Assembly: GCA_946616295.1 (NCBI GenBank)
Contig: CAMOIU010000001.1
Coordinates: 17,748 to 81,747 of the forward strand
Length of the DNA: 64,000 nt
Origin: an uncultured Lachnospiraceae bacterium
Lineage (GTDB): Bacteria; Bacillota; Clostridia; Lachnospirales; Lachnospiraceae
Reading direction: 5' to 3'
The notes beneath the pieces were generated by a model. That model worked only from the letters and a program-made list of their open reading frames with translations. It searched no databases and was not told the DNA's origin. How positions within the stretch are numbered: position 1 is the stretch's first letter; each line of letters begins with the position of its first letter. Shown here piece by piece: positions 1-64,000 of this stretch. The translations under genes and the position numbers were made by a program.

Positions 1-636
1 CGCGGCAAGGGCGCCATGGGTATGGGCGGCAAGCTCTACCGTCAGGGCCTGATCAAGATGAATGAGTTCGTGACCCTCTGCTCCAGAGACAAGATCCCGA
101 TGATCTGGGTGCAGGATACCACCGGTATCGACGTCGACAACGAAGCGGAGAAGGCAGAGCTCCTCGGCCTCGGCCAGAGCCTGATCTACTCCATCCAGAA
201 CAGCGGCCTCAAGATGCTGGAGATCACCCTCCGCAAGGGCACGGCTGCCGCGCACTACGTTCTGGGCGGACCGCAGGGCAATGACAACAATGTCTTCTCC
301 CTGGGCACAGCCGCGACGGAGATCAACGTCATGTACGGCAAGACCGCGGCAGGCGCCATGTACAGCCGCCGTCTGGTCAAGGATCAGGATACAGGCAAGG
401 ATCTGCAGGGCACCATCGACAAGATGAACAAGCTGATCCAGGAATACGCGGATCACTCCAGCCCCGCCTACTGCGCCAAGGCCGGTATGGTCGACGAGAT
501 CGTCGATATGCCCAAGCTCCGCAAGTACGTGCAGGCCTTCACGGATGCCGCCTATCAGAATCCCAAGGCCATCTGCCCTGTGCACCAGATGATCCTGCCC
601 CGCATCATCCGTGACTACGATCACACACATAAATAA
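1..636 (+). CDS. gcdA: Glutaconyl-CoA decarboxylase alpha (carboxyltransferase) subunit, 3' part (5'-truncated by window)
   Basis: Frame open from base 1. The sequence GKLYRQGLIKMNEFVTLCSRD...QDTTGID...AELLGLGQSLIYSIQ...RKGTAAAHYVLGGPQ...CPVHQMILPR closely follows the GcdA C-terminus as I recall it from Acidaminococcus fermentans; lies directly upstream of hgdCAB. Confidence 0.9.
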   Translation, partial: RGKGAMGMGGKLYRQGLIKMNEFVTLCSRDKIPMIWVQDTTGIDVDNEAEKAELLGLGQSLIYSIQNSGLKMLEITLRKGTAAAHYVLGGPQGNDNNVFSLGTAATEINVMYGKTAAGAMYSRRLVKDQDTGKDLQGTIDKMNKLIQEYADHSSPAYCAKAGMVDEIVDMPKLRKYVQAFTDAAYQNPKAICPVHQMILPRIIRDYDHTHK

Positions 637-660
637 AGCGATAAGCTGAAGAATCGGAAG

Positions 661-696
661 GATCCGCGGGTCCGCAGAAGAGGGGATCCGCGGATC
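661..696. other. Intergenic GC-rich inverted repeat between gcdA and hgdC
   Basis: GATCCGCGG (661-669) pairs with CCGCGGATC (688-696). Confidence 0.5.
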
Positions 697-733
697 ATTT
701 CCGGTTTATGCTCCTGATACAGAAATCATACAA

Positions 734-1549
734 ATGGAGACAGAAATGGGCGATATCTATACACTGGGAATCGACGTGGGATCTACCGCTTCCAAATGTA
801 TCATACTGAAGAACGGGGAGGAGATCGTCGCCAAGTCCCTGGTAGATGTGGGAGCGGGCACCAGCGGTCCCCAGAGAGCCATCGAGAACGTGCTGGCCAG
901 GGCCGGCATGGAGGAACACGACATTGACTACACCCTCGCGACAGGATACGGACGCAACTCCCTGATGGGACTGGCGGACAAGCAGATGAGCGAGCTCAGC
1001 TGCCACGCCAGAGGCGCTTATTTCCTGTTCCCCCAGGTCCACACGGTCATCGATATCGGCGGTCAGGACGTCAAGGTCATGCGGATCGAGAACGGCGCCA
1101 TGACCAACTTCCAGATGAATGACAAGTGCGCCGCCGGAACGGGCCGTTTCCTGGATGTCATGGCACGGGTCCTGGAGGTCAATGTCGACGAGCTGGGCGA
1201 GCTGGGCGCACAGTCCCAGAAGAGGGTGGAGATCAGTTCCACCTGTACGGTTTTTGCCGAGAGTGAGGTCATCAGCCAGCTGGCCAACGGAACGGACCGG
1301 AAGGATATCATCGCCGGCATCCACCGCAGCGTCGCCCACCGGGTCACCGGTCTGGCGCGCCGGATCGGCGTTCAGGACCAGGTCGTCATGACCGGCGGCG
1401 TCGCCCAGAACCAGGGCATCGTCGGCGCCCTGCAGGATGAACTCGGATGTAAGATCCAGACATCGCCGCTGACACAGTACAACGGTGCGCTCGGCGCATC
1501 GCTTTTCGCGTATCAGATCGCGAAGAAGAAAGCGGCAGCAAAAGCGTGA
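734..1549 (+). CDS. hgdC: 2-hydroxyglutaryl-CoA dehydratase activator (ASKHA ATPase, 4Fe-4S); start may be 746
   Basis: [54 protein letters not shown] motifs. Confidence 0.93.
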
Positions 1550-1619
1550 AATTCGGCGCGTCTTCCGAAAAATGCAGATGAGGGCGGAAGAGCACCGTTT
1601 TTAAGGAAAGGAGAGGATT

Positions 1620-2981
1620 ATGGCAAAAGAAGTGAGCCCCGGCGTAAAAGCGCTGCGGCAGGTAGTCGAGGATGTCTACGCGGAAGCCAGAGAAGCCAAG
1701 AAGAGAGGAGAGCCTGTGGGCTGGTCTTCTTCCAAGTTCCCCTGCGAACTGGCGGAAGCCTTCGGTCTGCATGTTGTCTATCCTGAGAACCAGGCAGCCG
1801 GTATCGCCGCCAACAGAGACGGCGAGGTGATGTGCCAGGCAGCCGAGGATCTGGCCTATGACAACGACATCTGCGGTTATGCCCGTATCAGCCTTGCGTA
1901 CGCCGCGGGCAAGAGAGCTGCGAAGAAGCTGGATCCCGAGACCCTCGAGGTCGTGATCAACCCCGAGACGGAGAAGCCCTACACTGAGCTCGTTGACATC
2001 AACGAGATCTGGGCTATGCCCGAGGGAGAGGAGAAGGAGAAGAGGCTGGCGGCCATCAAGCCTTATCGTCAGATGCAGATGCCCATGCCCGATTTCGTTC
2101 TCTGCTGCAACAATATCTGCAACTGCATGACCAAATGGTATGAGAATATCGCGCGCATGCACAATATTCCGCTGGTCATGATCGATATCCCCTACAACAA
2201 CACCGTGGAAGTGGATGACACCTATGTGGCTTACATCCGCGGCCAGTTCGACAAGGCCATCCATCAGCTGGAGGAGATCAGCGGCAAGAAGTTCGACGAG
2301 AAGAAGTTCGAGGAGGCCTGCGCCAACGCCAACCGCACCGCCAAGGCATGGCTGAAGGTCTGCGACTATCTGCAGTACAAGCCCGCCCCGATGAGCGGAT
2401 TTGACCTGTTCAACCACATGGCGGACGTCGTCACCGCCCGCGGCCGCGTGGCAGCCGCCGAGGCTTTCGAGCTTCTGGCCACCGAGCTGGAAGAGAACGT
2501 GAAGACCGGCAAGAGCACCCTTCCTTTCCCGGAGGACTACCGGATCATGTTCGAAGGCATCCCCTGCTGGCCCAAGCTTCCCGCACTCTTCCGTCCCCTC
2601 AAGAAGAACGGCATCAACGTCACGGCTGTCGTGTACGCTCCCGCCTTCGGTTTTGTCTACAACGGACTGGACGAGATGGTCAAGGCTTACTGCAAGGCTC
2701 CCAACTCCGTATGTCTGGAGCAGGGCGTTGACTGGAGAGAGGGCATCTGCCGCGACAACAAGGTCGACGGCGTGCTGGTCCACTACAACCGCAGCTGCAA
2801 GCCCTGGAGCGGATACATGGCAGAGATGCAGCGCCGCTTCACCGCGGACCTCGGCATCCCCTGCGCAGGTTTCGACGGCGACCAGGCCGATCCCAGAAAC
2901 TTCAACGAAGCGCAGTATGAGACCCGCGTACAGGGCCTGGTGGAAGCCATGGAGGCGGCCCGTCTGGCCAAAGAGGCGTGA
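1620..2981 (+). CDS. hgdA: 2-hydroxyglutaryl-CoA dehydratase alpha subunit
   Basis: GWSSSKFPCEL, YPENQAAGIAA, DICGYARIS, CCNNICNCMTKWY, HYNRSCKPWSG, FDGDQADPRNFNEAQYETR; AGGAGAGG RBS upstream. Confidence 0.93.
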   Translation: MAKEVSPGVKALRQVVEDVYAEAREAKKRGEPVGWSSSKFPCELAEAFGLHVVYPENQAAGIAANRDGEVMCQAAEDLAYDNDICGYARISLAYAAGKRAAKKLDPETLEVVINPETEKPYTELVDINEIWAMPEGEEKEKRLAAIKPYRQMQMPMPDFVLCCNNICNCMTKWYENIARMHNIPLVMIDIPYNNTVEVDDTYVAYIRGQFDKAIHQLEEISGKKFDEKKFEEACANANRTAKAWLKVCDYLQYKPAPMSGFDLFNHMADVVTARGRVAAAEAFELLATELEENVKTGKSTLPFPEDYRIMFEGIPCWPKLPALFRPLKKNGINVTAVVYAPAFGFVYNGLDEMVKAYCKAPNSVCLEQGVDWREGICRDNKVDGVLVHYNRSCKPWSGYMAEMQRRFTADLGIPCAGFDGDQADPRNFNEAQYETRVQGLVEAMEAARLAKEA

Positions 2982-3001
2982 GAGAGAGGAGGCAGAGGCA
3001 A

Positions 3002-4150
3002 ATGAGTAATTTGGATAATCTCTTTAATAAATTTGAACAGGCCGCTTCTTCTCCCGCGGGACAGCTGGCGGCTTACAAGGCACAGGGCAAGAAGGCCATC
3101 GGCGTTCTTCCCTATTACGCACCGGAAGAGCTCGTCTATGCGGCGGGCATGGTCCCCTTCGGCATGTGGGGATCCAACAAGAAGACCATCAGCAGAGCCA
3201 AGGAATACTGCGCGACCTTCTACTGCACGATCGCACAGCTGGCCGTGGAAATGCTGCTGGACGGCACCATGGACGGCCTGAGCGGCGTGATCACCCCTAC
3301 GATCTGCGATACCCTCCGTCCCATGAGCCAGAACATCCGTATCTCCATGTCCGACAAGATGCCGGTCATCTTCCTGGCGCATCCGCAGAACCGCTTCGAT
3401 GAGAACGGCCTGCGCTTCACCGTCAGCCAGTACACCAACATCCGGAAGAGACTCGAGGAGATCGCGGGCCACCCGATCACCGATGACGACATCCGCGAGG
3501 CGATCAAGGTCTACAATGCCTGCCACGTCGAGCAGCGCCGCTTCGTCAAGCTCGCCGGCGAGCATCCCGAGGCAGTCTCCGCCGTGAAGAGATCCGCAGT
3601 CCTGAAGGCGGGCTGGTTCACTCTCAAGGATGAGTACACCAAGATGCTGAAGGAACTGAACGACGAACTGGAAGCTCTGCCCAAGGTCGCATGGCCCGGC
3701 ACCAAGGTCGTCGTCTCCGGCATTATCTTCGACAACCCGGTCCTGCTGCAGATCTTCGACGACTATCAGATCGCGATCGTGGCGGATGATGTTGCCCACG
3801 AGAGCCGCACCTTCAAGACGGATATCCCGGACGACGCGGATCCCATGATGGCTCTCGCCAGACAGTTCGCGAACCGTGATCATGACGTACTGCTCTATGA
3901 TCCCGCTTCCGCGAAGAACCGCCGTGCGGAGTATGTGGCTCAGCTCGTGAAGGACAGCGGCGCGGACGGCCTTGTCCTCTTCATGCAGCAGTTCTGCGAT
4001 CCTGAGGAGATGGAGTATCCTTACCTCAAGAAGGAACTCGATGCGCAGAACATTCCTCACATCAAGCTCGGCATCGACCAGCAGATGCGCGATTTCGGCC
4101 AGGCCAGGACAGCGCTTCAGGCATTCGCGGATGTTCTTGCCCTCAGCTGA
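3002..4150 (+). CDS. hgdB: 2-hydroxyglutaryl-CoA dehydratase beta subunit
   Basis: PYYAPEELVYAAG, YCATFYCTIAQ, ICDTLRPMSQN, QFCDPEEMEYP motifs; follows hgdA; ATG at 3002 after GGAGG. Confidence 0.9.
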   Translation: MSNLDNLFNKFEQAASSPAGQLAAYKAQGKKAIGVLPYYAPEELVYAAGMVPFGMWGSNKKTISRAKEYCATFYCTIAQLAVEMLLDGTMDGLSGVITPTICDTLRPMSQNIRISMSDKMPVIFLAHPQNRFDENGLRFTVSQYTNIRKRLEEIAGHPITDDDIREAIKVYNACHVEQRRFVKLAGEHPEAVSAVKRSAVLKAGWFTLKDEYTKMLKELNDELEALPKVAWPGTKVVVSGIIFDNPVLLQIFDDYQIAIVADDVAHESRTFKTDIPDDADPMMALARQFANRDHDVLLYDPASAKNRRAEYVAQLVKDSGADGLVLFMQQFCDPEEMEYPYLKKELDAQNIPHIKLGIDQQMRDFGQARTALQAFADVLALS

Positions 4151-4183
4151 ACCGTGTCAAAGCAGAAATATGAGGTGAAGACT

Positions 4184-5563
4184 ATGAGTAATTCTTCTGC
4201 AGCAAGACAGAGGATCGAAAAACTTCTCGATGCCAACAGCTTCGTGGAGATCGGGGCGGGCGTTCACGCCCGCGCGACCGATTTCAATCCCCGTCCGGCG
4301 GAAGCGTCCTCGGACGGAGTCATCACCGGTTATGGTCTCATCGAAGACAGCCTGGTCTATGTATACAGCCAGGATGCTTCTGTTCTGGGCGGCAGCATCG
4401 GAGAGATGCACGCCCGGAAGATCATCAGGATCTATGATATGGCCATCAAGACCGGTGCTCCGGTGATCGGTCTGATCGACAGTGCCGGCCTGCGTCTGCA
4501 GGAAGGCATGGACGCGCTCGATGCGGTCGCCGGGATCTACGCCAGACAGGCAGCAGCCTCCGGCCTGATCCCCCAGATCAGCGCCGTCTTCGGACGCTGC
4601 GGCGGCGGTCTCGCCGTGGCGGCTTCCATGTGCGATTTCACGTTGATGGAGTCTGGTGCTCATCTGTTCGTGAACGCGCCCAACACACTTGCGGGCAACC
4701 GTGAGGAGAGCAACGATACCTCCTCCGCATCCAGCAGGGCGGCAGCCGGTGTCGCGGACTATACCGGCACGGAAGACGAGGTGCTCGGCAAGATCCGGGA
4801 ACTGGTAGACATTCTTCCCTGCAACTATGAGGACATCGCCGAGGGCGAGAGCGAAGACGATCTGAACCGCGGCTGCACAGGCATCGCGGCAGGGGCTGAC
4901 CCGGCAGCGATCATGAAGGAAGCGGCGGATGACGGCGTATTCGTAGAGATCAGGAGCGCCTTCGCGCCGGATATGACCGCGGGTCTGGCAAGACTCGGCG
5001 GCACGACAGTCGGCGTGATCGGCAACCGCAGCCCCCTGCTCACAGCGGACGGCTGCACCAAGGCCGCTGACCTTGTCAGGTTCTGCGACGCCTTCGGCAT
5101 TCCGGTGATCTCCCTGACCAACGCGACAGGTTTTGCCGCCGCGATCGGTGAGGAGAACCGGGAAGGCAGTGCCGCAGCGGCTCTCACCATGGCACTGGCC
5201 AGGGCTTCCGTACCCAAGATCAATGTGATCACCAAACAGTCCATGGGAAGCGCCTACGCGGTCATGAACGCCAAGGCCACCGGCGCCGACCTGACCTTCG
5301 CCTTCCCCGGCGCTGTGATCGGGATCATGGACGCCGCCATGGCGGCACGCGTGATGGTGCCCGGCGCGGACAAGCTGACCTTTGAGGAGACCAGGCAGCG
5401 CTACGCGGAGACCCAGTGCAGTCTCGCCGGCGCGGCCGCGAGAGGCCTTGTGGACAGCGTCGTGGAGCCCGCGGATCTCCGCAGGTACCTGATCGGCGCT
5501 CTGGAGGTCCTTTATACCAAACGGGTGGATACCCCTGCCGGCAAACACATCAGCCACTGCTAA
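4184..5563 (+). CDS. Divergent acyl-CoA carboxyltransferase (MmdA/PccB-like)
   Basis: ARQRIEKLLDANSFVEIG, DGVITGYG, YSQDASVLGGSIGE, DSAGLRLQEG, VRFCDAFGIPV; several canonical motifs are altered. Confidence 0.8.
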   Translation: MSNSSAARQRIEKLLDANSFVEIGAGVHARATDFNPRPAEASSDGVITGYGLIEDSLVYVYSQDASVLGGSIGEMHARKIIRIYDMAIKTGAPVIGLIDSAGLRLQEGMDALDAVAGIYARQAAASGLIPQISAVFGRCGGGLAVAASMCDFTLMESGAHLFVNAPNTLAGNREESNDTSSASSRAAAGVADYTGTEDEVLGKIRELVDILPCNYEDIAEGESEDDLNRGCTGIAAGADPAAIMKEAADDGVFVEIRSAFAPDMTAGLARLGGTTVGVIGNRSPLLTADGCTKAADLVRFCDAFGIPVISLTNATGFAAAIGEENREGSAAAALTMALARASVPKINVITKQSMGSAYAVMNAKATGADLTFAFPGAVIGIMDAAMAARVMVPGADKLTFEETRQRYAETQCSLAGAAARGLVDSVVEPADLRRYLIGALEVLYTKRVDTPAGKHISHC

Positions 5564-5578
5564 GGGGGTGAAGAGCAT

Positions 5579-5962
5579 ATGATGGAGTTAATGAAGGAGG
5601 CGGGACTGAATACCATCCTCGGAATGGGTATGACCTTCCTGGTACTGATCCTGCTCTCAGGCATTATTACCATGTTCGGAAGGGCCATCACCGCCTTCCA
5701 GAACAAAGCCGCATCCGACCGGAAGAAAGAATTGAAAGAGTCTGCCCCGCAGGAAGTCAGGGAAGTGCCGGCTCCGGCCGCCCCTGCTCCCGCAGGGGAC
5801 GGTGACCTGATGGCGGTTCTCGCCGCGGCTGTGGCCGCCTTTGAGAGCGACACGATGTCGCCGGAGATCGCCGCCGTCATCGCCGCCGCCGTGGCCGCCT
5901 ATGAAGGCAGCAGCGGCTATGTGGTCAGGAAGATCAGGAAGTCCAGGAAACACGTGGCCTGA
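5579..5962 (+). CDS. OadG/GcdD-type (gamma/delta) membrane-anchor subunit of a Na+-translocating decarboxylase
   Basis: One N-terminal TM helix (LGMGMTFLVLILL), Ala/Pro linker, AVIAAAVAAYE and a basic C-terminus; position in the cluster. Confidence 0.8.
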   Translation: MMELMKEAGLNTILGMGMTFLVLILLSGIITMFGRAITAFQNKAASDRKKELKESAPQEVREVPAPAAPAPAGDGDLMAVLAAAVAAFESDTMSPEIAAVIAAAVAAYEGSSGYVVRKIRKSRKHVA

Positions 5963-6021
5963 TATCCGCCCGTCTGTTATTTGAAAAGCCTGAGAAGGCT
6001 GTCTGTTTAAGGAGGAAAGAA

Positions 6022-6432
6022 ATGAAGACTTATACGATCACTGTTAATGGTGTTGCTTACGATGTGACCGTGGAAGAGACCGGCGCGGCCGCAGCCGCTC
6101 CCGTGATCCGCAGCGCCGCTCCCGCAGCGCCCGCCCCGGCTGCTCCCGCAGCACCCGCGCCTGCTCCTGCTCCCGCACCTGCCCCCGCTCCCGCTCCCGC
6201 CAAGGCTGCCGCAGCCGGCGCTCACAAGCTGGAAGCCGGCGCGGCCGGTAAGGTCTTCAAGATCGAGAAGAAGGTCGGCGACGCCGTCAAGAAGGGCGAT
6301 GCCGTTATCATTCTCGAGGCCATGAAGATGGAGATCCCCATGGTGGCTCCCGCTGACGGCACCGTCGCCAGCATTGACTGCCAGGTGGGCGATCCTGTGG
6401 AAGCCGGTGCTCTTCTGGCAACGATCGGATGA
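6022..6432 (+). CDS. Biotin carboxyl carrier protein of a Na+-translocating decarboxylase
   Basis: YTITVNGVAYDVTVEE N-terminus, AP-rich linker, EAMKM biotinylation motif. Confidence 0.92.
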   Translation: MKTYTITVNGVAYDVTVEETGAAAAAPVIRSAAPAAPAPAAPAAPAPAPAPAPAPAPAPAKAAAAGAHKLEAGAAGKVFKIEKKVGDAVKKGDAVIILEAMKMEIPMVAPADGTVASIDCQVGDPVEAGALLATIG

Positions 6433-6478
6433 TCTCTGTCCCCTGTAACAGAGGTCTTCAGAGTACCGGAGGCAGTAT

Positions 6479-7624
6479 ATGGATTATATCGTAAATACAC
6501 TGGATAACCTATTGCACCAGACCGCCTTTCTGAGTCTGACTCCCGGGAACTACCTGATGATCGCCGTTGCGTGCATCTTCCTGTATCTTGCGATCGCGCA
6601 TGATTTCGAGCCCCTGCTGCTCGTCCCGATCGCATTCGGCATGCTGCTCGTCAACATTTATCCCGATATCATGGCGGCTCCCACGGAGACCTCGGCCGGC
6701 GGACTGCTGCACTATTTCTTCCAGCTGGATGAGTGGGCCATTCTGCCCTCACTGATCTTCATGGGCGTGGGTGCCATGACGGACTTCGGTCCGCTGATCG
6801 CCAATCCCATGAGCTTCCTGCTGGGAGCGGCCGCACAGTTCGGTATCTTTGCCGCCTACTTCGGAGCTATCGCTCTGGGCTTCAACGGCAAGGCCGCGGC
6901 GGCGATCTCCATCATCGGCGGTGCTGACGGCCCCACCTCCATCTTCCTCTGCTCCAAGCTGGGACAGACGGAGCTGCTGGGACCCATCGCGGTGGCGGCG
7001 TACTCCTATATGTCGCTGGTCCCGATCATCCAGCCCCCGATCATGAAGCTGTTCACCACAGATAAAGAGCGCAGGATCAAGATGGAACAGCTCCGTCCGG
7101 TGTCGCGTCTGGAGAGGATCCTCTTCCCCATCGTCGTGACCATCGTGGTCTGCATGATCCTGCCCACCACAGCGCCCCTGGTCGGCATGCTGATGCTGGG
7201 CAACCTCTTCCGTGAGTGCGGCGTCGTGAGACAGCTGACAGAGACAGCTTCCAACGCAATGATGTACATCGTGGTCATCCTGCTGGGCACGTCCGTCGGC
7301 GCGACGACCAGCGCGGAGGCCTTCCTGAATGTCACCACCCTCAAGATCGTGGCCCTGGGCCTGATCGCGTTCGCATTCGGAACCCTGGCGGGCGTCCTGT
7401 TCGGCAAGCTCATGTGCGTGGCCACCGGCGGCAAGATCAATCCGCTGATCGGCAGCGCGGGCGTTTCGGCCGTTCCCATGGCGGCGCGCGTCTCCCAGAA
7501 GGTGGGTGCGGAGTATGATCCCACCAACTTCCTGCTGATGCATGCCATGGGCCCGAACGTGGCCGGCGTTATCGGCACGGCAGTCGCGGCCGGCGTGTTT
7601 ATGGCGGTGTTTGGAATTGTATAA
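6479..7624 (+). CDS. Na+-translocating decarboxylase beta subunit (OadB/GcdB/MmdB family)
   Basis: FEPLLLVPIAFG, GAMTDFGPL, IIGGADGPTSIF, AYSYMSLVPIIQPP, NPLIGSAGVSAVPMAAR, MGPNVAGVIG motifs; strongly hydrophobic. Confidence 0.95.
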   Translation: MDYIVNTLDNLLHQTAFLSLTPGNYLMIAVACIFLYLAIAHDFEPLLLVPIAFGMLLVNIYPDIMAAPTETSAGGLLHYFFQLDEWAILPSLIFMGVGAMTDFGPLIANPMSFLLGAAAQFGIFAAYFGAIALGFNGKAAAAISIIGGADGPTSIFLCSKLGQTELLGPIAVAAYSYMSLVPIIQPPIMKLFTTDKERRIKMEQLRPVSRLERILFPIVVTIVVCMILPTTAPLVGMLMLGNLFRECGVVRQLTETASNAMMYIVVILLGTSVGATTSAEAFLNVTTLKIVALGLIAFAFGTLAGVLFGKLMCVATGGKINPLIGSAGVSAVPMAARVSQKVGAEYDPTNFLLMHAMGPNVAGVIGTAVAAGVFMAVFGIV

Positions 7625-7625
7625 A

Positions 7626-7774
7626 ACAGCGGGTGTTGAGTTCAGTTTCTCATTTTGAACCCGCTGTCGCAGGTTGCCGCCATTGGACGGCAACCTGTCA
7701 CTACGCACTGAATCGTTCATCACTGTGAACCCGCTGGCGCAGGTTTCCGCCACCACGCGGCAACCTGTCACTAC
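7626..7774. repeat. Two 49-bp direct repeats (70-bp period), each holding a hairpin, overlapping a further inverted repeat
   Basis: TGAACCCGCTG.CGCAGGTT.CCGCCA....CGGCAACCTGTCACTAC at 7656-7704 and 7726-7774; the internal stem is CAGGTTGCCG/CGGCAACCTG; ACAGCGGGT (7626) pairs with ACCCGCTGT (7659). Confidence 0.8.
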
Positions 7775-7872
7775 TGTTCCAAACTCCTGCGCAGCAGGAG
7801 TCTGGAACCGGGTGCTGATTCACAGCAAGTGACCCGCCGCACATTGGATGTTTTATGAAAGGGAATAACCAT

Positions 7873-9285
7873 ATGGCAACAAGTGGAAAAAAACCGATCA
7901 GGATCACAGAAACGATCCTGCGGGACGCGCATCAGTCCCTGATCGCCACCAGAATGCCCACCGATATCATGCTTCCCATTATCGGGAAGATGGATCAGAT
8001 CGGGTATGAAGCGGTGGAGTGCTGGGGCGGCGCGACCTTTGATTCCTGTCTCCGGTTCCTCCACGAGGATCCGTGGGAGAGGCTGAGAAAGCTCCGCGCG
8101 GGCTTCAAAAAGACCAAACTGCAGATGCTCCTGCGCGGGCAGAACCTGCTCGGCTACCAGAACTATCCGGATGACGTGGTGGAGTATTTTGTCCAGAAGT
8201 CCATCGCCAACGGCATCGACATCATCCGTATCTTCGACTGCCTGAATGACCTCAGGAACCTGGAGACGGCTGTCCGTGCCACCAAGAGGGAGAGCGGCCA
8301 CGCGCAGATCGCGCTGTCCTACACCCTGGGCGGTGCCTATACGGAAGAGTACTGGACCGATATCGCCCGCCGCATCGAGGATATGGGCGCGGATTCCATC
8401 TGCATCAAGGATATGTCCGGCCTGCTCCTTCCTTATGACGCGGAGCATCTTGTGCGGACCCTGAAGGCGGCCACCAAGCTGCCGATCGAGCTGCACACCC
8501 ACTACACCTCCGGCTGCGGCAGCATGACCTACATGAAGGCCGCGGAAGCGGGCGTGGACATCATTGATACCGCCATCAGCCCCTTCGCCCTGGGTACCTC
8601 CCAGCCCGCGACGGAAGTCATGGTCGGTGCTTTTGCCGGTACACCGTATGACACCGGACTGGACCAGGCCAAGCTCAAGGAGATCGCGGACTACTTCACC
8701 CCTTACAGGGAGGAGTGCCTGGAGAACGGTCTCATGAGCACCAAGGTGCTGGGCGTCAACATCCGCACCCTCCTCTATCAGGTGCCCGGCGGCATGCTCT
8801 CCAACATGGTGAGCCAGCTCAACGAGCAGGGCGCCGGAGACAGGCTGACAGAGGTGCTGGAGGAAGTGCCGAGAGTCCGCAAGGACCTGGGCGAGCCCCC
8901 GCTGGTGACACCTTCGTCCCAGATCGTGGGCACACAGGCCGTCATGAACGTCCTGTTCGGCGAGCGCTACAAGGTGGCTTCCGAGCAGACCAAGGACCTG
9001 TGCAGAGGCAAGTACGGCCAGACCATCGTTCCCATGAACGAGGAGGTCGTGAAGAAGATCATCGGCGACGAGGAGAGGATCACCTGCCGTCCCGCCGACC
9101 TGATCGAGCCCCAGCTGCCCAAGTTCGAGGAGGACGTGGCCCAGTGGAAGCAGCAGGATGAGGACGTTCTGTCCTACGCCCTGTTCCCGCAGGTGGCCGT
9201 GGACTTCTTCAAGTATCGTCTGGCACAGCAGCAGGGCGTGGATCTCACCAAGGCCGACAGCGGCAATGGTGCCTATCCTGCTTGA
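7873..9285 (+). CDS. oadA: Oxaloacetate decarboxylase alpha-like carboxyltransferase without a biotinyl domain
   Basis: ITETILRDAHQSLIATRM, ECWGGATFD, ICIKDMSG, LHTHYTSG, QVPGGMLSN, PPLVTPSSQIVG; ends with no MKM domain. Confidence 0.88.
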   Translation: MATSGKKPIRITETILRDAHQSLIATRMPTDIMLPIIGKMDQIGYEAVECWGGATFDSCLRFLHEDPWERLRKLRAGFKKTKLQMLLRGQNLLGYQNYPDDVVEYFVQKSIANGIDIIRIFDCLNDLRNLETAVRATKRESGHAQIALSYTLGGAYTEEYWTDIARRIEDMGADSICIKDMSGLLLPYDAEHLVRTLKAATKLPIELHTHYTSGCGSMTYMKAAEAGVDIIDTAISPFALGTSQPATEVMVGAFAGTPYDTGLDQAKLKEIADYFTPYREECLENGLMSTKVLGVNIRTLLYQVPGGMLSNMVSQLNEQGAGDRLTEVLEEVPRVRKDLGEPPLVTPSSQIVGTQAVMNVLFGERYKVASEQTKDLCRGKYGQTIVPMNEEVVKKIIGDEERITCRPADLIEPQLPKFEEDVAQWKQQDEDVLSYALFPQVAVDFFKYRLAQQQGVDLTKADSGNGAYPA

Positions 9286-9290
9286 TCCTG

Positions 9291-9299
9291 TGTTATAAT
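9291..9299 (+). promoter_or_regulatory. Extended -10 promoter candidate upstream of the thioesterase
   Basis: TG-T-TATAAT. Confidence 0.45.
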
Positions 9300-9408
9300 C
9301 AAACCGCCGTGTGCAGGCCGGAAACCTTCGGGACCCATGTGCCCGGGAGCCGGCCTGCACCTTTTTTCAAGAGAAGCAGTAAGACGGAAGACACAGAGAG
9401 GAGCGAAT

Positions 9409-9840
9409 ATGCCGCAGGATCAGGGCTTATCCCCGGAGGAGTACAACGCGGAGCTTCTGAAGAAGGAGCAGGACATACTGGAGAGGAACCTTTTTGCCAA
9501 GTATAACCATGTCCGCCTGGCCGTCGTGGAAAGAGACCACGTCGAAGTGTATCTGGACATCGTGCCGGAGTCGCTGAACGCGCGCGGCACCGTCCACGGA
9601 GGCGCGTATTTTGCCATGGCGGATGCCTGCGCGGGCATCGTCAGCAGGACAGACGGAAGAATGTATGTCACGCAGACGGCGACGGTTCAGTACCTGCGCG
9701 CCGCGACAGAGGGAAGACTGACTGCCGTCGGCACGGTCCTGCACAGAGGCAGGACCAGCTGCCTCGTTGAGGTCCGCATCCTCGGAGAGGATGAGAAAAC
9801 GGTATTTATAGGAACATTCCTGTCTCACTGCCTGGGGTAA
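9409..9840 (+). CDS. PaaI-family (hotdog-fold) thioesterase
   Basis: LNARGTVHGGAYFAMADAC motif, YLRAATEG, HRGRTS; ATG at 9409 after GAGGAG. Confidence 0.88.
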   Translation: MPQDQGLSPEEYNAELLKKEQDILERNLFAKYNHVRLAVVERDHVEVYLDIVPESLNARGTVHGGAYFAMADACAGIVSRTDGRMYVTQTATVQYLRAATEGRLTAVGTVLHRGRTSCLVEVRILGEDEKTVFIGTFLSHCLG

Positions 9841-9852
9841 TAATCAGAAAAG

Positions 9853-10713
9853 ATGAAAATCGATCTCAAGAAGGACATCAAAGTCATTTGTATCATCATC
9901 CTGTGCGCGCTGGGCATGGCGCTCAACATCAAGACCTTTGTGCGGACAGGCGGCCTGTACCCGGGCGGCGCCACGGGGCTGTCGATCCTCCTGCAGAGGA
10001 TCGCGGAGCGGTTCTGGGGCGTGGAGATCCCCTATTCCGTCGTGAATATACTGATGAATACAGTGCCCGTCTACATCGGCTTCCGCTATATCGGGAAGAA
10101 GTTCACCCTCTACTCCTGCCTGATGATCCTGCTGACGGGCCTTTTCACAGACCTGATCCCGGCTCACGTCATCACCCAGGATATCCTTCTGATCAGCGTG
10201 TTCGGAGGCATCATCAACGGCTTCGTGGTCAGCATGTGCCTTACATCGGGCGCGACGACCGGCGGAACCGATTTCATCGGCATCTACCTGTCGCAGAAGA
10301 AGGGCGTGGATTCCTTCTCCTTTGTACTGCTGATCAACGCCGTCATCCTGGGCGCTTCCGGTCTCCTGTTCGGCTGGGACAAGGCCCTCTACTCCATGAT
10401 CTTCCAGTATGTCTCCACCCAGGTCATGCACACCATGTACAGGATGTACCAGCAGGACACCCTCCTCATCGTGACCCGCTATCCCCAGGAGGTCGCCCAC
10501 GTGATCCATGAAGTGAGCAGCCATGGCGCGACCATCCTCCATGGCGAGGGCTCCCACGACCATCAAGAGAAGCAGATCGTCTACTCCGTGATCGCCAGCT
10601 CCCAGAGCCGCCAGGTCCTCGAGGCCGTGCGCCGGGTGGACGATCAGGCCTTCATCAACCACCTGAGGACCCAGGCGGTGATCGGCCACTTCAACCAGCC
10701 CGTGAGGGAATGA
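9853..10713 (+). CDS. YitT-family membrane protein
   Basis: GLYPGGATGLS, GATTGGTDFI, TM helices, and a C-terminal DUF2179-like GATILHGEG...DDQAFI region. Confidence 0.88.
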   Translation: MKIDLKKDIKVICIIILCALGMALNIKTFVRTGGLYPGGATGLSILLQRIAERFWGVEIPYSVVNILMNTVPVYIGFRYIGKKFTLYSCLMILLTGLFTDLIPAHVITQDILLISVFGGIINGFVVSMCLTSGATTGGTDFIGIYLSQKKGVDSFSFVLLINAVILGASGLLFGWDKALYSMIFQYVSTQVMHTMYRMYQQDTLLIVTRYPQEVAHVIHEVSSHGATILHGEGSHDHQEKQIVYSVIASSQSRQVLEAVRRVDDQAFINHLRTQAVIGHFNQPVRE

Positions 10714-10845
10714 CGGGCTCTCACAGGGCCTCACACAGGGGACGGTTCTCTGTGAGAGGCTGCGTTTGATTCTCACACAGGGGACGGTTCTCTGTCTCAC
10801 AGGGTCTCACACAGGGGACGGTTCTCTGTGTGAGGCTGCGTTTGA
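10714..10845 (+). repeat. Cluster of three REP-like palindromes (CACAGGGGACGGTTCTCTGTG)
   Basis: Copies at 10734-10754, 10776-10795 and 10810-10830, with repeated GAGGCTGCGTTTGAT flanks. Confidence 0.85.
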
Positions 10846-10863
10846 TGATGTGAAGCTCGTGGA

Positions 10864-11233
10864 CCCGTTAAATCACCCCGCCCGGCCGCAGAAAACTTTC
10901 TGGGTTGAATGCCGGCCCATTAAGTCAACCCACTCAGCTGCAGGAAGCTTCCTGGGATGAAATCCGGTCCCGTTGATCACCCCGCCCGGCCGCAGGAAAC
11001 TTCCTGGGTTGAATGCCGGCCCATTAAGTCAACCCACTCAGCTGCAGGAGGCTTCTTGGGATGAATTCCGGTTCCGTTAAGTCACCCCGCCCGGCCGCAG
11101 AAATCTTCCTGGGTTGAATTCCAATCCCGCTAAGTCAACCCACTCAGCCGCGGGAGGCTTCAAGGGTTGAATCCCAGTCCGTTAAATCAACCCACCCGGC
11201 CGCAGACATTTTCCTGGGTTGAATATCAATCCC
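10864..11233. repeat. Tandem array of seven 52-53-bp palindromic units
   Basis: Units (TCA[A/C]CCC...GCAG...GGG[T/A]TGAA...) start at 10873, 10925, 10977, 11029, 11082, 11135 and 11187. Confidence 0.9.
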
Positions 11234-11293
11234 TACACTAGTACCTATAATTGGACACGCCAGGCAGACGATCAGCCTTGTGTGTTTATGCAA

Positions 11294-11445
11294 AAAAGGA
11301 CCGCACAGAGGACTGTCCCCCTGTGCGGCCCGCATATTATCTGGATTTTTTGCTGTTTTATCGTGTCATTCACACAGAGAACCGTCCCCTGTGAGACCCC
11401 TGTGAGACCCTGTGAGAGGCACCTGTGCGAGGCCCCTGTGTGGGC
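11294..11445 (-). repeat. About 103-bp composite REP element (two palindromes plus a conserved linker) followed by short CCCTGTGAGA repeats
   Basis: 11294-11396 is a near-identical reverse complement of 36575-36678. Confidence 0.85.
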
Positions 11446-12837
11446 TCAGAGAATACCCAGGGACATGAGGAGCAGGATGGCCAGAAGGACGGGGGCGATG
11501 TAGCGGATCATCACGTTGACGAGAGGGCGGCGGGCGTAGTGCTCGCCGTTTTTGGTGACCTCAGCGGTGATCTTGTCCGTGCCGAGGATCCAGCCGAAGA
11601 GGATGCAGGTGCCGATGGCGACAATGGGCATCAGGATGTAATTGCTGATGTAGTCGAGGATGTCGAGGACCTGTCCGATGCTGCCGTTGGGGAGGGGCAG
11701 CTCAAAGTAGAGCTTGTTGTAGCCCAGGCAGACGATGATGCCGATCACGAGGGCCAGGATGGTCTCCAGGATCGTGGCGTTGCTGCGCTTCATGTGGAAT
11801 TCATCGATGAAGCTGGAGACGACGGCCTCCATGACGGACATGGCGCTGGTGATGGCCGCGAAGAGGACCATGGCAAAAAAGAAGGCGCCGATGACGTTGC
11901 CGATGGGGCCCATGGCCAGGAAGACCTTGGGGAGGGAAACGAACATCAGGGAAGGGCCGGTGGACATGCCCTCCATGCCCATGAAGACATAGACGGCGGG
12001 GATGATCATGACACCGGCGAGGAAGGCGACCAGGGTATCGAAGATCTCGATGCGGGAGACCGACTGCGCGAGGTTGGCGTCATCCGGCACATAGGAGCCG
12101 TAGGCGATCAGGATGCCCATGGCGACGCTGAGACTGTAGAAGAGCTGTCCCAGGGCGTCCATGACGATGGTGAAGAATTTGTGTAAGGTGATACCCTCCA
12201 GGCTGGGGATCAGCAGCACGCGCAGGCCGTCCAGGCCCGTCACGGTGTTGCCTGCCGGGTCAGTGCTGCGGACCGTCAGGGAGAAGATGGCGATGCCGAT
12301 GACCAGGATCAGGAGGATGGGCATCAGGATCCGGGAGGAGCGTTCGATGCCGCCTTCCACACCCATGAAGATGACCACGGCACAGGCGCCGAGGAAGAGG
12401 ATCAGGTAGACGATGGGCTCCACAGGACTGGTAATAAAGCCCGTGAAGAAACCGTCCTGGGCCGCCTCCGCCCCGTGACCGGTGGCGTAGACCACGAAGT
12501 ATTTGAGGACCCAGCCGCCGATGGCGCTGTAGTAGGGCATGATCATGAAGGGCACCACACAGCCGAGGACGCCCAGCCAGCCCCAGCCTTTCCGCAGCTG
12601 CTTATAGGCCGAGAGGGGGCTCTTTTTCGTCATACGGCCGACGCTGGTCTCTGTGATCATCAGCGAGAAGCCGAAGGTCAGTGCCAGGATCAGGTAGATG
12701 ACCAGAAAGAGTCCGCCGCCGTCGCGCGCCGCGAGATAGGGAAAACGCCAGATGTTGCCGAGGCCGACAGCGCTGCCTGCCGCCGCCAGCACGAAACCGA
12801 GAGACCCTGCGAAGGAGCCCCGCTTCTGATTATTCAT
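11446..12837 (-). CDS. Sodium-dependent transporter, NSS/SNF family
   Basis: GSAVGLGNIWRFPY, GGGLFL, QLFYSLS, GPSLMFVSLP motifs; likely start ATG 12837 after AAAGGA. Confidence 0.93.
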   Translation of the reverse strand: MNNQKRGSFAGSLGFVLAAAGSAVGLGNIWRFPYLAARDGGGLFLVIYLILALTFGFSLMITETSVGRMTKKSPLSAYKQLRKGWGWLGVLGCVVPFMIMPYYSAIGGWVLKYFVVYATGHGAEAAQDGFFTGFITSPVEPIVYLILFLGACAVVIFMGVEGGIERSSRILMPILLILVIGIAIFSLTVRSTDPAGNTVTGLDGLRVLLIPSLEGITLHKFFTIVMDALGQLFYSLSVAMGILIAYGSYVPDDANLAQSVSRIEIFDTLVAFLAGVMIIPAVYVFMGMEGMSTGPSLMFVSLPKVFLAMGPIGNVIGAFFFAMVLFAAITSAMSVMEAVVSSFIDEFHMKRSNATILETILALVIGIIVCLGYNKLYFELPLPNGSIGQVLDILDYISNYILMPIVAIGTCILFGWILGTDKITAEVTKNGEHYARRPLVNVMIRYIAPVLLAILLLMSLGIL

Positions 12838-12923
12838 GGGTATGGTAGTCCTTTCCGGACCGCGAGAGAGACGGTTTACCGCGCGGTTTTTTGAATATAA
12901 ACGCATGACAGCATAGTAAACCG

Positions 12924-12944
12924 CGCAGAGAACCGTCCCCTGCG
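12924..12944 (-). repeat. Single REP-like palindrome
   Basis: CGCAGAGAACCGTCCCCTGCG. Confidence 0.8.
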
Positions 12945-13024
12945 CGGGCTGTGGTCTGAACAATACAGCATATTAGCGCATTTTACAGATTTCGGCAAGC
13001 GTGAACATAAGGGCTCAGGCTTGT

Positions 13025-13684
13025 TTATTGAAACAAAGAGGTGAAGCCAAACTGCTTGGCATGGTCGATATGACTGAACAGTTTCTCGGAAGCCGCCTGC
13101 CATTGCTGGTCCAGACAGAGATCGATGATCGCTCTGTGCTCCGCACAGGAGGAGAGTATGAATTCTTTATTGCTCTGAGGTACAGCATTCAGATAATAAC
13201 GGACTCTTGTGTCCTGCATGCGGATCTGGATGTAATGCTGGCGCAGGAAAAGGTTGGGACAGGCATTGACGATCAGATAATGAAAAGCGTCATCATTTCT
13301 GTAAAAAGCTCCGAAGTCTTCGAGAAAAGATTGTGCATTTTCCTCATTAAATATAGATGCATAGCGCTGCAGCTCATCTGCAGGAATGCGCTCACCGTAA
13401 TGTGTCAGAACATAGGGTTCATAGAGTTCACGAAGTTCCGTCGTCATGGAAAGCTGATTGGACCTTACCGGAGAGATCAGGATCCCATGTTTGGGTTTCA
13501 CTTCCAGCAGGCCTTCCTGCTCAAGCCTGCCAATGGCATCCCTTGCCGGGGTGCGGCTGATCTGCAGGTCGGAAGCAATGATCTCCTCCGTAATGAAAGA
13601 GCCGGGTTCATATTCACAAGTTATGATCTTCTTTTTTAATTCTTCATAGGCAAATGTTTTGAGATTCGTTCTTGCCATGGTCAT
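13025..13684 (-). CDS. GntR/FadR-family transcriptional regulator
   Basis: AYEELKKKII...YEPG...ISRTPARDAIGRLEQEGL wHTH plus an FCD-like C-terminus (DDAFH...EHRAII). Confidence 0.92.
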   Translation of the reverse strand: MTMARTNLKTFAYEELKKKIITCEYEPGSFITEEIIASDLQISRTPARDAIGRLEQEGLLEVKPKHGILISPVRSNQLSMTTELRELYEPYVLTHYGERIPADELQRYASIFNEENAQSFLEDFGAFYRNDDAFHYLIVNACPNLFLRQHYIQIRMQDTRVRYYLNAVPQSNKEFILSSCAEHRAIIDLCLDQQWQAASEKLFSHIDHAKQFGFTSLFQ

Positions 13685-13766
13685 ACCTCCTGCGGGAATT
13701 TGAGGTGACAGATGGCGGCGACAGGATGCCGCTCATCCATCTCTTAAAAGAATTATACTATGTTAT

Positions 13767-13842
13767 ATACAACAATTCAAAACTGATTGACAAGGACAGA
13801 GATTCATGCTATAAATGATGTATACAACAAAGGATACAACAA
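13767..13842 (+). promoter_or_regulatory. Sigma-A promoter of the TRAP operon with candidate GntR operators
   Basis: TTGACA (13787-13792), 17 bp, TG-C-TATAAA (13810-13815); ATACAACAA occurs three times (13767, 13822, 13834); TGTATACA palindrome at 13819-13826. Confidence 0.7.
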
Positions 13843-13882
13843 GTAAGCAAGGCGTAATCATTCAGACATGAAAGGAGAAAAG

Positions 13883-14941
13883 ATGAAAAAGAAAGTGATC
13901 AGCCTGTTTCTTGCTGCAGTGATGGCATGTATGACTGTCGCCTGCGGTTCTTCCGCTTCGGGAACGGCAGAGAAGGAAGAGGACAAGCAGGAAGAACAGC
14001 AGGAGGCGGCTGCTGAGACTGTGGAACTGGCATGGAACCTTCCGGATCCCGAGGGCCATCCGTGGACAGATACTGCCAAAGAGATCGCCGAGAAGATCGA
14101 GGAGAGATCCGGCGGCACACTCAAGGTCACGGTCTATCCCAACAATCAGATGGGTCAGGTCGAGGCTGTAGAAATGATGGCGAACGGTTCTCTTGCCATG
14201 GACCTCGCCGGCGCAGCAGCTTTTGCAGGATACTATGCTCCTGCTGAGATCCTTACTCTTCCTTATACTTTTGAGGATGCCGATCAGGGCTACGCTTACT
14301 TCGAGTCCGATTATGGCAAGGAGCTGTTCCAGACCATCGAGGATGCCAGCGGCATCATGACGCTGGATCTCTGGTATTTTGGCGATCGTGAACTCACCAC
14401 CAAGGGCGTGGACGTCAACGTTCCCGCTGATCTGAAGGGAGTTCCGATCCGCTGCATGGATTCCACCGGATCCAAGTGCGTGATCGAGTCCCTCGGCGGT
14501 TCCCCTGTACCTATGGCACTGGCAGAGACCTATCTCTCCCTGCAGACCGGTACCGTGAAGGGGCAGGAGAATCCGCTTCCCACGATCATCGCTCAGAAAT
14601 TCACCGAAGTGCAGGACCATATCATCATGACGCATCACAGCGTTCACATGGGCACGGTGAACTTCTCCAAAAAGATCTGGGATACTCTGACTGCGGAGCA
14701 GCAGGTCATCCTTGACACGCTCGCAGAGTATCGTCCCATCGTTACGCAGCGTATCAATGACAAGCAGGATGCAGACCTCGAAGAGCTGAAAAAAGCCGGC
14801 ATGACCGTGCAGGAAGTGGATCTGGAAGCCTTCAGAGCCAACGCGCAGCAGATCGTCAGCAGCACTTACGGCAGCGATCCCGAGTGGGCCAAGGTCATCG
14901 AAAATCTGGAGAAATTCAAAGAAGAATATAAGGGCAACTGA
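13883..14941 (+). CDS. TRAP transporter substrate-binding lipoprotein (DctP)
   Basis: Lipobox MTVAC; VYPNNQMG, DLKGVPIR, YLSLQTGTVKGQENP motifs. Confidence 0.92.
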   Translation: MKKKVISLFLAAVMACMTVACGSSASGTAEKEEDKQEEQQEAAAETVELAWNLPDPEGHPWTDTAKEIAEKIEERSGGTLKVTVYPNNQMGQVEAVEMMANGSLAMDLAGAAAFAGYYAPAEILTLPYTFEDADQGYAYFESDYGKELFQTIEDASGIMTLDLWYFGDRELTTKGVDVNVPADLKGVPIRCMDSTGSKCVIESLGGSPVPMALAETYLSLQTGTVKGQENPLPTIIAQKFTEVQDHIIMTHHSVHMGTVNFSKKIWDTLTAEQQVILDTLAEYRPIVTQRINDKQDADLEELKKAGMTVQEVDLEAFRANAQQIVSSTYGSDPEWAKVIENLEKFKEEYKGN

Positions 14942-14980
14942 TCGCTGCCCACGGTAAAGACTGCCTGTTCGGAGAAGATC

Positions 14981-15478
14981 ATGAAAGAAATGATGAAAAA
15001 AGTGTGCAGCCGCTTTGAAGAATATCTGTGCATGATACTGATGGTCATCATGTGCTTCGCAACAACGCTGCAGATCATCTGCAGGCTGCTCGGCCATCCG
15101 CTGGTTTGGAGCATGGAGCTGTCAGTCTACTGCTTCATCTGGGTGGCATTCATAGGCATGGCCTGGGCCGAGAAGAATCATTCTCACTTTGCAGTGGACG
15201 TATTCACCCGATGGATCAAAGGCAGACCCAAAATGGTGCTGGACATGGTGAATGATGTACTGGCAGCCGGGTTCTACGCTTTCCTGGTATACTGGGCGGC
15301 CATGTATTTTCCCACACTGGTCAAACAGCTTTCCACAGCACTCAGGATCTCCAAGTCGGTTCCGGAAGCGGCTATGATCGTGGGATTCGGACTATGCCTG
15401 ATCCATCGTATCTCTCATCTGATCCGGACAGGCGTCAGCTTCAAGAACGGCGAAACAGCAGAGGAGGGCGTGAAATGA
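14981..15478 (+). CDS. TRAP transporter small permease (DctQ)
   Basis: Four TM helices; WSMELSVY, HFAVD. Confidence 0.88.
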   Translation: MKEMMKKVCSRFEEYLCMILMVIMCFATTLQIICRLLGHPLVWSMELSVYCFIWVAFIGMAWAEKNHSHFAVDVFTRWIKGRPKMVLDMVNDVLAAGFYAFLVYWAAMYFPTLVKQLSTALRISKSVPEAAMIVGFGLCLIHRISHLIRTGVSFKNGETAEEGVK

Positions 15479-16767
15479 ACATCTCACCGCTTGCCGCATT
15501 TTTCCTGGTCTTTGTGATCCTGGTAGTGATCAGGATGCCCATGTTCATGTGCCTGATGGGTTCGGCGGTCATCTATATCATTATGAGCCCGCAGCTGAAC
15601 ATGCTTACAGCCATGACCAAGCTGATGGCCGGACCTAATTCGTACACGCTTCTGGCTGTGCCGTTCTTCATCCTGGCGGCACAGCTGATGAACAACGGCG
15701 GTGTGACCGACCGGATCTTCGGATTCTGCAAAGTGCTTTTGGGGCATCTTCCCGGCGGCCTTGCCTATGTCAATGTGGCAGCCAGCCTGATCTTTTCCGG
15801 GATCAGCGGATCGGCACTGGCAGATGTCGGAGGTCTGGGACAGCTCGAGATCAAGGCGATGCGTGACGAGGGATATGACGATGACCTCACCATCGGCATC
15901 ACCGCTGCATCGAGTACCGTCGGCCCGATCATTCCCCCCAGCATTCCCTTCATCATCTATGCTTCCATGGCAGGCGTCTCTGTCGGCGCAATGTTCATGG
16001 GCGGTATCGGCCCCGGGATCCTCTGCAGCATCGTCCTGTGCATCTACATTTATATGTTGACCAAAAAACGGCACTATAAGGCGCATGAAAAGGCTTCCGG
16101 AAGAGAGATCTGGGATTCCTTCAAAAATGCCTTTGCCGCGCTGATGTTCCCCGTGATCATGCTCGGAAGCATATGGTCCGGTGTCGTGACACCGACCGAG
16201 GCAGCTATGATCGCGGTGCTCTACGGCCTGTTCGTCAGCATCTTCCTCTATAAGGATATCAAGCTGCAGCAGCTGCCGGAGATCATCATCGGTGCGCTGG
16301 AGCAGGCAGGTCCTTCTATGGCGTGTGTGATCTCCGCTGGCGTTTTTGCCTGGGTTCTGACGTATGAAAAGATCGATTCCGTGGCAGTCAGCCTCATTCT
16401 TTCGATCACGCAGAACAAATTTGTGATCCTTCTGCTTCTGAACGTACTGCTGCTCTTCCTGGGCATGTTCGTGGAAGTCACCGCGGCGATCATGATCACG
16501 CTGCCGATCCTGACTCCTCTGATCGCCATTGCCGGGATCAATCCCGTTCACATGGGCATTATTCTGGTCTTCAATATGATGATCGGCCTTCTGACACCGC
16601 CTGTCGGCTTCTCACTGTACATGCTGACAAGCGTAGCCAACCGGAAGTTTGACGACATCGTGAAGATGGTCACGCCGTGGCTGATCCCGCTGTTTATCGT
16701 ACTGGCCCTGATCACTTATTTTGAACCGTTTGTGATGGGGCTGCCCAGACTGTTGGGTCTGGTCTGA
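15475..16767 (+). CDS. TRAP transporter large permease (DctM)
   Basis: LLAVPFFILAA, GISGSALAD, GPIIPPSIP, TPTEAA, GLLTPPVG. Confidence 0.93.
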   Translation: MNISPLAAFFLVFVILVVIRMPMFMCLMGSAVIYIIMSPQLNMLTAMTKLMAGPNSYTLLAVPFFILAAQLMNNGGVTDRIFGFCKVLLGHLPGGLAYVNVAASLIFSGISGSALADVGGLGQLEIKAMRDEGYDDDLTIGITAASSTVGPIIPPSIPFIIYASMAGVSVGAMFMGGIGPGILCSIVLCIYIYMLTKKRHYKAHEKASGREIWDSFKNAFAALMFPVIMLGSIWSGVVTPTEAAMIAVLYGLFVSIFLYKDIKLQQLPEIIIGALEQAGPSMACVISAGVFAWVLTYEKIDSVAVSLILSITQNKFVILLLLNVLLLFLGMFVEVTAAIMITLPILTPLIAIAGINPVHMGIILVFNMMIGLLTPPVGFSLYMLTSVANRKFDDIVKMVTPWLIPLFIVLALITYFEPFVMGLPRLLGLV

Positions 16768-16781
16768 AAGGGCATTCACTT

Positions 16782-18209
16782 ATGGCAATGTTATCTGCAA
16801 CAACAGAAGGCGGACGTGTGGAAGGTGTGCGAGCTAATTTCCCCTTCTACACGATCTTCAAAGGCATTCCTTTCATGGCGCCGCCCGTGGGAGAGAACCG
16901 CTGGAAAGAACCACAGCCTGTTCAGCCCTGGGAAGGAGTTCTGCGGTGTGACCGTTTCGCACCGACCTGTATGCAGCCTCCGTATGCCTCCGAGGGGGGC
17001 CTCATCGCCAATGAATTCATGGGCGTACAGATGCCCATGGACGAAGACTGCATGTACCTGAATATCTGGACGCCTGCTGAATCTGAAGAGGAGAAGCTTC
17101 CGGTCGCCGTCTATTTTCACGGAGGAGCTTATACTACCGGACTCAGTTACCTGAACTGCTTCGACGGCGAGGGCTTCAACAAGCGGGGGATCATCTTCGT
17201 GACCATCCCTTACAGGCTGAATATCTTTGGCTTCCTGGCGCATCCGCTGCTGACGGAGGAATCCGAACATAAGGCATCGGGCAATTACGCCTACCTGGAT
17301 CTGATCGCCGGTCTCAAATGGGTCAGGAGAAACATTCGCAGTTTCGGCGGAGATCCTGAGAATGTTACGATCTTCGGACAGTCTGCCGGCGCGGGCTGTG
17401 TGCGGGCAATGTGCACATCGCCGCTCGCTGACGGTCTGTTCCGCAGGGCGATCATTCAGTCAATAGGTGTTCTGGACCACAAACCTTTCACGGTATGGGG
17501 CAAGGACCTGAGCACTGCCGAGCAGCTGGGCAGAGATTTCTGGAACTACTGCGGATATACATCCGTCGAAGAGGCCAGGCAGGCTTCCGCGCAGGAACTC
17601 CTGGATCGGTTCATGGCGTTCGGCAGGGAGAAAAGATACGAAACGGACGACGAGCAGTATGCGGGCGGATACCTGCGCTTCGGCCCTGTGGAGCGCGACG
17701 GCTACTTCTATCCGGAGATCTCTGCGGATGCCATTCGGAGGGGCCATCACAAAGAGATCACCTATGTGATAGGGTCGACGGCTAATGAATATCCCTACAT
17801 GACACCCTGCAATATTGCTTTTGCGGAGAATGAGATCTGTCTGGGCAGGAAACCTGCCTATGTCTATTATTTCCAGTATGTTCCGCCTGGTGCGGAGGAG
17901 GAAGGCGCACACCATTCCGTGGAGCACCATTATGTCTTTCAGACACTGTTTCGCTCGCAGAGACCTTATGGAGGGTTTGACTTTGAGCTCTCCAATGAGA
18001 TGGCGGACAGGTGGGCTGCATTCTTTAAGACCGGCGACCCGAATTGTCCGGAGAAGCCTTATGCACAGTGGCGACCGTATTCCAAAGAGGACAGAGAGGT
18101 CCTCGGCATCACAAGAAAAGGCTGCCATATGATGTTCTGCCCGATGTCGCCGGAAAGAGAAAAGCGGATCCGGGAAGAACTGGAAAGGGCGGTAAATGAA
18201 GTAAAATGA
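16782..18209 (+). CDS. Type-B carboxylesterase
   Basis: FKGIPF, EDCMYLNIWTP, FHGGAY, YRLNIFGFL, GGDPENVTIFGQSAG (catalytic Ser), GSTANE, AHHSVE; no signal peptide. Confidence 0.9.
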   Translation: MAMLSATTEGGRVEGVRANFPFYTIFKGIPFMAPPVGENRWKEPQPVQPWEGVLRCDRFAPTCMQPPYASEGGLIANEFMGVQMPMDEDCMYLNIWTPAESEEEKLPVAVYFHGGAYTTGLSYLNCFDGEGFNKRGIIFVTIPYRLNIFGFLAHPLLTEESEHKASGNYAYLDLIAGLKWVRRNIRSFGGDPENVTIFGQSAGAGCVRAMCTSPLADGLFRRAIIQSIGVLDHKPFTVWGKDLSTAEQLGRDFWNYCGYTSVEEARQASAQELLDRFMAFGREKRYETDDEQYAGGYLRFGPVERDGYFYPEISADAIRRGHHKEITYVIGSTANEYPYMTPCNIAFAENEICLGRKPAYVYYFQYVPPGAEEEGAHHSVEHHYVFQTLFRSQRPYGGFDFELSNEMADRWAAFFKTGDPNCPEKPYAQWRPYSKEDREVLGITRKGCHMMFCPMSPEREKRIREELERAVNEVK

Positions 18210-19351
18210 AAGCGATCAGAATCATAAAACCCTGTAAAAACAGGGAGGTAAGGCACCGGGCAGAAGAGTATGTCCGGGTCGAGGAGACAGAGAAGCCGGT
18301 CCGCAGACCCGGAGAGGCACTGCTGAAGATCTTATATGGGGGGATCTGCGGGAGTGACAACGGATCGTACAAGGGAACCTTTGCATATGCACATTATCCG
18401 CTGATTCCGGGCCACGAATTCTCGGCACAGGTGATCGATGTGGATGAGGATAACGTGTACGGGATCAGAAAAGGCATGATCGTAACCTGCAACCCGTATA
18501 TGAATTGCGGTCACTGCATTGCCTGCAGGAGCGGAAATGTCAACGCCTGTATGAACAATCAGACCCTGGGCTGTCAGCGCGACGGAGCTTTTCGCGAATA
18601 TTTCACGATGCCGGTGGAGAGATGCTATGACGGAAAAGGCATGGACCCGAAGACACTTGCCGCTATAGAGCCCTTCTGCATCTCCTATCACGGAATCCGC
18701 CGCGCGCAGGTCAAGGCAGGGGAGAAGGTCCTGGTCGTCGGAGCCGGAACGATCGGCACACTGGCAGCAGCTGCCGCCAACGCGCTGGGGGCCGAGGTCT
18801 ACATCGCAGACACGATGAAGGGGAAGCTGGAGAAGGTCGAAAACCTTGGCATCGTCAGGGGCACGATCCTCAATGATCTTTCAGATCCGGATTCGTTCAT
18901 GAGAGGAGTAGGGGAGATCACCGGATATGAGGATTTCCTCGATGGAGAGGGAAAGCTGCAGCACGTCTGCAACGGATTTGACGTCACGATCGAAGCGGTC
19001 GGGCTGCCCTCCACTTTCCAGAACTGCATTGACGCAGCCCGTTTCGGAGGACGGATGGTCCTGATCGGTGTTTCCAATCGACCTCTGGACTTCGGATTCA
19101 ACATCATCCAGAAAAAAGAACTTTCCGTCTATGGTTCCAGAAATGCTCTGGAAGAAGATTTCCGGAGCCTGATCGATCTGGTGAATGCCGGTGGTATTCC
19201 ACTGGATGCCATCATTACGAACACTTACGAGCTGCAGGATGCGGCTCAGGCATTTGACGATTTTGCCTGCAATCCCGGGAACATGCTCAAGGTATCGATC
19301 CATATCGGGGATCCCGTAGATCTTACCTGTTTTGATTACGCATCTGCCTGA
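18206..19351 (+). CDS. Zn-dependent dehydrogenase (MDR; sugar-acid dehydrogenase-like)
   Basis: GICGSD, PGHEF, CGHCIAC...NAC Zn motif, VVGAGTIG; overlaps the esterase stop (ATGA). Confidence 0.88.
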   Translation: MKAIRIIKPCKNREVRHRAEEYVRVEETEKPVRRPGEALLKILYGGICGSDNGSYKGTFAYAHYPLIPGHEFSAQVIDVDEDNVYGIRKGMIVTCNPYMNCGHCIACRSGNVNACMNNQTLGCQRDGAFREYFTMPVERCYDGKGMDPKTLAAIEPFCISYHGIRRAQVKAGEKVLVVGAGTIGTLAAAAANALGAEVYIADTMKGKLEKVENLGIVRGTILNDLSDPDSFMRGVGEITGYEDFLDGEGKLQHVCNGFDVTIEAVGLPSTFQNCIDAARFGGRMVLIGVSNRPLDFGFNIIQKKELSVYGSRNALEEDFRSLIDLVNAGGIPLDAIITNTYELQDAAQAFDDFACNPGNMLKVSIHIGDPVDLTCFDYASA

Positions 19352-19390
19352 CATCCTGTTCACGCATGGCTCATTGCTTCGCGCATAGAA

Positions 19391-19425
19391 AAGCCCCGGA
19401 GGTCTGTGTAAGACCTCCGGGGCTT
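19391..19425. terminator. Bidirectional intrinsic terminator (dehydrogenase operon and the ancestral tRNA terminator)
   Basis: Perfect 15-bp stem AAGCCCCGGAGGTCT/AGACCTCCGGGGCTT. Confidence 0.85.
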
Positions 19426-19437
19426 GCCCCTGCCAAG

Positions 19438-19482
19438 AGTCGAGGCGACGGGATTCGAACCCACGACCTCTGCGTCCCGAAC
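19438..19482 (-). repeat. att site: duplicated 3' 45 bp of tRNA-Pro
   Basis: AGTCGAGGCGACGGGATTCGAACCCACGACCTCTGCGTCCCGAAC is identical to 32023-32067. Confidence 0.95.
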
Positions 19483-19598
19483 CTAACAACTAAGGTACCA
19501 ATGTGTACCATTTAGTGCCAAACAGTCGATAGATTCTAAGATTTCTGGCACGCAATCAAATACATTAACACGTAATAAAACGGGATAAAAAGGCAAAA

Positions 19599-19618
19599 GT
19601 TAGAACTTTTGTTAGAAC
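19599..19618 (+). promoter_or_regulatory. Candidate integrase arm-type sites (left end)
   Basis: Tandem GTTAGAAC at 19599 and 19611; the same pair occurs at the other end (31953, 31964). Confidence 0.7.
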
Positions 19619-19660
19619 AGAAAGACTCCTTGTGAACCACATGTTCAGAAGGAGTCTCTT

Positions 19661-22621
19661 TTGTTCAACGAAACTATTTCAACTCAGCTTGGATATGACG
19701 ACGGTTGGACTTTTGATCAGTATTCGGCAATTGTACAAGCACTTCAGGCCTACGGCTGCGAATACCTTAAAGGCAGAGAGGAATATACTCTTCTCAAAGA
19801 AGTGGTGTCACCCAATATTACCCGAGTTATAAATTCGGGTAATAGAGAGAATGCGGAAAAGTCAGTATTTACAAGGGCTGAAGGCAGTGGTGTCATTTTA
19901 CCTTTATGCAGGGCAATACCTATAAATGACACCGATATCTCCTCGTATAAGAAACCTTTTCTTGCCCCTTTGGATATCCAGAAGGCTGGAAGTATCGCGG
20001 ACATGATCCCGTCTTTTAAGGTTATACAGTCCTGCAACATGAGCCTCAATATAGGCTTTGATACCGAGTTCCAGGATTACCGTGATGGCCGTGATGGTTC
20101 TGGAACAAACAGACGGGTTCTTTCACTGCAGATGTCAATTGCTATCGGCGAAGTTCTGATCAGATATTTCTTCCTGGTGGATCCAAGATATCAGATTGTC
20201 ACCTCTGAAGGTGGACAGATACCGCTGAAATGCTGTTTGGCAGATATTCTTGCCGACTTGAAGAGGTGCTACTTTGAGGGATTCCCTCTGGTATTGAAAA
20301 GAAACATCCGATACAAAGAAAAATGCTGGAAGGGTCATGAGCCTTATAAAGTTGTCGATTTCTCTGCCATGAAGGATTTTGTGATACCGGTTACTATTAT
20401 CTGCCATACTGGCAAGGCTGATATTTCTGTCTTCCGACGTTCCAAATATGATATTGATATTATCCGCAAACTGGGCGAGATCCAGGGCGGATGGATGACG
20501 ACTGAATATGTTTACTTCACTGCTGCCAATGACATACACCGTAATTACTACTGGCTCGTCAACCTGACCATCAGGGATACTCTTGGGCTGACACCTGCAG
20601 ATAACAAGTCCTTGAAAGCTCTTGGAGATGTTCTTCAGCGGCCTAAGATCGATCTTCCGGGGGAGACCATTAAGCATATGTCCTCTTTCGCCGTTCTTAA
20701 CCCGGCTGAGTATTATGCGTATGCGATGAACGATGCCGATATTGTAGTTTCGTTCTGCTCAGAACTGTTTCTTTGCAATCATGCTGTTCCCATGACGCTG
20801 TCCAGTGCGGCAGCCGCTTCCATGTATGCAAATATCAAAAAGTATTTTGGCGTATCTAAGAAGACAGACTATGACAGGATATACAGGGGGTTGGAGATGC
20901 TGGATGAAGGTGTTATTCCTTCTAAAGAGGAATGTATGAAGTTTTTAAAGGCCACTCGCTATGTGCCGATTCGCGATAACCCCGATGCAAAGCTGGTGAC
21001 GGAGTATTTCGAGGAAGCGTATACAGGGGGGTTTAACGCTTCTTTCTATATTGGTTGGATTACAGAACAGACCACAGACTTCGATCTCCAGAACGCATAT
21101 CCTACAGCTATGGCAACTATCATTGACATCGATTGGAATGAGCATGTGCGGGATTTGCCGAGAGACTATCTTCGGCTGCAGGATCTGGTAAGCCCGCTTG
21201 TCCCTGCTGTTGCCGTAGGAGATTTCGACTTTCCTGAAGATTGCTATTGCCCCAATATCCCTGTACCTGTAAAAGGTGGTATGAAGATTTATCCACGCCA
21301 CGGCAGAAATGTCTACATGTCAGGTCCGGACATGTATCTTGCGCTAAAACTTGGAGCTCGAATAAAAATCTTCCGCGGTTTTACCTGCACGATGCTTGAG
21401 ACGAAAGAGGGCTCTCCTTCTAAATGTCTTGCGTATGCCGTTACAAGCCTCGTTCAGGACAGAATGCTGGCGAAGAGGATTTATAAGGATAAACCCCTGG
21501 TAGAGAAGAGCCTGAAAACCATGGTAAATAGCTGCTACGGAAAAACTGCGCAGAACGTATCCCCTAAGACCAGATATAACGCTCAGAAGATGGGGCGTGT
21601 AGATGCAGAGCCTTCTGCTGTAACCAGTCCCTACCATGCCACCTATACTACTGCCCTTGTGCGCTGTATGCTGATCGGTTGTATAAATGAACTTCATGAA
21701 ATGGGATACCATGTTTATTCCGTTACAACAGATGGGTTTATCACAGACGCTCCGACAGCGGTAGTGAGGAATCTGAACGCTTACGGTTTTACCAGGATTT
21801 TCCAGAGCGGTCGTTATACGCTAAATCAGACCCGCGACGACTGCGAAGCTAATCAGGTGTGGGAACCCAAACATTTTAACAACGCCTTTTTGAACATCAC
21901 GACGCGTGGGAATGTAGCTGTAAATGATGAAGGAGTCCTCGCACACAATTCCTACGTTACTGGTGAGGTTAAGGACAGCCGCGCAGACAGAGATGCATAT
22001 ATTATTGCCGTTCTTTCTCGTGAAGGGAAACTGAAGTGCCCTACTAAAATCTGGACAGAGTTTTCAGAAATAGTAGAAAGGCGTCATGACTTCGGCGTAT
22101 CCGAAACTATCCGCGAGTTATCGATGGATTTCGATTATAAAAGGTGTCCTGTACTCGAAACAGCAAAAGACACTCCTGTACACTACGAAAGTGTGGACGG
22201 TCAGTATTCCGTGGACACTGTCATAGCTGAATTTGACACGCGCCCGTTTGTTGATGCCGAGGAATTTCTAAATTACAGGAATACGTTGCGGAACGAAAAC
22301 TGTGTAAAAGTCACGGCAGATCTTGAGCGTGTGGAGGTCAAATCTACTGTTCAGACCAAGGGATACATCGGCAAGAACCTGCCGAGGAAGATTATTCTCT
22401 CCATTCTTATGGGCTATCGTGCGGGCTTATATAAGATCCCCGCTCTTGATGGCCTTAAGCAGGCAGAGGTTGTGGATACCGTTAATTCATGGGAGATCGC
22501 GGAAATCAGCCTCAGTGACTGGAAAAACTGCTCGAGAACAAAGAGACAGGAGAATATGCTGCCTCGCGAAGTCATACAGGAAACTCTTGATATGATTTTG
22601 AAACTTGGAGAAGACCGTTAA
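19661..22621 (+). CDS. Family-B DNA polymerase, primer-independent (piPolB)-like; start uncertain (TTG 19661)
   Basis: ExoI IGFDTE, ExoII HTGKAD, ExoIII YAMNDA, YTGGFN, PolA DFDLQNAYPT, PolB KTMVNSCYGKTAQ, PolC SVTTDGF (TTD instead of DTD), EPKH, ITTRG. Confidence 0.85.
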   Translation: MFNETISTQLGYDDGWTFDQYSAIVQALQAYGCEYLKGREEYTLLKEVVSPNITRVINSGNRENAEKSVFTRAEGSGVILPLCRAIPINDTDISSYKKPFLAPLDIQKAGSIADMIPSFKVIQSCNMSLNIGFDTEFQDYRDGRDGSGTNRRVLSLQMSIAIGEVLIRYFFLVDPRYQIVTSEGGQIPLKCCLADILADLKRCYFEGFPLVLKRNIRYKEKCWKGHEPYKVVDFSAMKDFVIPVTIICHTGKADISVFRRSKYDIDIIRKLGEIQGGWMTTEYVYFTAANDIHRNYYWLVNLTIRDTLGLTPADNKSLKALGDVLQRPKIDLPGETIKHMSSFAVLNPAEYYAYAMNDADIVVSFCSELFLCNHAVPMTLSSAAAASMYANIKKYFGVSKKTDYDRIYRGLEMLDEGVIPSKEECMKFLKATRYVPIRDNPDAKLVTEYFEEAYTGGFNASFYIGWITEQTTDFDLQNAYPTAMATIIDIDWNEHVRDLPRDYLRLQDLVSPLVPAVAVGDFDFPEDCYCPNIPVPVKGGMKIYPRHGRNVYMSGPDMYLALKLGARIKIFRGFTCTMLETKEGSPSKCLAYAVTSLVQDRMLAKRIYKDKPLVEKSLKTMVNSCYGKTAQNVSPKTRYNAQKMGRVDAEPSAVTSPYHATYTTALVRCMLIGCINELHEMGYHVYSVTTDGFITDAPTAVVRNLNAYGFTRIFQSGRYTLNQTRDDCEANQVWEPKHFNNAFLNITTRGNVAVNDEGVLAHNSYVTGEVKDSRADRDAYIIAVLSREGKLKCPTKIWTEFSEIVERRHDFGVSETIRELSMDFDYKRCPVLETAKDTPVHYESVDGQYSVDTVIAEFDTRPFVDAEEFLNYRNTLRNENCVKVTADLERVEVKSTVQTKGYIGKNLPRKIILSILMGYRAGLYKIPALDGLKQAEVVDTVNSWEIAEISLSDWKNCSRTKRQENMLPREVIQETLDMILKLGEDR

Positions 22622-22654
22622 TTATTCTCTGCAGAGTTCCAGAAGCCAATGTGA

Positions 22655-22719
22655 ATCGGTTTACCCGGTTAAAGGGGGAGGGGACATAGTCCCCGAACCT
22701 CTTGAACGGGTAAACCGAT
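22655..22719. repeat. 65-bp nested inverted repeat downstream of the polymerase
   Basis: ATCGGTTTACCCG/CGGGTAAACCGAT outer stem and GGGGAC/GTCCCC inner stem. Confidence 0.8.
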
Positions 22720-22789
22720 ATCCTTATATATAGGCTGAATATGTTTTTTTATAAACTGGGAAAGATTCGACCATATAAAAGGTAGTCAT

Positions 22790-23250
22790 ACAAAAGTATG
22801 TAGAAATAGATGCTTCAGAACCGGGATCGACCGGGGAAGTCCTGAAAAGCGCCGCAGTAACCTTTGTGAATTGGCATAGTAGGGGCTCAGGCAAGGCCGT
22901 TAGTAACCCTGTGAACGCAGGCCAAGCAACCGAAGTGACGGACAAATCGAGAACCTTCCGAGACCGTGGGAAGTGAAAATGAAGCGGGCGTAACTCGTAA
23001 ACCTTGTGATGGTGACTGTACTGATCGTAAAACTGTACATGACTTTGGATGTTCAAGATGAACGGACTCGTAGACTGCAGGAATGCGACGTCGGCTGTAC
23101 AACGACGGGGGACCGGCGACAGACCGGAACGAAGAACCTGGACACATAACCAGTAAAAAAGTGTAGAAGCGGATGCTTCAAACCGACACACATAAGTCGT
23201 TAAAAAGTGTTCATTGCCGAATATCGAGATCCTTCGGGACTGGTAGGAAG
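22790..23250 (+). ncRNA. Candidate structured non-coding RNA or regulatory region (unassigned)
   Basis: No convincing ORF; several local hairpins, a C(UUCG)G tetraloop, recurring GTAA[A/C]C..TGTGA motifs and an imperfect flanking direct repeat. Confidence 0.35.
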
Positions 23251-23320
23251 CGACTCTTGTTTTAACCGGGGAAGACCATATTTTGAAAAAACGGATTGTA
23301 CTTCAAAAGGAGAAGGTGCC

Positions 23321-24361
23321 GTGGGCAGAAAAAATAAAAGATACAGCAAAGATTTGCACCAGCAGGCCTATGAAAGGCTGACCGGGATGCAGGCCTTTGG
23401 GCAGTCCAAGAAAGAAGCGGCTGCAAACGGGACGGAGAAGGACAAGATTTTCTCGTACAGCACATATCAGACCTACTGGAAGCATACAAAATACTTCGTG
23501 AAATGGATCCAGGAGAAATATCCGGACTGCACGACGTTGAAGGCTGCGCGCCGTCATGTGAACGAGTGGCTTCAGAGCCGTGTCAATCAGGTCGACGAAA
23601 AGGGACAGCATCTTTCCGCTTGGACGATACAGACAGAGGCTGCCGCGCTGAACAAAGTGTATCAGATCGACAAGTCAGATCCGGATCGGTTTCAGCCTCC
23701 GAGGCGGAACAGGTCAGAGATCAAGAGGAGCCGTGTGACGACGGCGAGGGATGCGCATTTCAGCATAACGAACAATGACGAGCTGATCAAGTTTTGTAAG
23801 GGCACAGGCTGCCGCAGGGGCGTCCTGGAAAAGCTGGAAGGCCGGGATCTGTGGACCAGGAAGTCGATGGAAGACAGGGTTTCTTCTTTAGAGGCACGGG
23901 CAGATCTGTCGCCGAAAGAGGCCAAGCATTTGGCGACGCTGCGGGATGCTCTGGCGGTGTTTCCGGATCACGATTACTTTATTCATCATCGGAAAGATAA
24001 AAACGGCCGGTACCGCTTCGCGCCGGTTATTGGTCCGGATAAGGATAAGATCATCGAACGTATGCGGACCACGGGGGCAACAGAAAAGGTCTGGCAGCAT
24101 GTGAACAGTAACGCGGATATTCACGGTTACCGCGCCGAGTATGCAACAGCCATGTATAAGCATTACGCCAGAAAGATCGAAGATATCCCGTATGACAGGG
24201 TAAATAAAGGTACTGGGAGACTGTACCAGAGTGACGTATATATTTGCAGAAAAGACGAGGCAGGAAGAAGACTGGATCGTGCCGCGATGAGAAAAGCCAG
24301 CAAAGCACTCGGACACAATAGGATTTCAATTATAGCAGACCATTATATCCGGGGGTTGTGA
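23321..24361 (+). CDS. Atypical tyrosine recombinase-family protein
   Basis: GTG start after AAGGAGAAGG; SAM-like N-terminus (TYQTYWKHTKYFVKW...SAWTIQTEAAAL); catalytic-like GTGCRR, HHRKDKNG, HGYR, ALGH...HY. Confidence 0.75.
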   Translation: MGRKNKRYSKDLHQQAYERLTGMQAFGQSKKEAAANGTEKDKIFSYSTYQTYWKHTKYFVKWIQEKYPDCTTLKAARRHVNEWLQSRVNQVDEKGQHLSAWTIQTEAAALNKVYQIDKSDPDRFQPPRRNRSEIKRSRVTTARDAHFSITNNDELIKFCKGTGCRRGVLEKLEGRDLWTRKSMEDRVSSLEARADLSPKEAKHLATLRDALAVFPDHDYFIHHRKDKNGRYRFAPVIGPDKDKIIERMRTTGATEKVWQHVNSNADIHGYRAEYATAMYKHYARKIEDIPYDRVNKGTGRLYQSDVYICRKDEAGRRLDRAAMRKASKALGHNRISIIADHYIRGL

Positions 24362-24374
24362 AAAAGGAGAGCAC

Positions 24375-25157
24375 ATGGCAAGATTTTACAAAAAAGACGA
24401 GCTCGGCCGTTTAGTTGAAACAGACAGCGGGGCGTTCGATTCAGACGTGGAAGTAGTCAGCATGACAGGATGTGAATTCCGCGATATGCAGGCATCGATA
24501 CAAAGTGAGAAGAGGAGAGCTGATAAGGCAGAAGATCTAAACAGGAACCTGTTGCGGATCATGAAGGAGAGATCCAATGCCGAAAGAGGAATACGGCCCA
24601 AAAAGGAAAAGGACGGCTATATTGTATTGGAGTCTCGCCAGTGGTATGAGAGGTATCAGGTTGCTGTGTGGCATCCGGAGGTGGATCCTGACATGTTTCG
24701 AAAAACAGAGGAGGGGAGAAGTGAAGCATTAAGGAAAAAGCTGGTACGCTTTGAACCGCATACCGCAGTAACTTGGAAAACAATTATACAGACACCATAT
24801 GATGTTTCATTACCGAAAGAGAGCGTAGAAGATCTCATAGAAGAAGAAATAGTAAAAGTATTAGCAGAAATGGGATGTCTGAAAAGCAACAGCAGGAAAC
24901 TGAACGGGACATTCCGCTCTTTTGGGATTGGCCCGGACGGACATCACATTAACGGACGGTACCGCTGGGTATACCGAGCAAATTACCGGTCTGGCTATTG
25001 GGAGGTTGAATGCTATACTCTTAAAGCCTTAGACGTACCCATCCACCGCCAGTGTGAAAGAACGAACCGGACAAAAAAGAAAAAACAGAATAAAAAAAAG
25101 GATTCTCGCGAAGATCTGTTTTCCCTGTTTGGGGATTTTGATGACACTGTTCAATAA
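24375..25157 (+). CDS. Hypothetical protein (260 aa; coiled-coil segment, basic/acidic tail)
   Basis: AAGGAG RBS; 13 bp after the recombinase stop; no motif recognised. Confidence 0.75.
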   Translation: MARFYKKDELGRLVETDSGAFDSDVEVVSMTGCEFRDMQASIQSEKRRADKAEDLNRNLLRIMKERSNAERGIRPKKEKDGYIVLESRQWYERYQVAVWHPEVDPDMFRKTEEGRSEALRKKLVRFEPHTAVTWKTIIQTPYDVSLPKESVEDLIEEEIVKVLAEMGCLKSNSRKLNGTFRSFGIGPDGHHINGRYRWVYRANYRSGYWEVECYTLKALDVPIHRQCERTNRTKKKKQNKKKDSREDLFSLFGDFDDTVQ

Positions 25158-25252
25158 AACAGTTGTTTTCGTGAACACAAAAGAGCTTGCCGGAATGTGG
25201 GCTGTAAAGTATGATTTGTGTTAAAGAAAATAGGACAGCCTTTTCGTGAACA
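25148..25252. promoter_or_regulatory. Candidate res site of the serine resolvase
   Basis: TGTTCA-AT-AAAACA-GT-TGTTTT-CG-TGAACA (25148-25177) and a second inverted pair TGTTAAAGAAAA/TTTTCGTGAACA (25219-25252). Confidence 0.6.
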
Positions 25253-25262
25253 GGAGGGAAGA

Positions 25263-25868
25263 ATGTCTGTCATATATGGATACGCCAGATGCTCGACTGA
25301 CGAGAGCCGGCAGGACATCGACCGCCAGAAGCGGGAGCTGTTCGCGATGGGCGTGAAGGAAGACAAGCATATTTATTGGGAATATGAGTCTGGGACGAAA
25401 GAGAACCGGGCGGAACTTGCGAAGTTGCTGGACGTGATCCGGGAAGGTGATTCGATTGCGGCAACGGAAGTTTCCAGGCTGACGAGATCGACAAAGCAGC
25501 TGTGTGAGATTCTGCAGATGGTTCAGGACAAGAAGATATGCCTTCTGATAGGCTCTTTTTCCGTGGATTGCAGGGCAGAGACCAGTGACCCGATGACAAA
25601 GGGGATGCTGATGATGTGGGGAGTATTCTCGGAGATGGAGCGCGATATCATCAGCCAGCGGGTTAAGTCCGGCATGAAGAACGCCGCAGCGAAGGGCAAG
25701 CGTATCGGGAGACCGAAGACGACCGCTGATACTCTTCCGGAAAAGTTTTGGAAGTATTACAAGTTGTATAAAGACGATGAAATTACAGTCGCTGAGTGTG
25801 CCAGACTGATGGATTGTTCGCGGACGACGGTTTATAAGTACCTGGACATGGCAGAGGCATGTAAATAA
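25263..25868 (+). CDS. Small serine recombinase (resolvase/invertase) with C-terminal HTH
   Basis: YGYARCST, Q...RQ, YESGT...RAEL, EVSRLTRS, SEMERDIISQR...G, GRPK. Confidence 0.93.
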   Translation: MSVIYGYARCSTDESRQDIDRQKRELFAMGVKEDKHIYWEYESGTKENRAELAKLLDVIREGDSIAATEVSRLTRSTKQLCEILQMVQDKKICLLIGSFSVDCRAETSDPMTKGMLMMWGVFSEMERDIISQRVKSGMKNAAAKGKRIGRPKTTADTLPEKFWKYYKLYKDDEITVAECARLMDCSRTTVYKYLDMAEACK

Positions 25869-25929
25869 AATGCGGCGGCATTTTCCGCTGTGACCGTTGG
25901 GAACACGTAAAAGCCAGGAGGAAAGTAAT

Positions 25930-26997
25930 ATGTCAAAAGAAGTATTTAGGATGGGGGAGCTTTTCTGCGGGCCCGGGGGAATAGCATGTGGTGCGCACAG
26001 GGCCGTAAGCGATGATGGTGAAAAATCGATTATTCACGCTTGGGCTAATGACTTCGATCCGGATACCTGTGAAACCTATGCAAAGAACATCTGCGGAGGC
26101 GATGGCTCTTCCGTGTATTGTCAGGATGTGAGGGAGCTTAATATTCCCGCACTTGGACCAATAGATGCCTTCTCGTACGGCTTTCCGTGCAACAGCTTCT
26201 CCAATGTCGGAGAACATCAGGGGCTGGAGAATGATAAGTTCGGTCAGCTATACACATACGGCGTTGAAGTGCTGAAATATTACCAGCCCAAATGGTTCCT
26301 TGCGGAAAATGTATCAGGAATTAGGTCGGCTGGTGACGGAAGCCATTTCCAGATCATTCTGGATGATCTTGCCGGTGCCGGGTACACACTGGTAACGAAC
26401 ATGTACAAGTTTGAAGAGTACGGAGTACCTCAGACCCGTCACAGGATCATCATTGTCGGCATCCGGAACGATCTCGATGCCCAAGGTATCAAGTTCAAGG
26501 TCCCTTCACCGGAACCGTATAAGAACTGCGATGTAACGGCCGGTACTGCCCTTTCCGGCATTCCGGCGGATGCCCCGAACCACGAGGTGCGGAAACTGCA
26601 GGACAAGGTGAGGCTCCGTCTTTCCTACATAAAGCCCGGGCAGAACATCTGGCAGGCAGAGAACCTTCCGCCAGAGCTGATGATCAAAACTCGGACCAAA
26701 ATCAGCCAGATCTACAGGAAGCTTGACCCGGCAAAACCGTCGTACACAGTCACGGCCGCAGGCGGCGGCGGTACATTCATGTACCATTGGTCGGAAGAAC
26801 AGCGCGAACTCACGAACCGGGAACGCGCAAGGATACAGACTTTCCCTGACGATTTCGAGTTCGTCGGAAAGTATTCATCGGTCAGAAAACAGATTGGGAT
26901 GGCGGTCCCGCCGAAAGGAGCGGAAATCATCTTCCGTGCCATACTGAACACCTTTGCCGGGATCGACTACCCTTATGTGGAGCCGAGTATGTCGTAA
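25930..26997 (+). CDS. C5-cytosine DNA methyltransferase, M.BbvI-like
   Basis: ELFCGPGG, GFPCN, AENV, YGVPQTRHRIIIVG, TNRERARIQTFPD, QIGMAVPP; the overall layout matches M.BbvI as recalled. Confidence 0.92.
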   Translation: MSKEVFRMGELFCGPGGIACGAHRAVSDDGEKSIIHAWANDFDPDTCETYAKNICGGDGSSVYCQDVRELNIPALGPIDAFSYGFPCNSFSNVGEHQGLENDKFGQLYTYGVEVLKYYQPKWFLAENVSGIRSAGDGSHFQIILDDLAGAGYTLVTNMYKFEEYGVPQTRHRIIIVGIRNDLDAQGIKFKVPSPEPYKNCDVTAGTALSGIPADAPNHEVRKLQDKVRLRLSYIKPGQNIWQAENLPPELMIKTRTKISQIYRKLDPAKPSYTVTAAGGGGTFMYHWSEEQRELTNRERARIQTFPDDFEFVGKYSSVRKQIGMAVPPKGAEIIFRAILNTFAGIDYPYVEPSMS

Positions 26998-27018
26998 AAC
27001 GTATTGGAGGGAGAAGCC

Positions 27019-28683
27019 ATGCTGAACTACTGGTGGGTGACACGCCCTAAGAGGAAACTGGACAGTGTTCCGGAAGTGCTCGCGGCATTTGCCGACATAT
27101 CGCTCAACCAGGAATGGACAGGCCAGCGCGGCACGCAAATGGCCTATGAGGAAGCACTCGAAAAGGCTGGTCTGAAACGTGTCGGTGCAAGGCGTGACCA
27201 GTCCGGGTCCGGCGGACGTACATACGGGGCATGGCTTGTTTCTCTCGGCCTTATTTTCAACCAGGCCGAAACCGGCAACATTAAACTTACACTTGCCGGA
27301 GAAGCTATCATGAACGGCGATTCTCCCGTGGATGTTTTGAAGAACCAGGTGCTGAAGTACCAGTTCCCGTCAGCTTTCTCTCTCGGCAGGGGCGTACAGG
27401 TACACAGCCGGTTTAAGATCCGGCCGTTCCGCTTCCTTTTGAAACTGCTTTCGGACGACAGACTGGAACGGTACCTAACACAGGACGAAATCGCCAAGGT
27501 CGCCGCGGTGGACGCGGAGAACGAGACATCGGCCGTCTATGAAATGGTCGTACAGAAGATCCTGCGCTTCCGTGAAGTGGGCGACAGGTGCCTTGATCCG
27601 GATTTCTTTGGGTTGTATAAGCCCGGAAAAGGCGACGTCAACCCGGATCATCCGTTCAGCCATCTCCAGGACATGGCCAACACGATGATCAACTGGCTGG
27701 AATATACACAGCTGGCAAAGCGGAACGACGACAGGCAGCTTGTTATCCTGGAAGAGAAACAGGCAGAGGTCGGCGCAATCCTTGCTACGGTGCCGCCGTT
27801 CATTGACCGGCCGGAAAACCACGAGTTCTTCCAGCGGAAATACGGCTTGGACCCAAAGCACCGTAAAGATACAAGGAACCTTGAAAAGACCAAGACAGTC
27901 ACGGCCCGCATTATTGCCGAGCAGAAAATCCGTTCTGCCTATATCCGCGCGTCTCTGGCGAAACCGATTACCGGTATCACACCGGACCTGATCGCGGATA
28001 TCACCGAGGAAACGGGCATTACACCAGACCTGGTTGAAGAGATTCTGCGCAAGGCATATCCTCACGGATCGATCGGGGCTTTCATGGCGTCCTATTTCGA
28101 AATGGCGTTCAAGGGCCGCGAGGAATGCACTGAATTTGAGGTGGCGACAACAGAGCTGTTTAAGGACGTATTCGGATATGACGCAAGGCATCTCGGACAG
28201 ACAGGAAGCAAGTCCGCTCCTGATGTGCTGCTCCTTTCCGATTCTGACGGATATCAGGCTGTTATCGATAATAAGGCGTACAGCAAATACAGCATCAGCG
28301 GCGATCACCATAACCGGATGGTACATAATTACCTGGAGAGAATTAACACATACAGCCCCAGCCCGTACCCGATCGGCTTTTTCTCCTATATCGCTGGCGG
28401 GTTTGGCAAGACCATCGACAAGCAGATACAAGACGAGGTCAGGGAAAGCGGCGTTCACGGGTCAGGCATCACGGTCTCCAACTTCATAAAGATGATTGAG
28501 AATCAGCAGAACGGTGTCAGACAGTACAGCCATAAAAACTTGAGGAATATTTTCGGTCTTGACAGGCAGGTGATGTTGCAGGACGTCTATGAGGGCGGGC
28601 ACAACACCGTACAGTATGACTTCCGGCAACGGGAACTCGACATGGTGGCTGAACAGTCCGTCCAGTACGGGAGGAAAGACTAA
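27019..28683 (+). CDS. Type IIS restriction endonuclease with a FokI-like cleavage domain
   Basis: C-terminal FEVATTELFKDVFGYDARHLG...PDV...IDNKAYSKY parallels the FokI PD...DxKAY domain; sits between the MTase and vsr. Confidence 0.8.
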   Translation: MLNYWWVTRPKRKLDSVPEVLAAFADISLNQEWTGQRGTQMAYEEALEKAGLKRVGARRDQSGSGGRTYGAWLVSLGLIFNQAETGNIKLTLAGEAIMNGDSPVDVLKNQVLKYQFPSAFSLGRGVQVHSRFKIRPFRFLLKLLSDDRLERYLTQDEIAKVAAVDAENETSAVYEMVVQKILRFREVGDRCLDPDFFGLYKPGKGDVNPDHPFSHLQDMANTMINWLEYTQLAKRNDDRQLVILEEKQAEVGAILATVPPFIDRPENHEFFQRKYGLDPKHRKDTRNLEKTKTVTARIIAEQKIRSAYIRASLAKPITGITPDLIADITEETGITPDLVEEILRKAYPHGSIGAFMASYFEMAFKGREECTEFEVATTELFKDVFGYDARHLGQTGSKSAPDVLLLSDSDGYQAVIDNKAYSKYSISGDHHNRMVHNYLERINTYSPSPYPIGFFSYIAGGFGKTIDKQIQDEVRESGVHGSGITVSNFIKMIENQQNGVRQYSHKNLRNIFGLDRQVMLQDVYEGGHNTVQYDFRQRELDMVAEQSVQYGRKD

Positions 28684-28684
28684 C

Positions 28685-29104
28685 ATGGATGATATGACGC
28701 CCGAGCAGCGCCGCAGGAACATGCAGCATATCCGTTCCAAGAATACTTCCATTGAAATCAAACTCCGGACAGCGCTATGGCACGCAGGCATCCGTTATAG
28801 GAAAAATTATAAGGCATTGCCCGGAAAACCGGATATAGTGGTCACGAGGTATAAAATCGCGGTCTTTTGCGACTCCTCTTTTTGGCATGGACGGGATTTT
28901 GAAAGCAAAAAACCTGTAGACACTAATCATGAATACTGGGAAGCTAAGATCCGGCGGAATATGCAGAGAGACGAGGAAGTAAACAAGCAGTTGCGTGCTT
29001 TAGGGTGGACTGTTCTGCGATTTTGGGACGAGGAGATCAATAAGAATATTGATGAATGCGTCCAAGCTGTACAAGAAACCATTTTCCTTACAAAACTGGA
29101 ATAA
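28685..29104 (+). CDS. vsr: Very short patch repair endonuclease
   Basis: MDDMTPEQRRRNMQHIRSKNT..E, LPGKPDIV, FCDSSFWHG, GWTVLRFW. Confidence 0.93.
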   Translation: MDDMTPEQRRRNMQHIRSKNTSIEIKLRTALWHAGIRYRKNYKALPGKPDIVVTRYKIAVFCDSSFWHGRDFESKKPVDTNHEYWEAKIRRNMQRDEEVNKQLRALGWTVLRFWDEEINKNIDECVQAVQETIFLTKLE

Positions 29105-29112
29105 AGCAACGG

Positions 29113-29150
29113 AAAGAGCGGTCCGGCAAAAAGTCGGACCGCTCTTTTTT
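29113..29150. terminator. Bidirectional intrinsic terminator
   Basis: AAAGAGCGGTCCG/CGGACCGCTCTTT stem plus a T-run, between convergent genes. Confidence 0.85.
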
Positions 29151-29169
29151 AATGCGGTTTTCTATAAGG

Positions 29170-29775
29170 TCACTTATCCTCGAGATCAGCTAACTGCTTC
29201 TCTAAAGCAGCTATTTTTTCTTGTATTTGCTGGCGCTGCATTAGTGCTGTAGCCTGATCGCTTAATGATTGGGGAAATGTCCATTTAAAATTATTATATC
29301 GGTCACTTGCAGCCTGCTCATCTGCCTTGGTTATGGCTGTATCCATTTCGGCTTTGTATACAGTGATGGCGTCAAACCATGCTTTTAAGTACTTCTTTAG
29401 TATCCGTGACTGATCTTCCCTAAAGGAGAGAAAAAATAGTCCATTCTGTTCGGACAGATCGAGACCATACAGCTTCTCCATCTCGAAGAATGCGTACATA
29501 ACACCAAGATAGGTAGAAATGTCCGGATCGGCAAGGGCCATTGTCTCGACACCTAATGCCAAAGCGAACACTTTTAACAATTCTTTTTTGGGCCTTCTGT
29601 ACCCGTTTTCGTATTTTTGTACGCGATCTGCAGTTAAACCAACCTTTTCCCCGAGTTCTGTCTGTGTCATTCCTCTGGCGGTCCTGATTTCGCGGATCCG
29701 GCTACCGATCCGTTTTGCAGCACTCTCTTCTATAAAGTCAAGAGGGTCTTGACCAATAGGGTTCCTAATTTCCAC
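29170..29775 (-). CDS. XRE-family HTH repressor
   Basis: IGSRIREIRTARGMTQTELGEKVG...VQKYENGYRRP; GTG start after AGGAGG. Confidence 0.9.
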   Translation of the reverse strand: MEIRNPIGQDPLDFIEESAAKRIGSRIREIRTARGMTQTELGEKVGLTADRVQKYENGYRRPKKELLKVFALALGVETMALADPDISTYLGVMYAFFEMEKLYGLDLSEQNGLFFLSFREDQSRILKKYLKAWFDAITVYKAEMDTAITKADEQAASDRYNNFKWTFPQSLSDQATALMQRQQIQEKIAALEKQLADLEDK

Positions 29776-29892
29776 AGTATTATTCCTCCTAATAAACGGA
29801 TACTACAAACACATCTTAACACAGATAGCCAGCCACAAGAACAAAAAATGAACAGAAAAGAACAAATTAACATAAAAAGCGCTTAAAAGGGC

Positions 29893-29921
29893 TTGCAAAG
29901 AACATAGATGTGATGTATAAT
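29893..29921 (+). promoter_or_regulatory. Promoter of the xis-integrase operon
   Basis: TTGCAA, 17 bp, TATAAT; AAGAACA repeats around it. Confidence 0.7.
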
Positions 29922-29975
29922 CCGGATCAACAAGAACAGAAAAGTGCTTTTCAAGAACCTACTTAGGAGGACATA

Positions 29976-30179
29976 ATGGAAAAAACACAGCTTTTGGCTG
30001 ATTATGAAGATGTACTTCGCCCGGAAGATGTTCAGAGAATTCTTCATGTCGGCCGTAACACGGTGTACAAGTATCTTGCTGACGGAAAGATTCCGTCGAT
30101 TAGGATCGGAACGCAGTACAGGATCCCTAAGCGGTCCCTGATCGACTTCCTCTATCCGTCTGTGGAAGAAACATATTAA
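29976..30179 (+). CDS. Excisionase-type HTH DNA-binding protein
   Basis: VLRPEDVQRILHVGRNTVYKYLADGKIPSIRIG...RIPK; AGGAGG RBS. Confidence 0.9.
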   Translation: MEKTQLLADYEDVLRPEDVQRILHVGRNTVYKYLADGKIPSIRIGTQYRIPKRSLIDFLYPSVEETY

Positions 30180-30195
30180 AAGAGGAGGAATAACA

Positions 30196-30684
30196 ATGAA
30201 GTTCGTTGACGAAAACCATCAGAGAGCATACGTCGAGGCAGTGACGAAGTACAAGGTAAAGCCCGGAAACACAGAAGTTGCTGCAGTGCTTTACCTGTTA
30301 ACAGCTTCTCGCGATTGCAGATGCAGGCTGGAGGATCTTGTTCATTATAGCAGTACGGGGCTGAGCATCAATTCCGAGGCCCTGCATTCTAAGTGGCTTA
30401 CGGGAGGTAGCGAAAGACTTCTGCGTCTTGCTTTTAATCTCTTTACGGGTGTAGCACCTTCGGCAATGACATGGGATACGAGAGAAGAGAAGTACAACAT
30501 CGACACAGATGAGGTTATGAACTACCTCCCGCTGACAATTTTCAGCGGTCTCGATCCGGATCTTTTTGAAGCAGGGCTCGAGGCACTTCGCCTCCATAGA
30601 GGAAGAGTTTGTTCACACGACGAAGAGTATATTGCAGACGTGAACGAACGGCTGTTTATGCAGAAGTATGGAGTGGTATTGTGA
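30196..30684 (+). CDS. Conserved mobile-element hypothetical protein (DUF6075-like)
   Basis: WLTGGSERLLRLAFNLF resembles the W.TSGS..L.RLAFNL motif of clostridial ICE proteins (recalled). Confidence 0.6.
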   Translation: MKFVDENHQRAYVEAVTKYKVKPGNTEVAAVLYLLTASRDCRCRLEDLVHYSSTGLSINSEALHSKWLTGGSERLLRLAFNLFTGVAPSAMTWDTREEKYNIDTDEVMNYLPLTIFSGLDPDLFEAGLEALRLHRGRVCSHDEEYIADVNERLFMQKYGVVL

Positions 30685-31889
30685 TGGCAAGAAAGAAGAA
30701 AGACGGCCGTAGGGCACAGGGAATCCAGGCAAAAAAAGGCATGCTCTATATCGTTGTTTCCAGGAGTGGACTGAACAACGGGGAAAAAGTATTCACCAAA
30801 AAATGGGTAGCCACAGGTCTGACAGACACTCCTGATAATGTCAATAGGGCTGAGGAGATGCGCCGCGCGATACTCTCAAAAGGAAGGGATGTGCTTACCA
30901 CGGACTATGATGTGACCATGTCGGAGTATGTGGATCTTTTTCTTGAAAAAATAAAAAGAAGTATTAGTGATACCACTTACTCCGGGTATCTCTATCGTGG
31001 AAAGAGAATCAAGGACTTCTTTGGACTGACTAAGATCAGGAGTGTCACCAAGAATGATGTAGAGCAGTTCCTGGATCACCTGATCACGCACTGCAAAAAC
31101 CAGGAAAGAACAGTAAAGGATACGAAAACGTTTCTGAATAGCGTCCTTGATCAGGCGGTGAAGGATACCCTCATCGCGGATAATCCGGCAACCAGCGCCA
31201 CGCTGAACAAGCGGTTGCTCGAGAATAACGCCAAGGAAAAGAATGACGACGATACCTTTTTTTCGTATCAGGAGGCACAGTATTTCCTCAGCATCTCAGA
31301 AACACATCCGCTTTATGAACTCTTTTATGTTGCCTTATTTTTTGGCCTTCGCCGCGAGGAAGTTCTGGGGCTCCGCTGGTCTTGCATAAACTTTAAGGCA
31401 AAAGAGTTTCATATAAGCCATACAGTCACAAGAGGAACAACGGTTAACCGCTTGAACCGTACAAAGACAAGAAGCAGCAAAAGAACATATCCCCTAACAG
31501 ACGATCAGATAAAACTTTTTCGGCATTTGAAGTCAGAAGAGGAGAAGAACAGAAAACTATTTGGGAGAGCATATACAGACACAGAGTATGTTTTTAAACA
31601 TCAGGATGGATCGCTGTACTATCCGGATTATCCCTCTAAGGCGCTGAAGAAAATCATAAAAGAACATGCAGAGCTTCCCCAGGGAGTTACATTCCACAAA
31701 CTGCGCACATCTTGCGTTTCAATCCTTGTTCATGAAGGCTACGATGTCAAAAGAATCCAGAAGTGGGTTGGACATGATGATATAAATACCACTCTTAAGA
31801 TATACGCAATGGTAAAGGATAAGGAGTCGAAAGCAGAGATAGCGACCAGTATGGAAACTATTATTAGACCCAAAACGTATACGTCGTGA
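30684..31889 (+). CDS. Tyrosine integrase
   Basis: FGLRREEVLGLRW, TKTRSS, FHKLRTS, VGHDDINTTLKIY; adjacent to the att site and tRNA. Confidence 0.95.
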   Translation: MARKKKDGRRAQGIQAKKGMLYIVVSRSGLNNGEKVFTKKWVATGLTDTPDNVNRAEEMRRAILSKGRDVLTTDYDVTMSEYVDLFLEKIKRSISDTTYSGYLYRGKRIKDFFGLTKIRSVTKNDVEQFLDHLITHCKNQERTVKDTKTFLNSVLDQAVKDTLIADNPATSATLNKRLLENNAKEKNDDDTFFSYQEAQYFLSISETHPLYELFYVALFFGLRREEVLGLRWSCINFKAKEFHISHTVTRGTTVNRLNRTKTRSSKRTYPLTDDQIKLFRHLKSEEEKNRKLFGRAYTDTEYVFKHQDGSLYYPDYPSKALKKIIKEHAELPQGVTFHKLRTSCVSILVHEGYDVKRIQKWVGHDDINTTLKIYAMVKDKESKAEIATSMETIIRPKTYTS

Positions 31890-31952
31890 TGCAGTAACCA
31901 TTCTATCTCACAAGGAGATCATTCCCTTTTTACGTGGTAATTCGCAAGGATT

Positions 31953-31971
31953 GTTAGAACTTTGTTAGAAC
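31953..31971 (+). promoter_or_regulatory. Candidate integrase arm-type sites (right end)
   Basis: Tandem GTTAGAAC at 31953 and 31964. Confidence 0.7.
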
Positions 31972-31980
31972 TTGGCACGA

Positions 31981-32013
31981 AAAAAGGGCTTCCGGAATCA
32001 CCGAAAACCCTTT
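31981..32013 (-). terminator. Element-encoded terminator downstream of tRNA-Pro
   Basis: Minus strand: AAAGGGTTTTCGG-TGATT-CCGGAAGCCCTTTTTT. Confidence 0.7.
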
Positions 32014-32024
32014 ATCTGAGCCAG

Positions 32025-32098
32025 TCGAGGCGACGGGATTCGAACCCACGACCTCTGCGTCCCGAACGCAGCGCTCTACCAAACTGAGCCACGCCTCG
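32025..32098 (-). tRNA. tRNA-Pro (anticodon CGG), CCA not encoded
   Basis: CGAGGCGTGGCTCAGTTTGGTAGAGCGCTGCGTTCGGGACGCAGAGGTCGTGGGTTCGAATCCCGTCGCCTCGA folds as a cloverleaf with anticodon loop TTCGGGA. Confidence 0.97.
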
Positions 32099-32112
32099 TA
32101 AAAGCAAAATTA

Positions 32113-32141
32113 ATCTTACAGAATACTGTGTAAATTGTCAA
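32113..32141 (-). promoter_or_regulatory. tRNA promoter
   Basis: Minus strand: TTGACA, 17 bp, TAAGAT. Confidence 0.7.
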
Positions 32142-32180
32142 GGAATATTTTGCCCGCGCCTCGCGCAGGGGCGGGCCTCA

Positions 32181-32229
32181 CACAGAGAACCGTCCCCTGT
32201 GTGAGCCGCACAGAGAACCGTCCCCTGTG
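32181..32229 (-). repeat. Tandem pair of REP-like palindromes
   Basis: CACAGAGAACCGTCCCCTGTG at 32181 and 32209. Confidence 0.85.
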
Positions 32230-32321
32230 CGGGCCCGGTCGTTGAAGGGAAAAAGGGAAACTGGTATACTGTAAAGCAGAGGCGGAAGCAGTTTGTATAT
32301 GCACAGACAAGGAGGGGAGAG

Positions 32322-32960
32322 ATGAGAAGTTGGATGAGAAGAGCAGTCGCAGCGGCAGTGGCCGTGCTGGCGGCGGTTTCGCTCTGTGCCTGCGGAGGCC
32401 AGAGCGGGCAGGGAACGGCGCAGGGAAGCGGCAGCGGGCAGGCGGCGGAGATCGCGACGCTGGCGGATGCTTTTGCGCAGGAATGTTCGGGATCTTCGTG
32501 GGGCTACAGTGACAGGGCCTTCGTCTATGTGTATGAGACGGAGGACGGCGGAGCCTGGCGTGTGGTCGCCCTTATGGACGAGAAGATGCACGATGAGCTG
32601 GACGCAGTGGATATTTTTGACGAGGACCATGACCAGAAGATACGGGAGATCGCGGGCGCGATGAAAGTGGAGAGCGTCGAGGATCTCATGGCGGGGGTGA
32701 CTCCGCAGGCGGAACTGGACAAGCTGGTCGGACGGAAGGGGCAGGAGCTGCTGGACGAAGGGTACGAGCTGGCCGGCTGGTATGTTTTTGACGACGAGGC
32801 CGCCTTCTTCCTCAACAAGGGCTATTATCAGTACAGAGTCCATGTGGAGGAGAAGCTGGAAGGCGGGGATGATTATGACGGGGACGGGGAGTTCCCGGGG
32901 CTGACCGTCAAGGATGTGCAGTACAACATGCTCAACGAGACCGCGACGGATTATGAATGA
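32322..32960 (+). CDS. Hypothetical acidic lipoprotein
   Basis: Signal peptide with lipobox LCAC; GGAGGGG RBS. Confidence 0.8.
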   Translation: MRSWMRRAVAAAVAVLAAVSLCACGGQSGQGTAQGSGSGQAAEIATLADAFAQECSGSSWGYSDRAFVYVYETEDGGAWRVVALMDEKMHDELDAVDIFDEDHDQKIREIAGAMKVESVEDLMAGVTPQAELDKLVGRKGQELLDEGYELAGWYVFDDEAAFFLNKGYYQYRVHVEEKLEGGDDYDGDGEFPGLTVKDVQYNMLNETATDYE

Positions 32961-33011
32961 AGACGCTCTGTCCGAAAGCAGAGGACGGAAAAAAGGCTGC
33001 GGGCCCGCTCA

Positions 33012-34283
33012 TTATTGAGCGGCCCGCAGTACTTGGTAGATGAAGAATTTGAGGTAGTAGGAGGTGCCGGCCGGCAGGAGGATGGGGTGGTCCGGCGCCT
33101 GTGCGCGTTTCTCCACAAGGCGGAGACGGACATGGGCGTCCCGGGCGGCGCTCTCAATGGTCGAGGCGAAAAGGTCCTCCTCCATAAAGTGGGAGCAGGA
33201 GCAGGTCACGAGAAAGCCGCCTGACTTCACCAGCCGCATACCGCGCAGGTTGATCTCCTTATAGCCTCTGACGGCGGCCTTGGTGCTGTTTCTGGACTTG
33301 GTGAAGGCCGGCGGGTCCAGGATGACCACATCATAGCGCTGTCCCTGGGCTTCCAGCTCCGGAAGGAGCTCGAAGACGTCCCGGCAGAGGAAGGAGATGC
33401 GGTCCTCGAGGCCGTTCAGGGCGGCATTGCGCCGGGCCTGTTCGATGGCGGTATCGGAGGCGTCCACCGCCGTCACGGCGGCAGCGCCGGCCTGGGCCGC
33501 GTTGAGGGCAAAAGATCCGGTATGGGTGAAGCAGTCCAGCACGTCGGCGTCCGGGCAGAGGCGGCGGATGGCGCGGCGGTTCTCCTTCTGATCCAGGAAG
33601 AAGCCGGTCTTCTGGCCGTTCTCCACGTCCACCAGGTAGCGGATGCCGTTTTCGACGATCTCGATATTGGTATCGAAGGGGTCGCCCAGGAAGCCTTTGA
33701 CCCGGGGCAGGCCTTCCTTCTCCCGCACCTTGGCGTCGCTGCGCTCATAGATGCCGCGGATGCGGATGCCGTCCCGCGCCAGCGCCTGCACGAGGGCGGA
33801 CAGGATCACGTCCTTGAGACGGTCGATGCCCAGGGCCAGGGACTCCACGACGAGAATGTCCTCGTATTTGTCCACGGTGATGCCCGGCAGCAGGTCCGCC
33901 TCGCCGAAGAGGACGCGGCAGCTGGAGGTGTCAATGACCTTCTTCCGGTATTCCCAGGCCTGCCGGACCCGTCCGGCCAGGAAGGCGTGTGTCACGGGGC
34001 CTTCCTCCCTGCGGGCCAGCACACGGACCCGGATCGTGGAGCGGGAATTGATATAGCCGTATCCCAGAAACCAGCCGTCGTGATCCTCCAGGGCCACGAC
34101 GTCGCCGTCCTCGAAGAGGCCCTCGACGGAGGCGATCTCATTGTCATAGATCCAGAGACCGCCCTGCTTGAACTGCCGCCCCTCGCCTTTCTTCAGGCGG
34201 GCCCGGGCGCCGCAGCAGAGATCGCGGCCAGAGGCGATATCACAGGAAGCGGGATCAAAGGGAAGATGAACGGTGGTCACCAT
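33012..34283 (-). CDS. Class I SAM-dependent rRNA methyltransferase (RlmI/YwbD-like, PUA domain)
   Basis: GLWIYDNEI, GQKTGFFLDQKENR, VLDCFTHTGSF, VILDPPAF, TCSCS; likely start 34283. Confidence 0.9.
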   Translation of the reverse strand: MVTTVHLPFDPASCDIASGRDLCCGARARLKKGEGRQFKQGGLWIYDNEIASVEGLFEDGDVVALEDHDGWFLGYGYINSRSTIRVRVLARREEGPVTHAFLAGRVRQAWEYRKKVIDTSSCRVLFGEADLLPGITVDKYEDILVVESLALGIDRLKDVILSALVQALARDGIRIRGIYERSDAKVREKEGLPRVKGFLGDPFDTNIEIVENGIRYLVDVENGQKTGFFLDQKENRRAIRRLCPDADVLDCFTHTGSFALNAAQAGAAAVTAVDASDTAIEQARRNAALNGLEDRISFLCRDVFELLPELEAQGQRYDVVILDPPAFTKSRNSTKAAVRGYKEINLRGMRLVKSGGFLVTCSCSHFMEEDLFASTIESAARDAHVRLRLVEKRAQAPDHPILLPAGTSYYLKFFIYQVLRAAQ

Positions 34284-34517
34284 GCTGTTTCCTTTCACGG
34301 GATCCCGCCGGCAGCGGGATCTGCTCTTGAAGTTGTCTCATATACCCGAACAGTGTACGACATTTTGACAGTCAGCGCAAACAACAAAAAGGCAGGTATC
34401 ACACTTTCCTGTGCGTTGACAAATATGTCCGCGCAAAGTTATCCTTAAAGAACGAAGACTGCGGATCTTCGACAGAAGATGTGATTCCCGGCTGCAGAAG
34501 CGGAAACGGAGACCGGC

Positions 34518-35372
34518 ATGAATGATCAGAAAACAGCAGTGCTCACGGATTCGGGCTGTGATGTGCCCGCCGATGTGGTGCAGCAATATGATATCAAGGT
34601 CCTGCCTCTGCGGGTCATGTATCCCGAGAAGGACTATGAGGACGGCGTAGATATCGATCCGGAAATGGTCTACCGGCGGTTCCCGGAGGAGTTCCCCAAC
34701 ACGTCGACGCCCTCCCTGGCGGAGGTGCAGGACGTCCTGGACCAGATCCGGGAGGAGGGCTACGAGAAGGTCATCGCCGTCTGTATTTCCAGCGGCCTTT
34801 CCGGGACCTTCAATACGATCCGCCTGGCGGCTTCCCAGCAGGACGACCTGGAGATCTTTGTTTTTGACACAAAGAACATCTCCGTGGCCTCCGGCATGTG
34901 GGCCATCTGGGCGGCGTCCAAGCTGCGCAAGGGATGGACCTACGAGATGGTGATCCAGGGGATGCAGGACAAGATCTACGACTGCAAGGTCATGTTCTAC
35001 ATGGACACCCTCAAGTATCTCAAGCGCGGGGGCCGGATCGGCACAGTCTCCTCCGTCGTGGGAGAGATGCTGCACTTAAAGCCCATCATATCCTGCAACC
35101 CGGAGGGCATTTACTACACGGTCGCCATGATCAGGGGAGAGAAGCAGGGCAAGAAGAAGCTGCTCTCGGAAATGCTCAAATTCTGCGGCGCCCACCACTG
35201 CTGGATCATCATCGGCCATGGTCAGGCACTTGCGGAAGCACAGCTGATGAGAGAACTGGTGGACAAACAGATCCGGAGCAAGGAGATCCTGTTTATCAAG
35301 CAGATCACGGCCACCATGGCTATCAATACCGGACCCGGTCTGGTGGGCATCGCCGCACTGCTGGACCCCTGA
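34518..35372 (+). CDS. DegV-family fatty-acid-binding protein
   Basis: LTDSGCD, TSTPS, ISSGLSGT, YLKRGGRIG, LHLKPII, INTGPG. Confidence 0.93.
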   Translation: MNDQKTAVLTDSGCDVPADVVQQYDIKVLPLRVMYPEKDYEDGVDIDPEMVYRRFPEEFPNTSTPSLAEVQDVLDQIREEGYEKVIAVCISSGLSGTFNTIRLAASQQDDLEIFVFDTKNISVASGMWAIWAASKLRKGWTYEMVIQGMQDKIYDCKVMFYMDTLKYLKRGGRIGTVSSVVGEMLHLKPIISCNPEGIYYTVAMIRGEKQGKKKLLSEMLKFCGAHHCWIIIGHGQALAEAQLMRELVDKQIRSKEILFIKQITATMAINTGPGLVGIAALLDP

Positions 35373-35384
35373 TAAGGAGAGAAA

Positions 35385-36563
35385 ATGGACAAGAACGGAA
35401 AAAACATGGTCCTCAACGGTTTCGCTGAGGCTTTCGGAGATACAGAAGGCGTACGCTGCTTTTTCGCTCCCGGCAGGGTCAACCTGATCGGGGAGCATAC
35501 AGATTATAACGGCGGGCATGTTTTCCCCTGCGCCCTGGACATTGGCTGTTTTGCCGCCGTCAGAAAGAGACAGGACAGGAGCCTGCGCTTTTATTCGGTC
35601 AACTTCCCCCAGGCGGGCATCGTGACGGTGTCCCTGGACGCCCTGGTGCCCCAGAAGAGAGCGGGATGGACCAATTATCCCGCCGGCGTCGTGTGGGCCT
35701 TCGGGACCCGCGGGTACGAGCCGGAGGTGGGATTCGACATGGCCATCTACGGAGACATTCCCAACGGCTCGGGACTGTCCAGCTCCGCTGCCCTCGAGGT
35801 AGTGACCGGCACCGCCCTCCGCGCCCTCTACGGATGGGACCAGGTCACCAACGTCGACATCGCGCTGCTGGGACAGCTGGCCGAGAATGAATACAACGGC
35901 ATGAAGTGCGGGATCATGGACCAGTTCGCCTCCGCCATGGGCCGGGCAGATCAGGCCATCTTCCTGGATACCAATACCATGCAGTATTCCTACGCGCCCG
36001 TGGAGCTTGACGGCATGAAGCTCATGATCGTCAACACCAACCGCAAGCACAGCCTGGTAGATTCCGAATACAACCTCCGCAGACAGCAGTGCGCGACTGC
36101 CCTGGCGGATCTGCAGAAAGAACTCCCCATCAAGACCCTGGGCGATCTGACCGAGGAGGAGTTCGAGGCCCATAAGGACCTGATCACCGATCCCGTCTGC
36201 AGACGCAGGGCCAAACACGCCGTCTACGAGAACCGGCGCACCATCCGTGCCGTCGCGGCCCTCCAGAGCGGTGACATCGAGGAGTTCGGCCGCCTCATGA
36301 ATGCCTCCCACGTCTCCCTTCGCGATGACTACGAGACATCCTGCCCCGAGGCCGACATCCTGACAGAAGAGGCCTGGAAGATCCCCGGCGTCCTCGGCAG
36401 CCGCATCACCGGCGGCGGCTTCGGCGGCTGCACCGTCAGCATCGTCCGGGACGAGGCCGTCGACACCTTCATCGAGACCCTCGACCGCATCTACCGCGAC
36501 AAGGTCGGCTACCCGGCCACCTTCTACCGCCTCGGCATCGGGGACGGACCGACCGAGATCTGA
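35385..36563 (+). CDS. galK: Galactokinase
   Basis: APGRVNLIGEHTDYN, PNGSGLSSSA, CGIMDQF, SLRDDYE, GSRITGGGFGGC. Confidence 0.96.
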   Translation: MDKNGKNMVLNGFAEAFGDTEGVRCFFAPGRVNLIGEHTDYNGGHVFPCALDIGCFAAVRKRQDRSLRFYSVNFPQAGIVTVSLDALVPQKRAGWTNYPAGVVWAFGTRGYEPEVGFDMAIYGDIPNGSGLSSSAALEVVTGTALRALYGWDQVTNVDIALLGQLAENEYNGMKCGIMDQFASAMGRADQAIFLDTNTMQYSYAPVELDGMKLMIVNTNRKHSLVDSEYNLRRQQCATALADLQKELPIKTLGDLTEEEFEAHKDLITDPVCRRRAKHAVYENRRTIRAVAALQSGDIEEFGRLMNASHVSLRDDYETSCPEADILTEEAWKIPGVLGSRITGGGFGGCTVSIVRDEAVDTFIETLDRIYRDKVGYPATFYRLGIGDGPTEI

Positions 36564-36574
36564 CGGAAGGGCCT

Positions 36575-36678
36575 TCTCACAGGGGACGGTTCTCTGTGTG
36601 AATGAGGGGATAAAACAGCAAAAAAAAACAGATAATATGCGGGCCGTACAGGGGGACAGTCCTCTGTGCGGTCCTTTT
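36575..36678 (+). repeat. About 103-bp composite REP element (second copy)
   Basis: Near-identical reverse complement of 11294-11396. Confidence 0.85.
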
Positions 36679-36817
36679 ACATATACAGGCCTCTCTGCAT
36701 CTGTTCGATCTACGGATCACTTCGCGGGGATACACATAGACCTGTTCATGTAAACTCGCGCAGCACGGTCTGTGCCCATGTGTGTGTGGCGATGTGATAC
36801 TCAAGTCCCGCGGGAGG

Positions 36818-37068
36818 TCACCCCGCCCGTCTGCAGGAAGCCTTCTGGGATGAATGCTAGTCCAGTCAAGTCACCCCGCCTGACCGCAGGAAGCCTTCTG
36901 GGATGAATGCTAGTCCAGTCAAGTCACCCCGCCCGTCTGCAGGAAGCCTTCTGGGATGAATGCTAGTCCAGTCAAGTCACCCCGCCTGACCGCAGGAAGC
37001 TTCCCGGGTTGAATTTCAATCCCGTTAAGTCAACCCACGCAGCGGTAGAAATCCTTCTGGGATGAAGT
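36818..37068. repeat. Tandem array of five 53-bp palindromic units (same family as 10864-11233)
   Basis: Units start at 36818, 36871, 36924, 36977 and 37030. Confidence 0.92.
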
Positions 37069-37161
37069 CTTTCCTTGTGTTCAGTCAACCTGGACCTGAG
37101 TCATGCCCCCCATTTCCAACCCGGGCCGCGCAGCGTGCCTTTTTTGTGATGGCAGACCTCT

Positions 37162-37197
37162 CACAGGGAACCGTCCCCTGTGAGAGCCCCCTGTGAG
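37162..37197 (-). repeat. REP-like palindrome with a CCCTGTGAGA echo
   Basis: CACAGGGAACCGTCCCCTGTGAGAGCCCCCTGTGAG. Confidence 0.8.
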
Positions 37198-37309
37198 AGC
37201 CTCCGCTTTTTGTTTTTGTAAAAAAAGATGCACAGGAACGCGTCACAGTGGTATAATATCGTTTGATATTTTTACAGCGCCCGCAAGTAGGTGTGGAAGG
37301 GAGCAGAAC

Positions 37310-38335
37310 ATGCAGAAGAAAGACATTGACTGGAGCAGCCTCGGGTTTGCGTACATGGTAACGGACAAGCGTTATGTCTCCTGGTACAAGAACGGAGCAT
37401 GGGATGAAGGCGCGCTGATCAGCGACGACAAGATCGTGATGAGTGAGGATGCCGGCGTCCTGCAGTATTCGCAGTCCGTTTTTGAAGGCCTTAAGGCTTA
37501 TACGACGGAAGACGGGCATATCGTATGCTTCCGCCCTGACCTGAATGCCTCCCGTATGGCGGAGAGCGCAAGGCGTCTGGAGATCCCGGTGTTCCCCGAG
37601 GAGCGTTTCATCGAGGCCGTCAAGCAGACCGTCAAGGCCAACGACGCATGGGTACCTCCGTACGGAACGGGTGCCTCCCTCTACATCCGTCCTTATACAT
37701 TCGGCATCAGCCCGGTCATCGGCGTGAAGCCTGCGGATGAGTATATGTTCCGCATCTTCGTGACGCCGGTGGGCCCTTACTTCAAGGGCGGCGCCAAGCC
37801 GATCACCGTCCGCATCAGTGATTTCGACCGCGCGGCCCCGAGAGGCACCGGCGACATCAAGGCGGGCCTCAACTACGCCATGAGCCTGCATGCCATCGTG
37901 GATGCGCATAACCAGGGCTTTGCCGAGAATATCTATCTGGATCCCGCGACCCGCACCAAGATCGAGGAGACCGGCGGCGCGAACATCCTGTTCGTGGACG
38001 AGGACGGCAACCTGGTCGTGCCCAAGTCCGGCAGCATCCTGCCCTCCATCACCCGCCGCAGCATCGTGCAGGTGGCCAAGGATTATCTCGGACTCAAGGT
38101 CACCGAGCGCGAGGTCCTGCTCAGCGAGGTGGAGAACTTCAAGGAGTGCGGTCTCTGCGGTACCGCGGCGGTCATCTCCCCGGTCGGCAAGATCAATGAT
38201 CACGGCAAGGAGATCTGCTTCTCCAGCGGTATGGAGAAGATGGGCCCGGTCATGCAGAAGCTGTATGACACTCTGACCGGCATCCAGATGGGCCATATCG
38301 AGGCCCCCGAAGGCTGGATCTGCGTCATCGAGTGA
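37310..38335 (+). CDS. ilvE: Branched-chain amino-acid aminotransferase
   Basis: LQYSQSVFEGLKAY, FRPDLNASRM, LYIRP, KAGLNYA, EETGGAN, ILPSITR, GTAAVISP. Confidence 0.93.
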   Translation: MQKKDIDWSSLGFAYMVTDKRYVSWYKNGAWDEGALISDDKIVMSEDAGVLQYSQSVFEGLKAYTTEDGHIVCFRPDLNASRMAESARRLEIPVFPEERFIEAVKQTVKANDAWVPPYGTGASLYIRPYTFGISPVIGVKPADEYMFRIFVTPVGPYFKGGAKPITVRISDFDRAAPRGTGDIKAGLNYAMSLHAIVDAHNQGFAENIYLDPATRTKIEETGGANILFVDEDGNLVVPKSGSILPSITRRSIVQVAKDYLGLKVTEREVLLSEVENFKECGLCGTAAVISPVGKINDHGKEICFSSGMEKMGPVMQKLYDTLTGIQMGHIEAPEGWICVIE

Positions 38336-38364
38336 CGGCGGCAGGCAGTTACAGATCGAACATG

Positions 38365-38400
38365 TCCCTGCTGCGGACGGATTCCGCGGCAGGGATTTTG
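38365..38400 (+). terminator. Intrinsic terminator after ilvE
   Basis: TCCCTGCTGCGGA/TCCGCGGCAGGGA stem plus TTTT. Confidence 0.7.
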
Positions 38401-38449
38401 ATAAAAAGACGCGGGAAGCGCCCCGCACAGCAAGAATGAGGTGCACCGA

Positions 38450-40219
38450 ATGAGTGAATCAGGGAAAAATACGCAGATGATGCTGGGCAACGCCGCCATC
38501 GCGCGCGGCGCCTGGGAGGCCGGCGTGAAGGTCGTCTCCTCCTATCCGGGAACCCCCAGCACCGAGATCAGTGAAGAAGTCGTAAAATATGACGAAGTCT
38601 ACGCTGAGTGGGCCCCCAATGAGAAGGTGGCCTCGGAAGTGGCGATCGGCGCGGCCATCAGCGGCGTGCGTGCCATGACCTGTATGAAGATGGTCGGCCT
38701 GAACGTGGCCTCAGACCCGCTGTATTCCATCTCTTACGCGGGCGTGAACGGCGGTCTCGTTTTCGTCGTCGCCGACGATCCGGGCCTCTACAGCTCCCAG
38801 AACGAGCAGGATACCAGACGTGTCGCCCGCGCGGCGGTGGTGCCCTGCATCGAGCCCTCGGACTCCCAGGAGGCCAAGGAGTTCGTCCGTCTGGCCTATG
38901 AAGTGTCTGAGCAGTTCGACCGTCCGGTGATCTACCGCACGACGACCAGGCTCGCCCACTCCCAGTGCGACGTGGAGCTTTGCGACCGCGTGGAGCCGGA
39001 GGACAGGCCTTACGAGCGCAACATCCAGAAGAACGTCATGATGCCCGCCATGGCGCAGAAGCGCCACATCGTCGTGGAGCAGAAGATGAACGAGCTGGCC
39101 GAGTGGGCCAACGACTGTCCTCTGAACCGCGTGGAGCCCGGCACCATGGTGCTGAACGGGAAGAAGATCGGTTTCATCACCGGCGGCATCCCCTATCAGT
39201 ATGTAAAGGAAGCATGTCCCGACGCGGCCGTGCTCAAGCTGGGCATGTGCAACCCGCTGCCCCGCCGTCTGATCGAAGAGTTCGCCAAGACCGTGGATGA
39301 GCTCTACATCTTCGAGGAGCTCGAGCCCGTGATCGAGGAGCAGGTCCGCGCATGGGGCATCCCCTGCATCGGCAAGGACCGTTTCACCATCCAGGGCGAG
39401 TACAGCGCCAACATGCTGCGCGAGCGTGTCCTGGGACAGAATCTGCAGCTGAAGGCAGCTGCCCAGGTCCCTCCGAGACCCCCGATCCTCTGCCCCGGCT
39501 GCCCGCACAGGGCGACTTTCTCCGTGATCTCCAAGCTCCGCCTGCACGCGGCCGGCGACATCGGCTGCTACACCTTGGGCGCGCTCGCACCGCTCAATGC
39601 GGTCGACACCACCATCTGCATGGGCTCCAGCATCAGCTCCCTGCACGGCATGGAGAAGGCCAAGGGACACGATTACGTGAAGAACTGGGTCGCGGTCATC
39701 GGCGATTCCACCTTCATGCACACGGGTATCAACTCCCTCATCAACATGTTCTACAATCAGTCCCACGCGACGGTGGTCATCCTTGACAACCGCACCACGG
39801 GCATGACCGGTCACCAGGACCACCCCGCCACCGGCAAGACCCTGAAGGGCGAGATCGTCCCCGCCGTCAACTTCCCCCAGCTGATCCGGGGCATCGGCAT
39901 CCAGAACGTCCAGGAAGTGGACGCCTTCGACGTCGAGAAGCTGACCAGGGTACTGAAAGAGGAGACCCAGAAGGACGAGCTCTCCGTGATCATCGCCGTG
40001 GCACCCTGCGCCCTGCTCAAGGGACAGACCCATCCCTACAAGGTGGAGCCCGTTCCGGAGAAATGCGTCAAGTGCGGCGCCTGCCTGCGCATCGGATGCC
40101 CCGCCCTCACCAAGGCGGAGGACGGCTCGATCCTGATCGACCGCACCATGTGCAACGGCTGCGGACTCTGCATGAGCCAGTGCCGCTTCAGCGCGCTCAA
40201 GAAAGTGGAGGGCAAGTGA
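38450..40219 (+). CDS. iorA: Indolepyruvate:ferredoxin oxidoreductase alpha subunit
   Basis: SSYPGTPSTE, WAPNEKVA, MKMVGLNVASD, CPGCPH, GDIGC, GDSTF..TG (TPP site), two C-terminal 4Fe-4S motifs. Confidence 0.93.
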   Translation: MSESGKNTQMMLGNAAIARGAWEAGVKVVSSYPGTPSTEISEEVVKYDEVYAEWAPNEKVASEVAIGAAISGVRAMTCMKMVGLNVASDPLYSISYAGVNGGLVFVVADDPGLYSSQNEQDTRRVARAAVVPCIEPSDSQEAKEFVRLAYEVSEQFDRPVIYRTTTRLAHSQCDVELCDRVEPEDRPYERNIQKNVMMPAMAQKRHIVVEQKMNELAEWANDCPLNRVEPGTMVLNGKKIGFITGGIPYQYVKEACPDAAVLKLGMCNPLPRRLIEEFAKTVDELYIFEELEPVIEEQVRAWGIPCIGKDRFTIQGEYSANMLRERVLGQNLQLKAAAQVPPRPPILCPGCPHRATFSVISKLRLHAAGDIGCYTLGALAPLNAVDTTICMGSSISSLHGMEKAKGHDYVKNWVAVIGDSTFMHTGINSLINMFYNQSHATVVILDNRTTGMTGHQDHPATGKTLKGEIVPAVNFPQLIRGIGIQNVQEVDAFDVEKLTRVLKEETQKDELSVIIAVAPCALLKGQTHPYKVEPVPEKCVKCGACLRIGCPALTKAEDGSILIDRTMCNGCGLCMSQCRFSALKKVEGK

Positions 40220-40220
40220 G

Positions 40221-40787
40221 ATGACCAAAAGTATCATGATCGTAGGCGTCGGCGGACAGGGAACGCTCCTGACCAGCCGTATTCTCGGCGGCGTCATGGA
40301 GAACGCCGGTTATAAGGTGAAGGTTTCGGAAGTCCACGGCATGGCCCAGCGCGGCGGCAGCGTCGTGACCTTCGTACGCTACGGCGACACGGTGGCGGAG
40401 CCCATCGTGGAAGAGGGCCAGGCGGATGTCCTGATCGCCTTCGAGCGCCTTGAGGCTATGCGTTACGCCCACTTCCTGAAGGCGGACGGTGTCCTGATCG
40501 TCAACGACTGGCGCATCGACCCCATCGGCGTCGTGACCGGGGCCATGAAGTATCCGGCCCACATCATCGAAGATCTGGAGCAGCAGTACCGCGTCTACCG
40601 CGTGGATGCCATGCAGGAAGCCCTCAAGCTGGGCAACTCCCGCGTCTTCAACAACGTCGTGCTCGGCCTCGCCGCCCGGCACATGGACTTCACCCGCGAA
40701 GAATGGCTCAAGGTCATCGCGGAGAAGGTTCCCCCGAAGACCGTCGAGATCAACACCAAGGCCTTCCTGGCCGGCTATGAGCTGTAA
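40221..40787 (+). CDS. iorB: Indolepyruvate:ferredoxin oxidoreductase beta subunit
   Basis: VGVGGQG, SEVHGMAQRGGSV, N.KAF..GY. Confidence 0.93.
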   Translation: MTKSIMIVGVGGQGTLLTSRILGGVMENAGYKVKVSEVHGMAQRGGSVVTFVRYGDTVAEPIVEEGQADVLIAFERLEAMRYAHFLKADGVLIVNDWRIDPIGVVTGAMKYPAHIIEDLEQQYRVYRVDAMQEALKLGNSRVFNNVVLGLAARHMDFTREEWLKVIAEKVPPKTVEINTKAFLAGYEL

Positions 40788-40878
40788 GGGCCGCACATGA
40801 GAGATGTACGTCGTCAGTCTGCCGCGGAGGCAGGCTGGCGACGACTGCGTACAGTCAGCATATAATAAAGGATAAGGT

Positions 40879-41844
40879 ATGAAATACGAGAAGCTTCCCA
40901 TCGACGAGAGCTTTTATCAGGAAGAGGTCCGCAGCGGCTACACAGTCTCCGCGGGCATGAAGAAAGTCTGGGCCGTGGAACTGGACCTGCTCTACCAGCT
41001 GCAGCAGATGTGCGACCGCCACGGACTGAAGTTCTATGCTTCCGGCGGCACCATGCTGGGCGCCATGCGTCACGGCGGCATGATCCCCTGGGACGACGAC
41101 ATCGATCTGATGATGATGCGCGAGGACTACGAGAAGTTGTGCAGTCTCGCGGACGAGTTCGAGGAGCCCTACCGCCTCCAGTTCGGCGGCAACACGGAGG
41201 GCTATTTCCACGGCCACGCCCAGCTGCGCAACACCCGGACCACGGCGGTGGTCAAGGTGGAGATGCCCATGCACCATCCCTTCAACCAGGGGATCTTCAT
41301 CGATATCTTCCCCCTGGATCACGTGACGCCGGACAAGAAGCTCCGTCACAAACAGGCCGTCCGGATCGACCGCCTTCGCGATATGGCCAAAAAGCTCTAC
41401 CGCACCACCCGCGGTTTCCGCGCGGACGAGGCCTCCAAACTCCGGAAGGCGGCCCATATGGTGATGCCTGCGGTCAACCGCGTGATCAGCTATGACCGCC
41501 TGTACGCAATGATGGAGGCGGAGGCGCAGCGCTACAACGACGTGCCCACCGAGTACGTCGGCAAGCTCACCTACTCCCCCTTCAACGTCAAGCTGTACGA
41601 TCTGGTGTCCGAGTTCGAGGACACCCTGCTGACACCCTTCGAGATGATGCAGATCCCGGTCCCGAAGGGCTGGGAGAAGCACCTCCGCAGGCAGTTCGGC
41701 AACTGGCGGGAATTCGTCATCGGGACCAGCGACCACGGCGGGGTCTATTTTGACCCGGACACGCCCTACGACATCTGGATCGAGCGGTACGAGAAGGAAC
41801 ATGTGGCCACCGGCATCCATACGGAGGCGGCGGAGAAGAAGTGA
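40879..41844 (+). CDS. LicD-family phosphotransferase
   Basis: GGTMLGAMRHGGMIPWDDDIDL, GIFIDIFPLD, FE...IPVP. Confidence 0.9.
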   Translation: MKYEKLPIDESFYQEEVRSGYTVSAGMKKVWAVELDLLYQLQQMCDRHGLKFYASGGTMLGAMRHGGMIPWDDDIDLMMMREDYEKLCSLADEFEEPYRLQFGGNTEGYFHGHAQLRNTRTTAVVKVEMPMHHPFNQGIFIDIFPLDHVTPDKKLRHKQAVRIDRLRDMAKKLYRTTRGFRADEASKLRKAAHMVMPAVNRVISYDRLYAMMEAEAQRYNDVPTEYVGKLTYSPFNVKLYDLVSEFEDTLLTPFEMMQIPVPKGWEKHLRRQFGNWREFVIGTSDHGGVYFDPDTPYDIWIERYEKEHVATGIHTEAAEKK

Positions 41845-41890
41845 GCTGCTTCTCCTGACGCAGCGGACAACTGAACAGAACATGCACATG

Positions 41891-41921
41891 AAAAGAGCGT
41901 CGCGTGAGCGGCGCTTTTTTT
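41891..41921 (+). terminator. Intrinsic terminator after licD
   Basis: AAAAGAGCGTCGC-GTGA-GCGGCGCTTTTTTT. Confidence 0.8.
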
Positions 41922-42039
41922 GTGTGGGTGGGGGACTTTGCCTGCGGCGCGAGAGGGCAGGGGAGAGGGGGCGCGGAAGGGCATGGTTATCATCCCGATC
42001 ACATAGGTTCTGCATGCGTAACAAATTCTTAATATTTTG

Positions 42040-42068
42040 TTGACGCGCGCAAAGCGATGTACTAGAAT
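42040..42068 (+). promoter_or_regulatory. Promoter of the polysaccharide locus
   Basis: TTGACG, 17 bp, TAGAAT. Confidence 0.65.
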
Positions 42069-42252
42069 TAGCACATAAGGAACAATACGGTTCCTAATGA
42101 AATGTTATGGGTCCTAAAACCTGAAAGATAATGGTATTCATTGCTGACAATAAATGTCCTGATAAACAAGAGATATATTAGCACTTTGAAAGAAAAACAG
42201 ATGTTGGACCATGATAGCACAGGGGCTGAACTGCCGCTAAAGGATATCGTAA

Positions 42253-43056
42253 ATGAATGACAGGTTACTGCATCGAGAAGCAAACGCAGATAATGATATT
42301 ACACTTGGGAGTATGATTATGCTCCTTTTAGTCAGATTCCATTGGCTTCTTCTTGCCGGATTGAGCTGTGGACTGGCGGTCTTTTTTATTACGTCATATC
42401 TGTTGACTGCTACTTACGAATCGCGTGTAAGTTTCTATGTATATAATTCTTCCGACAGTGCTCTCAGCACGGGAACGATTAATAATAACGATCTTCAAGC
42501 CGCAGAAAGCCTTGCGACAACTTATTCAAAAATACTGGTCAGCAATTCCGTGCTTGATGCGATTCTTGAAGACCTTGAGGATGATCGGGGAATAACAAGA
42601 AAAGACCTCAGCAGGATGACCAAGGCGGCTGTTGTAGATGATACACAGCTTCTGGAAGTGATTATCACCTCCCCTGACCCGCAGTTTGCCTGCGATGTGG
42701 CCAATTCCTTTGTCAATGTTGTTCCTACGGAAATTGTACGTATAACGAAAGCCGGAGGGGTGGAGGTCGTCGATCGCCCCGAGCTTGCGACAGAAAAATC
42801 CTCTCCGAGGACAATATTTGACACGGTGATCGGCGTCCTGATAGGAATTGTGGTTTCAGCGATCATTATCTTAGCAAGAGCGGTGTCAGACAGGACGATT
42901 TATCTGCCCGAAGATATTCAGAATCATTATTCCGTGACGATTCTGGGGCAGATTCCCAGAATAGAGTATTCCGATAAAACTAAAAGTGACTGGAGCCTGA
43001 TGAAAGGAGGAGAATTCCGGTTTGCTGATGATAAGGAAGAGACGCCCGAAACTTGA
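42253..43056 (+). CDS. Polysaccharide chain-length determinant (CpsC/YveK/Wzz-like)
   Basis: Two TM helices; TYES.VSFYV, TYSKILVSNSVL, VVDRPE...KSSP. Confidence 0.88.
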   Translation: MNDRLLHREANADNDITLGSMIMLLLVRFHWLLLAGLSCGLAVFFITSYLLTATYESRVSFYVYNSSDSALSTGTINNNDLQAAESLATTYSKILVSNSVLDAILEDLEDDRGITRKDLSRMTKAAVVDDTQLLEVIITSPDPQFACDVANSFVNVVPTEIVRITKAGGVEVVDRPELATEKSSPRTIFDTVIGVLIGIVVSAIIILARAVSDRTIYLPEDIQNHYSVTILGQIPRIEYSDKTKSDWSLMKGGEFRFADDKEETPET

Positions 43057-43801
43057 AGCGGACAATCATGCAAAGGACAATGTCCGTTTGCTGGATAACG
43101 ACACTCCGTTTGCGGTGAAAGAGGCCTATGTAAAACTGAGAACGAATCTGATGTTCTGCATGACAGCTGATAAGCAGCGTCAATGCAGGTCCTTTGCGGT
43201 CACCAGTGCTATGCCTTCGGAGGGAAAGAGCCTTTCGGCTGCCAACATCGCCATTAGTTTTGCCATGCTCGGGAAGAAGACGCTTCTTGTCGATGCAGAT
43301 ATGAGAAAACCTGCCCAGAGAGCAATCTGGAGAACGAATATTTCTAAAGGTATCTGTGATTATCTCGCCAATCTTGGACCATTAAGAACGTATAATGTAA
43401 AAACCATTCCGCTGACATTAATATTTACAGGAACAATACCGCCGAATCCGTCAGAATTGCTGGCTTCCGGAGGCATGAAGAAATTTATGGAAAAAAGCGC
43501 GGAAATCTATGACTACGTGATCATAGATACTCCGCCCATTAACACGGTTGCAGACGCGCAGATTATCTCGACATATGTGGACGGAATAGTCTTGATCGCC
43601 AGATCAGGGAGTACGACATCAGACGAGCTGAGTGCAGCTATCGAGTCGATTCAGCGGGCAGACGGAAACTTATGCGGTGTCGTGTTGAACGATATGAATA
43701 TGAAAAGCATGAGATACTCCTACCGATACAGGTACGGAGACAAGTATGGCTATAAATACGGTTACACCAGATATGGAGGGAAGAGTGAATCGGCCGAGTA
43801 A
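43022..43801 (+). CDS. BY-kinase (CpsD/CapB-type tyrosine kinase)
   Basis: EAYVKLRTNL, TSAMPSEGKS, LVDADMRKP, IIDTPP, Tyr-rich tail YSYRYRYGDKYGYKYGY. Confidence 0.93.
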   Translation: MLMIRKRRPKLEADNHAKDNVRLLDNDTPFAVKEAYVKLRTNLMFCMTADKQRQCRSFAVTSAMPSEGKSLSAANIAISFAMLGKKTLLVDADMRKPAQRAIWRTNISKGICDYLANLGPLRTYNVKTIPLTLIFTGTIPPNPSELLASGGMKKFMEKSAEIYDYVIIDTPPINTVADAQIISTYVDGIVLIARSGSTTSDELSAAIESIQRADGNLCGVVLNDMNMKSMRYSYRYRYGDKYGYKYGYTRYGGKSESAE

Positions 43802-44441
43802 TACTATCGACCTGACACTGGATTATCACGCCCATATTCTTCCCGGCTGTGACCATGGAAGCGATGGGATTGAAACATCGTTGAAGCAGATCCTCATGGC
43901 AAAAGAAGCGGGGATCAAAACTATTTGTGCGACGCCTCATTTCTATCCCCACGAGGAAGGAATCAGGTCTTTTCTTACAAGACGACAGGAGACTTTTCAG
44001 CTTCTAAAGTCACATCTGAAGCAGGGCGATCCTCAGATAAAGCTGAGTGCTGAGGTCTTGATCTGCCAGGGAATGGAACACATGGAGGGACTTCGCGATC
44101 TATGCCGTGAAGGGACACAGGAACTGCTTCTTGAACTCCCTTTTTACAGGTGGCCGGACACAGTCTGGGAGACGATTTACGCATTGAACGAGCGTGGGGA
44201 CATTCGGATTGTGATCGCTCATGCGGACCGTTATCCTGCAGCGAACATTGAACAATTGATCAGGGATGGATTTCCACTTCAGCTGAATGTTTCAGCACTC
44301 ATGAATCCATTTAGGAGGGGACGCTACATCCGCTGGATCAAAGAAGGCCATGCTGTTTTCCTGGGAAGCGATATTCATATGTTAGGCAGCGGATATCAGG
44401 AATGGATGAAGTGCAGAAGAATACTACAGAAAAGCAGATAG
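43785..44441 (+). CDS. CpsB/CapC-type PHP tyrosine phosphatase
   Basis: DYHAHILPGCDHGS, ATPHF, AHADRY, LGSDIH; GTG 43785 after GGAGGG. Confidence 0.88.
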   Translation: MNRPSNTIDLTLDYHAHILPGCDHGSDGIETSLKQILMAKEAGIKTICATPHFYPHEEGIRSFLTRRQETFQLLKSHLKQGDPQIKLSAEVLICQGMEHMEGLRDLCREGTQELLLELPFYRWPDTVWETIYALNERGDIRIVIAHADRYPAANIEQLIRDGFPLQLNVSALMNPFRRGRYIRWIKEGHAVFLGSDIHMLGSGYQEWMKCRRILQKSR

Positions 44442-45229
44442 ACAGAAGCAATGATAGTATCCCAAAGATTCCTGTGGTATCTGTCATCATGCCTGCCTAT
44501 AATTCGGAAACGGTTATTAAAGAAGCCATCGAGTCTGTGCTCGCCCAGACATTTTCTGACTGGGAGCTTCTGATCCTGGACGATCACTCTGCAGATCGAA
44601 CCGGAGAGATCGCGCGATATTATGAGGGGCAGGATACTCGGATCCATTACATCAGCAGTCAGAAGAATGTCGGCACTGCAAGGATAAGGAACCATGGTAT
44701 CAGCCTGGCACAGGGAGATTGGATTGCGCTATTGGACAGCGATGACCGATGGCACAGGGAGAAGCTGGAAAAACAGTTGGATCTGGCACAAAGGACAGAA
44801 GCATCCATAGTCTATACCTCTTATTTGCTGTTTGAAAGTGACCAGTATCAGCAGACAGCTTATCTGGTTCCCGAAACAACCGACTATGAGCAGATGCTGT
44901 TAGAGAATGTGATCGGATGTTCAACGGCTATGATCCGCCGTTCTGTCTTCGAGGAGCATAGGTTTTCCACAGAGGTGAGTCATGAAGACTACGCCCTGTG
45001 GCTGGAGCTTCTGAAGGCCGGGTTTAAGGCTTGTGGATGTAGAGAGATCCTGGTTGACTGGCGTATATCTGATCAGTCAAGATCCTATGACAAACGAAAA
45101 TCTGCCATGGATCGATGGTACATCTATCGCAGGATCGAAAAGCTGCCGCTGGGAAAATCCATCTATTCTTTTTTTTGCTATGCCAGGAATGGAGTAAAGA
45201 AATATAAGAGGCTGAAATTTGGAGGATAA
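44402..45229 (+). CDS. GT2 glycosyltransferase (TuaG-like)
   Basis: VSVIMPAYN, LDDHSAD, RN.GI..AQGDWIALLDSDD, EDYALW. Confidence 0.9.
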   Translation: MDEVQKNTTEKQIDRSNDSIPKIPVVSVIMPAYNSETVIKEAIESVLAQTFSDWELLILDDHSADRTGEIARYYEGQDTRIHYISSQKNVGTARIRNHGISLAQGDWIALLDSDDRWHREKLEKQLDLAQRTEASIVYTSYLLFESDQYQQTAYLVPETTDYEQMLLENVIGCSTAMIRRSVFEEHRFSTEVSHEDYALWLELLKAGFKACGCREILVDWRISDQSRSYDKRKSAMDRWYIYRRIEKLPLGKSIYSFFCYARNGVKKYKRLKFGG

Positions 45230-46091
45230 GAAAACGGATATCCAGAGGAAACAGCATCAGGCAGTGCTCTTTTCGATGCTGAAGGACCTGGATCGCGTAT
45301 GTAGGAAACACCATATCCATTATATGCTGTTTTCGGGGACGGCGCTCGGGGCTGTTCGGCATGGCGGATTCATTCCCTGGGACGATGATCTTGATATTGT
45401 ACTGCTTCGCAGGGAATATGAACGCTTGTTGGATTCCGCCGAAAAGGAACTGGACAGTGATAAGTACTATGTGCAGAGGGAATTCGGACCGCACTGGCCA
45501 ATGATGTTTTCCAAACTCCGTCTCAACAACACGACTTGTATAGAGAAATATCACGCTAAGGATGAAAGGATGCACCAGGGAGTGTATATCGACATTTTCC
45601 CCTGCGATAACCTTTCGGATCATGCATGCATAAGGAAAATGCAGTTTCTTGCGTCCAAGATCGTGATCGCAAAAGCACTGTATGCCAGGGGGTACGCTAC
45701 GGACAGCCTGGTTAAGAAAGGCTTCATGCAGCTATGTCGTTTAGTCCCCGGCAAGTGGTTATGGGAGTTTTGTGTTCGGAAAGAGGATTGCGGTTCCGAG
45801 ATGGTGCATACCTTTTTCGGAGGCGGGAGCAAGTACAACAAAAATGTGTTTCCACGGAAATGGTTTGAAGAAACGATAGAGATGACCTTTGAGGACGGGT
45901 CATTTCCGGTTCCTGAACACTATGATGAACTCTTGAAAAAACTGTATGGAGATTATATGGAACTTCCACCTCCTTCACAGAGGAAATGCAAGGAGCACGT
46001 AGCAATATTGGATCTGACACGCAGTTACAGGGAACATCTTGAGGAACAGAAGATAATGAACATCAACACGTATACAAGGAGTATCAGATAG
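45219..46091 (+). CDS. LicD-family phosphotransferase (second copy)
   Basis: GTALGAVRHGGFIPWDDDLDI, GVYIDIFPCD, FEDGSFPVP..YD..L..LYGDYM. Confidence 0.92.
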   Translation: MEDKKTDIQRKQHQAVLFSMLKDLDRVCRKHHIHYMLFSGTALGAVRHGGFIPWDDDLDIVLLRREYERLLDSAEKELDSDKYYVQREFGPHWPMMFSKLRLNNTTCIEKYHAKDERMHQGVYIDIFPCDNLSDHACIRKMQFLASKIVIAKALYARGYATDSLVKKGFMQLCRLVPGKWLWEFCVRKEDCGSEMVHTFFGGGSKYNKNVFPRKWFEETIEMTFEDGSFPVPEHYDELLKKLYGDYMELPPPSQRKCKEHVAILDLTRSYREHLEEQKIMNINTYTRSIR

Positions 46092-46137
46092 TTCAAAAAC
46101 TCGATTTGTACCATAGAAAAAAGGAAGGGAGTTATGT

Positions 46138-46647
46138 ATGGAACAGACATCCAACAGGCAGACTGATATTCAGAAATGGGCCATTGCAGGAATCGTACTT
46201 GTCGCGGCAATCGCTGTTTTCATACTGTCGAGGGGACAGAGCACAGCTGCTCCGGAACCGGAGAATAAAAAAACAACACTGGCAGACGCAGGCGGGGTGA
46301 TCGAGACGCCTGTTGGACAACTGACATTTCCTGAGGAATGGGCCGATTCCGTACATGTGGAAGAAACACAGGGAGAGGCATATTCCGCAGAAATCTACGC
46401 CTATTCTGACGATGAGGATGTTCTTCTGTTCAGGCTTCTCATCGGTGGAGAAGGGAACGGCTACCTGCTCGGATATGTACCTAATGAGAAGGGTGACAGA
46501 GAGTCTGTCTGGCTTGATATTAGCGCGATTGAAGACAACGAATCCCGGAGTGCAGAAGAGTCACAGCGACTCAATACAATACAGGGATGCGTGAATGACC
46601 TGATCGAACAGATCAGGGAAATGGAAGGCTTTTCGGAAAGTGAGTAA
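46138..46647 (+). CDS. Hypothetical membrane-anchored acidic protein
   Basis: A single N-terminal TM helix; GGGAG RBS. Confidence 0.7.
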   Translation: MEQTSNRQTDIQKWAIAGIVLVAAIAVFILSRGQSTAAPEPENKKTTLADAGGVIETPVGQLTFPEEWADSVHVEETQGEAYSAEIYAYSDDEDVLLFRLLIGGEGNGYLLGYVPNEKGDRESVWLDISAIEDNESRSAEESQRLNTIQGCVNDLIEQIREMEGFSESE

Positions 46648-46653
46648 AAAGGC

Positions 46654-47190
46654 ATGTCCAGTCTGATACGACGAAAGCTAGGTGCCCTGCTGTATTATTC
46701 TATCGGAATACATATGCCGCCTTCCTGGAGCGGGGTGCATATTGGTCAGACCGCTTTCAGGGGCTTATGCGGAAAGCTGATGCTCGCAGACTGCGGAAGA
46801 AACGTGAACATCGAAAAAGGAGCCATATTCTCTCCTAAGGCCACTTTGGGCGATGCTTCGGGAATAGGGATCAATGCCAAGATCTATGGCGAGTGTCATA
46901 TAGGGAACAAAGTCATGATGGGGAATGATGTGACCATTATCACCAGGAACCATAAGATCGACCGCACGGATATTCCCATGATGGAGCAGGGGTTCGAAGA
47001 GGAGAGACCCGTCTATATCGGGGATGATGTCTGGATCGGTGACAGAGTGATCATTCTGTCTGGAGTCCATATCGGAAATGGGTCTGTAATTGGCGCAGGC
47101 TCCGTAGTGACAACGGATATTCCGGATTATTCTGTGGCGGTCGGGGTTCCTGCGAAAGTCATTCGCAGCAGGAAAGAGCCGCAGTATTGA
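46654..47190 (+). CDS. Hexapeptide-repeat O-acetyltransferase
   Basis: IGDDVWIGDRVIILSGVHIGNGSVIGAGSVV...VGVPAKVI. Confidence 0.9.
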   Translation: MSSLIRRKLGALLYYSIGIHMPPSWSGVHIGQTAFRGLCGKLMLADCGRNVNIEKGAIFSPKATLGDASGIGINAKIYGECHIGNKVMMGNDVTIITRNHKIDRTDIPMMEQGFEEERPVYIGDDVWIGDRVIILSGVHIGNGSVIGAGSVVTTDIPDYSVAVGVPAKVIRSRKEPQY

Positions 47191-47223
47191 AGAGGTAAGA
47201 AGGCCGGCAGGAGGACACTAGTT

Positions 47224-47904
47224 TTGATTGCATATATAGATCATCATATGCTCACATTCCTGCTCGGGACAGCGGCAGTTCTGACTTTTTTATGGCTGAT
47301 GCTTTTAAGGAACAGGCTGCGGATACAGTGGTGGACGGCGTTGATACTGTCCATCCTGCATGTCCTATATGGCGTTTTCTGTGTCAAGGTATTTGCCATA
47401 GTGGAAGCAGGCTTTGATATGAGTATAGCAGGGGCTATGAGCCTTTTTGGCGGTGTCTTCTTCATGCCGATCGCATATTGGCTTGGCGCAAAACTGTTTA
47501 ACCGCAGCTATAAAGAAGTGTTTGACATCTTTACGATCCCTTTGGTGTTTACCCTGATGCTGGCAAGAATTAATTGTCTGCACGCGGGCTGCTGCTATGG
47601 GATGCCTATTCCCGGTGGAAATGGACTCCGGTGGCCAACCAGAGAAGCAGAGTTACTGTTTTATGCAGTCTTTCTTTTCTTTGTTGGGAGAAGGGTATGG
47701 AACAAAGAAATGCGAGGGACAGCCTTTCCGGTCTATATGGCCTCCTATGGACTGTTCCGCATGATCACGGAGACCTTCCGTTATAAAGAGACAAACAGCC
47801 TTCTGCATTTGAGCCACCTATGGGCATTCCTTTCGTTTTCGATCGGTCTTAGCATCTACTATGAAATGATAAGAAGGGACAGAGTAACTCCTCAATCAGT
47901 ATAA
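47224..47904 (+). CDS. Lgt-like (prolipoprotein diacylglyceryl transferase family) membrane protein, divergent
   Basis: MSLFGG, LARINCLHAGCCYG, WPTRE.E, YGLFRMITETFR; about 7 TM segments. Confidence 0.7.
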   Translation: MIAYIDHHMLTFLLGTAAVLTFLWLMLLRNRLRIQWWTALILSILHVLYGVFCVKVFAIVEAGFDMSIAGAMSLFGGVFFMPIAYWLGAKLFNRSYKEVFDIFTIPLVFTLMLARINCLHAGCCYGMPIPGGNGLRWPTREAELLFYAVFLFFVGRRVWNKEMRGTAFPVYMASYGLFRMITETFRYKETNSLLHLSHLWAFLSFSIGLSIYYEMIRRDRVTPQSV

Positions 47905-47929
47905 AAGAGACGGGAAAGGGAAAATAGTC

Positions 47930-50900
47930 ATGATTAAGCAGATTGTAAAGCGTTGGATTGCAATAATGCTGGCTGTAGTCGTGGCACTCGGTGTTATGCC
48001 TGCCATGGAACTGACAGTTTATGCTGCTACACTAAACATCGGAATAGAAGGCCTTTCTGCGTCTTATGACAAAGGTACATGGGCAATTGAAGGGACTACG
48101 ATTACAGGAAGTGTGACAACTGAAGAAGACAGCGGTTGTACTGGTACGACGTATACGCCTGTTACCGGCACTCTTACATTTACTAATACTGGTTCCACAT
48201 CTGGCATTCTGACTTATCAACTAACACAATCCGGCAAGGGCTCTATTGTAGATAATGGAAAGGGCAGCATCACTTTGGGTGCAGCTGGAACAACGACGAT
48301 CAGCATTACATCGGCGAAAGAATCGGACACAACTTCAGTTGAGATTTCTCACATTCGTTTCACACCGGTACAGAATATCGCTGTTACTTTTGTGCCGGGA
48401 GAAAACGGAAGTTATTCAGTTGATGGAACTGCCGTAACTGAGGAAACAGTCATAACCAAACTAAACAGCGAGTTGTTTGCTCTTTCAGCGACCCCTGCTT
48501 CGGGCTATAGCTTTATGGCCTGGTACGATGCGACAAATGAGCGATTCCTGTCACAGACCGGAACGACGTCTCTGGTGTTTACAGAACCGATTACGGTTAC
48601 TCCCAAATTTATTACGGCAGGGGTCCCTGTGTTTGAAACTGGCGGCCAACTCTTTACAGATCTTAATGAAAGTATTTCCTATGCTCAGAATAACCATCAG
48701 GATAAGGTGACCCTGGTTGCTGATGGAAGTCTTCCGGCGGGAGACTATACGATTCCCAGCGGAATCACACTGCTCATTCCTTTTGATGAGGCGCATACAC
48801 TATATAAAGACTCGCCTGTAGTTGTATACAATAGTCACGATATTCCGACCCCGTACAAGACACTGACAATGGAGGAGGGGGCTGCTATTACCATTGCCTC
48901 AGGTGGAGCAATCAGCCTCGGAAGCAAACTCAGTTCCAAAGGACAGTTGGGCGGGTGGAATGGAACACCGACAGGACCGGACGGAAGGATTAACATGAAA
49001 TCCGGCAGTTCGATCAATATACAGAGCGGCGGTAATCTGTATGCTTGGGGGTACATTTATGGCTCTGGTTCTGTGACAGCGCAGAGCGGCGCAACGGTCC
49101 ATGAAGCTTTCCAGATCAAGGACTGGAGAGGAGGCACTGCTACATCTAATGTGTATGAATATGCCTTTATTCTGAATCAGTATTATGTTCAGAATATCGA
49201 AGTACCTCTTACGATGTATGCCGGTGCTTCGGAGAAACTGTACTCGGCGGTTAATGCGGGCGGTTCCGCACACACTATGGGCGCCACCTTCATCGGTTCC
49301 TCCGGCATGTTCAATCTTTCCAGCGGATATTTGGTTAAGGATTATATCGAAAGTGAAGACAGGTTGAAGGTTACATGCTGCGGCGATGTCTCTGTTTCAC
49401 CTATGACCATGACGGGTCTTCCTCTCATCGGCAGCATAAGCACAGATAACTATATCCTTCCAATCACCAGTAATATCACAATTGACATACAGTCAGGAAC
49501 GACAACAATCAACCAAGACATCTCCCTTCTTCCCGGCGTTGAGGCGAAGGTTGGAGAGAACGCAAGTTTTGTAGTCGGTTCTGGCAAGAGTGTTTATGTC
49601 TATGACAATGACGATTGGGGTAATTTCACTGGCAGTGCTAAGTTATATGTCATCGGTTATTCTGTTGCAAACGGAATAAACGCCAAACGCACAGCTGCCA
49701 GTCTGAAAGACGCAAAGATCGATGTCAATGGCACTGTGAACGTCTTAGGAAATATGTATACCTCTGCCCACGGTTCGGATATTCTGAGCGGTGGGAAAAG
49801 CGGCGTGGTCAAGGTCAGCGTAGCTCCCGGGTCATCAGATGTCACGATTTATGAAATGGAAAATAACTCTACCAAGAGATCTGTGACCTTTACACCGGCC
49901 TGGCTGCACAACGGGGAAGGAAGACCCCAGGAAGCCGAAGAGTATACAAAAACAGCAGGTGCGGATAAAGGCAGCGTATTCTTCTACTGCTCACCGCTGG
50001 ATATGTGGCTGAAGAATGGCGACGTGTATCGGGTGACCTTTGACGCGAACGCCCCGGAGAATACGCCAATAGAAGGTGAAACCGCTCAACTCGTATTTGA
50101 GGTTGATAAAGAATCATATAAAGCCGCAGCAGATATAGATGCTCTGAAGCAGCCCCTTACAGCCAATGGCTATGTGATCGAAGGGAAAAGATTCGTCAGT
50201 TGGAATACAAAAGCTGATGGTTCCGGAACTTCTTATCAGGACAGTGAGCCTGCCTTCTTTGCCAAGGATACGACTCTTTACGCACAGTGGGAAGATGCAT
50301 CTAATCAGACTTTCACTGTAACATGGAAGAACTGGGACGGCACGGAGCTTGAGACGGATACAGAGGTTCTTGCCGGATCGATTCCCGCCTATGATGGTGA
50401 GAATCCTGAAAAGGCTGCAGATCAGCAGTACACCTATTCCTTCGCGGGATGGTACTCCAGCGCAGATGAAGAATTGGAGCCGGAGAACAGGCCGCTGTAT
50501 ACTTCTGAGGCCATGCCTGCTGTGACCGGAAATGTCACGTTTACAGCCGCATTCAACAGCACAGTTAACAAATATACTGTGACATGGAAGAACTGGGATG
50601 ATACTGTCCTTGAGACAGATATGAACGTAGAATACGGCATGAAGCCTGAGTATAATGGTCAAACGCCGGTCAGAGAAGCAACACCTGAGTATAACTACGC
50701 TTTTGAAGGCTGGACACCGTCAGTTGCGGATGTTACTGGAGATATTACTTACACAGCGATGTTTACAGAGACACCTCGCACGTACACGGTGACCTGGAAG
50801 AATGAAGACGGCACGGTACTTGAGACAGATGAGGGTGTAAACTATGGCGCTACACCTTCTTATGACGGCGAGACACCTTCTAAGGAGGCAACAGCTCAGT

Positions 50901-53900
50901 ATAGTTACACTTTCAATGGATGGACTCCGGAAGTGTCTGCTGTGACAGGCGATGCAGTGTATACGGCATCGTTTACTGAGTCTGCCCGAACCTACACGGT
51001 GACGTGGAAGAATGAGGACGGGACAGTCCTGGAGACGGATTCCAATGTTGCGTACGGGGTGACGCCGGAATACAACAGTGCAGCTCCTACGAAAGCAGCG
51101 GATGCCCAGTATACCTATACATTTGACAAGTGGTCTCCGGAAATCACGGAGGTAACTGGAGATGTCACGTATACGGCTGCGTACAGCAGAACTGTCAACA
51201 CCTATACAGTAACCTGGAAGAACGAGGACGGAACTGTCCTCGAAACCGACGAAAATGTCGCATATGGCGCAACACCGACTTATGACGGAGAAGCACCCAC
51301 CAAGGCGGCGGATGCCCAGTACACCTATACATTTGACAAGTGGTCTCCGGAAATCACGGAGGTAACTGGCAATGCCACTTATACAGCCACGTACAGCAGA
51401 ACTGTCAATACCTATACGGTGACGTGGAAGAATGAGGATGGAACTGTCCTCGAAACCGACGAAAATGTCGCATACGGCGTAACACCGACTTATGACGGAG
51501 AAACACCCGCCAAGGCGGCGGATGCCCAGTATACTTATCTGTTTGCAGGCTGGACACCGGAAGTGGCAGCTGTGACAGGAGACACTGTCTATACCGCTCA
51601 GTTTAATACCACGGTCCAGACATATACGGTGACGTGGAAGAACGAGGATGGAACGGTTCTGGAGACAGACACATCCGCGTATGGAACGATGCCGGAATAT
51701 AACGGGGGGACTCCTGAAAAGGCCGGCAACGCGCAGTTCACCTATACCTTCAAAGGCTGGTCCCCGGAAATCTCCGAAGTGACCGGGGACAGCACCTACA
51801 CTGCAGTCTTTGAGGAGACGACCAGGACCTACACTGTGACCTGGAAGGATGAGGATGGCACGGTGCTTGACACGGATCAGGCTGCCTATGGCTCCAGACC
51901 GTCGTATACCGGGCAGACGCCTTCGAAGGCCGGAAATGCGCAGTACACATATACCTTCAGCGGGTGGTCCCCTGAGATTGCAGAAGTTACCGGGGATGTC
52001 ACCTACACAGCCACCTACAGCAGTGCGGTCAACAGATATACCGTGACGTGGAAAGACGAAGACGGAAGAGTTCTTGAAAAGGACGAGAACGTCGAGTACG
52101 GTGCGACGCCTGTCTTTAACGGAAAGACGCCTGTCAAGGAGGGAACGGAGGAATTCAGTTATACCTTCGCAGGATGGAACCCGGAGATTTCCGAGGTCCG
52201 CGGCAACGTGACGTATACGGCGCGGTATACCGAGGAGACCAATACCTACACCGTCACATGGAACAACTATAACGGAGATCAGTTGGAGAAGGACGAGAAC
52301 GTTCCTTTTGGCACGAGACCGAATTATAACGGGGCGACTCCGTCCAAACCCGCAACAGCCCAGTTTACCTACACCTTTGCAGGCTGGTCGCCGAACATCA
52401 CAGACGTGACAGGAAATGTAACTTATACAGCGGTATTTACTGAGACAGTCAACCGCTATACGATTACATTCGCAGATGAAGAAGGAAAGGTTCTGCAGGA
52501 AGAAGAGTATGACTATGGTGAGCGGCCGGTCTATAACGGCACCGCTCAGGAGAAGACGTCGACAGCCCAGTACACATATATCTTTGCAGGCTGGTACTCC
52601 TCCGCAGATGCCGGCGTGGATCCGAACAAGAGACCGGTCTATGATTCAGAAGGCATTCCGGAGGTTACAGGAAGCGTAACTTATACGCCTGCCTTTATCG
52701 CAGAGGTCAACAAATACACGATCCGCTTCATCAATGATGACGATTCGGTTCTTCAGACAGGGCAGATTGCCTACGGGGAGATGCCTTCCTATAACGGAAG
52801 TGAACCGGAGAAGGCATTGGATGCTCAGTACACTTACACATTTGCCGGATGGAAGCCTGTACTCGCAGCGGTGACCGGGAATGCGGACTACAAGGCGACG
52901 TATACAAAGACTGTCAACACGTATAAAGTGACGTGGCAGAATTCGGACGGCACAGTCCTTGAGACCGACGAGAACGTCGAATACGGTTCCACACCGTCTT
53001 ATGACGGCGAAACGCCCGTGAAGAAAGGAGACGAGCAGTTCACCTACATTTTCACCGGCTGGACTCCGGAGGTGACAGCCGTCACAGGGAATGTTATCTA
53101 TACGGCAATGTACAGATCTTCCGTCAACACCTATACGGTAATCTGGAAGAATTCGGACGGCACAGTCCTTGAGAAGGATGAAAATGTCGAGTACGGGACG
53201 ATTCCGACTTACGACGGCGAGACGCCTGCCAAGCAAGGAGATTCCCAGTATACCTATACCTTTGATGGATGGGATTCTGAGATCACATCCGTGACAGGAG
53301 ACGTAGAATATACAGCGGTCTACACTTCTGAAGTGAATGAGTACGCGATAGTGTGGAAGAATTATGACGGAACGATTCTTCTGACAACTTATGCTGCGTA
53401 TGGTTCTACGCCGGAGTACAAAGGCATTGTGGAGCGCAGCACAACTGAAAACGAGGAAGGCAGTTATACCTTCAAGGGGTGGACACCGGAAGTGACCGAA
53501 GTAACAGGTGATCGGGAATACACGGCAGATTTCACCTTTACAGGTATCAGAACCCTGGAAGAAGGCAGACAGTACTTCGTGGATGACAGGTTGCAGAAAT
53601 CCGGATGGACACAGGTCGGAGACAACATCTATTACTTTGACTATGAGACCGGCTATGCGGCGACAGGCATTGCGAGTACGGTGAAAGAGAAGGAGGATGA
53701 CAGAGAGCCCGGACTCTATGTATTCAATGCAAACGGAGTATTCCGCAATGGCCTGAACGGAGTGTACACGGATGAGGGCTCCGAATCTCAGGATACTTAT
53801 TATGTCCTGGAAGGCAGGGTACAGGAAAATGCCGGACTTGTAAGAGTTATTCTGGATGACGGCGCGATCAACTACTATTACTTCGGAGAAGATAACAAGG

Positions 53901-55330
53901 CGGTCAAAGATGGCAGTTATAAGGTAGACAAAAACAATGATCTTCCACTGCCGGCGTATCGTTATCTGTTTGATGAGCACGGTGTGATCGTACATGACGC
54001 TGACACAACGAAGAACGGAATCCACAGTCTGACACAGGACGACGGAAATCTGTATTACATGATCGATGGCGTCAATGTGGGTGAAGGCCTCCTTTTCATC
54101 GATGGCTCCTACTATTACGCAAAGACTTCCAGCGGCATGATCGTTCGGAACAGTAAGTATTGGATCACAAAGACCAATGGCCTGCCGATCGATCCGGCGG
54201 AATACAGCTTCGACAGTGAAGGCAGACTGGTTTTGAACGGATTCGTGATCAGTGGCGGCTACACCTATTATTATAAAGACGGTGTGCGCACGAAGGGATT
54301 CTGCAAGATCGGAGATGATTATTATCTCTTTAATGCAGGAAACGGCAGGATGTACCATGATGCCACAATGTGGGTCGGAGATAATGAATATGGCATTGTA
54401 GGAGGTATGTACTACTTCGGCAGCGACGGAAGGATGGTCCTTCCCGACCTCGAAAACGGGATCCGTGCAGTTGTCTCCGAGAACGGAAAGCTGTACTTTA
54501 CGATCGACGGTGCCCGCATGGTGAACGGTCTCTATGAATTGGATGGAGAATACTATTACGCCAAGAACAGCGGGAAACTTGCAGTCGGAGAGACTGTCTG
54601 GGTGAGCAACAAGAATGGCTTAATTCCTGAAAAAGGGAACTGGTATGCGTTCGACACAAACGGGAAACTGATCAAGACCGGGTTCGTGGAAGGCGGCGGC
54701 AGTACTTACTACTATAAGGATTGTGCGCTCGCGCTTGGCTTCACCCTTATCGATGGAAACTATTACTACTTCAATGCCGGAAGCGGAAAGATGTACAAAG
54801 ACACCACACTGTGGGTGGGCGACAACAGCTATGGCGTAGAAGCCGGTATGTACAGGTTCGGTGCAGACGGACGAATGGTGATACCGGATCTTGAAAACGG
54901 GTCGAAACTGATTCAGTCGGAGGGCGGAAAGCTCTACTTTACCATCGACGGTGCAAGAATGAGCAATGGCCTCTACGAACTGGACGGCGAGTATTACTAC
55001 GCAAATAGCAGTGGAGTACTTGCGGTCGGCGAGACGGCCTGGGTGAGTAATAAGAATGGATTGATTCCTGAAAAGGGCAACTGGTACGCTTTCGATGATT
55101 CCGGGAAACTGATCAAGACCGGCTTTGTGGAAGGCGGCGGCAGCATCTATTATTACGAGGACTGCGTACTGGCTCTAGGCCTGACGAAGGTAGGAGATGA
55201 TTACTACTTCTTTAATGCAGGCAGCGGAAAGATGTACCGGGATATGGATCTATGGGTCGGAGCGAATGATTATGGCTTCACAGGAGGCATGTATCACTTT
55301 GACGCAGACGGAAAAATGGTGATTTCCTGA
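47930..55330 (+). CDS. Giant secreted surface protein (2466 aa) with 15 tandem ~70-aa repeats and C-terminal cell-wall-binding-like repeats
   Basis: Sec signal peptide (...LTVYA/A), one InlB-B/Flg_new-like unit (VTFDAN...FVSWNTKADGSG...LYAQW), TVTWKNEDG repeats, YYF/GKM repeats. Confidence 0.85.
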   Translation: MIKQIVKRWIAIMLAVVVALGVMPAMELTVYAATLNIGIEGLSASYDKGTWAIEGTTITGSVTTEEDSGCTGTTYTPVTGTLTFTNTGSTSGILTYQLTQSGKGSIVDNGKGSITLGAAGTTTISITSAKESDTTSVEISHIRFTPVQNIAVTFVPGENGSYSVDGTAVTEETVITKLNSELFALSATPASGYSFMAWYDATNERFLSQTGTTSLVFTEPITVTPKFITAGVPVFETGGQLFTDLNESISYAQNNHQDKVTLVADGSLPAGDYTIPSGITLLIPFDEAHTLYKDSPVVVYNSHDIPTPYKTLTMEEGAAITIASGGAISLGSKLSSKGQLGGWNGTPTGPDGRINMKSGSSINIQSGGNLYAWGYIYGSGSVTAQSGATVHEAFQIKDWRGGTATSNVYEYAFILNQYYVQNIEVPLTMYAGASEKLYSAVNAGGSAHTMGATFIGSSGMFNLSSGYLVKDYIESEDRLKVTCCGDVSVSPMTMTGLPLIGSISTDNYILPITSNITIDIQSGTTTINQDISLLPGVEAKVGENASFVVGSGKSVYVYDNDDWGNFTGSAKLYVIGYSVANGINAKRTAASLKDAKIDVNGTVNVLGNMYTSAHGSDILSGGKSGVVKVSVAPGSSDVTIYEMENNSTKRSVTFTPAWLHNGEGRPQEAEEYTKTAGADKGSVFFYCSPLDMWLKNGDVYRVTFDANAPENTPIEGETAQLVFEVDKESYKAAADIDALKQPLTANGYVIEGKRFVSWNTKADGSGTSYQDSEPAFFAKDTTLYAQWEDASNQTFTVTWKNWDGTELETDTEVLAGSIPAYDGENPEKAADQQYTYSFAGWYSSADEELEPENRPLYTSEAMPAVTGNVTFTAAFNSTVNKYTVTWKNWDDTVLETDMNVEYGMKPEYNGQTPVREATPEYNYAFEGWTPSVADVTGDITYTAMFTETPRTYTVTWKNEDGTVLETDEGVNYGATPSYDGETPSKEATAQYSYTFNGWTPEVSAVTGDAVYTASFTESARTYTVTWKNEDGTVLETDSNVAYGVTPEYNSAAPTKAADAQYTYTFDKWSPEITEVTGDVTYTAAYSRTVNTYTVTWKNEDGTVLETDENVAYGATPTYDGEAPTKAADAQYTYTFDKWSPEITEVTGNATYTATYSRTVNTYTVTWKNEDGTVLETDENVAYGVTPTYDGETPAKAADAQYTYLFAGWTPEVAAVTGDTVYTAQFNTTVQTYTVTWKNEDGTVLETDTSAYGTMPEYNGGTPEKAGNAQFTYTFKGWSPEISEVTGDSTYTAVFEETTRTYTVTWKDEDGTVLDTDQAAYGSRPSYTGQTPSKAGNAQYTYTFSGWSPEIAEVTGDVTYTATYSSAVNRYTVTWKDEDGRVLEKDENVEYGATPVFNGKTPVKEGTEEFSYTFAGWNPEISEVRGNVTYTARYTEETNTYTVTWNNYNGDQLEKDENVPFGTRPNYNGATPSKPATAQFTYTFAGWSPNITDVTGNVTYTAVFTETVNRYTITFADEEGKVLQEEEYDYGERPVYNGTAQEKTSTAQYTYIFAGWYSSADAGVDPNKRPVYDSEGIPEVTGSVTYTPAFIAEVNKYTIRFINDDDSVLQTGQIAYGEMPSYNGSEPEKALDAQYTYTFAGWKPVLAAVTGNADYKATYTKTVNTYKVTWQNSDGTVLETDENVEYGSTPSYDGETPVKKGDEQFTYIFTGWTPEVTAVTGNVIYTAMYRSSVNTYTVIWKNSDGTVLEKDENVEYGTIPTYDGETPAKQGDSQYTYTFDGWDSEITSVTGDVEYTAVYTSEVNEYAIVWKNYDGTILLTTYAAYGSTPEYKGIVERSTTENEEGSYTFKGWTPEVTEVTGDREYTADFTFTGIRTLEEGRQYFVDDRLQKSGWTQVGDNIYYFDYETGYAATGIASTVKEKEDDREPGLYVFNANGVFRNGLNGVYTDEGSESQDTYYVLEGRVQENAGLVRVILDDGAINYYYFGEDNKAVKDGSYKVDKNNDLPLPAYRYLFDEHGVIVHDADTTKNGIHSLTQDDGNLYYMIDGVNVGEGLLFIDGSYYYAKTSSGMIVRNSKYWITKTNGLPIDPAEYSFDSEGRLVLNGFVISGGYTYYYKDGVRTKGFCKIGDDYYLFNAGNGRMYHDATMWVGDNEYGIVGGMYYFGSDGRMVLPDLENGIRAVVSENGKLYFTIDGARMVNGLYELDGEYYYAKNSGKLAVGETVWVSNKNGLIPEKGNWYAFDTNGKLIKTGFVEGGGSTYYYKDCALALGFTLIDGNYYYFNAGSGKMYKDTTLWVGDNSYGVEAGMYRFGADGRMVIPDLENGSKLIQSEGGKLYFTIDGARMSNGLYELDGEYYYANSSGVLAVGETAWVSNKNGLIPEKGNWYAFDDSGKLIKTGFVEGGGSIYYYEDCVLALGLTKVGDDYYFFNAGSGKMYRDMDLWVGANDYGFTGGMYHFDADGKMVIS
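50309..53540 (+). repeat. Intragenic tandem repeats, about 207-210 bp x 15
   Basis: Consensus YTVTWKNEDGTVLETD.NV.YG.TP.Y.GETP.K.A.AQYTYTF.GW.PE...VTG..TYTA. Confidence 0.9.
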
Positions 55331-55461
55331 CGAAAAGCCCAAAGCAGCAATGTCAGCAGATCGGAGTGTGCGCCAGCCCCGTCCCGGGGCCGGCGCACAG
55401 CGGTATGGAAAAACGGTCCTCCCGCAAGAGCAGGGTTATGTTGAAAGGAAAGAGTAAGGCA

Positions 55462-58400
55462 ATGAAAAAGAAGTATTCTTTGAAAAAACTGTCAATACTG
55501 CTGGCTGCTTGTCTGCTGTTAGGGAGCTGCCCGACAGGAACATACGCTGCCGAGGCTTCGGTGGAAGAACCTGCAATTGAACAGGAGCAGGAAAAAGAGG
55601 AGGAGCCCTCAGAGGCTGACAGTCAGATTCCTGCTTCTGAAGAACCATCGCAGGCTCCTGACAACGGGCAAGACGCTGACGAGCAGTTATCGGAAGGAGG
55701 CTCTCCCGAATCAGGATTATCCGGTCAGGAGACAGATGATGGATCGGAACAGGAGAAGGAGCCCGTATCTGAACAGGGAGCAGAACAAGTTACTGAGCCT
55801 TCTGCCACGGAAGGAGACGGAGAAAATGAAGAGCTGACAGAATCTGATGAGGAGATCACAGAAGAAGATTCCGAGGAAGAAGAGACAGAGACCGGAAGTG
55901 TTCCCTCAGATCCGATCTCATCATACAGTGATTTCATTAAGTCTCTGACAGAACTGGAAACATATGCCCGGGAATATGCCGATGAGCATGCCGGAGAGGA
56001 TCCGAATGCCCTGGTGATCAATTTTATTCGTTGTGGCGTGGAAAAGTACACCTCTGGGACCTGGACTACATTCTGTGGAGAGGAAAAGACTGCTTTTACC
56101 ACATTTGTAGCCGAGAAGGATGTGGAAAATGCCACAGAGGCGTCCAGACTGAGAAAACTTGAAACTTTTACCCTTCCGAATGGTGATAGGGTGGAATTTG
56201 CGCACATGTTCGGATGCATGGACATGGCATATCACACCGGGAATCAGAACACAGCGGATCTGGGAAGCTGGGTAGGTGATCTCTGCGATCTGGTGCAGCT
56301 TGCACACAATGGAGGCGTGTCTGGTACAGTAGAACAGATGGCGGAGGAGATCCGCACAAACAACAGTAAGTACTTTCTCTATGATGATCCTCACTCGCAT
56401 TCTTTTGGGAGACAGGATCTCTATGCGGATCTCGACGCCTATTATATTCTCCGAAACTTATCGGGATCAGGATCGATCAGCGCGGTAATGAAGAAATATT
56501 ATACAGGGAATCTTACCGACAAGAACCGGGCTGTTTATTTTATTGATCACCGCCTCGGAGGAGCTTCTACCAGGGCTGAGATCCGCCTGAAAGTGTACGA
56601 GATCTATCAGGGCAATGAAGGGGCACATACCTTGGAAGGGACTTATCTTCCGGATGGTGTCAATGCCGATGTGCGACAGGCCTGCTGTTATGCATTTGCG
56701 GATTATCTGTACGAAACCGCGAAGGGGAGTCTGGAGAACAGTTATTATACACTGATCTCCACAGAGAAATCGAACCCGGCGCCTGGTGTGACACAGGAGA
56801 TCAAAACAGCTGTCACTCAGGACAATAAGCAGATCGTCTATTATATCGCCAAGGCGGATATCACGCGCAGCGATATCAGTGTTCATGCAAATTACAATAA
56901 CAATGACGGAACTAGCTGGGGCATGTCCCGTGTTTCCGACCAGATGAAAGCTGCTGAGAAAAGGCATAGTAATCCGGAGGACGAAGAACACTATACACCC
57001 AATTATAGCGCAGTCATCGGTGTCAATGCCGATTTCTACAACATGAGTACGGGCGTGCCTTCCGGTCCTCTGGTAATGGAGGGGATCCAGTATCATGACA
57101 TCGGTACGGGGAATTTCTTTGGAATCAAGAAGGACGGTACACCGATCATCGGCGGCAAGGCTGAGTGGGACGCCAATAAAAACGATCTGGAAGAGGCCGT
57201 CGGCGCTTCCGTATGGCTTGTCCGCAACGGGGAGATCGCTGTAACAGCGACATCTAATTATTACAATGATCGCGCTTCCCGCACTGCTGTCGGTATAACT
57301 TATGACGGGCGTGTCGTACTTATGGTTCTGGACGGCAGGCAGGAACCTTATTCCTGCGGCGGCAGTGCCATTGAGATAGCACAGATCATGCAGGATGCGG
57401 GATGTGTTTCCGCAGTCAATCTGGATGGCGGCGGGTCTTCTACATTTGCCGGTAAAGCAGAAGGATCGGATGAGATCAAAGTCATCAACAGACCTTCAGA
57501 TGGATATGAGAGATCTGTAAGTTCATCACTTATGGTAGTCTCTGCGGCAAAACCGTCTAATGAATTCGATCATGCGGTGGTTTCTGCTGATTATGATTAT
57601 TTGACTGTAGGATCCGAGCTTGAGATCCAGGCAACCGGTGTTACAGTGACCGGGGGCGCAACGGACCTTCCCGAGGATACTTCCCTGCAGAGTACCGATG
57701 AAAGCATCGGCACGATATCGGAGGACAGTGTCTTCACAGCCAAAGCCCCGGGCGATGTCCAGATACGGGTCATTTCCGGGGATGGGGAAGTCCTCGGCTC
57801 CAAGACCATGCATGTGGTAGATCCGACCGAGCTGCATTTCTCCAAGGAGAGCATCAATGCTGTCTACGGCGAGCCGGTCGCGCTTCCGCTGGAAGCCCTT
57901 TATAAAGGGAATCCGGTGAAGATCAATCCGAACGATGTGACCTTCGGATACCTCAAGGTCACGCTGACTTCCATCGGAAATGTGGAAGGAAGTGCAGTCA
58001 ATTCTACAAGGACAGAATTGGTCTTCGATTATCCTGAGGCAGGTACGATCGACGGATTTGAGTTTACACCTGCAGACGGAGAGGATAGGGTTCGCACACT
58101 TACTGTTGGAGCGGTCCTCACATCCAAGCTGAATGAATTCCAGCAGACGGTTGCCACAGAATATCAGTCAGCATATCAGGAAGCGATTGCGAATGGCTTC
58201 ACGGCCTCAGATGCTGCACTGCAGGCGGAAGCGAGGGCAGTGAACAAGGCACTGGATACGGCAGCACGTCTTTCTATCTACATGTACAGTGCTGATGAAG
58301 CTACATTTGATTTTGAGGACGCGACGGGAGAAAACGGGATCATTGCCTGGAAGAGAGATATTTCCAATTCCACCTATAATGAATCCGAACAGACATACAG

Positions 58401-61350
58401 TATCATCGATCCGGAACAGCCTGCCGAGGCTGCCTATACGTTTGCCGTCGATATGTCTAAAGTTCCGATCCCCGAGGAATTGACAGGACTTCTGTATATG
58501 CTTCCGGGAGGAGATCAGAACGGACGGACAGCATGGGATTTTATGCTCCAGCTGGCAGAAAGGATCAGTCCTCTCACGACGGTTACTGTCAAAGTCCAGA
58601 TCCCGGAGGGATTTGAGGCGGACATTCGTGATTTGCGCCTTGTCAATGAGTACATAGAAATGACATCGGCTGAAGTGGTTGGCAATGAGCTCACGGTCCT
58701 GTGCCATTTCAAAGAGCAGTCGGAACCTATTAATCCGGCAGCTGCCAATCCGCTGTGTGTCCTGAGCGGGTTTAGAATGTCTCCTGCTGAGGATGCCGTA
58801 TGGGATGAAGACGAGACCCTGACAGCTGTGCTGACTGGAGAACTCTCCTATGATATTTACGCGCATTTCCATATTCTGAAGTCTCTTGCACAGCAGGAAG
58901 AGTATCAGACTCAGTATGGTCTGTATCCGTATGACAACAGCAAGAATAATCCGGGAGATTACGGCGCTCATTTCATGAAAGATATCCTTGATTTCGAGGA
59001 TTCTTATAAACTGGATCGTTCAAGGAGAAACGGGTGGGCGAGAGAAAACGGAGTCTGGTCCTACTATGAGGATGGAAAGGCACTCACAGGAGCGCATGAG
59101 CTGCCGAGCCCGATCGATGGAGAAGACGGGGAATACTGGTATGACTTCGGCACTTCGGGCACCTGCGACGGAAAACTGACCGGCATCTTTGAGTACGAGG
59201 GAGAACATTACTACGCTCGGCTCGGTCTTCTGGTCACGGGATGGCAGTCTATTGCCGCGGACGACGGAGAATCCTATTTCTATTATTTCGACAAGAATGA
59301 CGGCAGAATGTATACAGGCGTCCGGGATGTGGACAGTCTGACTTATACATTCAACGATGAAGGGCAGCTGATCCGGGGCGCCTTCCGCACCAACAAGGAC
59401 GGCACGAAATACTTTGTTGCCGGCGAGTCTTTGTTCAGACGGTTCATCACTTTGGAAGAGGGGACGTACTGGCTGGATGTGAACGGATATGTCGCGCATG
59501 GAAATGACCATACGGTGACGACCAATGTCAAGGATGTCACCTGGTATCACTTTGATGAAGAGACAGGTCTGCTGACTGGAGTCTGCAGTGGCATTTTCAC
59601 ATATCACGACGAACTGTATTACAGTGACGAGAACGGCAAGGTGGTTTTCGGTGCTGTTAAGGTGGATGACGGAATAGTATTCTGCGGTACACTGGGCAAG
59701 CTCTATGTGAATCAGAGCTGTTATATTGACAATTCAACGCCGTGTTATAACTGCTCTCTTGAAACCGGTAAGTATTGGTGTGGTGAGGACGGATATATTG
59801 TCTCGGACGGATTTGTTGAAATTGAGGGAAGCACCTATTATTTCAGCAATTACAACAGAGCAAAAGGATTCACAAAGATCGGAGACGATTATTATCTTTT
59901 CAACTCCGGAAACGGCAAGATGTACAAAAATGCCAAGATGTGGGTGCCTGCGAATTCCTACGGAATTGAACCCGGCATGCATGATTTCCTGGAAGACGGC
60001 AGAATGTTCATTCCGGATCTGGAGAATGGCAAGAAAGCTATCATCAATGAGAACGGCAAGCTGTATTTCACTGTCGACGGGGTAAAACTCACCAACGGTC
60101 TCAATGAACTCGACGGAGAGTACTATTACGCCCAAAACAATGGAGAACTGGTCACCGGTAAAACGATCTGGGTCAGCCAGAAGAATGGACTTATTCCTGA
60201 AAAGGGAGATTATCACTACTTCGATGAAGAAGGGAAGATGCTGCAGACCGGCTTTGTGACCGGAGGAGACGGGTACACATACTATTATCAGGAAAATGTA
60301 CTGGCGCTTGGATTCACCAAGATCGGGGATGATTATTACCTGTTTAATGCCGGAAGCGGAAAGATGTACAAAGACGGTTCATTTTGGGTACCTGCAAATG
60401 ATTACGGTATTGAACCTGGCATGCATGTTTTCGGCGAAGACGGCAGGATGTTTATTCCGGATCTGGAGAACGGGCAGAAAGCCATTAAAGAGGAGAATGG
60501 AAAACTCTATTTTACTATTGATGGCGTGAAGATGACCAACGGATTGAACGAACTTGACGGAGAGTACTACTATGCCCAGAGCAATGGTGTACTGGTCACA
60601 GGTAAAACGATCTGGGTCAGCCAGAAGAATGGACTGATTCCCGAAAAGGGAGACTATCATTACTTCGATGAAGAAGGGAAGATGCTGCAGACCGGCTTTG
60701 TGACCGGAGGAGACGGGTACACCTATTATTATCAGGAAAATGTACTGGCTCTTGGATTCACAAAGGTCGGGGATGATTATTACCTGTTCAATGCCGGCAG
60801 CGGAAAGATGTACAAAAATGCCAGTATGTGGGTACAGGCCAATCCTTATGGGATCGAGCCCGGGATGCATGATTTTCTGGAAGACGGCAGGATGTTTATT
60901 CCGGATCTGGAGAACGGGCAGAAAGTTATTAAAGAGGAGAATGGGAAACTCTATTTTACTGTCGATGGCGTGAAAATGACCAACGGATTGAATGAACTTG
61001 ACGGAGAGTACTACTATGCCCAGAGTAATGGTGTGCTGGTCACAGGTAAAACGATCTGGGTCAGCCAGAAGAATGGACTGATTCCCGAAAAGGGAGACTA
61101 TCATTACTTCGATGAAGAAGGGAAGATGCTGCAGACCGGCTTTGTGACCGGAGGAGACGGGTACACCTATTATTATCAGGAAAATGTACTGGCTCTTGGA
61201 TTCACAAAGGTCGGGGACGATTATTACCTGTTCAATGCCGGAAGCGGAAAGATGTACAAAGACGGTTCATATTGGGTTCCTGCAAATACATACGGGGTTG
61301 AACCCGGGATGCACCGATTTGACCCGGATGGTATCATGCAAGTTGATTGA
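55462..61350 (+). CDS. Giant secreted protein with a phosphodiester glycosidase (NAGPA-like) domain and C-terminal cell-wall-binding-like repeats
   Basis: Signal peptide MKKKYSLKKLSILLAACLLLG..., acidic linker, GVNADFYN, SRTAVGIT..G.VVLMVLDGRQ, NLDGGGSST. Confidence 0.85.
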   Translation: MKKKYSLKKLSILLAACLLLGSCPTGTYAAEASVEEPAIEQEQEKEEEPSEADSQIPASEEPSQAPDNGQDADEQLSEGGSPESGLSGQETDDGSEQEKEPVSEQGAEQVTEPSATEGDGENEELTESDEEITEEDSEEEETETGSVPSDPISSYSDFIKSLTELETYAREYADEHAGEDPNALVINFIRCGVEKYTSGTWTTFCGEEKTAFTTFVAEKDVENATEASRLRKLETFTLPNGDRVEFAHMFGCMDMAYHTGNQNTADLGSWVGDLCDLVQLAHNGGVSGTVEQMAEEIRTNNSKYFLYDDPHSHSFGRQDLYADLDAYYILRNLSGSGSISAVMKKYYTGNLTDKNRAVYFIDHRLGGASTRAEIRLKVYEIYQGNEGAHTLEGTYLPDGVNADVRQACCYAFADYLYETAKGSLENSYYTLISTEKSNPAPGVTQEIKTAVTQDNKQIVYYIAKADITRSDISVHANYNNNDGTSWGMSRVSDQMKAAEKRHSNPEDEEHYTPNYSAVIGVNADFYNMSTGVPSGPLVMEGIQYHDIGTGNFFGIKKDGTPIIGGKAEWDANKNDLEEAVGASVWLVRNGEIAVTATSNYYNDRASRTAVGITYDGRVVLMVLDGRQEPYSCGGSAIEIAQIMQDAGCVSAVNLDGGGSSTFAGKAEGSDEIKVINRPSDGYERSVSSSLMVVSAAKPSNEFDHAVVSADYDYLTVGSELEIQATGVTVTGGATDLPEDTSLQSTDESIGTISEDSVFTAKAPGDVQIRVISGDGEVLGSKTMHVVDPTELHFSKESINAVYGEPVALPLEALYKGNPVKINPNDVTFGYLKVTLTSIGNVEGSAVNSTRTELVFDYPEAGTIDGFEFTPADGEDRVRTLTVGAVLTSKLNEFQQTVATEYQSAYQEAIANGFTASDAALQAEARAVNKALDTAARLSIYMYSADEATFDFEDATGENGIIAWKRDISNSTYNESEQTYSIIDPEQPAEAAYTFAVDMSKVPIPEELTGLLYMLPGGDQNGRTAWDFMLQLAERISPLTTVTVKVQIPEGFEADIRDLRLVNEYIEMTSAEVVGNELTVLCHFKEQSEPINPAAANPLCVLSGFRMSPAEDAVWDEDETLTAVLTGELSYDIYAHFHILKSLAQQEEYQTQYGLYPYDNSKNNPGDYGAHFMKDILDFEDSYKLDRSRRNGWARENGVWSYYEDGKALTGAHELPSPIDGEDGEYWYDFGTSGTCDGKLTGIFEYEGEHYYARLGLLVTGWQSIAADDGESYFYYFDKNDGRMYTGVRDVDSLTYTFNDEGQLIRGAFRTNKDGTKYFVAGESLFRRFITLEEGTYWLDVNGYVAHGNDHTVTTNVKDVTWYHFDEETGLLTGVCSGIFTYHDELYYSDENGKVVFGAVKVDDGIVFCGTLGKLYVNQSCYIDNSTPCYNCSLETGKYWCGEDGYIVSDGFVEIEGSTYYFSNYNRAKGFTKIGDDYYLFNSGNGKMYKNAKMWVPANSYGIEPGMHDFLEDGRMFIPDLENGKKAIINENGKLYFTVDGVKLTNGLNELDGEYYYAQNNGELVTGKTIWVSQKNGLIPEKGDYHYFDEEGKMLQTGFVTGGDGYTYYYQENVLALGFTKIGDDYYLFNAGSGKMYKDGSFWVPANDYGIEPGMHVFGEDGRMFIPDLENGQKAIKEENGKLYFTIDGVKMTNGLNELDGEYYYAQSNGVLVTGKTIWVSQKNGLIPEKGDYHYFDEEGKMLQTGFVTGGDGYTYYYQENVLALGFTKVGDDYYLFNAGSGKMYKNASMWVQANPYGIEPGMHDFLEDGRMFIPDLENGQKVIKEENGKLYFTVDGVKMTNGLNELDGEYYYAQSNGVLVTGKTIWVSQKNGLIPEKGDYHYFDEEGKMLQTGFVTGGDGYTYYYQENVLALGFTKVGDDYYLFNAGSGKMYKDGSYWVPANTYGVEPGMHRFDPDGIMQVD
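59860..61350 (+). repeat. Near-identical 444-bp (148-aa) tandem repeats
   Basis: CCGGATCTGGAGAA recurs at about 60013, 60457 and 60901; long identical runs between copies. Confidence 0.9.
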
Positions 61351-61371
61351 GTGCAGAAATAGTTTCCAGTC

Positions 61372-61406
61372 ATACGGGGCTTTGCGTATTCCGTAAAGCC
61401 CCGTAT
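61372..61406. terminator. Strong hairpin between the giant protein and the GT2 gene
   Basis: ATACGGGGCTTT...AAAGCCCCGTAT. Confidence 0.6.
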
Positions 61407-61416
61407 CTATACGGAT

Positions 61417-62208
61417 ATGAAAGTAGAAACACTGGTAGCCACCATTGATCAGGAAGACTTTTCTCTGGTGTCGAAAATGAATATTCAAACAGACGCGCTT
61501 ATTGCCAACCAGTGCAGGCGCACATCTACAGAATCCTTCAGTATGAACGGAAAGGCGGTCACATTTCTGAACACGCAGGACAGAGGCGTGGGAAAGAACA
61601 GGAATCTGCTGCTGCAGAATGCGTCTTCAGATATTTGTGTCCTCGCAGATGATGATATGCGCTTTATAGACGGCTATGAAAAAACGGTAATTAATGCTTT
61701 TGAAGAATGCCCGCAGGCGGATCTTCTTGTATTTAATCTGATTGAAAAGATTCCGCGCCGTTTTATAAACCGGAAGATCAAAAGAGTCGGCTGGACTGAA
61801 TATGCCAGATATGGTGCAGCACGAATTGCCTTCAGAAGAAGAAAGATCATTGAGGCCCAAATTCATTTCAGTCTTCTGTTTGGTGGTGGCGCAAAGTTTG
61901 GTTCCGGAGAAGATACCATCTTCCTAAAAGAGTGCATGGAAAGGGGGCTTAAGATATATTCAATGCCCTATGCTCTCGCAGAGATTGACCAGACAGCGGA
62001 ATCGACATGGTTCTCGGGGTATGATCAAAAACTGTTTCACGACAAAGGGGCACTTTACCGATGTCTTCATCCTGTTATGTGGCCTGTGTTTGCACTTCGA
62101 TATCTGCTTCGCAAACGGGATAAGATCAGAGGAAACATGACGCTTCTTCAGGCGGCAATGTACATGTGGCAGGGGAGCGTGGACTATTCTTCGCTTACGG
62201 AGGCATAA
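61417..62208 (+). CDS. GT2-like glycosyltransferase
   Basis: RGVGKNRN, VLADDD, FGGGAKFGSGED motifs. Confidence 0.82.
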   Translation: MKVETLVATIDQEDFSLVSKMNIQTDALIANQCRRTSTESFSMNGKAVTFLNTQDRGVGKNRNLLLQNASSDICVLADDDMRFIDGYEKTVINAFEECPQADLLVFNLIEKIPRRFINRKIKRVGWTEYARYGAARIAFRRRKIIEAQIHFSLLFGGGAKFGSGEDTIFLKECMERGLKIYSMPYALAEIDQTAESTWFSGYDQKLFHDKGALYRCLHPVMWPVFALRYLLRKRDKIRGNMTLLQAAMYMWQGSVDYSSLTEA

Positions 62209-62211
62209 GAA

Positions 62212-63177
62212 GTGAGATTCAGTATTGTTATGCCGGTCTATAATTCGGCTCAGTACCTGGATGCCGGCATAGCGTCTGTTCTATGTCAGGAGTACCCCGA
62301 TTGGGAGTTACTGATCATCGATGATGGGTCGATGGATCACAGTCTGGAAATAATTAATCAATATGCGGCCAAAGACGAGAGACTCCGAGTATTCCACCAA
62401 GAGAATAGTGGTCAGTTTTATGCAAGACAGAAGGGAATCGAAAACGCAGAAGGTGAATATATACTGTTTCTCGACAGTGACGATGAGTTAAAGAGAAACT
62501 GTCTTTCCAGACTATGCGAGGAAATAGGCACAGAAGAGCCGGATATTGTTGTCTTTGTAGGAGAGGTCTTTGATCGTGAACGGAACACAGTGAGGCCTCT
62601 TGGCTCTCTGGGCGAGAAAAAGGAGTGGCTTTCGCTATGGTCCGTAAGGGAGAAACTCCTTACGTCAGATCAACTGAATTCTCTATGCTTTAAAGCTTTT
62701 AAACGAGAATTATTTGAAGGAGATCCAGCTGATTATACGGCCTTTCGGGGGACTCATTACGGTGAAGACAAAGCGCGTCTGATGTATCCGATGACTAAAG
62801 CTGATAAAATCCTGTATCTTCCGGACGTGCTTTACAGATACAACTATCGTCCGGACAGTACTATGCATGGATATGATTTGAATCAGGCTGACAAAGTGCT
62901 GGCGGTACAATTGTTTTCTTTACTGAAGAAATATATGTACGTGTGGGGGATGGAGGGAACCCTTTGCAGCGAGCGTTTTGAAGCATATGTGATAAGAACA
63001 GTATTGTCGGCATATTACGGATTGCGCAGAAAATGCACTAACAGGAGGCAACGACAGGATCTACGTCAATATCCCTGGGAAGAAGCTGCACAGATTAAAA
63101 GATTCCGTCACCTCATGAACAAAGAACTCAGCATGAGAGATCGCATCAGGCTTTTTTTGTTTTATTTGAGGTTTTAA
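62212..63177 (+). CDS. GT2 glycosyltransferase
   Basis: FSIVMPVYN, IDDGSMD, HQENSG...AR..G, YILFLDSDD, GED, LYRY. Confidence 0.9.
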   Translation: MRFSIVMPVYNSAQYLDAGIASVLCQEYPDWELLIIDDGSMDHSLEIINQYAAKDERLRVFHQENSGQFYARQKGIENAEGEYILFLDSDDELKRNCLSRLCEEIGTEEPDIVVFVGEVFDRERNTVRPLGSLGEKKEWLSLWSVREKLLTSDQLNSLCFKAFKRELFEGDPADYTAFRGTHYGEDKARLMYPMTKADKILYLPDVLYRYNYRPDSTMHGYDLNQADKVLAVQLFSLLKKYMYVWGMEGTLCSERFEAYVIRTVLSAYYGLRRKCTNRRQRQDLRQYPWEEAAQIKRFRHLMNKELSMRDRIRLFLFYLRF

Positions 63178-63199
63178 ATTGGCAGGTCGTGTACACATA

Positions 63200-64000
63200 A
63201 TGGAGAATCATTTGAACAGAGCCAAACTGAATATTGTATCTTCTCTGATCAATCAGCTTGTCACGACTGTGTGCGGTATCATCATACCACGTATTCTGAT
63301 AGTTACTTACGGATCAGAAGCCTATGGTATGTCTGTTTCTATCACTCAGTTTCTGTCATACATATCCCTTCTGGAGGGCGGAATAGGCGCAGTAGCGCGT
63401 GCCAAATTGTACAGCCCGTTAACTAAAAATGATAACTATGGAATTAGTGTTGTATACGGTGCGGAAAAACGTTTTTTCTTTCATGTGGCTGAATTGTTTG
63501 CTTTGTATAGTCTGTTCTTGGGAGCAGCTTATCGTGATCTGGCACATATAACAGTCTATTCAAGACTATATGTTTTCTCTTTTGTCCTTATCATCAGCAT
63601 GGCTACCCTTGCTAAATATATGGGTGGTCTTGCCAATTTGACGCTGATTGTCGCTGATCAGAAGCAGTATGTTCATAATTTTATGGCAATGACAGTTACC
63701 ATTGCTAATGCTGTTATTGTATTGATGATGGCACATTGTAGATTTGATCTGATCTGGGTCAAGCTGGGAAGCAGTATCATATTCATTATCCGGCCATGGA
63801 TGCTCGCTTTATATGTGAGAAAGCATTATAACCTCGTACCCGTTGATGACAAGGATACCAGAGATGTTCTGAATCAGAAATGGACGGGGATCGGTCAACA
63901 TATTGCCTATTTTCTGCACAGGAATACAGACATAGTTCTCCTGACTCTGTTTGCGGACCTGCGTCTTGTGGCTGTTTATTCCGTGTATAGCCTTGTGGTA
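63200..64000 (+). CDS. Polysaccharide flippase (Wzx/MOP-like), 3'-truncated by window
   Basis: Open frame from ATG 63200 (absent from the ORF track because it has no stop): MENHLNRAKLNIVSSLINQLVTTVCGIIIPRILIVTYGSEAYG...ITQFLSYISLLEGGIG; hydrophobic. Confidence 0.8.
   Translation, partial: MENHLNRAKLNIVSSLINQLVTTVCGIIIPRILIVTYGSEAYGMSVSITQFLSYISLLEGGIGAVARAKLYSPLTKNDNYGISVVYGAEKRFFFHVAELFALYSLFLGAAYRDLAHITVYSRLYVFSFVLIISMATLAKYMGGLANLTLIVADQKQYVHNFMAMTVTIANAVIVLMMAHCRFDLIWVKLGSSIIFIIRPWMLALYVRKHYNLVPVDDKDTRDVLNQKWTGIGQHIAYFLHRNTDIVLLTLFADLRLVAVYSVYSLVV

Follow-up and report, generated by a model that had tools for sequence, protein, structure and literature searches.

To our knowledge, all the Na+-translocating decarboxylases that have been characterised experimentally pair each pump with a single carboxyltransferase. 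In Acidaminococcus fermentans, gcdA, the gene for the carboxyltransferase of glutaconyl-CoA decarboxylase (Gcd), lies in a hydroxyglutarate operon of the order gctAB-gcdA-hgdCAB (PMC3035267), and Gcd has a central part in conserving energy during glutamate fermentation (PMC8473912). In Gcd and in the oxaloacetate decarboxylase (OAD) pumps, it is the C-terminus of the gamma/delta subunit that joins the alpha subunit to the complex (PMC7145394). The locus described here keeps the A. fermentans gene order. It resembles the GcdABCD enzymes of A. fermentans and Clostridium symbiosum in its close GcdA homologue, its free carrier with an Ala/Pro linker, its small gamma/delta anchor and its beta pump. 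It differs from them in that a GcdB-clade beta is absent, as are gcdC and gcdD genes of its own, and in carrying OAD-type pump genes and two further carboxyltransferases. Like the OAD Na+ pumps of Vibrio, Klebsiella and Salmonella (OadABG), it has an OadA with the metal site kept, a beta subunit homologous to OadB (6IVA) and a gamma of the OAD_gamma family; unlike them, its module always co-encodes a PccB-like carboxyltransferase (CT), to which GcdA is added here. Its OadA also lacks the biotinyl domain that is fused to the enterobacterial and Vibrio proteins, the carrier being separate, and shows no sign of their gamma-association domain. The Enterococcus faecalis OadA/B/D/H system reportedly has a separate carrier protein as well (Repizo et al. 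2013, a paper cited in PMC8100219).

Two further systems invite comparison. As in the Propionibacterium methylmalonyl-CoA:pyruvate transcarboxylase (12S, 5S and 1.3S), the same three types of soluble component are encoded together, and the N-terminal anchor of the carrier is similar. The locus differs in its membrane subunits (beta and gamma), in a CT without the propionyl-specific Asp, and in a genome without methylmalonyl-CoA mutase. In Geobacter bemidjiensis, gcdA lies beside a gene for an OadA-type carboxyltransferase, and cooperation of the two was proposed (Aklujkar et al. 2010, PMC2996986). There, no pump subunits are present and oadA is a two-biotin form with fused carriers, whereas here we find a free carrier, a pump and a third CT. 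According to a statement cited in the same paper, free biotin suffices for decarboxylation by the A. fermentans GcdA.

The window—the whole stretch of DNA analysed, 64,000 nucleotides long—comes from the metagenomic bin of an uncultured Lachnospiraceae bacterium of gut or rumen. Profile searches of the contig place the genes in a single run on the + strand: gctA-gctB-gcdA-hgdC-hgdA-hgdB-CT2 (PccB-like)-gamma-BCCP-beta-biotin-less OadA-thioesterase (Table 1). Full-length gcdA (G000:C1:16590-18383, 597 aa) starts 1158 bp ahead of the window; gctA and gctB lie directly 5' of the window edge, and two LysR regulator genes are found with them upstream of gcdA. The genes hgdA and hgdB share 4 bases where the one ends and the other starts, and 33 bases separate the hgdB stop from the start of CT2. 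Within the unit, no terminator-like site on the + strand is stronger than a stem of 5-7 pairs. We infer that the genes of the locus are transcribed together as one long unit. Co-transcription cannot be taken for granted in every genome, because in one relative with the same gene order (G391) about 370 bases lie between hgdB and the CT gene. Conservation of the unit ends with the thioesterase gene, which also stands 3' of OadA in G391 and in a second such relative, G344. The spacer between beta and oadA was considered as a regulatory RNA and rejected; it has no Rfam match, and is occupied instead by REP-like repeats with a 44-nt unit, of which the bin holds nine copies.

Table 1. Features of the hgd-linked carboxyltransferase and pump unit (positions in the window)
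Feature	Position	Strand	Profile or other basis
gcdA, C-terminal 211 codons, glutaconyl-CoA decarboxylase carboxyltransferase	1..636	+	PF01039
hgdC, ATP-dependent activator of 2-hydroxyglutaryl-CoA dehydratase	734..1549	+	PF01869, TIGR00241
hgdA, dehydratase alpha subunit	1620..2981	+	PF06050
hgdB, dehydratase beta subunit	2978..4150	+	PF06050, 273 bits
CT2, PccB-fold acyl-CoA carboxyltransferase	4184..5563	+	PF01039, 285 bits
gamma/delta subunit, short subtype (OAD_gamma)	5579..5962	+	PF04277, 65 bits
free biotin carboxyl carrier (BCCP)	6022..6432	+	PF00364; NF047903 MmdC-like below cut-off
beta subunit, carboxybiotin decarboxylase and Na+ channel, OAD-module clade	6479..7624	+	PF03977, 513 bits
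beta-oadA spacer, two tandem REP-like hairpin repeats	7625..7854	+	sequence and fold, z = -4.9
biotin-less OadA, oxaloacetate/pyruvate carboxyltransferase, 5S type	7855..9285	+	PF00682 + PF02436, NF008985
hotdog-fold (PaaI-like) acyl-CoA thioesterase	9337..9840	+	PF03061, TIGR00369

The genes of the hydroxyglutarate pathway are readily identified. GcdA matches the A. fermentans enzyme (1PIX, 864 bits) and 3GF3 (832 bits) over its whole length, and is orthologous to the characterised glutaconyl-CoA decarboxylase carboxyltransferases. GctA matches 1POI with 438 bits, and HgdC matches its A. fermentans counterpart (1HUX) with 417 bits vs 307 bits for the isocaproyl activator. The sole solved relative of HgdA is HadB (3O3M, 387 bits); it is assigned to glutamate fermentation by its neighbours, namely GctAB, GcdA and HgdC.

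The module that follows has the parts of a Na+ pump. Gamma has a single membrane helix and an Ala/Pro linker; at its C-terminus stand two helices in tandem, of the form AVxAAAVAAxE, and there is no lipoprotein ectodomain. Among 76 module gammas the hgd-linked type is unique in being short, lacking the ectodomain and having two helices of the alpha-binding type. The two-helix gamma may act as a docking site; any role for the extra helix is speculation. In BCCP (136 aa), MKTYTITVNGVAYDVTVEE forms the N-terminal anchor; an Ala/Pro linker and the biotinylation motif AMKM are also present. Beta matches the OadB of S. typhimurium (6IVA) with 381 bits and keeps the motifs GGADGPT and NPLIGSAGVSAVPMAARVS. 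OadA (476 aa) scores 737 bits on NF008985 (cut-off 718), 487 bits against V. cholerae OadA (2NX9) and 427 bits against the transcarboxylase 5S subunit (1RQB), and keeps the metal-site motifs RDAHQS, KDM and HxH. Its only Pfam domains are HMGL-like and PYC_OADA, the latter ending at residue 459; no biotinyl or association domain was detected by Pfam.

The sequence-only reading of this DNA had described gcdA, a PccB/MmdA-like CT and a biotin-less oadA around one gamma, carrier and beta, with hgdCAB ahead on the same strand, and profile searches bear out that gene set. It had also supposed that this was a single pump set, and had proposed a genome search for other beta and biotin subunits. The supposition holds within the locus and fails within the bin, which has another OAD_beta gene and more genes for carrier and gamma subunits. 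In all, the bin (rated 100% complete) contains three PF01039 genes, GcdA, CT2 and a housekeeping CT (CT'), and two OAD_beta genes; its biotinyl domains and carriers are confined to OAD modules. A second CT-gamma-BCCP run lies on contig C75, and contig C113 bears a BCCP-beta-OadA fragment. C113 was rejected as the continuation of C75, since the two BCCP genes differ at the 5' end (75% identity); C75 terminates instead in 55 bases identical to the window BCCP, where the assembly broke at a repeat. Either a third copy of the module or a mis-binned contig may account for C113.

Neither beta is of the Gcd kind. The beta tree places both within the OAD-module clade (99% support) and neither in the GcdB clade (100% support), which holds only the betas of relatives' classical gcd operons. 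The same tree rejects descent of the linked module from gcdDCB. The search for further subunits thus found a second module, and found no dedicated GcdB-clade beta with gcdC and gcdD in this bin. Of nine other genera that bear GcdA, seven possess a GcdB-clade beta, which in five was seen directly upstream of gctA, and two congeners (G302 and G355) show the classical order gcdD-gcdC-gcdC-gcdB-gctAB-gcdA-hgdCAB.

Because GcdA has no GcdB, GcdC or GcdD of its own, the carrier and pump that it uses are most likely those of OadA and CT2. The unit joins the genes by which glutamate is fermented through hydroxyglutarate (GctAB, GcdA and HgdCAB) to a specialised paralogue of the module. GcdA would take the carboxyl group from glutaconyl-CoA and hand it to the free biotin carrier, and beta would then decarboxylate the carboxybiotin and export Na+. 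The same carrier and pump would serve the PccB-like CT2 as well as OadA in its conversion of oxaloacetate to pyruvate. Physical sharing is what we infer here from gene identities, inventory, synteny, phylogeny and purifying selection, and a modular Na+ pump common to GcdA, OadA and an acyl-CoA CT is, in our judgement, the probable arrangement. Since a second module exists, GcdA could use that one instead, or both; the free-biotin activity of the A. fermentans enzyme also speaks against a shared pump.

One part of the shared-pump idea is not peculiar to this locus, for the pairing of CT and OadA is standard in Lachnospiraceae. The module CT is present in 254 of 300 genera of the family, and the full run CT-gamma-BCCP-beta-OadA in 70 of 80 other loci, the remaining 10 being cut by contig ends. 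This run is the standard Lachnospiraceae 'OAD' operon and, given these counts, two heads per pump are the family norm. The special feature of the locus is GcdA: in this genome and two congeners a GcdB-clade beta is lacking, and a diverged copy of the module stands after hgdB in its stead.

These counts bear on a rival reading, namely that the neighbourhood is mere adjacency: CT2-gamma-BCCP-beta-OadA would be an independent oxaloacetate decarboxylase operon, and GcdA would use the housekeeping module, free biotin, or gcd genes that went unassembled. The autonomy of the module in those 70 loci speaks for this, as do the second module in the same bin and an assembly of 113 contigs with breaks inside the module paralogue. 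Several observations weigh on the other side, and we consider the explanation unlikely. The order hgdB-CT2-gamma-BCCP-beta-OadA-thioesterase recurs in G344, G391 and one metagenome contig, and linkage to hgd has been kept in three species while their CTs diverged to 63% identity. The gap between hgdB and CT2 is short, and the completeness rating of the bin tells against unassembled gcd genes. The hgd-linked CTs form a separate clade (98% support) apart from CT', and this clade, like the gamma subtype, occurs only beside hgd wherever the context is known. No GcdB-type beta was found in G344 (82% complete) or G391 (67% complete); at those completeness values its absence is weaker evidence than in the bin of the window. 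G344 also has a second module, complete (L172). A scan of metagenomes yielded just one close locus, L140.

The substrate of CT2 is a separate question. The likely start is the ATG at 4184, preceded by the ribosome-binding site GAGGTG; the open reading frame begins at a GTG at 4154. CT2 matches PCC beta chains with about 285 bits and the 12S subunit (1ON3) with 242 bits, and keeps the GG oxyanion motif. Its score on TIGR01117 (mmdA), 324 bits, falls short of the cut-off (999), and the likeness to PccB/MmdA is therefore one of fold alone. A methylmalonyl-CoA head, which had been offered as a possibility, found no support. The propionyl-specific Asp of PccB, D422 (PMC7835884), is replaced in CT2 by Ala and in 89 family members by V, I, A, T or L, never by Asp, and no methylmalonyl-CoA mutase (PF01642) was found in the bin, rated 100% complete. 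Identity with MmdA was rejected on these grounds together with the TIGR01117 score; a role as a methylmalonyl-CoA enzyme appears unlikely, and malonyl-CoA or a promiscuous range of substrates more likely. Supply of malonyl-CoA for fatty-acid synthesis was considered and rejected, the bin having no FabD, real ketoacyl synthase, AccA/D-type CT or biotin carboxylase. Most congeners, including some that are 95-99% complete, also lack AccC and FabD and keep the module. The C. thermocellum BN-PAGE paper found a distant CT to be membrane-associated; a joint complex was not demonstrated there.

All five module genes are under purifying selection, with dN/dS values from 0.02 to 0.16. No gene of the unit is more strongly conserved than beta (0.02; 91-99% identity between paralogues), an indication that its core function is pumping. 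This matters for the next rival, that the main function is a transcarboxylase relay in which GcdA, or CT2, passes carboxybiotin mainly to pyruvate by way of OadA, making oxaloacetate without ATP, with beta as an overflow only. The module does have a full set of transcarboxylase subunits (12S-like CT, 5S-like OadA and 1.3S-like carrier), cooperation between GcdA and OadA was suggested for G. bemidjiensis (PMC2996986), and the bin, having no biotin carboxylase, therefore has no pyruvate carboxylase. An overflow valve sits poorly with the conservation of beta and with the central place of Gcd energy conservation in this fermentation, and PEP carboxykinase, which is present in the bin, offers another route to oxaloacetate. 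We regard the relay, although chemically possible, as improbable in the part of main function. It is very hard to credit that the linked CT2 and OadA are passengers decaying after duplication, with only gamma, BCCP and beta recruited for GcdA: CT2 is just 57% identical to its paralogue vs 91-99% for beta, but dN/dS values of 0.10 (CT2) and 0.07 (OadA) largely refute decay, and no family-invariant residue or catalytic motif has been lost, the 17 clade-specific changes at conserved columns being mostly conservative.

If the pump is indeed shared, such pumps would be modular energy converters, one carrier and pump accepting several heads, and the same membrane unit could conserve energy from glutamate, from aspartate/oxaloacetate and from an acyl-CoA. 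A bolder version can be framed, of a three-headed machine, the cell's only biotin enzyme system, in which one carrier and Na+ pump would serve GcdA, OadA and the acyl-CoA CT and CO2 would move between heads without ATP (e.g. from glutaconyl-CoA to pyruvate); most Lachnospiraceae 'oxaloacetate decarboxylases' would then be undescribed two-headed hybrids of transcarboxylase and Na+ pump. Taken whole, this version is doubtful. Papers on Epulopiscium and on butyrivibrios treat the Lachnospiraceae 'OAD' as a plain oxaloacetate decarboxylase; in this major family of gut and rumen it always carries a second, uncharacterised CT. Fused and classical operons both occur within one genus, and so provide a natural pair in which to look for the subunits that set head specificity.

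The genes listed in the table fill the first 9.8 kb of the window (G000:C1:17748-81747, G000 being the genome bin), all on the + strand. The remainder of gcdA is found upstream on the same contig, preceded by two LysR genes, gctA and gctB. The sequence-only reading described this locus correctly.

Genes at the start of the window, with window positions
Feature	Position	Strand	Remarks
gcdA C-terminus	1-636	+	full gene 597 aa, rest upstream of window on contig
hgdC	734-1549	+	
hgdA	1620-2981	+	
hgdB	2978-4150	+	
CT2, PF01039 carboxyltransferase	4154/4184-5563	+	
OAD_gamma protein	5579-5962	+	
Free biotin carrier (BCCP)	6022-6432	+	AMKM motif
OAD_beta	6479-7624	+	
OadA	7855-9285	+	476 aa, no biotinyl domain
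Hotdog thioesterase	9337-9840	+	

Sequence comparison firmly predicts the identities of GcdA (864 bits against 1PIX, 832 against 3GF3), HgdC (417 bits, 1HUX), GctA (438 bits, 1POI), OadA (487 bits against 2NX9, the Vibrio cholerae OadA, whose metal-site motifs Asp, KDM and HxH all align) and beta (381 bits against OadB, 6IVA, signature motifs retained). CT2, judging from its scores, resembles PccB by fold alone: about 285 bits against PCC beta chains, and 324 bits on TIGR01117, for which the cut-off is 999. Only 33 bases separate the hgdB stop from the likely CT2 start (ATG 4184, behind GAGGTG), and no convincing + strand terminator was found within the unit.

The second half of this unit is ordinary for the family. 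A scan of species-representative genomes yielded 80 Lachnospiraceae loci, 70 of which have the order CT-(gamma)-BCCP-beta-OadA; contig ends truncate the remaining 10. Of 300 Lachnospiraceae genera sampled, 254 have a member of the CT family, as do 216 of 250 good-quality genomes, and it is nearly always a single copy. The CT-gamma-BCCP-beta-OadA module is thus the norm of the Lachnospiraceae. Neither gcdA nor hgd lies within 10 kb of any of the 80 loci. In the sections concerned, published accounts describe the complex of Epulopiscium simply as an oxaloacetate decarboxylase Na+ pump (PMC10756260), and report the same complex, so understood, in 62/62 butyrivibrio genomes examined (PMC4478896); those sections of the two papers make no mention of a co-encoded PccB-like CT. 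Besides the module and GcdB clades of OAD_beta, several Lachnospiraceae (G281:C9 (L139), L124, L125, L135 and L136) carry a third, well-separated one (100% support), with about 50% identity to either. Three database homologues (P0038, P0046 and P0089; 716-723 aa) contain both PF01039 and PF04277 and are apparent CT-gamma fusions, which could be real or read-through gene calls; if real, their topology would be odd should the gamma part keep its signal peptide.

GcdA, by comparison, is rare, occurring in 9 of 300 other Lachnospiraceae genera and 7 of 85 congeners. Five genera and two congeners (G302 and G355) have the classical operon, gcdD-gcdC(-gcdC2)-gcdB-gctA-gctB-gcdA-hgdCAB, whose betas form a separate GcdB clade (100% support). 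Whereas these relatives have their own gcdDCB, the present locus has module-type pump genes after hgdB instead. This fused operon, without gcdDCB and with hgdB followed by CT-gamma-BCCP-beta-OadA-thioesterase, occurs in three species of the genus (the present bin, G344 and G391) and on one metagenome contig (L140). The window beta falls in the module clade (99% support), beside that of contig C113 of the bin. A separate gcdB set, which would have supplied GcdA with its own pump, was looked for in the bin and none was found, both of its OAD_beta genes lying outside the GcdB clade; nor was a GcdB-type beta found in G344 and G391, whose genomes are incomplete. The fused form would be a Na+-translocating decarboxylase of the Gcd kind in which a specialised copy of the two-headed module has taken the place of the dedicated pump genes.

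The bin, rated 100% complete with 3.5% contamination, has three PF01039 genes (GcdA, CT2 and CT', a CT2 paralogue on contig C75), two OAD_beta genes (that of the window and another on the 2.5-kb C113), biotinyl domains confined to decarboxylase modules, and no biotin carboxylase that we could find. The proposal of one pump set holds for the locus but not for the genome, because further module genes, fragmented in the assembly, are found on C75 (scpA-scpB-CT'-gamma'-BCCP', stopping inside BCCP') and C113 (BCCP-beta-OadA, OadA truncated at the contig end), and in the sister species G344 a second module is present in full, adjoining scpAB and syntenic with C75. Identities of the C75 and C113 genes to the window copy are 57% (CT), 49% (gamma), 69% (BCCP), 91% (beta) and 83% (OadA). 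The last 55 bases of C75 match the window BCCP exactly, showing that assembly broke off there at a repeat. C113 is not the continuation of C75, since the 5' end of its BCCP is unlike both C75 and the window; C113 could represent a third copy, or else have been binned wrongly.

In the CT tree, the hgd-linked CTs of the three species group with about a dozen metagenome proteins in one clade (14 rows, 98% support), and the housekeeping CT' of the bin and G344 form another. Clade-specific changes at conserved CT columns number only 17, mostly conservative. The two fully assembled G344 modules are 57% (CT), 70% (BCCP), 99% (beta) and 86% (OadA) identical, with gammas barely alignable. Between the bin and G344, dN/dS is low in all five module genes (CT2 0.10, gamma 0.09, BCCP 0.16, beta 0.02, OadA 0.07), and selection therefore maintains every part. 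Synonymous divergence between these two congeners is mosaic: dS is about 0.2 for the gct-gcdA-hgdAB genes and 0.5-1.7 for those of the module. Against L140 and L157 (G344), compared over window 1-6432, gctAB-gcdA-hgdAB DNA is 92-98% identical, and the LysR flank and CT2-gamma-BCCP 60-85% (dS 0.8-1.7), identity falling sharply at the hgdB/CT2 border. This suggests that the blocks moved separately by recombination, either the fermentation block having been exchanged recently or the module segment having been replaced.

The best-supported reading is a modular pump common to GcdA, OadA and CT2, the functional coupling being inferred from genomes. It is favoured because every carrier and pump present is of module type, and because hgd and the linked module are conserved together; to this extent the shared pump first proposed is supported, though not its possible methylmalonyl-CoA head or, for the genome as a whole, a single pump set. 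GcdA requires a biotin acceptor; GcdA, OadA and CT2 would each load one common swinging carrier, and beta would decarboxylate the carboxybiotin with export of Na+. An ATP-dependent PEP carboxykinase is present in the bin, its gene divided between two contig ends (G000:C24 39284-39877 and C69 11142-11900), and oxaloacetate is therefore obtainable from PEP or aspartate. Since carboxyl-transfer half-reactions of this enzyme class are reversible, transfer from head to head, such as that of the glutaconyl-CoA carboxyl group to pyruvate, is chemically possible, and has already been proposed in print as a hypothesis (PMC2996986), but the extreme conservation of beta argues for pumping as the core function.

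As to methylmalonyl-CoA, no mutase was found in the genome. By a count along the alignment, the putative equivalent of Streptomyces coelicolor PccB D422 falls within GGAYDVM of 6YBP, a PCC beta; at this position CT2 has Ala and CT' has Ile, and 89 family members have V, I, A, T or L, never Asp. Propionyl-CoA-specific enzymes conserve this Asp, and exchanging it for Ile makes their specificity broader or moves it towards acetyl-CoA (PMC7835884). With no mutase and the propionyl-specific Asp replaced, the suggested methylmalonyl-CoA role of CT2 is unsupported; malonyl-CoA or a promiscuous range is the likelier substrate. FabD, FabF or a real ketoacyl synthase, AccA/D-type carboxyltransferases and AccC were not found in the bin. 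AccC is missing from 16 of 24 congeners and FabD from 18 of 24, 95-99% complete genomes among them, and the genus appears largely auxotrophic for fatty acids. Because the genome and most of the genus are without FabD, FabF and AccC, malonyl-CoA is a tentative candidate for the physiological substrate.

The linked gamma (127-139 aa) has no N-terminal lipoprotein ectodomain and carries two tandem AVxAAAVAAxE helices; in the 74 other module gammas scanned the median length is 259 aa, there is at most one such helix, and about half have a lipobox. Since the small-subunit C-terminus connects the alpha subunit to the pump in Gcd and OAD (PMC7145394), the extra helix is a candidate for the place where the additional head docks. 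The housekeeping gammas (251-259 aa; L004 (G000:C75) 150-905, minus strand, and L172 7952-8728) begin with a typical lipoprotein signal peptide (LAGC lipobox); between it and the OAD_gamma membrane helix comes an extracytoplasmic domain of about 125 aa that matches nothing in Pfam. To our knowledge, no function has been described for an ectodomain in this subunit. The beta-oadA gap, only about 10 bases in other Lachnospiraceae, is here a spacer (7625-7854; fold z-score -4.9) with two tandem REP-like hairpin units of about 55 nt each (core CAGGTTGCCGCC...GGCAACCTG), and the 44-nt core of the unit occurs in nine copies on five contigs of the bin.

Follow-up and report, generated by a model that had tools for sequence, protein, structure and literature searches.

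What kind of element sets palindromic units in tandem, at a nearly constant distance from one another, between the housekeeping genes of a bacterial chromosome? Repeats of the REP, BIME and BOX kinds have been known for forty years, and some of them form strictly ordered tandem arrays. The question is raised here by a 64-kb stretch of DNA (hereafter the window) from an uncultured Lachnospiraceae bacterium. The sequence-only reading of this window had described one array of 52-53-bp units, phased at about five helical turns. It had interpreted the array as a cooperative protein-loading site of the centromere or nucleoid-organiser type or, alternatively, as a repeated RNA hairpin cassette. The host genome (G000) is a 2.72-Mb draft of 113 contigs with 59.4% G+C, and close homologues of the YitT protein encoded in the window are annotated as Lachnospiraceae or Blautia.

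Results and discussion

Two arrays of one repeat family in the window

Direct reading and TRF resolve array 1 (10864-11233) into seven head-to-tail units of 52-53 bp. TRF delimits it at 10864-11224, with a period of 52 and 6.9 copies (score 372), and obtains a better fit with a period of 104 (87% matches, score 517). With right arms (GGGNTGA) beginning at 10902, 10954, 11006, 11058, 11111, 11164 and 11216, the units are spaced by 52, 52, 52, 53, 53 and 52 bp, just as the sequence-only reading had stated. Adjacent units are 67-73% identical and alternate units 79-96%, and hence the alternation of A and B unit types that it had described is real. The canonical head and tail units of the family, described below, are both missing from array 1. 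The array does lie, as had been noted, between convergent genes, encoding a YitT-family protein (9853-10713, plus strand) and an SNF-family transporter (11446-12963, minus strand); between the YitT gene and the array neither a plus-strand terminator nor a promoter is predicted. A second array that had been assigned to the same family was likewise recovered: array 2 (36818-37068; TRF 36817-37066) has five units at a spacing of exactly 53 bp and is situated between galK and ilvE, both of which are co-directional. Features of both loci are collected in Table 1.

The arrays of the window are without an Rfam match at the gathering score or at E<=10, which agrees with the earlier failure to recognize a named repeat family. 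At E<=10 Rfam returned spurious miRNA matches on the REPs adjoining the arrays, and the sole real score in the window was that of a tRNA.

Table 1. Repeat-related features at the two array loci of the window
Feature	Position	Strand	Remarks
REP hairpin CACAGGGGACGGTTCTCTGTG, three copies	10729-10836	+	directly 5' of array 1; separate repeat family
Degenerate leader of array 1, GATGATGTGAAGCTCGTGGACCCGTTAAA	10844-10872	+	by eye, like the head leader GTGATACTCATGGCCCACGGGAG of other arrays
Array 1	10873-11233	+	seven tandem units of TCANCCC, 22 nt, GGGNTGA and a 16-17-nt linker
Higher-order repeat of array 1	10873-11233	+	alternating A and B unit types, 104-105 bp
Intrinsic-terminator-like hairpin and T-run	11298-11331	-	predicted; serves the convergent SNF transporter gene
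REP copy, inverted	11368-11396	-	3' of array 1; 96% complementary to the copy at 10807-10833
Terminator-like hairpin	36641-36674	+	predicted; after galK, 5' of array 2
Truncated copy of 'element X'	36711-36748	+	~260-nt foldback repeat 5' of array 2; outside the array family
Head leader of array 2, GATGTGATACTCAAGTCCCGCGGGAG	36791-36817	+	
Array 2	36818-37068	+	five 53-bp units; final unit of tail type, GGTAGAAATCCTTCTGGGATGA
Tail of array 2	37069-37090	+	terminal left-arm-like TCAGTCAACC; inter-array similarity stops beyond
ilvE promoter-like site	37229-37257		3' of array 2

Anatomy and extent of the family in the host genome

An HMM trained on the 12 units of the window and run against the whole genome detected 22 arrays with 127 units, and register-aware extraction yielded 152 units in 21 arrays. 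Further, more divergent arrays were found in contigs C37, C41, C54 and C4, bringing the genome total to at least 24 arrays and at least 152 units, with 2-12 units per array. None of the arrays overlaps a gene called by our codon-usage ORF caller, i.e. all units are intergenic.

Each unit comprises a left arm (TCANCCC), a loop of 22 nt, a right arm (GGGNTGA) and a linker of 16-17 nt, with the consensus CGTTAAGTCACCCCACTCGGCCGCAGGAAGCTTCCTGGGATGAATTCC. The length from arm to arm, loop included, is 36 nt in 136 of the 152 units and 37 nt in the other 16, and the linker measures 16 nt in 62 and 17 nt in 60 of 125 cases (122 together). Measured from start to start, TCANCCC is followed by GGGNTGA after 29 bp, and this by the next TCANCCC after a further 23-24 bp. 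Distances between units (n=131) are accordingly concentrated at 52 bp (56 times) and 53 bp (58 times), with 54 bp seen 8 times, 51 bp twice and 55 bp once. Free variation of the spacing, which would have removed the phasing argument, is thus not what is observed, with 114 of the 131 distances at 52-53 bp and three further arm classes (below) keeping to the same measure.

Information content amounts to 1.69-1.72 bits per position in the arms, the free position 4 being counted in, as against 0.83 in the loop and 0.55 in the linker, and the arrays in C41 and C54 have only the arms and the spacing in common with the main family. Conservation thus resides in the paired inverted heptamers and in two distances of fixed length; the intervening sequence drifts while its length is kept. 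The proposal that every motif falls on the same helix face holds for equivalent arms, which recur every 52.5 bp or 5.0 turns; it fails for neighbouring arms, which are 2.76 and 2.24 turns apart.

Other arm classes in sister species

The strict two-unit TCANCCC pattern has 73 matches in this genome and 0 in 40 relatives. Over 185,579 species genomes and metagenome contigs it returned chance singletons only, none of which fits the unit HMM (L012 and L015 read as chance matches) and none of which comes from a streptococcal genome. BLAST against plasmids and phages gave nothing, and BLAST of array 2 against 85 congeners gave one remnant, in G045.

G045 is the sister species, in which the sequences flanking the arrays are 87-96% identical to those of this genome (weighted 90%). 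At an orthologous locus (contig C78 here, C52 in G045) it keeps 1.5 TCANCCC units and a tail, and in front of this remnant stands a different 52-53-bp array with the arms TCGCTTT/AAAGCGA. The TCGCTTT class has 54 junction matches in G045 and is at chance level in the 84 other congeners; 21-nt loops are found in 64 of its 77 units, the period measures 53 bp (36 times) or 52 bp (16 times), and the class has a conserved multi-unit head of its own. In G090 (~83% DNA identity) there are 220 matches with the arms GGCCTA/TAGGCC or GGCTTA/TAAGCC. The genome studied here itself carries 70 matches of the GGCTTA/TAAGCC class, in at least 9 arrays, with start-to-start distances of 23 bp (41 times) and 29-30 bp (45 times) and periods of 52 bp (12 times) and 53 bp (23 times). 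Among the congeners GGCYTA arms occur in G000 and G090 only, and they are absent from 300 other genera sampled in the family. All arm classes are absent from 83 of the 85 congeners and are confined to three species.

Individual sites were also compared. In a relative whose YitT protein is 84% identical, the orthologous YitT-SNF spacer measures 245 bp and contains no array and no REP. Arrays are likewise lacking upstream of ilvE in 29 congeners, but the synteny there differs; in G091, an nth gene stands between galK and ilvE. No such array was seen in the 400 kb sampled of G091 or the 302 kb sampled of G048. The C10 locus, also drawn into the empty-site comparison, carries a different insert. 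Target-site duplications were not seen in the array flanks, for which the relatives are too divergent at the nucleotide level to offer a clean empty site.

Differences between classes are mirrored in both arms: four paired changes separate TCANCCC from TCGCTTT, a single one separates GGCCTA from GGCTTA, and no unit with mixed arms occurs among about 90 listed rows. Such mirrored changes are predicted alike by a base-paired stem and by inverted half-sites for one protein. The four arm classes have one geometry (~29 + 23.5 bp = 52.5 bp) with unrelated intervening sequence, and it follows that the spacing is constrained. Since sister species carry different arm classes, the arrays turn over fast; arms that differ at ~90% DNA identity are not something a conserved host protein would tolerate. 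The three-species range, the differences between sister species and the coexistence of two classes fit element-specific or fast-evolving readers combined with rapid turnover. This small Lachnospiraceae clade, in which four or more arm sequences follow a single fixed geometry and one genome contains two classes, is a natural experiment. In it the selected features (arm symmetry and spacing) can be told apart from the unselected one (the sequence between), and it gives direct access to the search for the protein by which the arms are read.

This genome also contains other dispersed families of tandem hairpins, one with a 61-62-bp period and the arms CGTTAT/ATAACG, present in G045 and G090 as well, and another with a 71-73-bp period. 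These periods are not whole helical turns, and if such families work alike, phasing by whole turns is no general rule.

Array architecture and dispersal

The arrays are polar, and many are built to a common plan. These start with the leader GTGATACTCATGGCCCACGGGAG and two characteristic head units, H1 (loop GTCTGCCTGCCAGA..GCTTT) and H2 (loop ..CTGTGTACAGGGAGCTTCC), and end with a tail unit, ..GTAGAAA..CTTCTGGGATGA, and a final left-arm-like TCAGTCAACC, after which similarity between loci stops. The outermost elements are a right arm at the beginning (GGGGTGA) and a left arm at the end (TCAACC(T/C)), and the 7-nt arms are the only terminal inverted repeats. Array 2 has both leader and tail, and array 1 has only a degenerate leader. 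The head and tail units common to many arrays imply that whole arrays have been copied between loci. Body units, on the other hand, are homogenized within one array and different between arrays; after copying, they were multiplied in place, as exemplified by the A/B dimers of array 1.

Genomic context

Nine of the 17 arrays for which both neighbours were called lie between convergent genes, an arrangement found in 10.9% of all intergenic regions (odds ratio 9.2, Fisher p = 2.7e-5). Many arrays are also bracketed by the REP hairpin CACAGGGGACGGTTCTCTGTG. The arrays accumulate in the regions most tolerant of insertion, at the 3' ends of convergent genes and beside REPs. The flanking genes, in the window those for YitT, SNF, galK and ilvE, are housekeeping genes, and no recurrent gene family, toxin gene or partition gene was found beside the arrays. 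A type III toxin-antitoxin array of the ToxI kind was rejected on the grounds of these housekeeping flanks and the want of a recurrent neighbour family.

A single RAYT gene is present (contig C44 of G000; NF047646, 88.3 bits against a cut-off of 80; Pfam Y1_Tnp). The repeats at either side of it are CACAGGGGACGGTTCTCTGTG hairpins, with no 53-bp unit among them, and the Y1 transposases of G045 are not flanked by the G045 arms either. No mobilizing enzyme linked to the TCANCCC family was found, which counts against regarding the arrays as selfish repeats.

No orientation bias relative to transcription or replication is demonstrable. An apparent bias towards transcription (13 of 16 arrays have a same-strand upstream gene) was discarded, as it arises automatically at convergent sites; these sites are uninformative, and at the informative co-directional ones the ratio is only 5 sense to 2 antisense. 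Relative to replication, to which the sequence-only reading had drawn attention, orientation by GC skew is 13:8, which is not significant.

Folding and covariation

Folding was compared with shuffled sequence. Array 1 gives z-scores of -0.2 on the plus strand and -0.95 on the minus strand, and the means over 18 arrays are -1.7 sense and -2.4 antisense. From 67 distinct units RNAalifold kept only the arm stem, 3 pairs and 4 around a mismatch, at -4.9 kcal/mol with a covariation term of -0.15. Arm position 4 forms a Watson-Crick pair in 25 of the 152 units, against ~33 expected from base composition, and is mismatched in the other 127. At position 8 the TCANCCC family has A-T 68 times, G-T 42, G-C 23 and A-C 10; the polymorphic arm position of G045 has G-C 54 times, A.C 16, G.T 6 and A-T once, without covariation and with the opposite wobble asymmetry. 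An alternative hairpin across the junction, formed by the right arm and the next left arm, was considered and rejected, since no more than 26 of 125 junctions have a Watson-Crick pair at position 4, a proportion no different from that inside the units. The loops have no matches in the rest of the genome, and guide-like targets were not found.

The weak folding on two strands, the lack of covariation, the reversed wobble asymmetry and the unmatched loops argue against a strand-specific structured RNA and do little to suggest that a stem is under selection; it is as sequence words that the arms behave as conserved.

Relationship to known repeats

The closest parallels in architecture can be drawn with the following groups:

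1) BOX elements of S. pneumoniae and S. suis (boxA, n boxB, boxC; PMC3049150) likewise have a head, tandem internal units of ~45-53 bp and a tail, and they too occur in many intergenic copies, over-represented between convergent genes, with sets of modules that differ between related species (PMC3049150). The modularity of the BOX type is seen here in H1, H2 and the tail, which are conserved across arrays, and in the dispersal of whole elements; the mobilizing enzyme is unproven in both. Unlike our arrays, BOX elements pair boxA with boxC, and boxB lacks invariant inverted heptamers at a fixed spacing; BOX is also AT-rich, as opposed to a genome of 59% G+C with several arm classes in one geometry. 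The likeness rests on architecture, and no relation in sequence is expected.

2) REPs and BIME-2 elements of enterobacteria are imperfect palindromes of ~35 bp, regularly spaced, up to ~12 in tandem, at many extragenic loci (PMC2817692, PMC3333891). In size our units come within the range of REPs and REPINs, with an arm-loop-arm length of 36-37 nt, at least 152 copies and none in called genes. Ordered tandem REP arrays at many loci are also known from P. fluorescens SBW25, where the period is 184 bp rather than 52-53 bp (PMC3116915). Further points of likeness are the lineage-specific families and the presence of a RAYT in the genome. In BIMEs, however, whole REPs alternate in orientation, whereas here the spacing is as regular but the 52-53-bp units are direct repeats and only their 7-nt arms alternate. 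REP palindromes bear a GTAG (or CGTC) tetranucleotide tag at one end (PMC3733652). The unit consensus CGTTAAGTCACCCCACTCGGCCGCAGGAAGCTTCCTGGGATGAATTCC has none of the tags GTAG, CTAC, CGTC or GACG, and the arrangement of a REPtron, in which the RAYT is flanked by the family, is not seen, the single RAYT having CACAGGGGACGGTTCTCTGTG at its flanks. The resemblance to REP and BIME elements, a match to which the sequence-only reading had named as a refutation, is one of architecture and not of sequence.

3) MITEs are similarly non-coding, multi-copy and intergenic, with whole elements copied between loci. The present arrays differ in not being AT-rich and in having no terminal inverted repeats beyond the 7-nt arms, and a search for an IS whose ends match found none.

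4) CRISPR arrays have the same strictly regular period, with a conserved segment alternating with a less conserved one of fixed length. The whole unit is repeated here, and the would-be spacers are related to one another and common to loci, at 24 sites between housekeeping genes; the earlier statement that the array has no unique spacers and is not a CRISPR is upheld.

5) Plasmid centromeres and iterons, such as parC of R1 and the iterons of theta replicons, are helix-phased tandem protein-binding repeats with units of ~11-22 bp, each replicon having a single such locus beside its par or rep genes. The present family has 24 dispersed chromosomal loci with neither par nor rep genes as neighbours.

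A role as centromere or nucleoid organizer, the first choice of the sequence-only reading, is consequently unlikely. A centromere or partition site would be expected at one or few loci next to genes of the parA/parB type, not at 24 or more; the arrays are enriched at convergent gene ends, lack partition genes as neighbours and are absent from nearly all congeners, and their fast turnover over 24 loci does not fit.

A probable selfish repeat, and the alternatives

The explanation that we prefer, with a probability of a little over one half (about 0.55), is that the arrays are a selfish, modular, non-coding repeat of the REP/BIME/BOX kind, the arms of which are read by some protein. The repeating module would be the inverted pair of 7-nt arms at the fixed spacing of 29 + 23-24 bp. 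The arms would be recognition sites, most likely for an enzyme by which the element is copied or recombined, in the way that REPs depend on RAYT, and each arm class may have its own reader, or one reader may recognize the symmetry of the arm pair. An essential host function would be absent. We would class the TCANCCC arrays as a lineage-restricted repeat of the interspersed palindromic kind, distinct from RAYT REPs, because it is the other family that flanks the RAYT and because a GTAG/CGTC tag is lacking. Further points speak against a selfish repeat: target-site duplications were not seen and the terminal inverted repeats do not exceed the arms, it has no obvious need for a constant period of 52-53 bp across four arm classes, and two classes in one genome would require two readers or recognition based on structure.

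The main rival, which we regard as unlikely, gives the arrays a role in the host, as duplex DNA on which proteins are loaded in phase. Sequence-specific proteins bound to the heptamers would align on one face and cooperate, and they might structure the DNA or, like gyrase at BIME-2, manage supercoiling at gene ends. It would account for invariant arms with free sequence between them, for the fixity of both intervals and for the persistence of the 29 + 23.5-bp geometry in four arm classes with unrelated linkers. Also in its favour are the lack of strand asymmetry (at position 8, G.T exceeds A.C here and the opposite holds in G045), the lack of bias in replication (13:8) or, in co-directional contexts, transcription (5:2), and the variable arm position, which without covariation (25 pairs, ~33 expected) behaves as in independent half-sites. 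Convergent gene ends are where positive supercoils build up, and BIME-2 elements bind gyrase (PMC6379681). Against it, the absence from 83 of 85 congeners speaks for no general host need, the arms differ at 4 of 7 positions between sister species of ~90% identity and exist in two classes in one genome, and neighbouring arms, 2.76 and 2.24 turns apart, do not share one face. Hairpin families of the same genome have periods of 61-62 and 71-73 bp, and neither a candidate protein nor a recurrent gene family beside the arrays was found.

A further reading, which we consider distinctly unlikely, is that the arrays and their sister classes are a previously unrecognized kind of phased protein-DNA array. 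In it the heptamers would be interchangeable and spaced at 29 + 23.5 bp (five turns to the unit), and a class-specific, fast-evolving reader would polymerize along the array as part of what could be a strain-specific system for chromosome marking, topology or defence against mobile elements. The period would then reflect filament geometry rather than common descent.

Improbable, in our estimate, is that the units act as hairpins in single-stranded DNA, in the manner of REPs or IS200/IS605 ends, being cut and copied by a structure-specific HUH/Y1 enzyme, RAYT or other, with arrays arising from alternative processing of intermediates. That every change between classes in one arm has its complement in the other, no mixed unit occurring in the listed rows, would be expected of such hairpins, as would the presence of a RAYT whose REPs adjoin many arrays. 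The arms of G090 and of the GGCTTA class, moreover, read GTAGGCC and GTAAGCC, which recalls the GTAG tag of REPs, and complex REP arrays have been proposed to result from RAYT processing (PMC3733652). The stems are weak, however (3 bp, a mismatch and 3-4 bp, -4.9 kcal/mol), with position 4 mismatched in 127 of 152 units and not covarying. The 13:8 ratio shows no replication-strand bias of the sort predicted for single-strand transposition, the RAYT is flanked only by the other REP family, and the model does not require a linker of fixed length such as is observed.

The repeated RNA hairpin cassette, the other suggestion of the sequence-only reading, we now consider very improbable. It would be transcribed as a 3' UTR or from its own promoter and serve as a stabilizer, terminator, protein sponge or ToxI-like antitoxin. 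Consistent with it are the want of a predicted terminator between the YitT gene and array 1, the somewhat better folding of the arrays than of shuffled sequence (mean z -1.7), the A-U (68), G-U (42) and G-C (23) pairs that stem position 8 would form in RNA, and the co-transcription of pneumococcal BOX elements (PMC3049150). Yet the antisense strand folds at least as well (-2.4), array 1 alone hardly differs from shuffled sequence on either strand (-0.2 and -0.95), the covariation term is -0.15, position 4 does not covary, and the asymmetry between G.U and A.C is reversed in G045. Convergent sites apart, no preference in orientation is left (5:2), and array 2 stands behind the galK terminator. 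There is no toxin or recurrent neighbour gene, no Rfam family and no genomic match to the loops.

A degenerate or orphan CRISPR-like array, with a 31-nt 'repeat' of right arm, linker and left arm and the 22-nt loop as 'spacer', can practically be dismissed: although the arrays run from repeat to repeat (right arm first, left arm last) at a constant period, with inverted termini to the 'repeat', the 'spacers' resemble one another and keep the same order at different loci, which already contradicts this reading, they match nothing else in the genome, the 24 loci lie among housekeeping genes with no recurrent neighbour family, and 22 nt is, to our knowledge, shorter than known CRISPR spacers. The resemblance has a practical side, in that such arrays could be mistaken for CRISPR arrays or RNA genes. 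They also break short-read assemblies, and many of them are found at contig ends.

Modular organization of the intergenic regions

The intergenic regions are mosaics built from several repeat modules (see table). One of these is a terminator-like module, consisting of GGACCGCACAGAGGACTGTCCCCCTGTGCGGCCC followed by GCATATTATCTGGATTTTTTGC, which recurs near the 52-53-bp TCANCCC/GGGNTGA arrays and, beyond the window, adjoins arrays in contigs C30, C67, C78 and C17 of the source genome (G000). The REP family of this genome is the hairpin CACAGGGGACGGTTCTCTGTG, whose G.U wobble pairing is possible in one orientation only. The same hairpin lies on both sides of the single gene for a REP-associated tyrosine transposase (RAYT), and together the gene and its flanking hairpins constitute a REPtron in a Lachnospiraceae genome.

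Element X, a further module, is a ~260-nt foldback repeat whose fold is predicted at -161 kcal/mol; it has no match in Rfam. It often lies immediately upstream of array heads, and one part of the array leader is similar to it. About 10 copies were found in the source genome, and the sister species (G045, ~90% DNA identity) also carries it.

Many arrays of the source genome are situated no more than a few hundred bases from the end of a contig (C30, C36, C37, C77, C78, C93, C99, C11 and C53), and two of its contigs, C8 and C67, terminate at the sites of G045 arrays. Copy numbers in this draft are lower bounds, because the short-read assembly was probably broken by the arrays, the REPs or element X.

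Locations of the repeat modules and tandem families
Feature	Genome	Location	Remarks
Terminator-like module	window	11290-11345; 36620-36680	second copy inverted
REP hairpin	window	10729-10836; 11368-11396; 37158-37186	
RAYT gene	G000	C44, locus L114 1111-1866	minus strand; 251 aa; NF047646 at 88 bits
Element X	G000	C9:38662-38924 (locus L138)	
Element X, example copies	G000	C9:16206-16458; C36:29628-29886; C17:44454-44648; C21:16509-16697	
Element X, truncated	window	36711-36748	
GGCTTAY/RTAAGCC arrays	G000	C3:49683-50203; C13:19617-20052; C16:15249-15616; C23:2856-3357; C35:13804-14360; C56:12678-13133	
61-62-bp family	G000	C22:34954-35818; C10:58685-59037; C54:673-1087; C19:31948-32369; C16:271-579	14 units in C22; ~12 other loci
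71-73-bp families	G000	C18:13295-13776; C50:20161-20574 and 6576-6857; C48:12400-12819; C12:52836-53089; C1:101768-102058; also C6:28200-28441; C49:8532-8782; C57:224-493	
75-bp repeat	G048	C4 (locus L174 16394-16843)	~5 copies

Other tandem families

A second dispersed tandem hairpin family of the source genome has a period of 61-62 bp and nested arms (outer CGTTAT/ATAACG, inner GTGTGA/TCACAC); its pattern matched 91 times in this genome, 47 times in G045 and 28 times in a third species (G090, ~83%), with zero matches in the other congeners. Two more families of non-coding tandem repeats, in which the unit recurs every 71-73 bp, each occupy several loci, and a non-coding 75-bp tandem repeat is present in G048, a congener devoid of the 53-bp arrays. 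The source genome additionally contains a second arm class, GGCTTAY/RTAAGCC, which shares the 52-53-bp geometry of the TCANCCC arrays and is represented by at least 9 arrays. With the sequence GTAAGCC, the arms of this second class come close to the GTAG tag that marks classical REPs.

Follow-up and report, generated by a model that had tools for sequence, protein, structure and literature searches.

The window, a 64-kb stretch of a metagenome scaffold from a rumen Lachnospiraceae bacterium (its RpoB shows 84-88% identity to proteins from Lachnospiraceae, Limivivens, and Lachnoclostridium), contains a single tRNA gene, tRNA-Pro(CGG), according to ARAGORN, and this gene is single copy in the 2.72-Mb genome (Table 1). 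Its 3' 44 nt, plus one base, form an exact 45-nt direct repeat whose second copy lies at a spacing of 12,585 nt; the repeat occurs only these two times in the genome. The element so delimited (19438-32067) is a foreign, low-GC insertion of 12,585 bp (47.5% GC vs 59.4% for the genome). No ORF in it is interrupted, and the polymerase and the three recombinases each have their catalytic motifs. The preliminary description of this DNA had reported the duplication of the tRNA 3' end, an integrase/Xis/XRE module beside it, a 986-aa PolB with TTD and TTRG motifs at the far end, and three different recombinases. All are borne out: the module by matches to PF00589, PF12728, and PF01381, and the recombinases by a PF00239 resolvase, the integrase, and a second tyrosine recombinase recognised by its R-K-H-R-H-Y residues and predicted fold. 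Searches with Pfam, NCBIfam, PHROGs, and PADLOC returned no primase, terminal protein, relaxase, capsid, or conjugation genes, in line with the earlier statement on the last three; the 260-aa and DUF6075 proteins were left unassigned.

Table 1. Features of the element and of its insertion site.
Feature	Position	Strand	Evidence
GC-rich hairpin and T-run, just outside the element	19389..19423	-	Read in tRNA orientation: partial tRNA copy, then GCCCCGGAGGTCT..AGACCTCCGGGGC TTTT
Distal att repeat, partial copy of tRNA-Pro 3' end	19438..19482		Exact 45-nt direct repeat; two genome copies
Predicted piPolB, family B DNA polymerase of the primer-independent group, 986 aa	19661..22621	+	Motifs, tblastn, tree, fold match, weak profile matches
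Conserved structured noncoding element, upstream of second tyrosine recombinase	22640..23320	+	No gene called; nhmmer; covariation
Predicted second tyrosine recombinase, divergent, Cre/Xer/IntI-like, two domains, 346 aa	23321..24361	+	Catalytic residues; predicted fold
260-aa protein, travels with second recombinase	24375..25157	+	No family match
Small serine recombinase (resolvase/invertase type)	25218..25868	+	PF00239 E 1.4e-33 and HTH_7
C5-cytosine DNA methyltransferase, modification part of type II R-M	25897..26997	+	PF00145 E 1e-67; PADLOC MTase_II E 2e-100
Type IIS-like restriction endonuclease: AlwI-type N-terminal part, FokI-type cleavage domain	27004..28683	+	PF09254 E 1.8e-14; PF09491 E 3e-6; PADLOC REase_II E 1e-33
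Vsr very-short-patch repair endonuclease	28589..29104	+	PF03852 E 5e-28; PADLOC Vsr
XRE-family HTH regulator	29170..29775	-	PF01381 E 6e-14
HTH_17 excisionase (recombination directionality factor)	29976..30179	+	PF12728 E 9e-14
DUF6075 protein	30196..30684	+	PF19552 E 1e-16
Tyrosine integrase	30609..31889	+	PF00589 E 1e-23 and SAM-like domains; phrog_1 integrase E 8e-56
Proximal att repeat, within functional tRNA	32023..32067		Exact 45-nt direct repeat
tRNA-Pro(CGG), integration target	32024..32098	-	ARAGORN; Rfam tRNA 65.8 bits; single genome copy

The hairpin outside the distal repeat is probably the original terminator of tRNA-Pro, displaced by the insertion and serving the convergent ADH gene too. 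In the congeners L046, L047, and L050, a similar hairpin and T-run come immediately after an intact tRNA-Pro(CGG), and the congeners G016, G010, and G002 keep this tRNA beside the same RlmI-like gene, with the terminator directly after it and neither integrase nor piPolB at the site. Fixation of the region in all relatives, which would have told against the earlier reading, is not seen: the element was absent from all 40 related genomes searched for piPolB (24 congeneric, 16 of the same order). Synteny of the left flank is absent in congeners; no isogenic empty site in a conspecific genome came to light, and the flanking ADH protein was otherwise found only in the same scaffold.

Several arguments favour the assignment of the polymerase to the primer-independent group. 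First, it carries the motifs FDTEF (ExoI), YAMNDAD, DLQNAYPTA (PolA), KTMVNSCYG (PolB), YSVTTDG (PolC, with TTD), and KH-x8-TTRG, and its family B exonuclease (ExoI-III) and polymerase (PolA, PolB, and PolC) motifs align with those of piPolB and protein-primed (pPolB) references. Across 16 homologues there is no variation at residues D134, E136, D358, D473, D475, K619, Y626, G627, and D691, nor at K737, H738, T748, R749, and G750 of the KH-x8-TTRG block. The piPolBs are defined by the PolC motif SxTTDG, where the first Asp of DTD is replaced by Thr, and by an extended KH-X8-KTRG motif that replaces KxY (PMC5695915). Of 116 close relatives, 113 share the SVTTDG that stands here at residues 687-692, and among 137 cluster representatives SxTTDG is near-universal, the family comprising 1,569 clusters at 50% identity, whereas the pPolB references phi29, Bam35, and PRD1 have DTDS (CDTDS) at PolC and lack the KH..TRG block. 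Second, tblastn with the polymerase retrieved pipolin-type plasmids of Staphylococcus, Fusobacterium, and Limosilactobacillus (E 3e-30 to 1e-29), the nearest annotated relative being that of pSE-12228-03 (NC_005006; 27% identity over 58% of the query, E 3e-30), and gave zero matches among 50,697 phage records. Third, in a maximum likelihood tree sampled with the three pPolBs as outgroups and leaving out rPolBs and the E. coli piPolB, the former stand apart from all other sequences and the Staphylococcus reference is nested among the relatives of the query (98 SH-aLRT); the phylogeny proposed earlier as a check did not group the polymerase with phage or protein-primed PolBs. On these sequence grounds we assign the enzyme to the piPolBs, as it groups with recognised members and apart from protein-primed PolBs.

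We give almost no credit to the idea that it is an ordinary protein-primed polymerase of an integrated linear plasmid or tectivirus-like prophage. Such a reading could draw on the AF2 model, for which phi29 DNA polymerase is the closest fold in the PDB (E 2e-5, with a low TM), and on weak matches to PF03175 ('organellar and viral' PolB) and to PHROG DNA polymerases, but the model has a low confidence (mean pLDDT 60.8, and below 50 in the regions relevant to TPR1 and TPR2, insertions that piPolBs have in common with protein-primed PolBs), and the reading is contradicted by the TTD at PolC, the KH..TRG block, the tblastn search, and the tree. It is also contradicted by the structure of the element, which has direct repeats at a tRNA as its boundaries, carries a tyrosine integrase, and has no terminal protein, capsid or packaging genes, or terminal inverted repeats.

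The last of these motifs departs from the published KTRG: the alignment places SVTTDG and KH-x8-TTRG here against SVTTDG and KH-x9-KTRG in pSE-12228-03. The lysine of KTRG is a threonine in 111 of the 116 close relatives, and none of the 137 cluster representatives has a lysine. The mutation K623A in the E. coli piPolB impaired primer extension (PMC5695915), so that, with T instead of K at the start of KTRG, primer-independent synthesis is not guaranteed for the TTRG clade.

At the tRNA end, the integrase probably starts later than its open reading frame, sibling integrases having 401-402 aa, and the XRE protein is likely the repressor of the excision module. This module is found in sibling elements of other Lachnospiraceae, which have their ends in common (piPolB at one; XRE-Xis-Int and tRNA-Pro at the other) and differ in the middle. 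The integrase is 56-57% identical to those of L018 and L007, which likewise adjoin tRNA-Pro(CGG); excisionase homologues precede the integrase in L007, L018, and L020, and XRE homologues (36-45% identity) occupy the same place in L007, L018, L013, and L020. The tRNA-Pro repeats are of 43 bp in L018 and L026, and L007 has an exact repeat of only 17 bp at the matching position. Some relatives have decayed: all that L026 retains of piPolB is residues 13-290, lying between its 43-bp repeats at a distance of 4.4 kb, and L025 has a truncated copy. In the four fully readable siblings, genes for MobC (MobC/NikA) and a MobA/VirD2 relaxase adjoin piPolB, together with a conserved intergenic block of ~130 nt; the copy under study has none of these. 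To judge from these genes and from an oriT-like region, the siblings would be mobilisable. The lack of a relaxase, to which the preliminary description had drawn attention, stands, and it is normal for pipolins generally, but relative to its four siblings it is specific to this copy.

Where the siblings have MobC and the relaxase, the element has a block made of the noncoding element, the second tyrosine recombinase, and the 260-aa protein, with the resolvase and R-M genes nearby. Elsewhere, such a block occurs on plasmids of the Rep3 or primase-helicase type and on serine-recombinase islands. The pipolin appears to have exchanged the transfer genes of its relatives for a plasmid-borne module of structured RNA and recombinase, which most likely serves the circular form, either in plasmid-type maintenance or in site-specific recombination. 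It is possible, if rather unlikely, that the exchange grounded the element: oriT, MobC, and relaxase would have been lost when the plasmid block recombined into a mobilisable pipolin (IME-pipolin), leaving a chromosomal defence island held by R-M addiction, with a piPolB unused for replication of the element or serving repair or defence. The mobilisation genes and the ~130-nt block of the siblings, the decayed relatives, and the description of most pipolins as non-mobilisable defence 'hitchers' (PMC11551731) are consistent with such a remnant. Yet the repeats are identical at 45 of 45 positions, every ORF is open, and integrase, Xis, resolvase, and polymerase retain their domains or catalytic motifs, so that no decay is seen.

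The second tyrosine recombinase, whose start was placed after the ribosome-binding site AAAGGAGAAGG, was not detected by the Pfam search. Its R-K-H-R-H-Y set (R165/R166, K227, H268, R271, H332, and Y342) is invariant in 15 homologues, and the AF2 model (pLDDT 85.9) has VchIntIA, XerA, and Cre as best Foldseek matches. The predicted structure comprises an N-terminal helical domain and can be superposed on Cre, XerA, and IntI over their full length, which, together with the catalytic set, places the protein in the tyrosine recombinase superfamily as far as a model can tell. It shares this set and the predicted core-binding/catalytic fold with Cre, XerA/XerH, and the integron integrase, and it shares the plasmid association of Cre/loxP-type multimer resolution; unlike theirs, its sequence is too divergent for Pfam. 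In its family of >2,100 clusters, a few match PF00589 or PF02899. The 260-aa protein, which matches no family in Pfam, NCBIfam, PHROGs, or PADLOC, has a homologue (43% identity) directly 3' of the recombinase in the plasmid-like contigs L062 and L064, and lies at the equivalent position in a plasmid of F. plautii.

The noncoding element is ~650 nt long here and 0.6-1 kb across the recombinase family, and no gene was called in this region in any homologous contig. A near-invariant palindrome occupies 22655-22721, and the element also includes a promoter-like stretch and repeats of hairpin and possible pseudoknot type; nhmmer found it upstream of recombinase homologues at 64 of 73 loci. In its 3' domain (23128-23272), 93.7% of cells are paired, vs 26-35% in slid controls, and 14 of the 23 pairs show compensatory change. 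A Pistol ribozyme (RF02679) is found within homologous elements, on the recombinase strand, at 60-62 bits in L096 and in the F. plautii plasmid NZ_CP095095, and passes the gathering threshold in L096 and L154. A pistol-like block is present in 40 of the 73 copies; that of the window lacks it, and Rfam gave no match there, Pistol included, at E <= 0.1. The G-U pairs and the Pistol ribozymes of other copies show a region expected to act as a plus-strand RNA. We know of no characterised tyrosine recombinase with such a conserved structured RNA upstream, and to our knowledge reviews still list the biological role of Pistol ribozymes as unknown.

These observations bear on two further possibilities, both improbable in our view. 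In the first, the second recombinase would be a TR-like relaxase of the TcpM, MobK, or MpsA kind, with the upstream palindrome and hairpins as its oriT, so that the module would replace MobC and relaxase and leave the element mobilisable. The module occupies the exact position of the siblings' MOB module, its upstream region holds a near-invariant inverted repeat, and homologues of the recombinase lie on small plasmids of Streptococcus suis and Caldicellulosiruptor that MOB-suite classes as non-mobilisable; Clostridia, among others, are known to have relaxases of this type whose oriT lies upstream, that of SGI1 requiring a small RNA from the oriT region (PMC8152469, PMC9299015). However, known TR-like relaxases have the catalytic domain only, without a core-binding domain (PMC8152469), while the second recombinase has the N-terminal domain and aligns over its full length with two-domain enzymes, and some homologues match PF02899. 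Similarity to C. perfringens plasmids is undetectable, and an oriT does not need a plus-strand RNA. In the second, the RNA, Pistol-containing in most copies, would be processed out of the transcript and be the functional partner of the Cre/Xer-like recombinase, as a cofactor, guide, or switch. The module would then be a new kind of RNA-dependent tyrosine-recombinase system, one that travels among plasmids, islands, and pipolins and has here displaced the MOB module.

The rest of the cargo is a restriction-modification set preceded by the serine recombinase, which NCBIfam invertase/resolvase models match under their cut-offs. The Vsr gene probably starts downstream of its overlap with the endonuclease gene; Vsr corrects T:G mismatches that arise by deamination of m5C.

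Taken together, we consider it very probable that an integrated pipolin of the Gram-positive (Clostridia) piPolB lineage occupies 19438-32067, its mechanism being predicted. The piPolB lies within a mobile element delimited by an integrase and direct repeats at a tRNA, and published pipolins are likewise repeat-bounded, integrase-bearing insertions in tRNAs with restriction-modification cargo (PMC5695915, PMC11551731). The identity given in the preliminary description is upheld by the piPolB signatures, the tree, the repeat-bounded insertion, and the R-M cargo, and so is the size of 12.6 kb; the qualification as minimal is not, as plasmid pipolins have ~8 kb. Gram-positive pipolins (the Clostridia-Actinobacteria piPolB subgroup) share the SxTTDG and KH..TRG piPolB, the tyrosine integrase and excisionase with direct repeats at a tRNA 3' end, the extra small serine resolvase and R-M cargo, the lack of primase, terminal protein, and virion genes, and a layout in two parts, conserved core and exchangeable cargo. 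Those of Corynebacterium and Limosilactobacillus are integrated at tRNAs with an IntTn916-type integrase, and 'IME-pipolins' have MOB relaxases (PMC5695915, PMC11551731), as do the siblings of the element; in contrast to them, piPolB and integrase are here at opposite ends. In Clostridia, a 2024 survey found the association of piPolB with integrases unclear, the commonest pairing being a large serine recombinase with a resolvase, whereas here a tyrosine integrase accompanies tRNA-Pro(CGG) in several Lachnospiraceae. The plasmid pipolin pSE-12228-03 also has a small serine recombinase after piPolB, but it is an 8-kb circular mobilisable plasmid, without integrase or att sites. The pipolin of E. 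coli 3-373-03_S1_C2, whose piPolB has been characterised biochemically, is of the same element class, and its polymerase bears the same signatures, among them the KH lysine to which a part in de novo priming is ascribed; it is only distantly related and has KTRG instead of TTRG. E. coli pipolins have ~20 kb or more and a different core.

The proposed life cycle would involve 1) recombination by the tyrosine integrase of a circular form, whose attP has 45 bp of tRNA identity, with the tRNA gene, which is thereby regenerated; 2) repression by XRE, and excision of the element as a circle by Xis and the integrase; 3) replication of the circle by piPolB, with a primer-free start as shown for the E. 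coli enzyme; 4) resolution of replication multimers by the serine resolvase; 5) defence and addiction through the m5C methylase, the type IIS-like nuclease, and Vsr; and 6) transfer between cells, which, given that the MOB module was replaced by a plasmid-type block, would therefore depend on helpers or chance.

The locus provides a cleanly bounded and apparently intact pipolin in Clostridia, a group whose integrases and boundaries the 2024 survey was unable to define. A tyrosine integrase is repeatedly paired with tRNA-Pro(CGG), and the siblings reveal cargo and mobilisation modules being swapped. A very large clade of gut and rumen piPolBs has TTRG instead of KTRG, with which the role of the lysine in priming becomes directly testable. 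Finally, the module of structured RNA and recombinase is a recurring genetic partner for Pistol ribozymes, and it may merit more study than the pipolin itself.

The preliminary reading of this region as a pipolin-like element in tRNA-Pro is upheld by the motifs of its piPolB (primer-independent family B DNA polymerase), the polymerase tree, the repeats at the tRNA, the tyrosine integrase, and a foreign GC content. piPolBs are defined as family B enzymes with TPR1 and TPR2, in which SxTTDG replaces YxDTDS in PolC and an extended KH-X8-KTRG replaces KxY (PMC5695915). First, the 986-aa polymerase contains FDTEF, DLQNAYPTA, KTMVNSCYG, SVTTDG, and KH-FNNAFLNI-TTRG, so that the TTD variant of PolC and the TTRG motif described earlier are both present (SVTTDG and KH-x8-TTRG). 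In a joint alignment, these motifs match the columns of SVTTDG and KH-x9-KTRG of Staphylococcus epidermidis pSE-12228-03, a pipolin named by both PMC5695915 and PMC11551731; phi29, Bam35, and PRD1 have CDTDS in PolC, and the KH..TRG block is absent from them. Second, a maximum likelihood tree of 40 sequences, a small sampling with three protein-primed PolBs as outgroup and the Staphylococcus enzyme as the piPolB reference, sets these three PolBs apart from all others (98 SH-aLRT) and places that reference inside the relatives of the window polymerase. Third, tblastn of the polymerase against 50,697 phage genomes gave no match at E <= 0.01; against 72,556 plasmids, it matched those of Staphylococcus, Fusobacterium, Limosilactobacillus, and Pseudosulfitobacter (best E 3e-31), and three of these four genera host plasmid or mobilisable pipolins (PMC11551731). 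The polymerase thus groups with neither phage nor protein-primed PolBs. A sequence search of the PDB, with the polymerase alone or as a profile, returned no match, phi29 included. The AF2 model has low confidence (pLDDT 60.8), and its top PDB match is phi29 DNAP (E 2e-5), which fits a family B enzyme of the TPR-bearing type with putative TPR1 and TPR2.

The polymerase family comprises 1,569 clusters at 50% identity in a profile search, and the close relatives (52-82% identity) come from MAGs of Lachnospiraceae, Blautia, and Eubacterium and mostly are unnamed or annotated as 'hypothetical'. At piPolB residue 747, the position of the K that opens KTRG, T is found in 111 of the 116 close relatives; none of 137 cluster representatives (50% clustering) has K there, the motif being TTRG (82), STRG (11), CTRG (9), or a rarer variant. 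The lysine of KH, which in the E. coli enzyme is associated with priming, is invariant among the homologues. In the E. coli piPolB, the mutation K623A impairs primer extension (PMC5695915), so the TTRG clade may differ biochemically. piPolBs 76-79% identical to that of the window also occur in three loci (L009, L012, L021) from bins labelled Treponemataceae, Thermoflexaceae, and Bacteroidaceae; either a mobile contig was mis-binned or there was transfer across phyla.

The target is the only tRNA gene of the window, a tRNA-Pro(CGG) (Rfam 65.8 bits) that is single copy in the 2.72-Mb assembly. The exact 45-nt duplication of the tRNA 3' end claimed at the outset is borne out: the direct repeat spans the last 44 nt of the tRNA and one further base, has two copies and no more in the assembly, and the boundaries first proposed, 19438-32067, run exactly from repeat to repeat. 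The gene map (see table) agrees with the preliminary description in having an integrase/Xis/XRE module at the tRNA end, the PolB at the other, and three recombinases: the second tyrosine recombinase, the serine resolvase, and the tyrosine integrase. Searches in Pfam, NCBIfam, PHROGs, and PADLOC for relaxase, coupling protein, T4SS, capsid, terminase, terminal protein, and primase gave no match, in line with the reported absence of relaxase, capsid, and conjugation genes.

Features of the element and its immediate surroundings, in window coordinates
Feature	Position	Strand	Remark
Left flank (TRAP transporter, carboxylesterase, Zn-ADH)	14000-19400
Sequence right after the ADH stop codon	19348-19393		~40 nt
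Hairpin and T-run, putative displaced terminator	19389-19423
Direct repeat, far copy	19438-19482		45 nt
piPolB-like polymerase	19661-22621	+	986 aa
First residue of the TTRG motif	~21899-21901
Gap without credible gene			700 nt, between polymerase and second recombinase
Noncoding element, probable structured RNA	22640-23320	+	~650 nt
Palindrome opening the noncoding element	22655-22721
Rejected ORF	22724-23191	-	155 aa
Divergent tyrosine recombinase (second recombinase)	23321-24361	+	346 aa
Protein with no assigned function	24375-25157	+	260 aa
Small serine resolvase	25218-25868	+
m5C methyltransferase	25897-26997	+
AlwI/FokI-type restriction endonuclease	27004-28683	+
Vsr	28589-29104	+
XRE regulator	29170-29775	-
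HTH_17 excisionase	29976-30179	+
DUF6075	30196-30684	+
Tyrosine integrase	30609-31889	+
Direct repeat, tRNA copy	32023-32067		45 nt
tRNA-Pro(CGG)	32024-32098	-
Two tandem 27-nt copies	32181-32235		93% identical

The GC content of the element is 47.5% against 59.4% for the genome, and it steps sharply at each repeat. No piPolB was found in 24 congeneric species representatives or in 16 same-order genomes, so the region is not fixed in relatives. The RlmI-like methyltransferase gene on the right side of the tRNA is kept genus-wide. In three congeners (G016, G010, G002), tRNA-Pro(CGG) adjoins this gene with unchanged orientation, and a hairpin and T-run follow the tRNA directly, with no homologues of the element's proteins found at this locus. 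In the window, the equivalent hairpin and T-run lie beyond the far, partial copy of the tRNA, which is the outcome predicted by insertion between the tRNA and its terminator. These sequence comparisons argue firmly for an insertion, not an ancestral region, and the hairpin at the far end is probably the displaced terminator. The comparison with empty tRNA-Pro sites suggested earlier succeeded at the level of the genus, where tRNA and terminator occur without the element, and failed for an isogenic empty site: when the flanking ADH protein was searched for by exact identity, the same scaffold alone came back, and the right-flank protein, as delimited here, matched no record. Homologues of the left-flank ADH and esterase occur in two congeners only, where the surroundings differ and include no tRNA. 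The nearest relatives of RpoB are 84-88% identical to it, and the named ones among them are proteins of Lachnospiraceae, Candidatus Limivivens, and Lachnoclostridium; this supports the clostridial anaerobe proposed as host of what is a metagenome scaffold.

The surroundings of the element have features of their own. The left flank has a GC content of ~54%, against 59.4% for the genome, is non-syntenic in congeners, and may itself be accessory DNA adjoining a tRNA hotspot. The ~40-nt sequence after the ADH stop codon has copies 83-100% identical in many places of several congener genomes (seven in G007, and further ones in G023, G005, and G009) and resembles a REP-like or terminator repeat dispersed in this genus. 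Just past the 5' side of tRNA-Pro, the window has the tandem 27-nt copies; in congeners, a ~460-aa gene separates the tRNA from the RlmI-like gene there.

A scan of the genome collection, based on very specific peptide patterns and recovering close relatives alone, revealed 24 sibling loci with polymerases 67-83% identical to that of the window, mainly in rumen or gut Lachnospiraceae, with the isolates Lachnospiraceae bacterium MA2020 and Porcincola intestinalis among the hosts. Three siblings lie at tRNA-Pro(CGG): L018 (~12.3 kb) and L026 have 43-bp repeats, and L007 has an exact 17-bp repeat whose spacing gives ~12.6 kb. The remaining ones adjoin tRNA-Met, tRNA-Arg, tRNA-Leu, or tRNA-Gln. 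Some are decayed: L026:9705-14114 is a 4.4-kb remnant retaining only piPolB residues 13-290, and L025, which adjoins tRNA-Arg, has 22-nt repeats and a piPolB that is truncated. Siblings and window have in common only piPolB and XRE-Xis-Int (Int 56-57%, XRE 36-45% identity), and the middle differs. Four siblings (L018, L007, L020, L013) encode a NikA/MobC-like protein and a MobA/VirD2 relaxase immediately 3' of piPolB, preceded by a conserved ~130-nt intergenic block, and correspond to the 'IME-pipolins' of PMC11551731. Sibling cargo after these MOB genes includes Eco57I/MmeI-type or m5C restriction-modification systems, a YhcG nuclease, an ion channel, and a peptidase. Both the MOB genes and the oriT-like ~130-nt block are absent from the window element.

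At the place of the MOB module, the window has the 346-aa recombinase, whose family comprises over 2,100 clusters. R165/R166, K227, H268, R271, H332, and Y342 are invariant across its homologues, and the confident AF2 model (pLDDT 85.9) has full-length VchIntIA, XerA, Cre, Tn1549 Int, and XerH as top structural matches. By its catalytic residues, model, and full-length fold matches, the protein is a simple two-domain tyrosine recombinase. Its position would suit a relaxase akin to TcpM/MobK/MpsA, which we consider improbable since the hallmark of that family is the lack of a core-binding domain (PMC8152469), a hallmark that this protein fails. The homologues of this two-domain recombinase are found on contigs with Rep3_N and ParA or PIF1, in primase/DnaB elements, in a DUF927 element, in islands with a large serine recombinase, on a 21.8-kb Flavonifractor plautii plasmid, and on small Streptococcus suis and Caldicellulosiruptor plasmids. 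Close homologues have 0.6-1.2 kb without called gene immediately 5' of the gene, usually a counterpart of the 260-aa protein, homologous at 43% identity, next downstream, and a small resolvase and restriction-modification genes a few kb away.

The stretch 5' of the recombinase contains a noncoding element that recurs in L096:657-1425, L154:1287-2151, L062:6082-6894, and ~60 more loci, in each case 5' of a member of this divergent, Cre/Xer-like recombinase family. Its nucleotide sequence is conserved over at least 480 of the 629 model positions in 64 of 73 loci, the recombinases of which are just 61-86% identical. It opens with a near-invariant palindrome, GGTTTACCCG..CGGGTAAACC, of variable spacer, followed in most copies by a promoter-like TTGAC-N17-TATGGTATA and then by hairpins, including two repeats CUGC-ACACAUAA-GCAG followed by AAAAAGUGU. 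For the whole 3' domain, RNAalifold gave no more than a sparse consensus, and helices were thus set by hand: 23 pairs within the 3' 145 nt, in a MAFFT alignment of 22 related sequences. Pairing holds in 93.7% of cells (26-35% with slid partners), 14 of the 23 pairs show compensatory change (2-5 in slid controls), and none of 500 shuffles reached the observed covariation score; candidate pseudoknot pairs show no variation at all. G-U pairs (one pair in 22 of 22 sequences) are compatible with the recombinase strand only. The window copy has no Rfam match and the ~650-nt element as a whole has no Rfam entry; Pistol ribozymes (RF02679) lie within the same element of L096 and the F. plautii plasmid (60-62 bits, threshold 34.5), and 40 of the 73 copies, the window's not among them, have a pistol-like block. 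Conservation, covariation, strand-specific G-U pairs, and embedded Pistol ribozymes together point strongly to a transcribed, structured RNA. An ORF on the opposite strand, inside this conserved element, was rejected as a gene, having no homologues and being uncalled in every related contig. The RNA-recombinase module is present in none of the 24 sibling piPolB loci, which argues that this pipolin took it from the plasmid pool.

The element is integrated, its parts are intact, and its ends are conserved around a variable middle; from this we infer how it might work. The integrase would recombine attP and attB at the 45-bp identity, under the control of XRE and Xis for excision. The piPolB would copy the circle without a primase, and the serine resolvase would resolve multimers. 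Methylase and nuclease would provide defence and addiction, with Vsr curbing m5C-deamination damage. For transfer between cells, siblings could borrow a conjugative pore, which the window copy apparently could not.

Published pipolins already show every major feature of the element: tyrosine integrase, excisionase, tRNA target, direct repeats, extra serine recombinase, restriction-modification cargo, lack of primase, and a conserved core with exchangeable cargo. Relaxases are occasional in published pipolins; four siblings carry one, whereas the window copy has none. What is new lies at the level of the lineage: 1) a group in Lachnospiraceae in which a tyrosine integrase and the tRNA-Pro(CGG) target recur, whereas the 2024 survey found no clear pattern for Clostridia pipolins (PMC11551731); 2) the TTRG variant throughout the clade; and 3) a copy in which a plasmid-derived RNA-plus-recombinase module replaces the MOB module.
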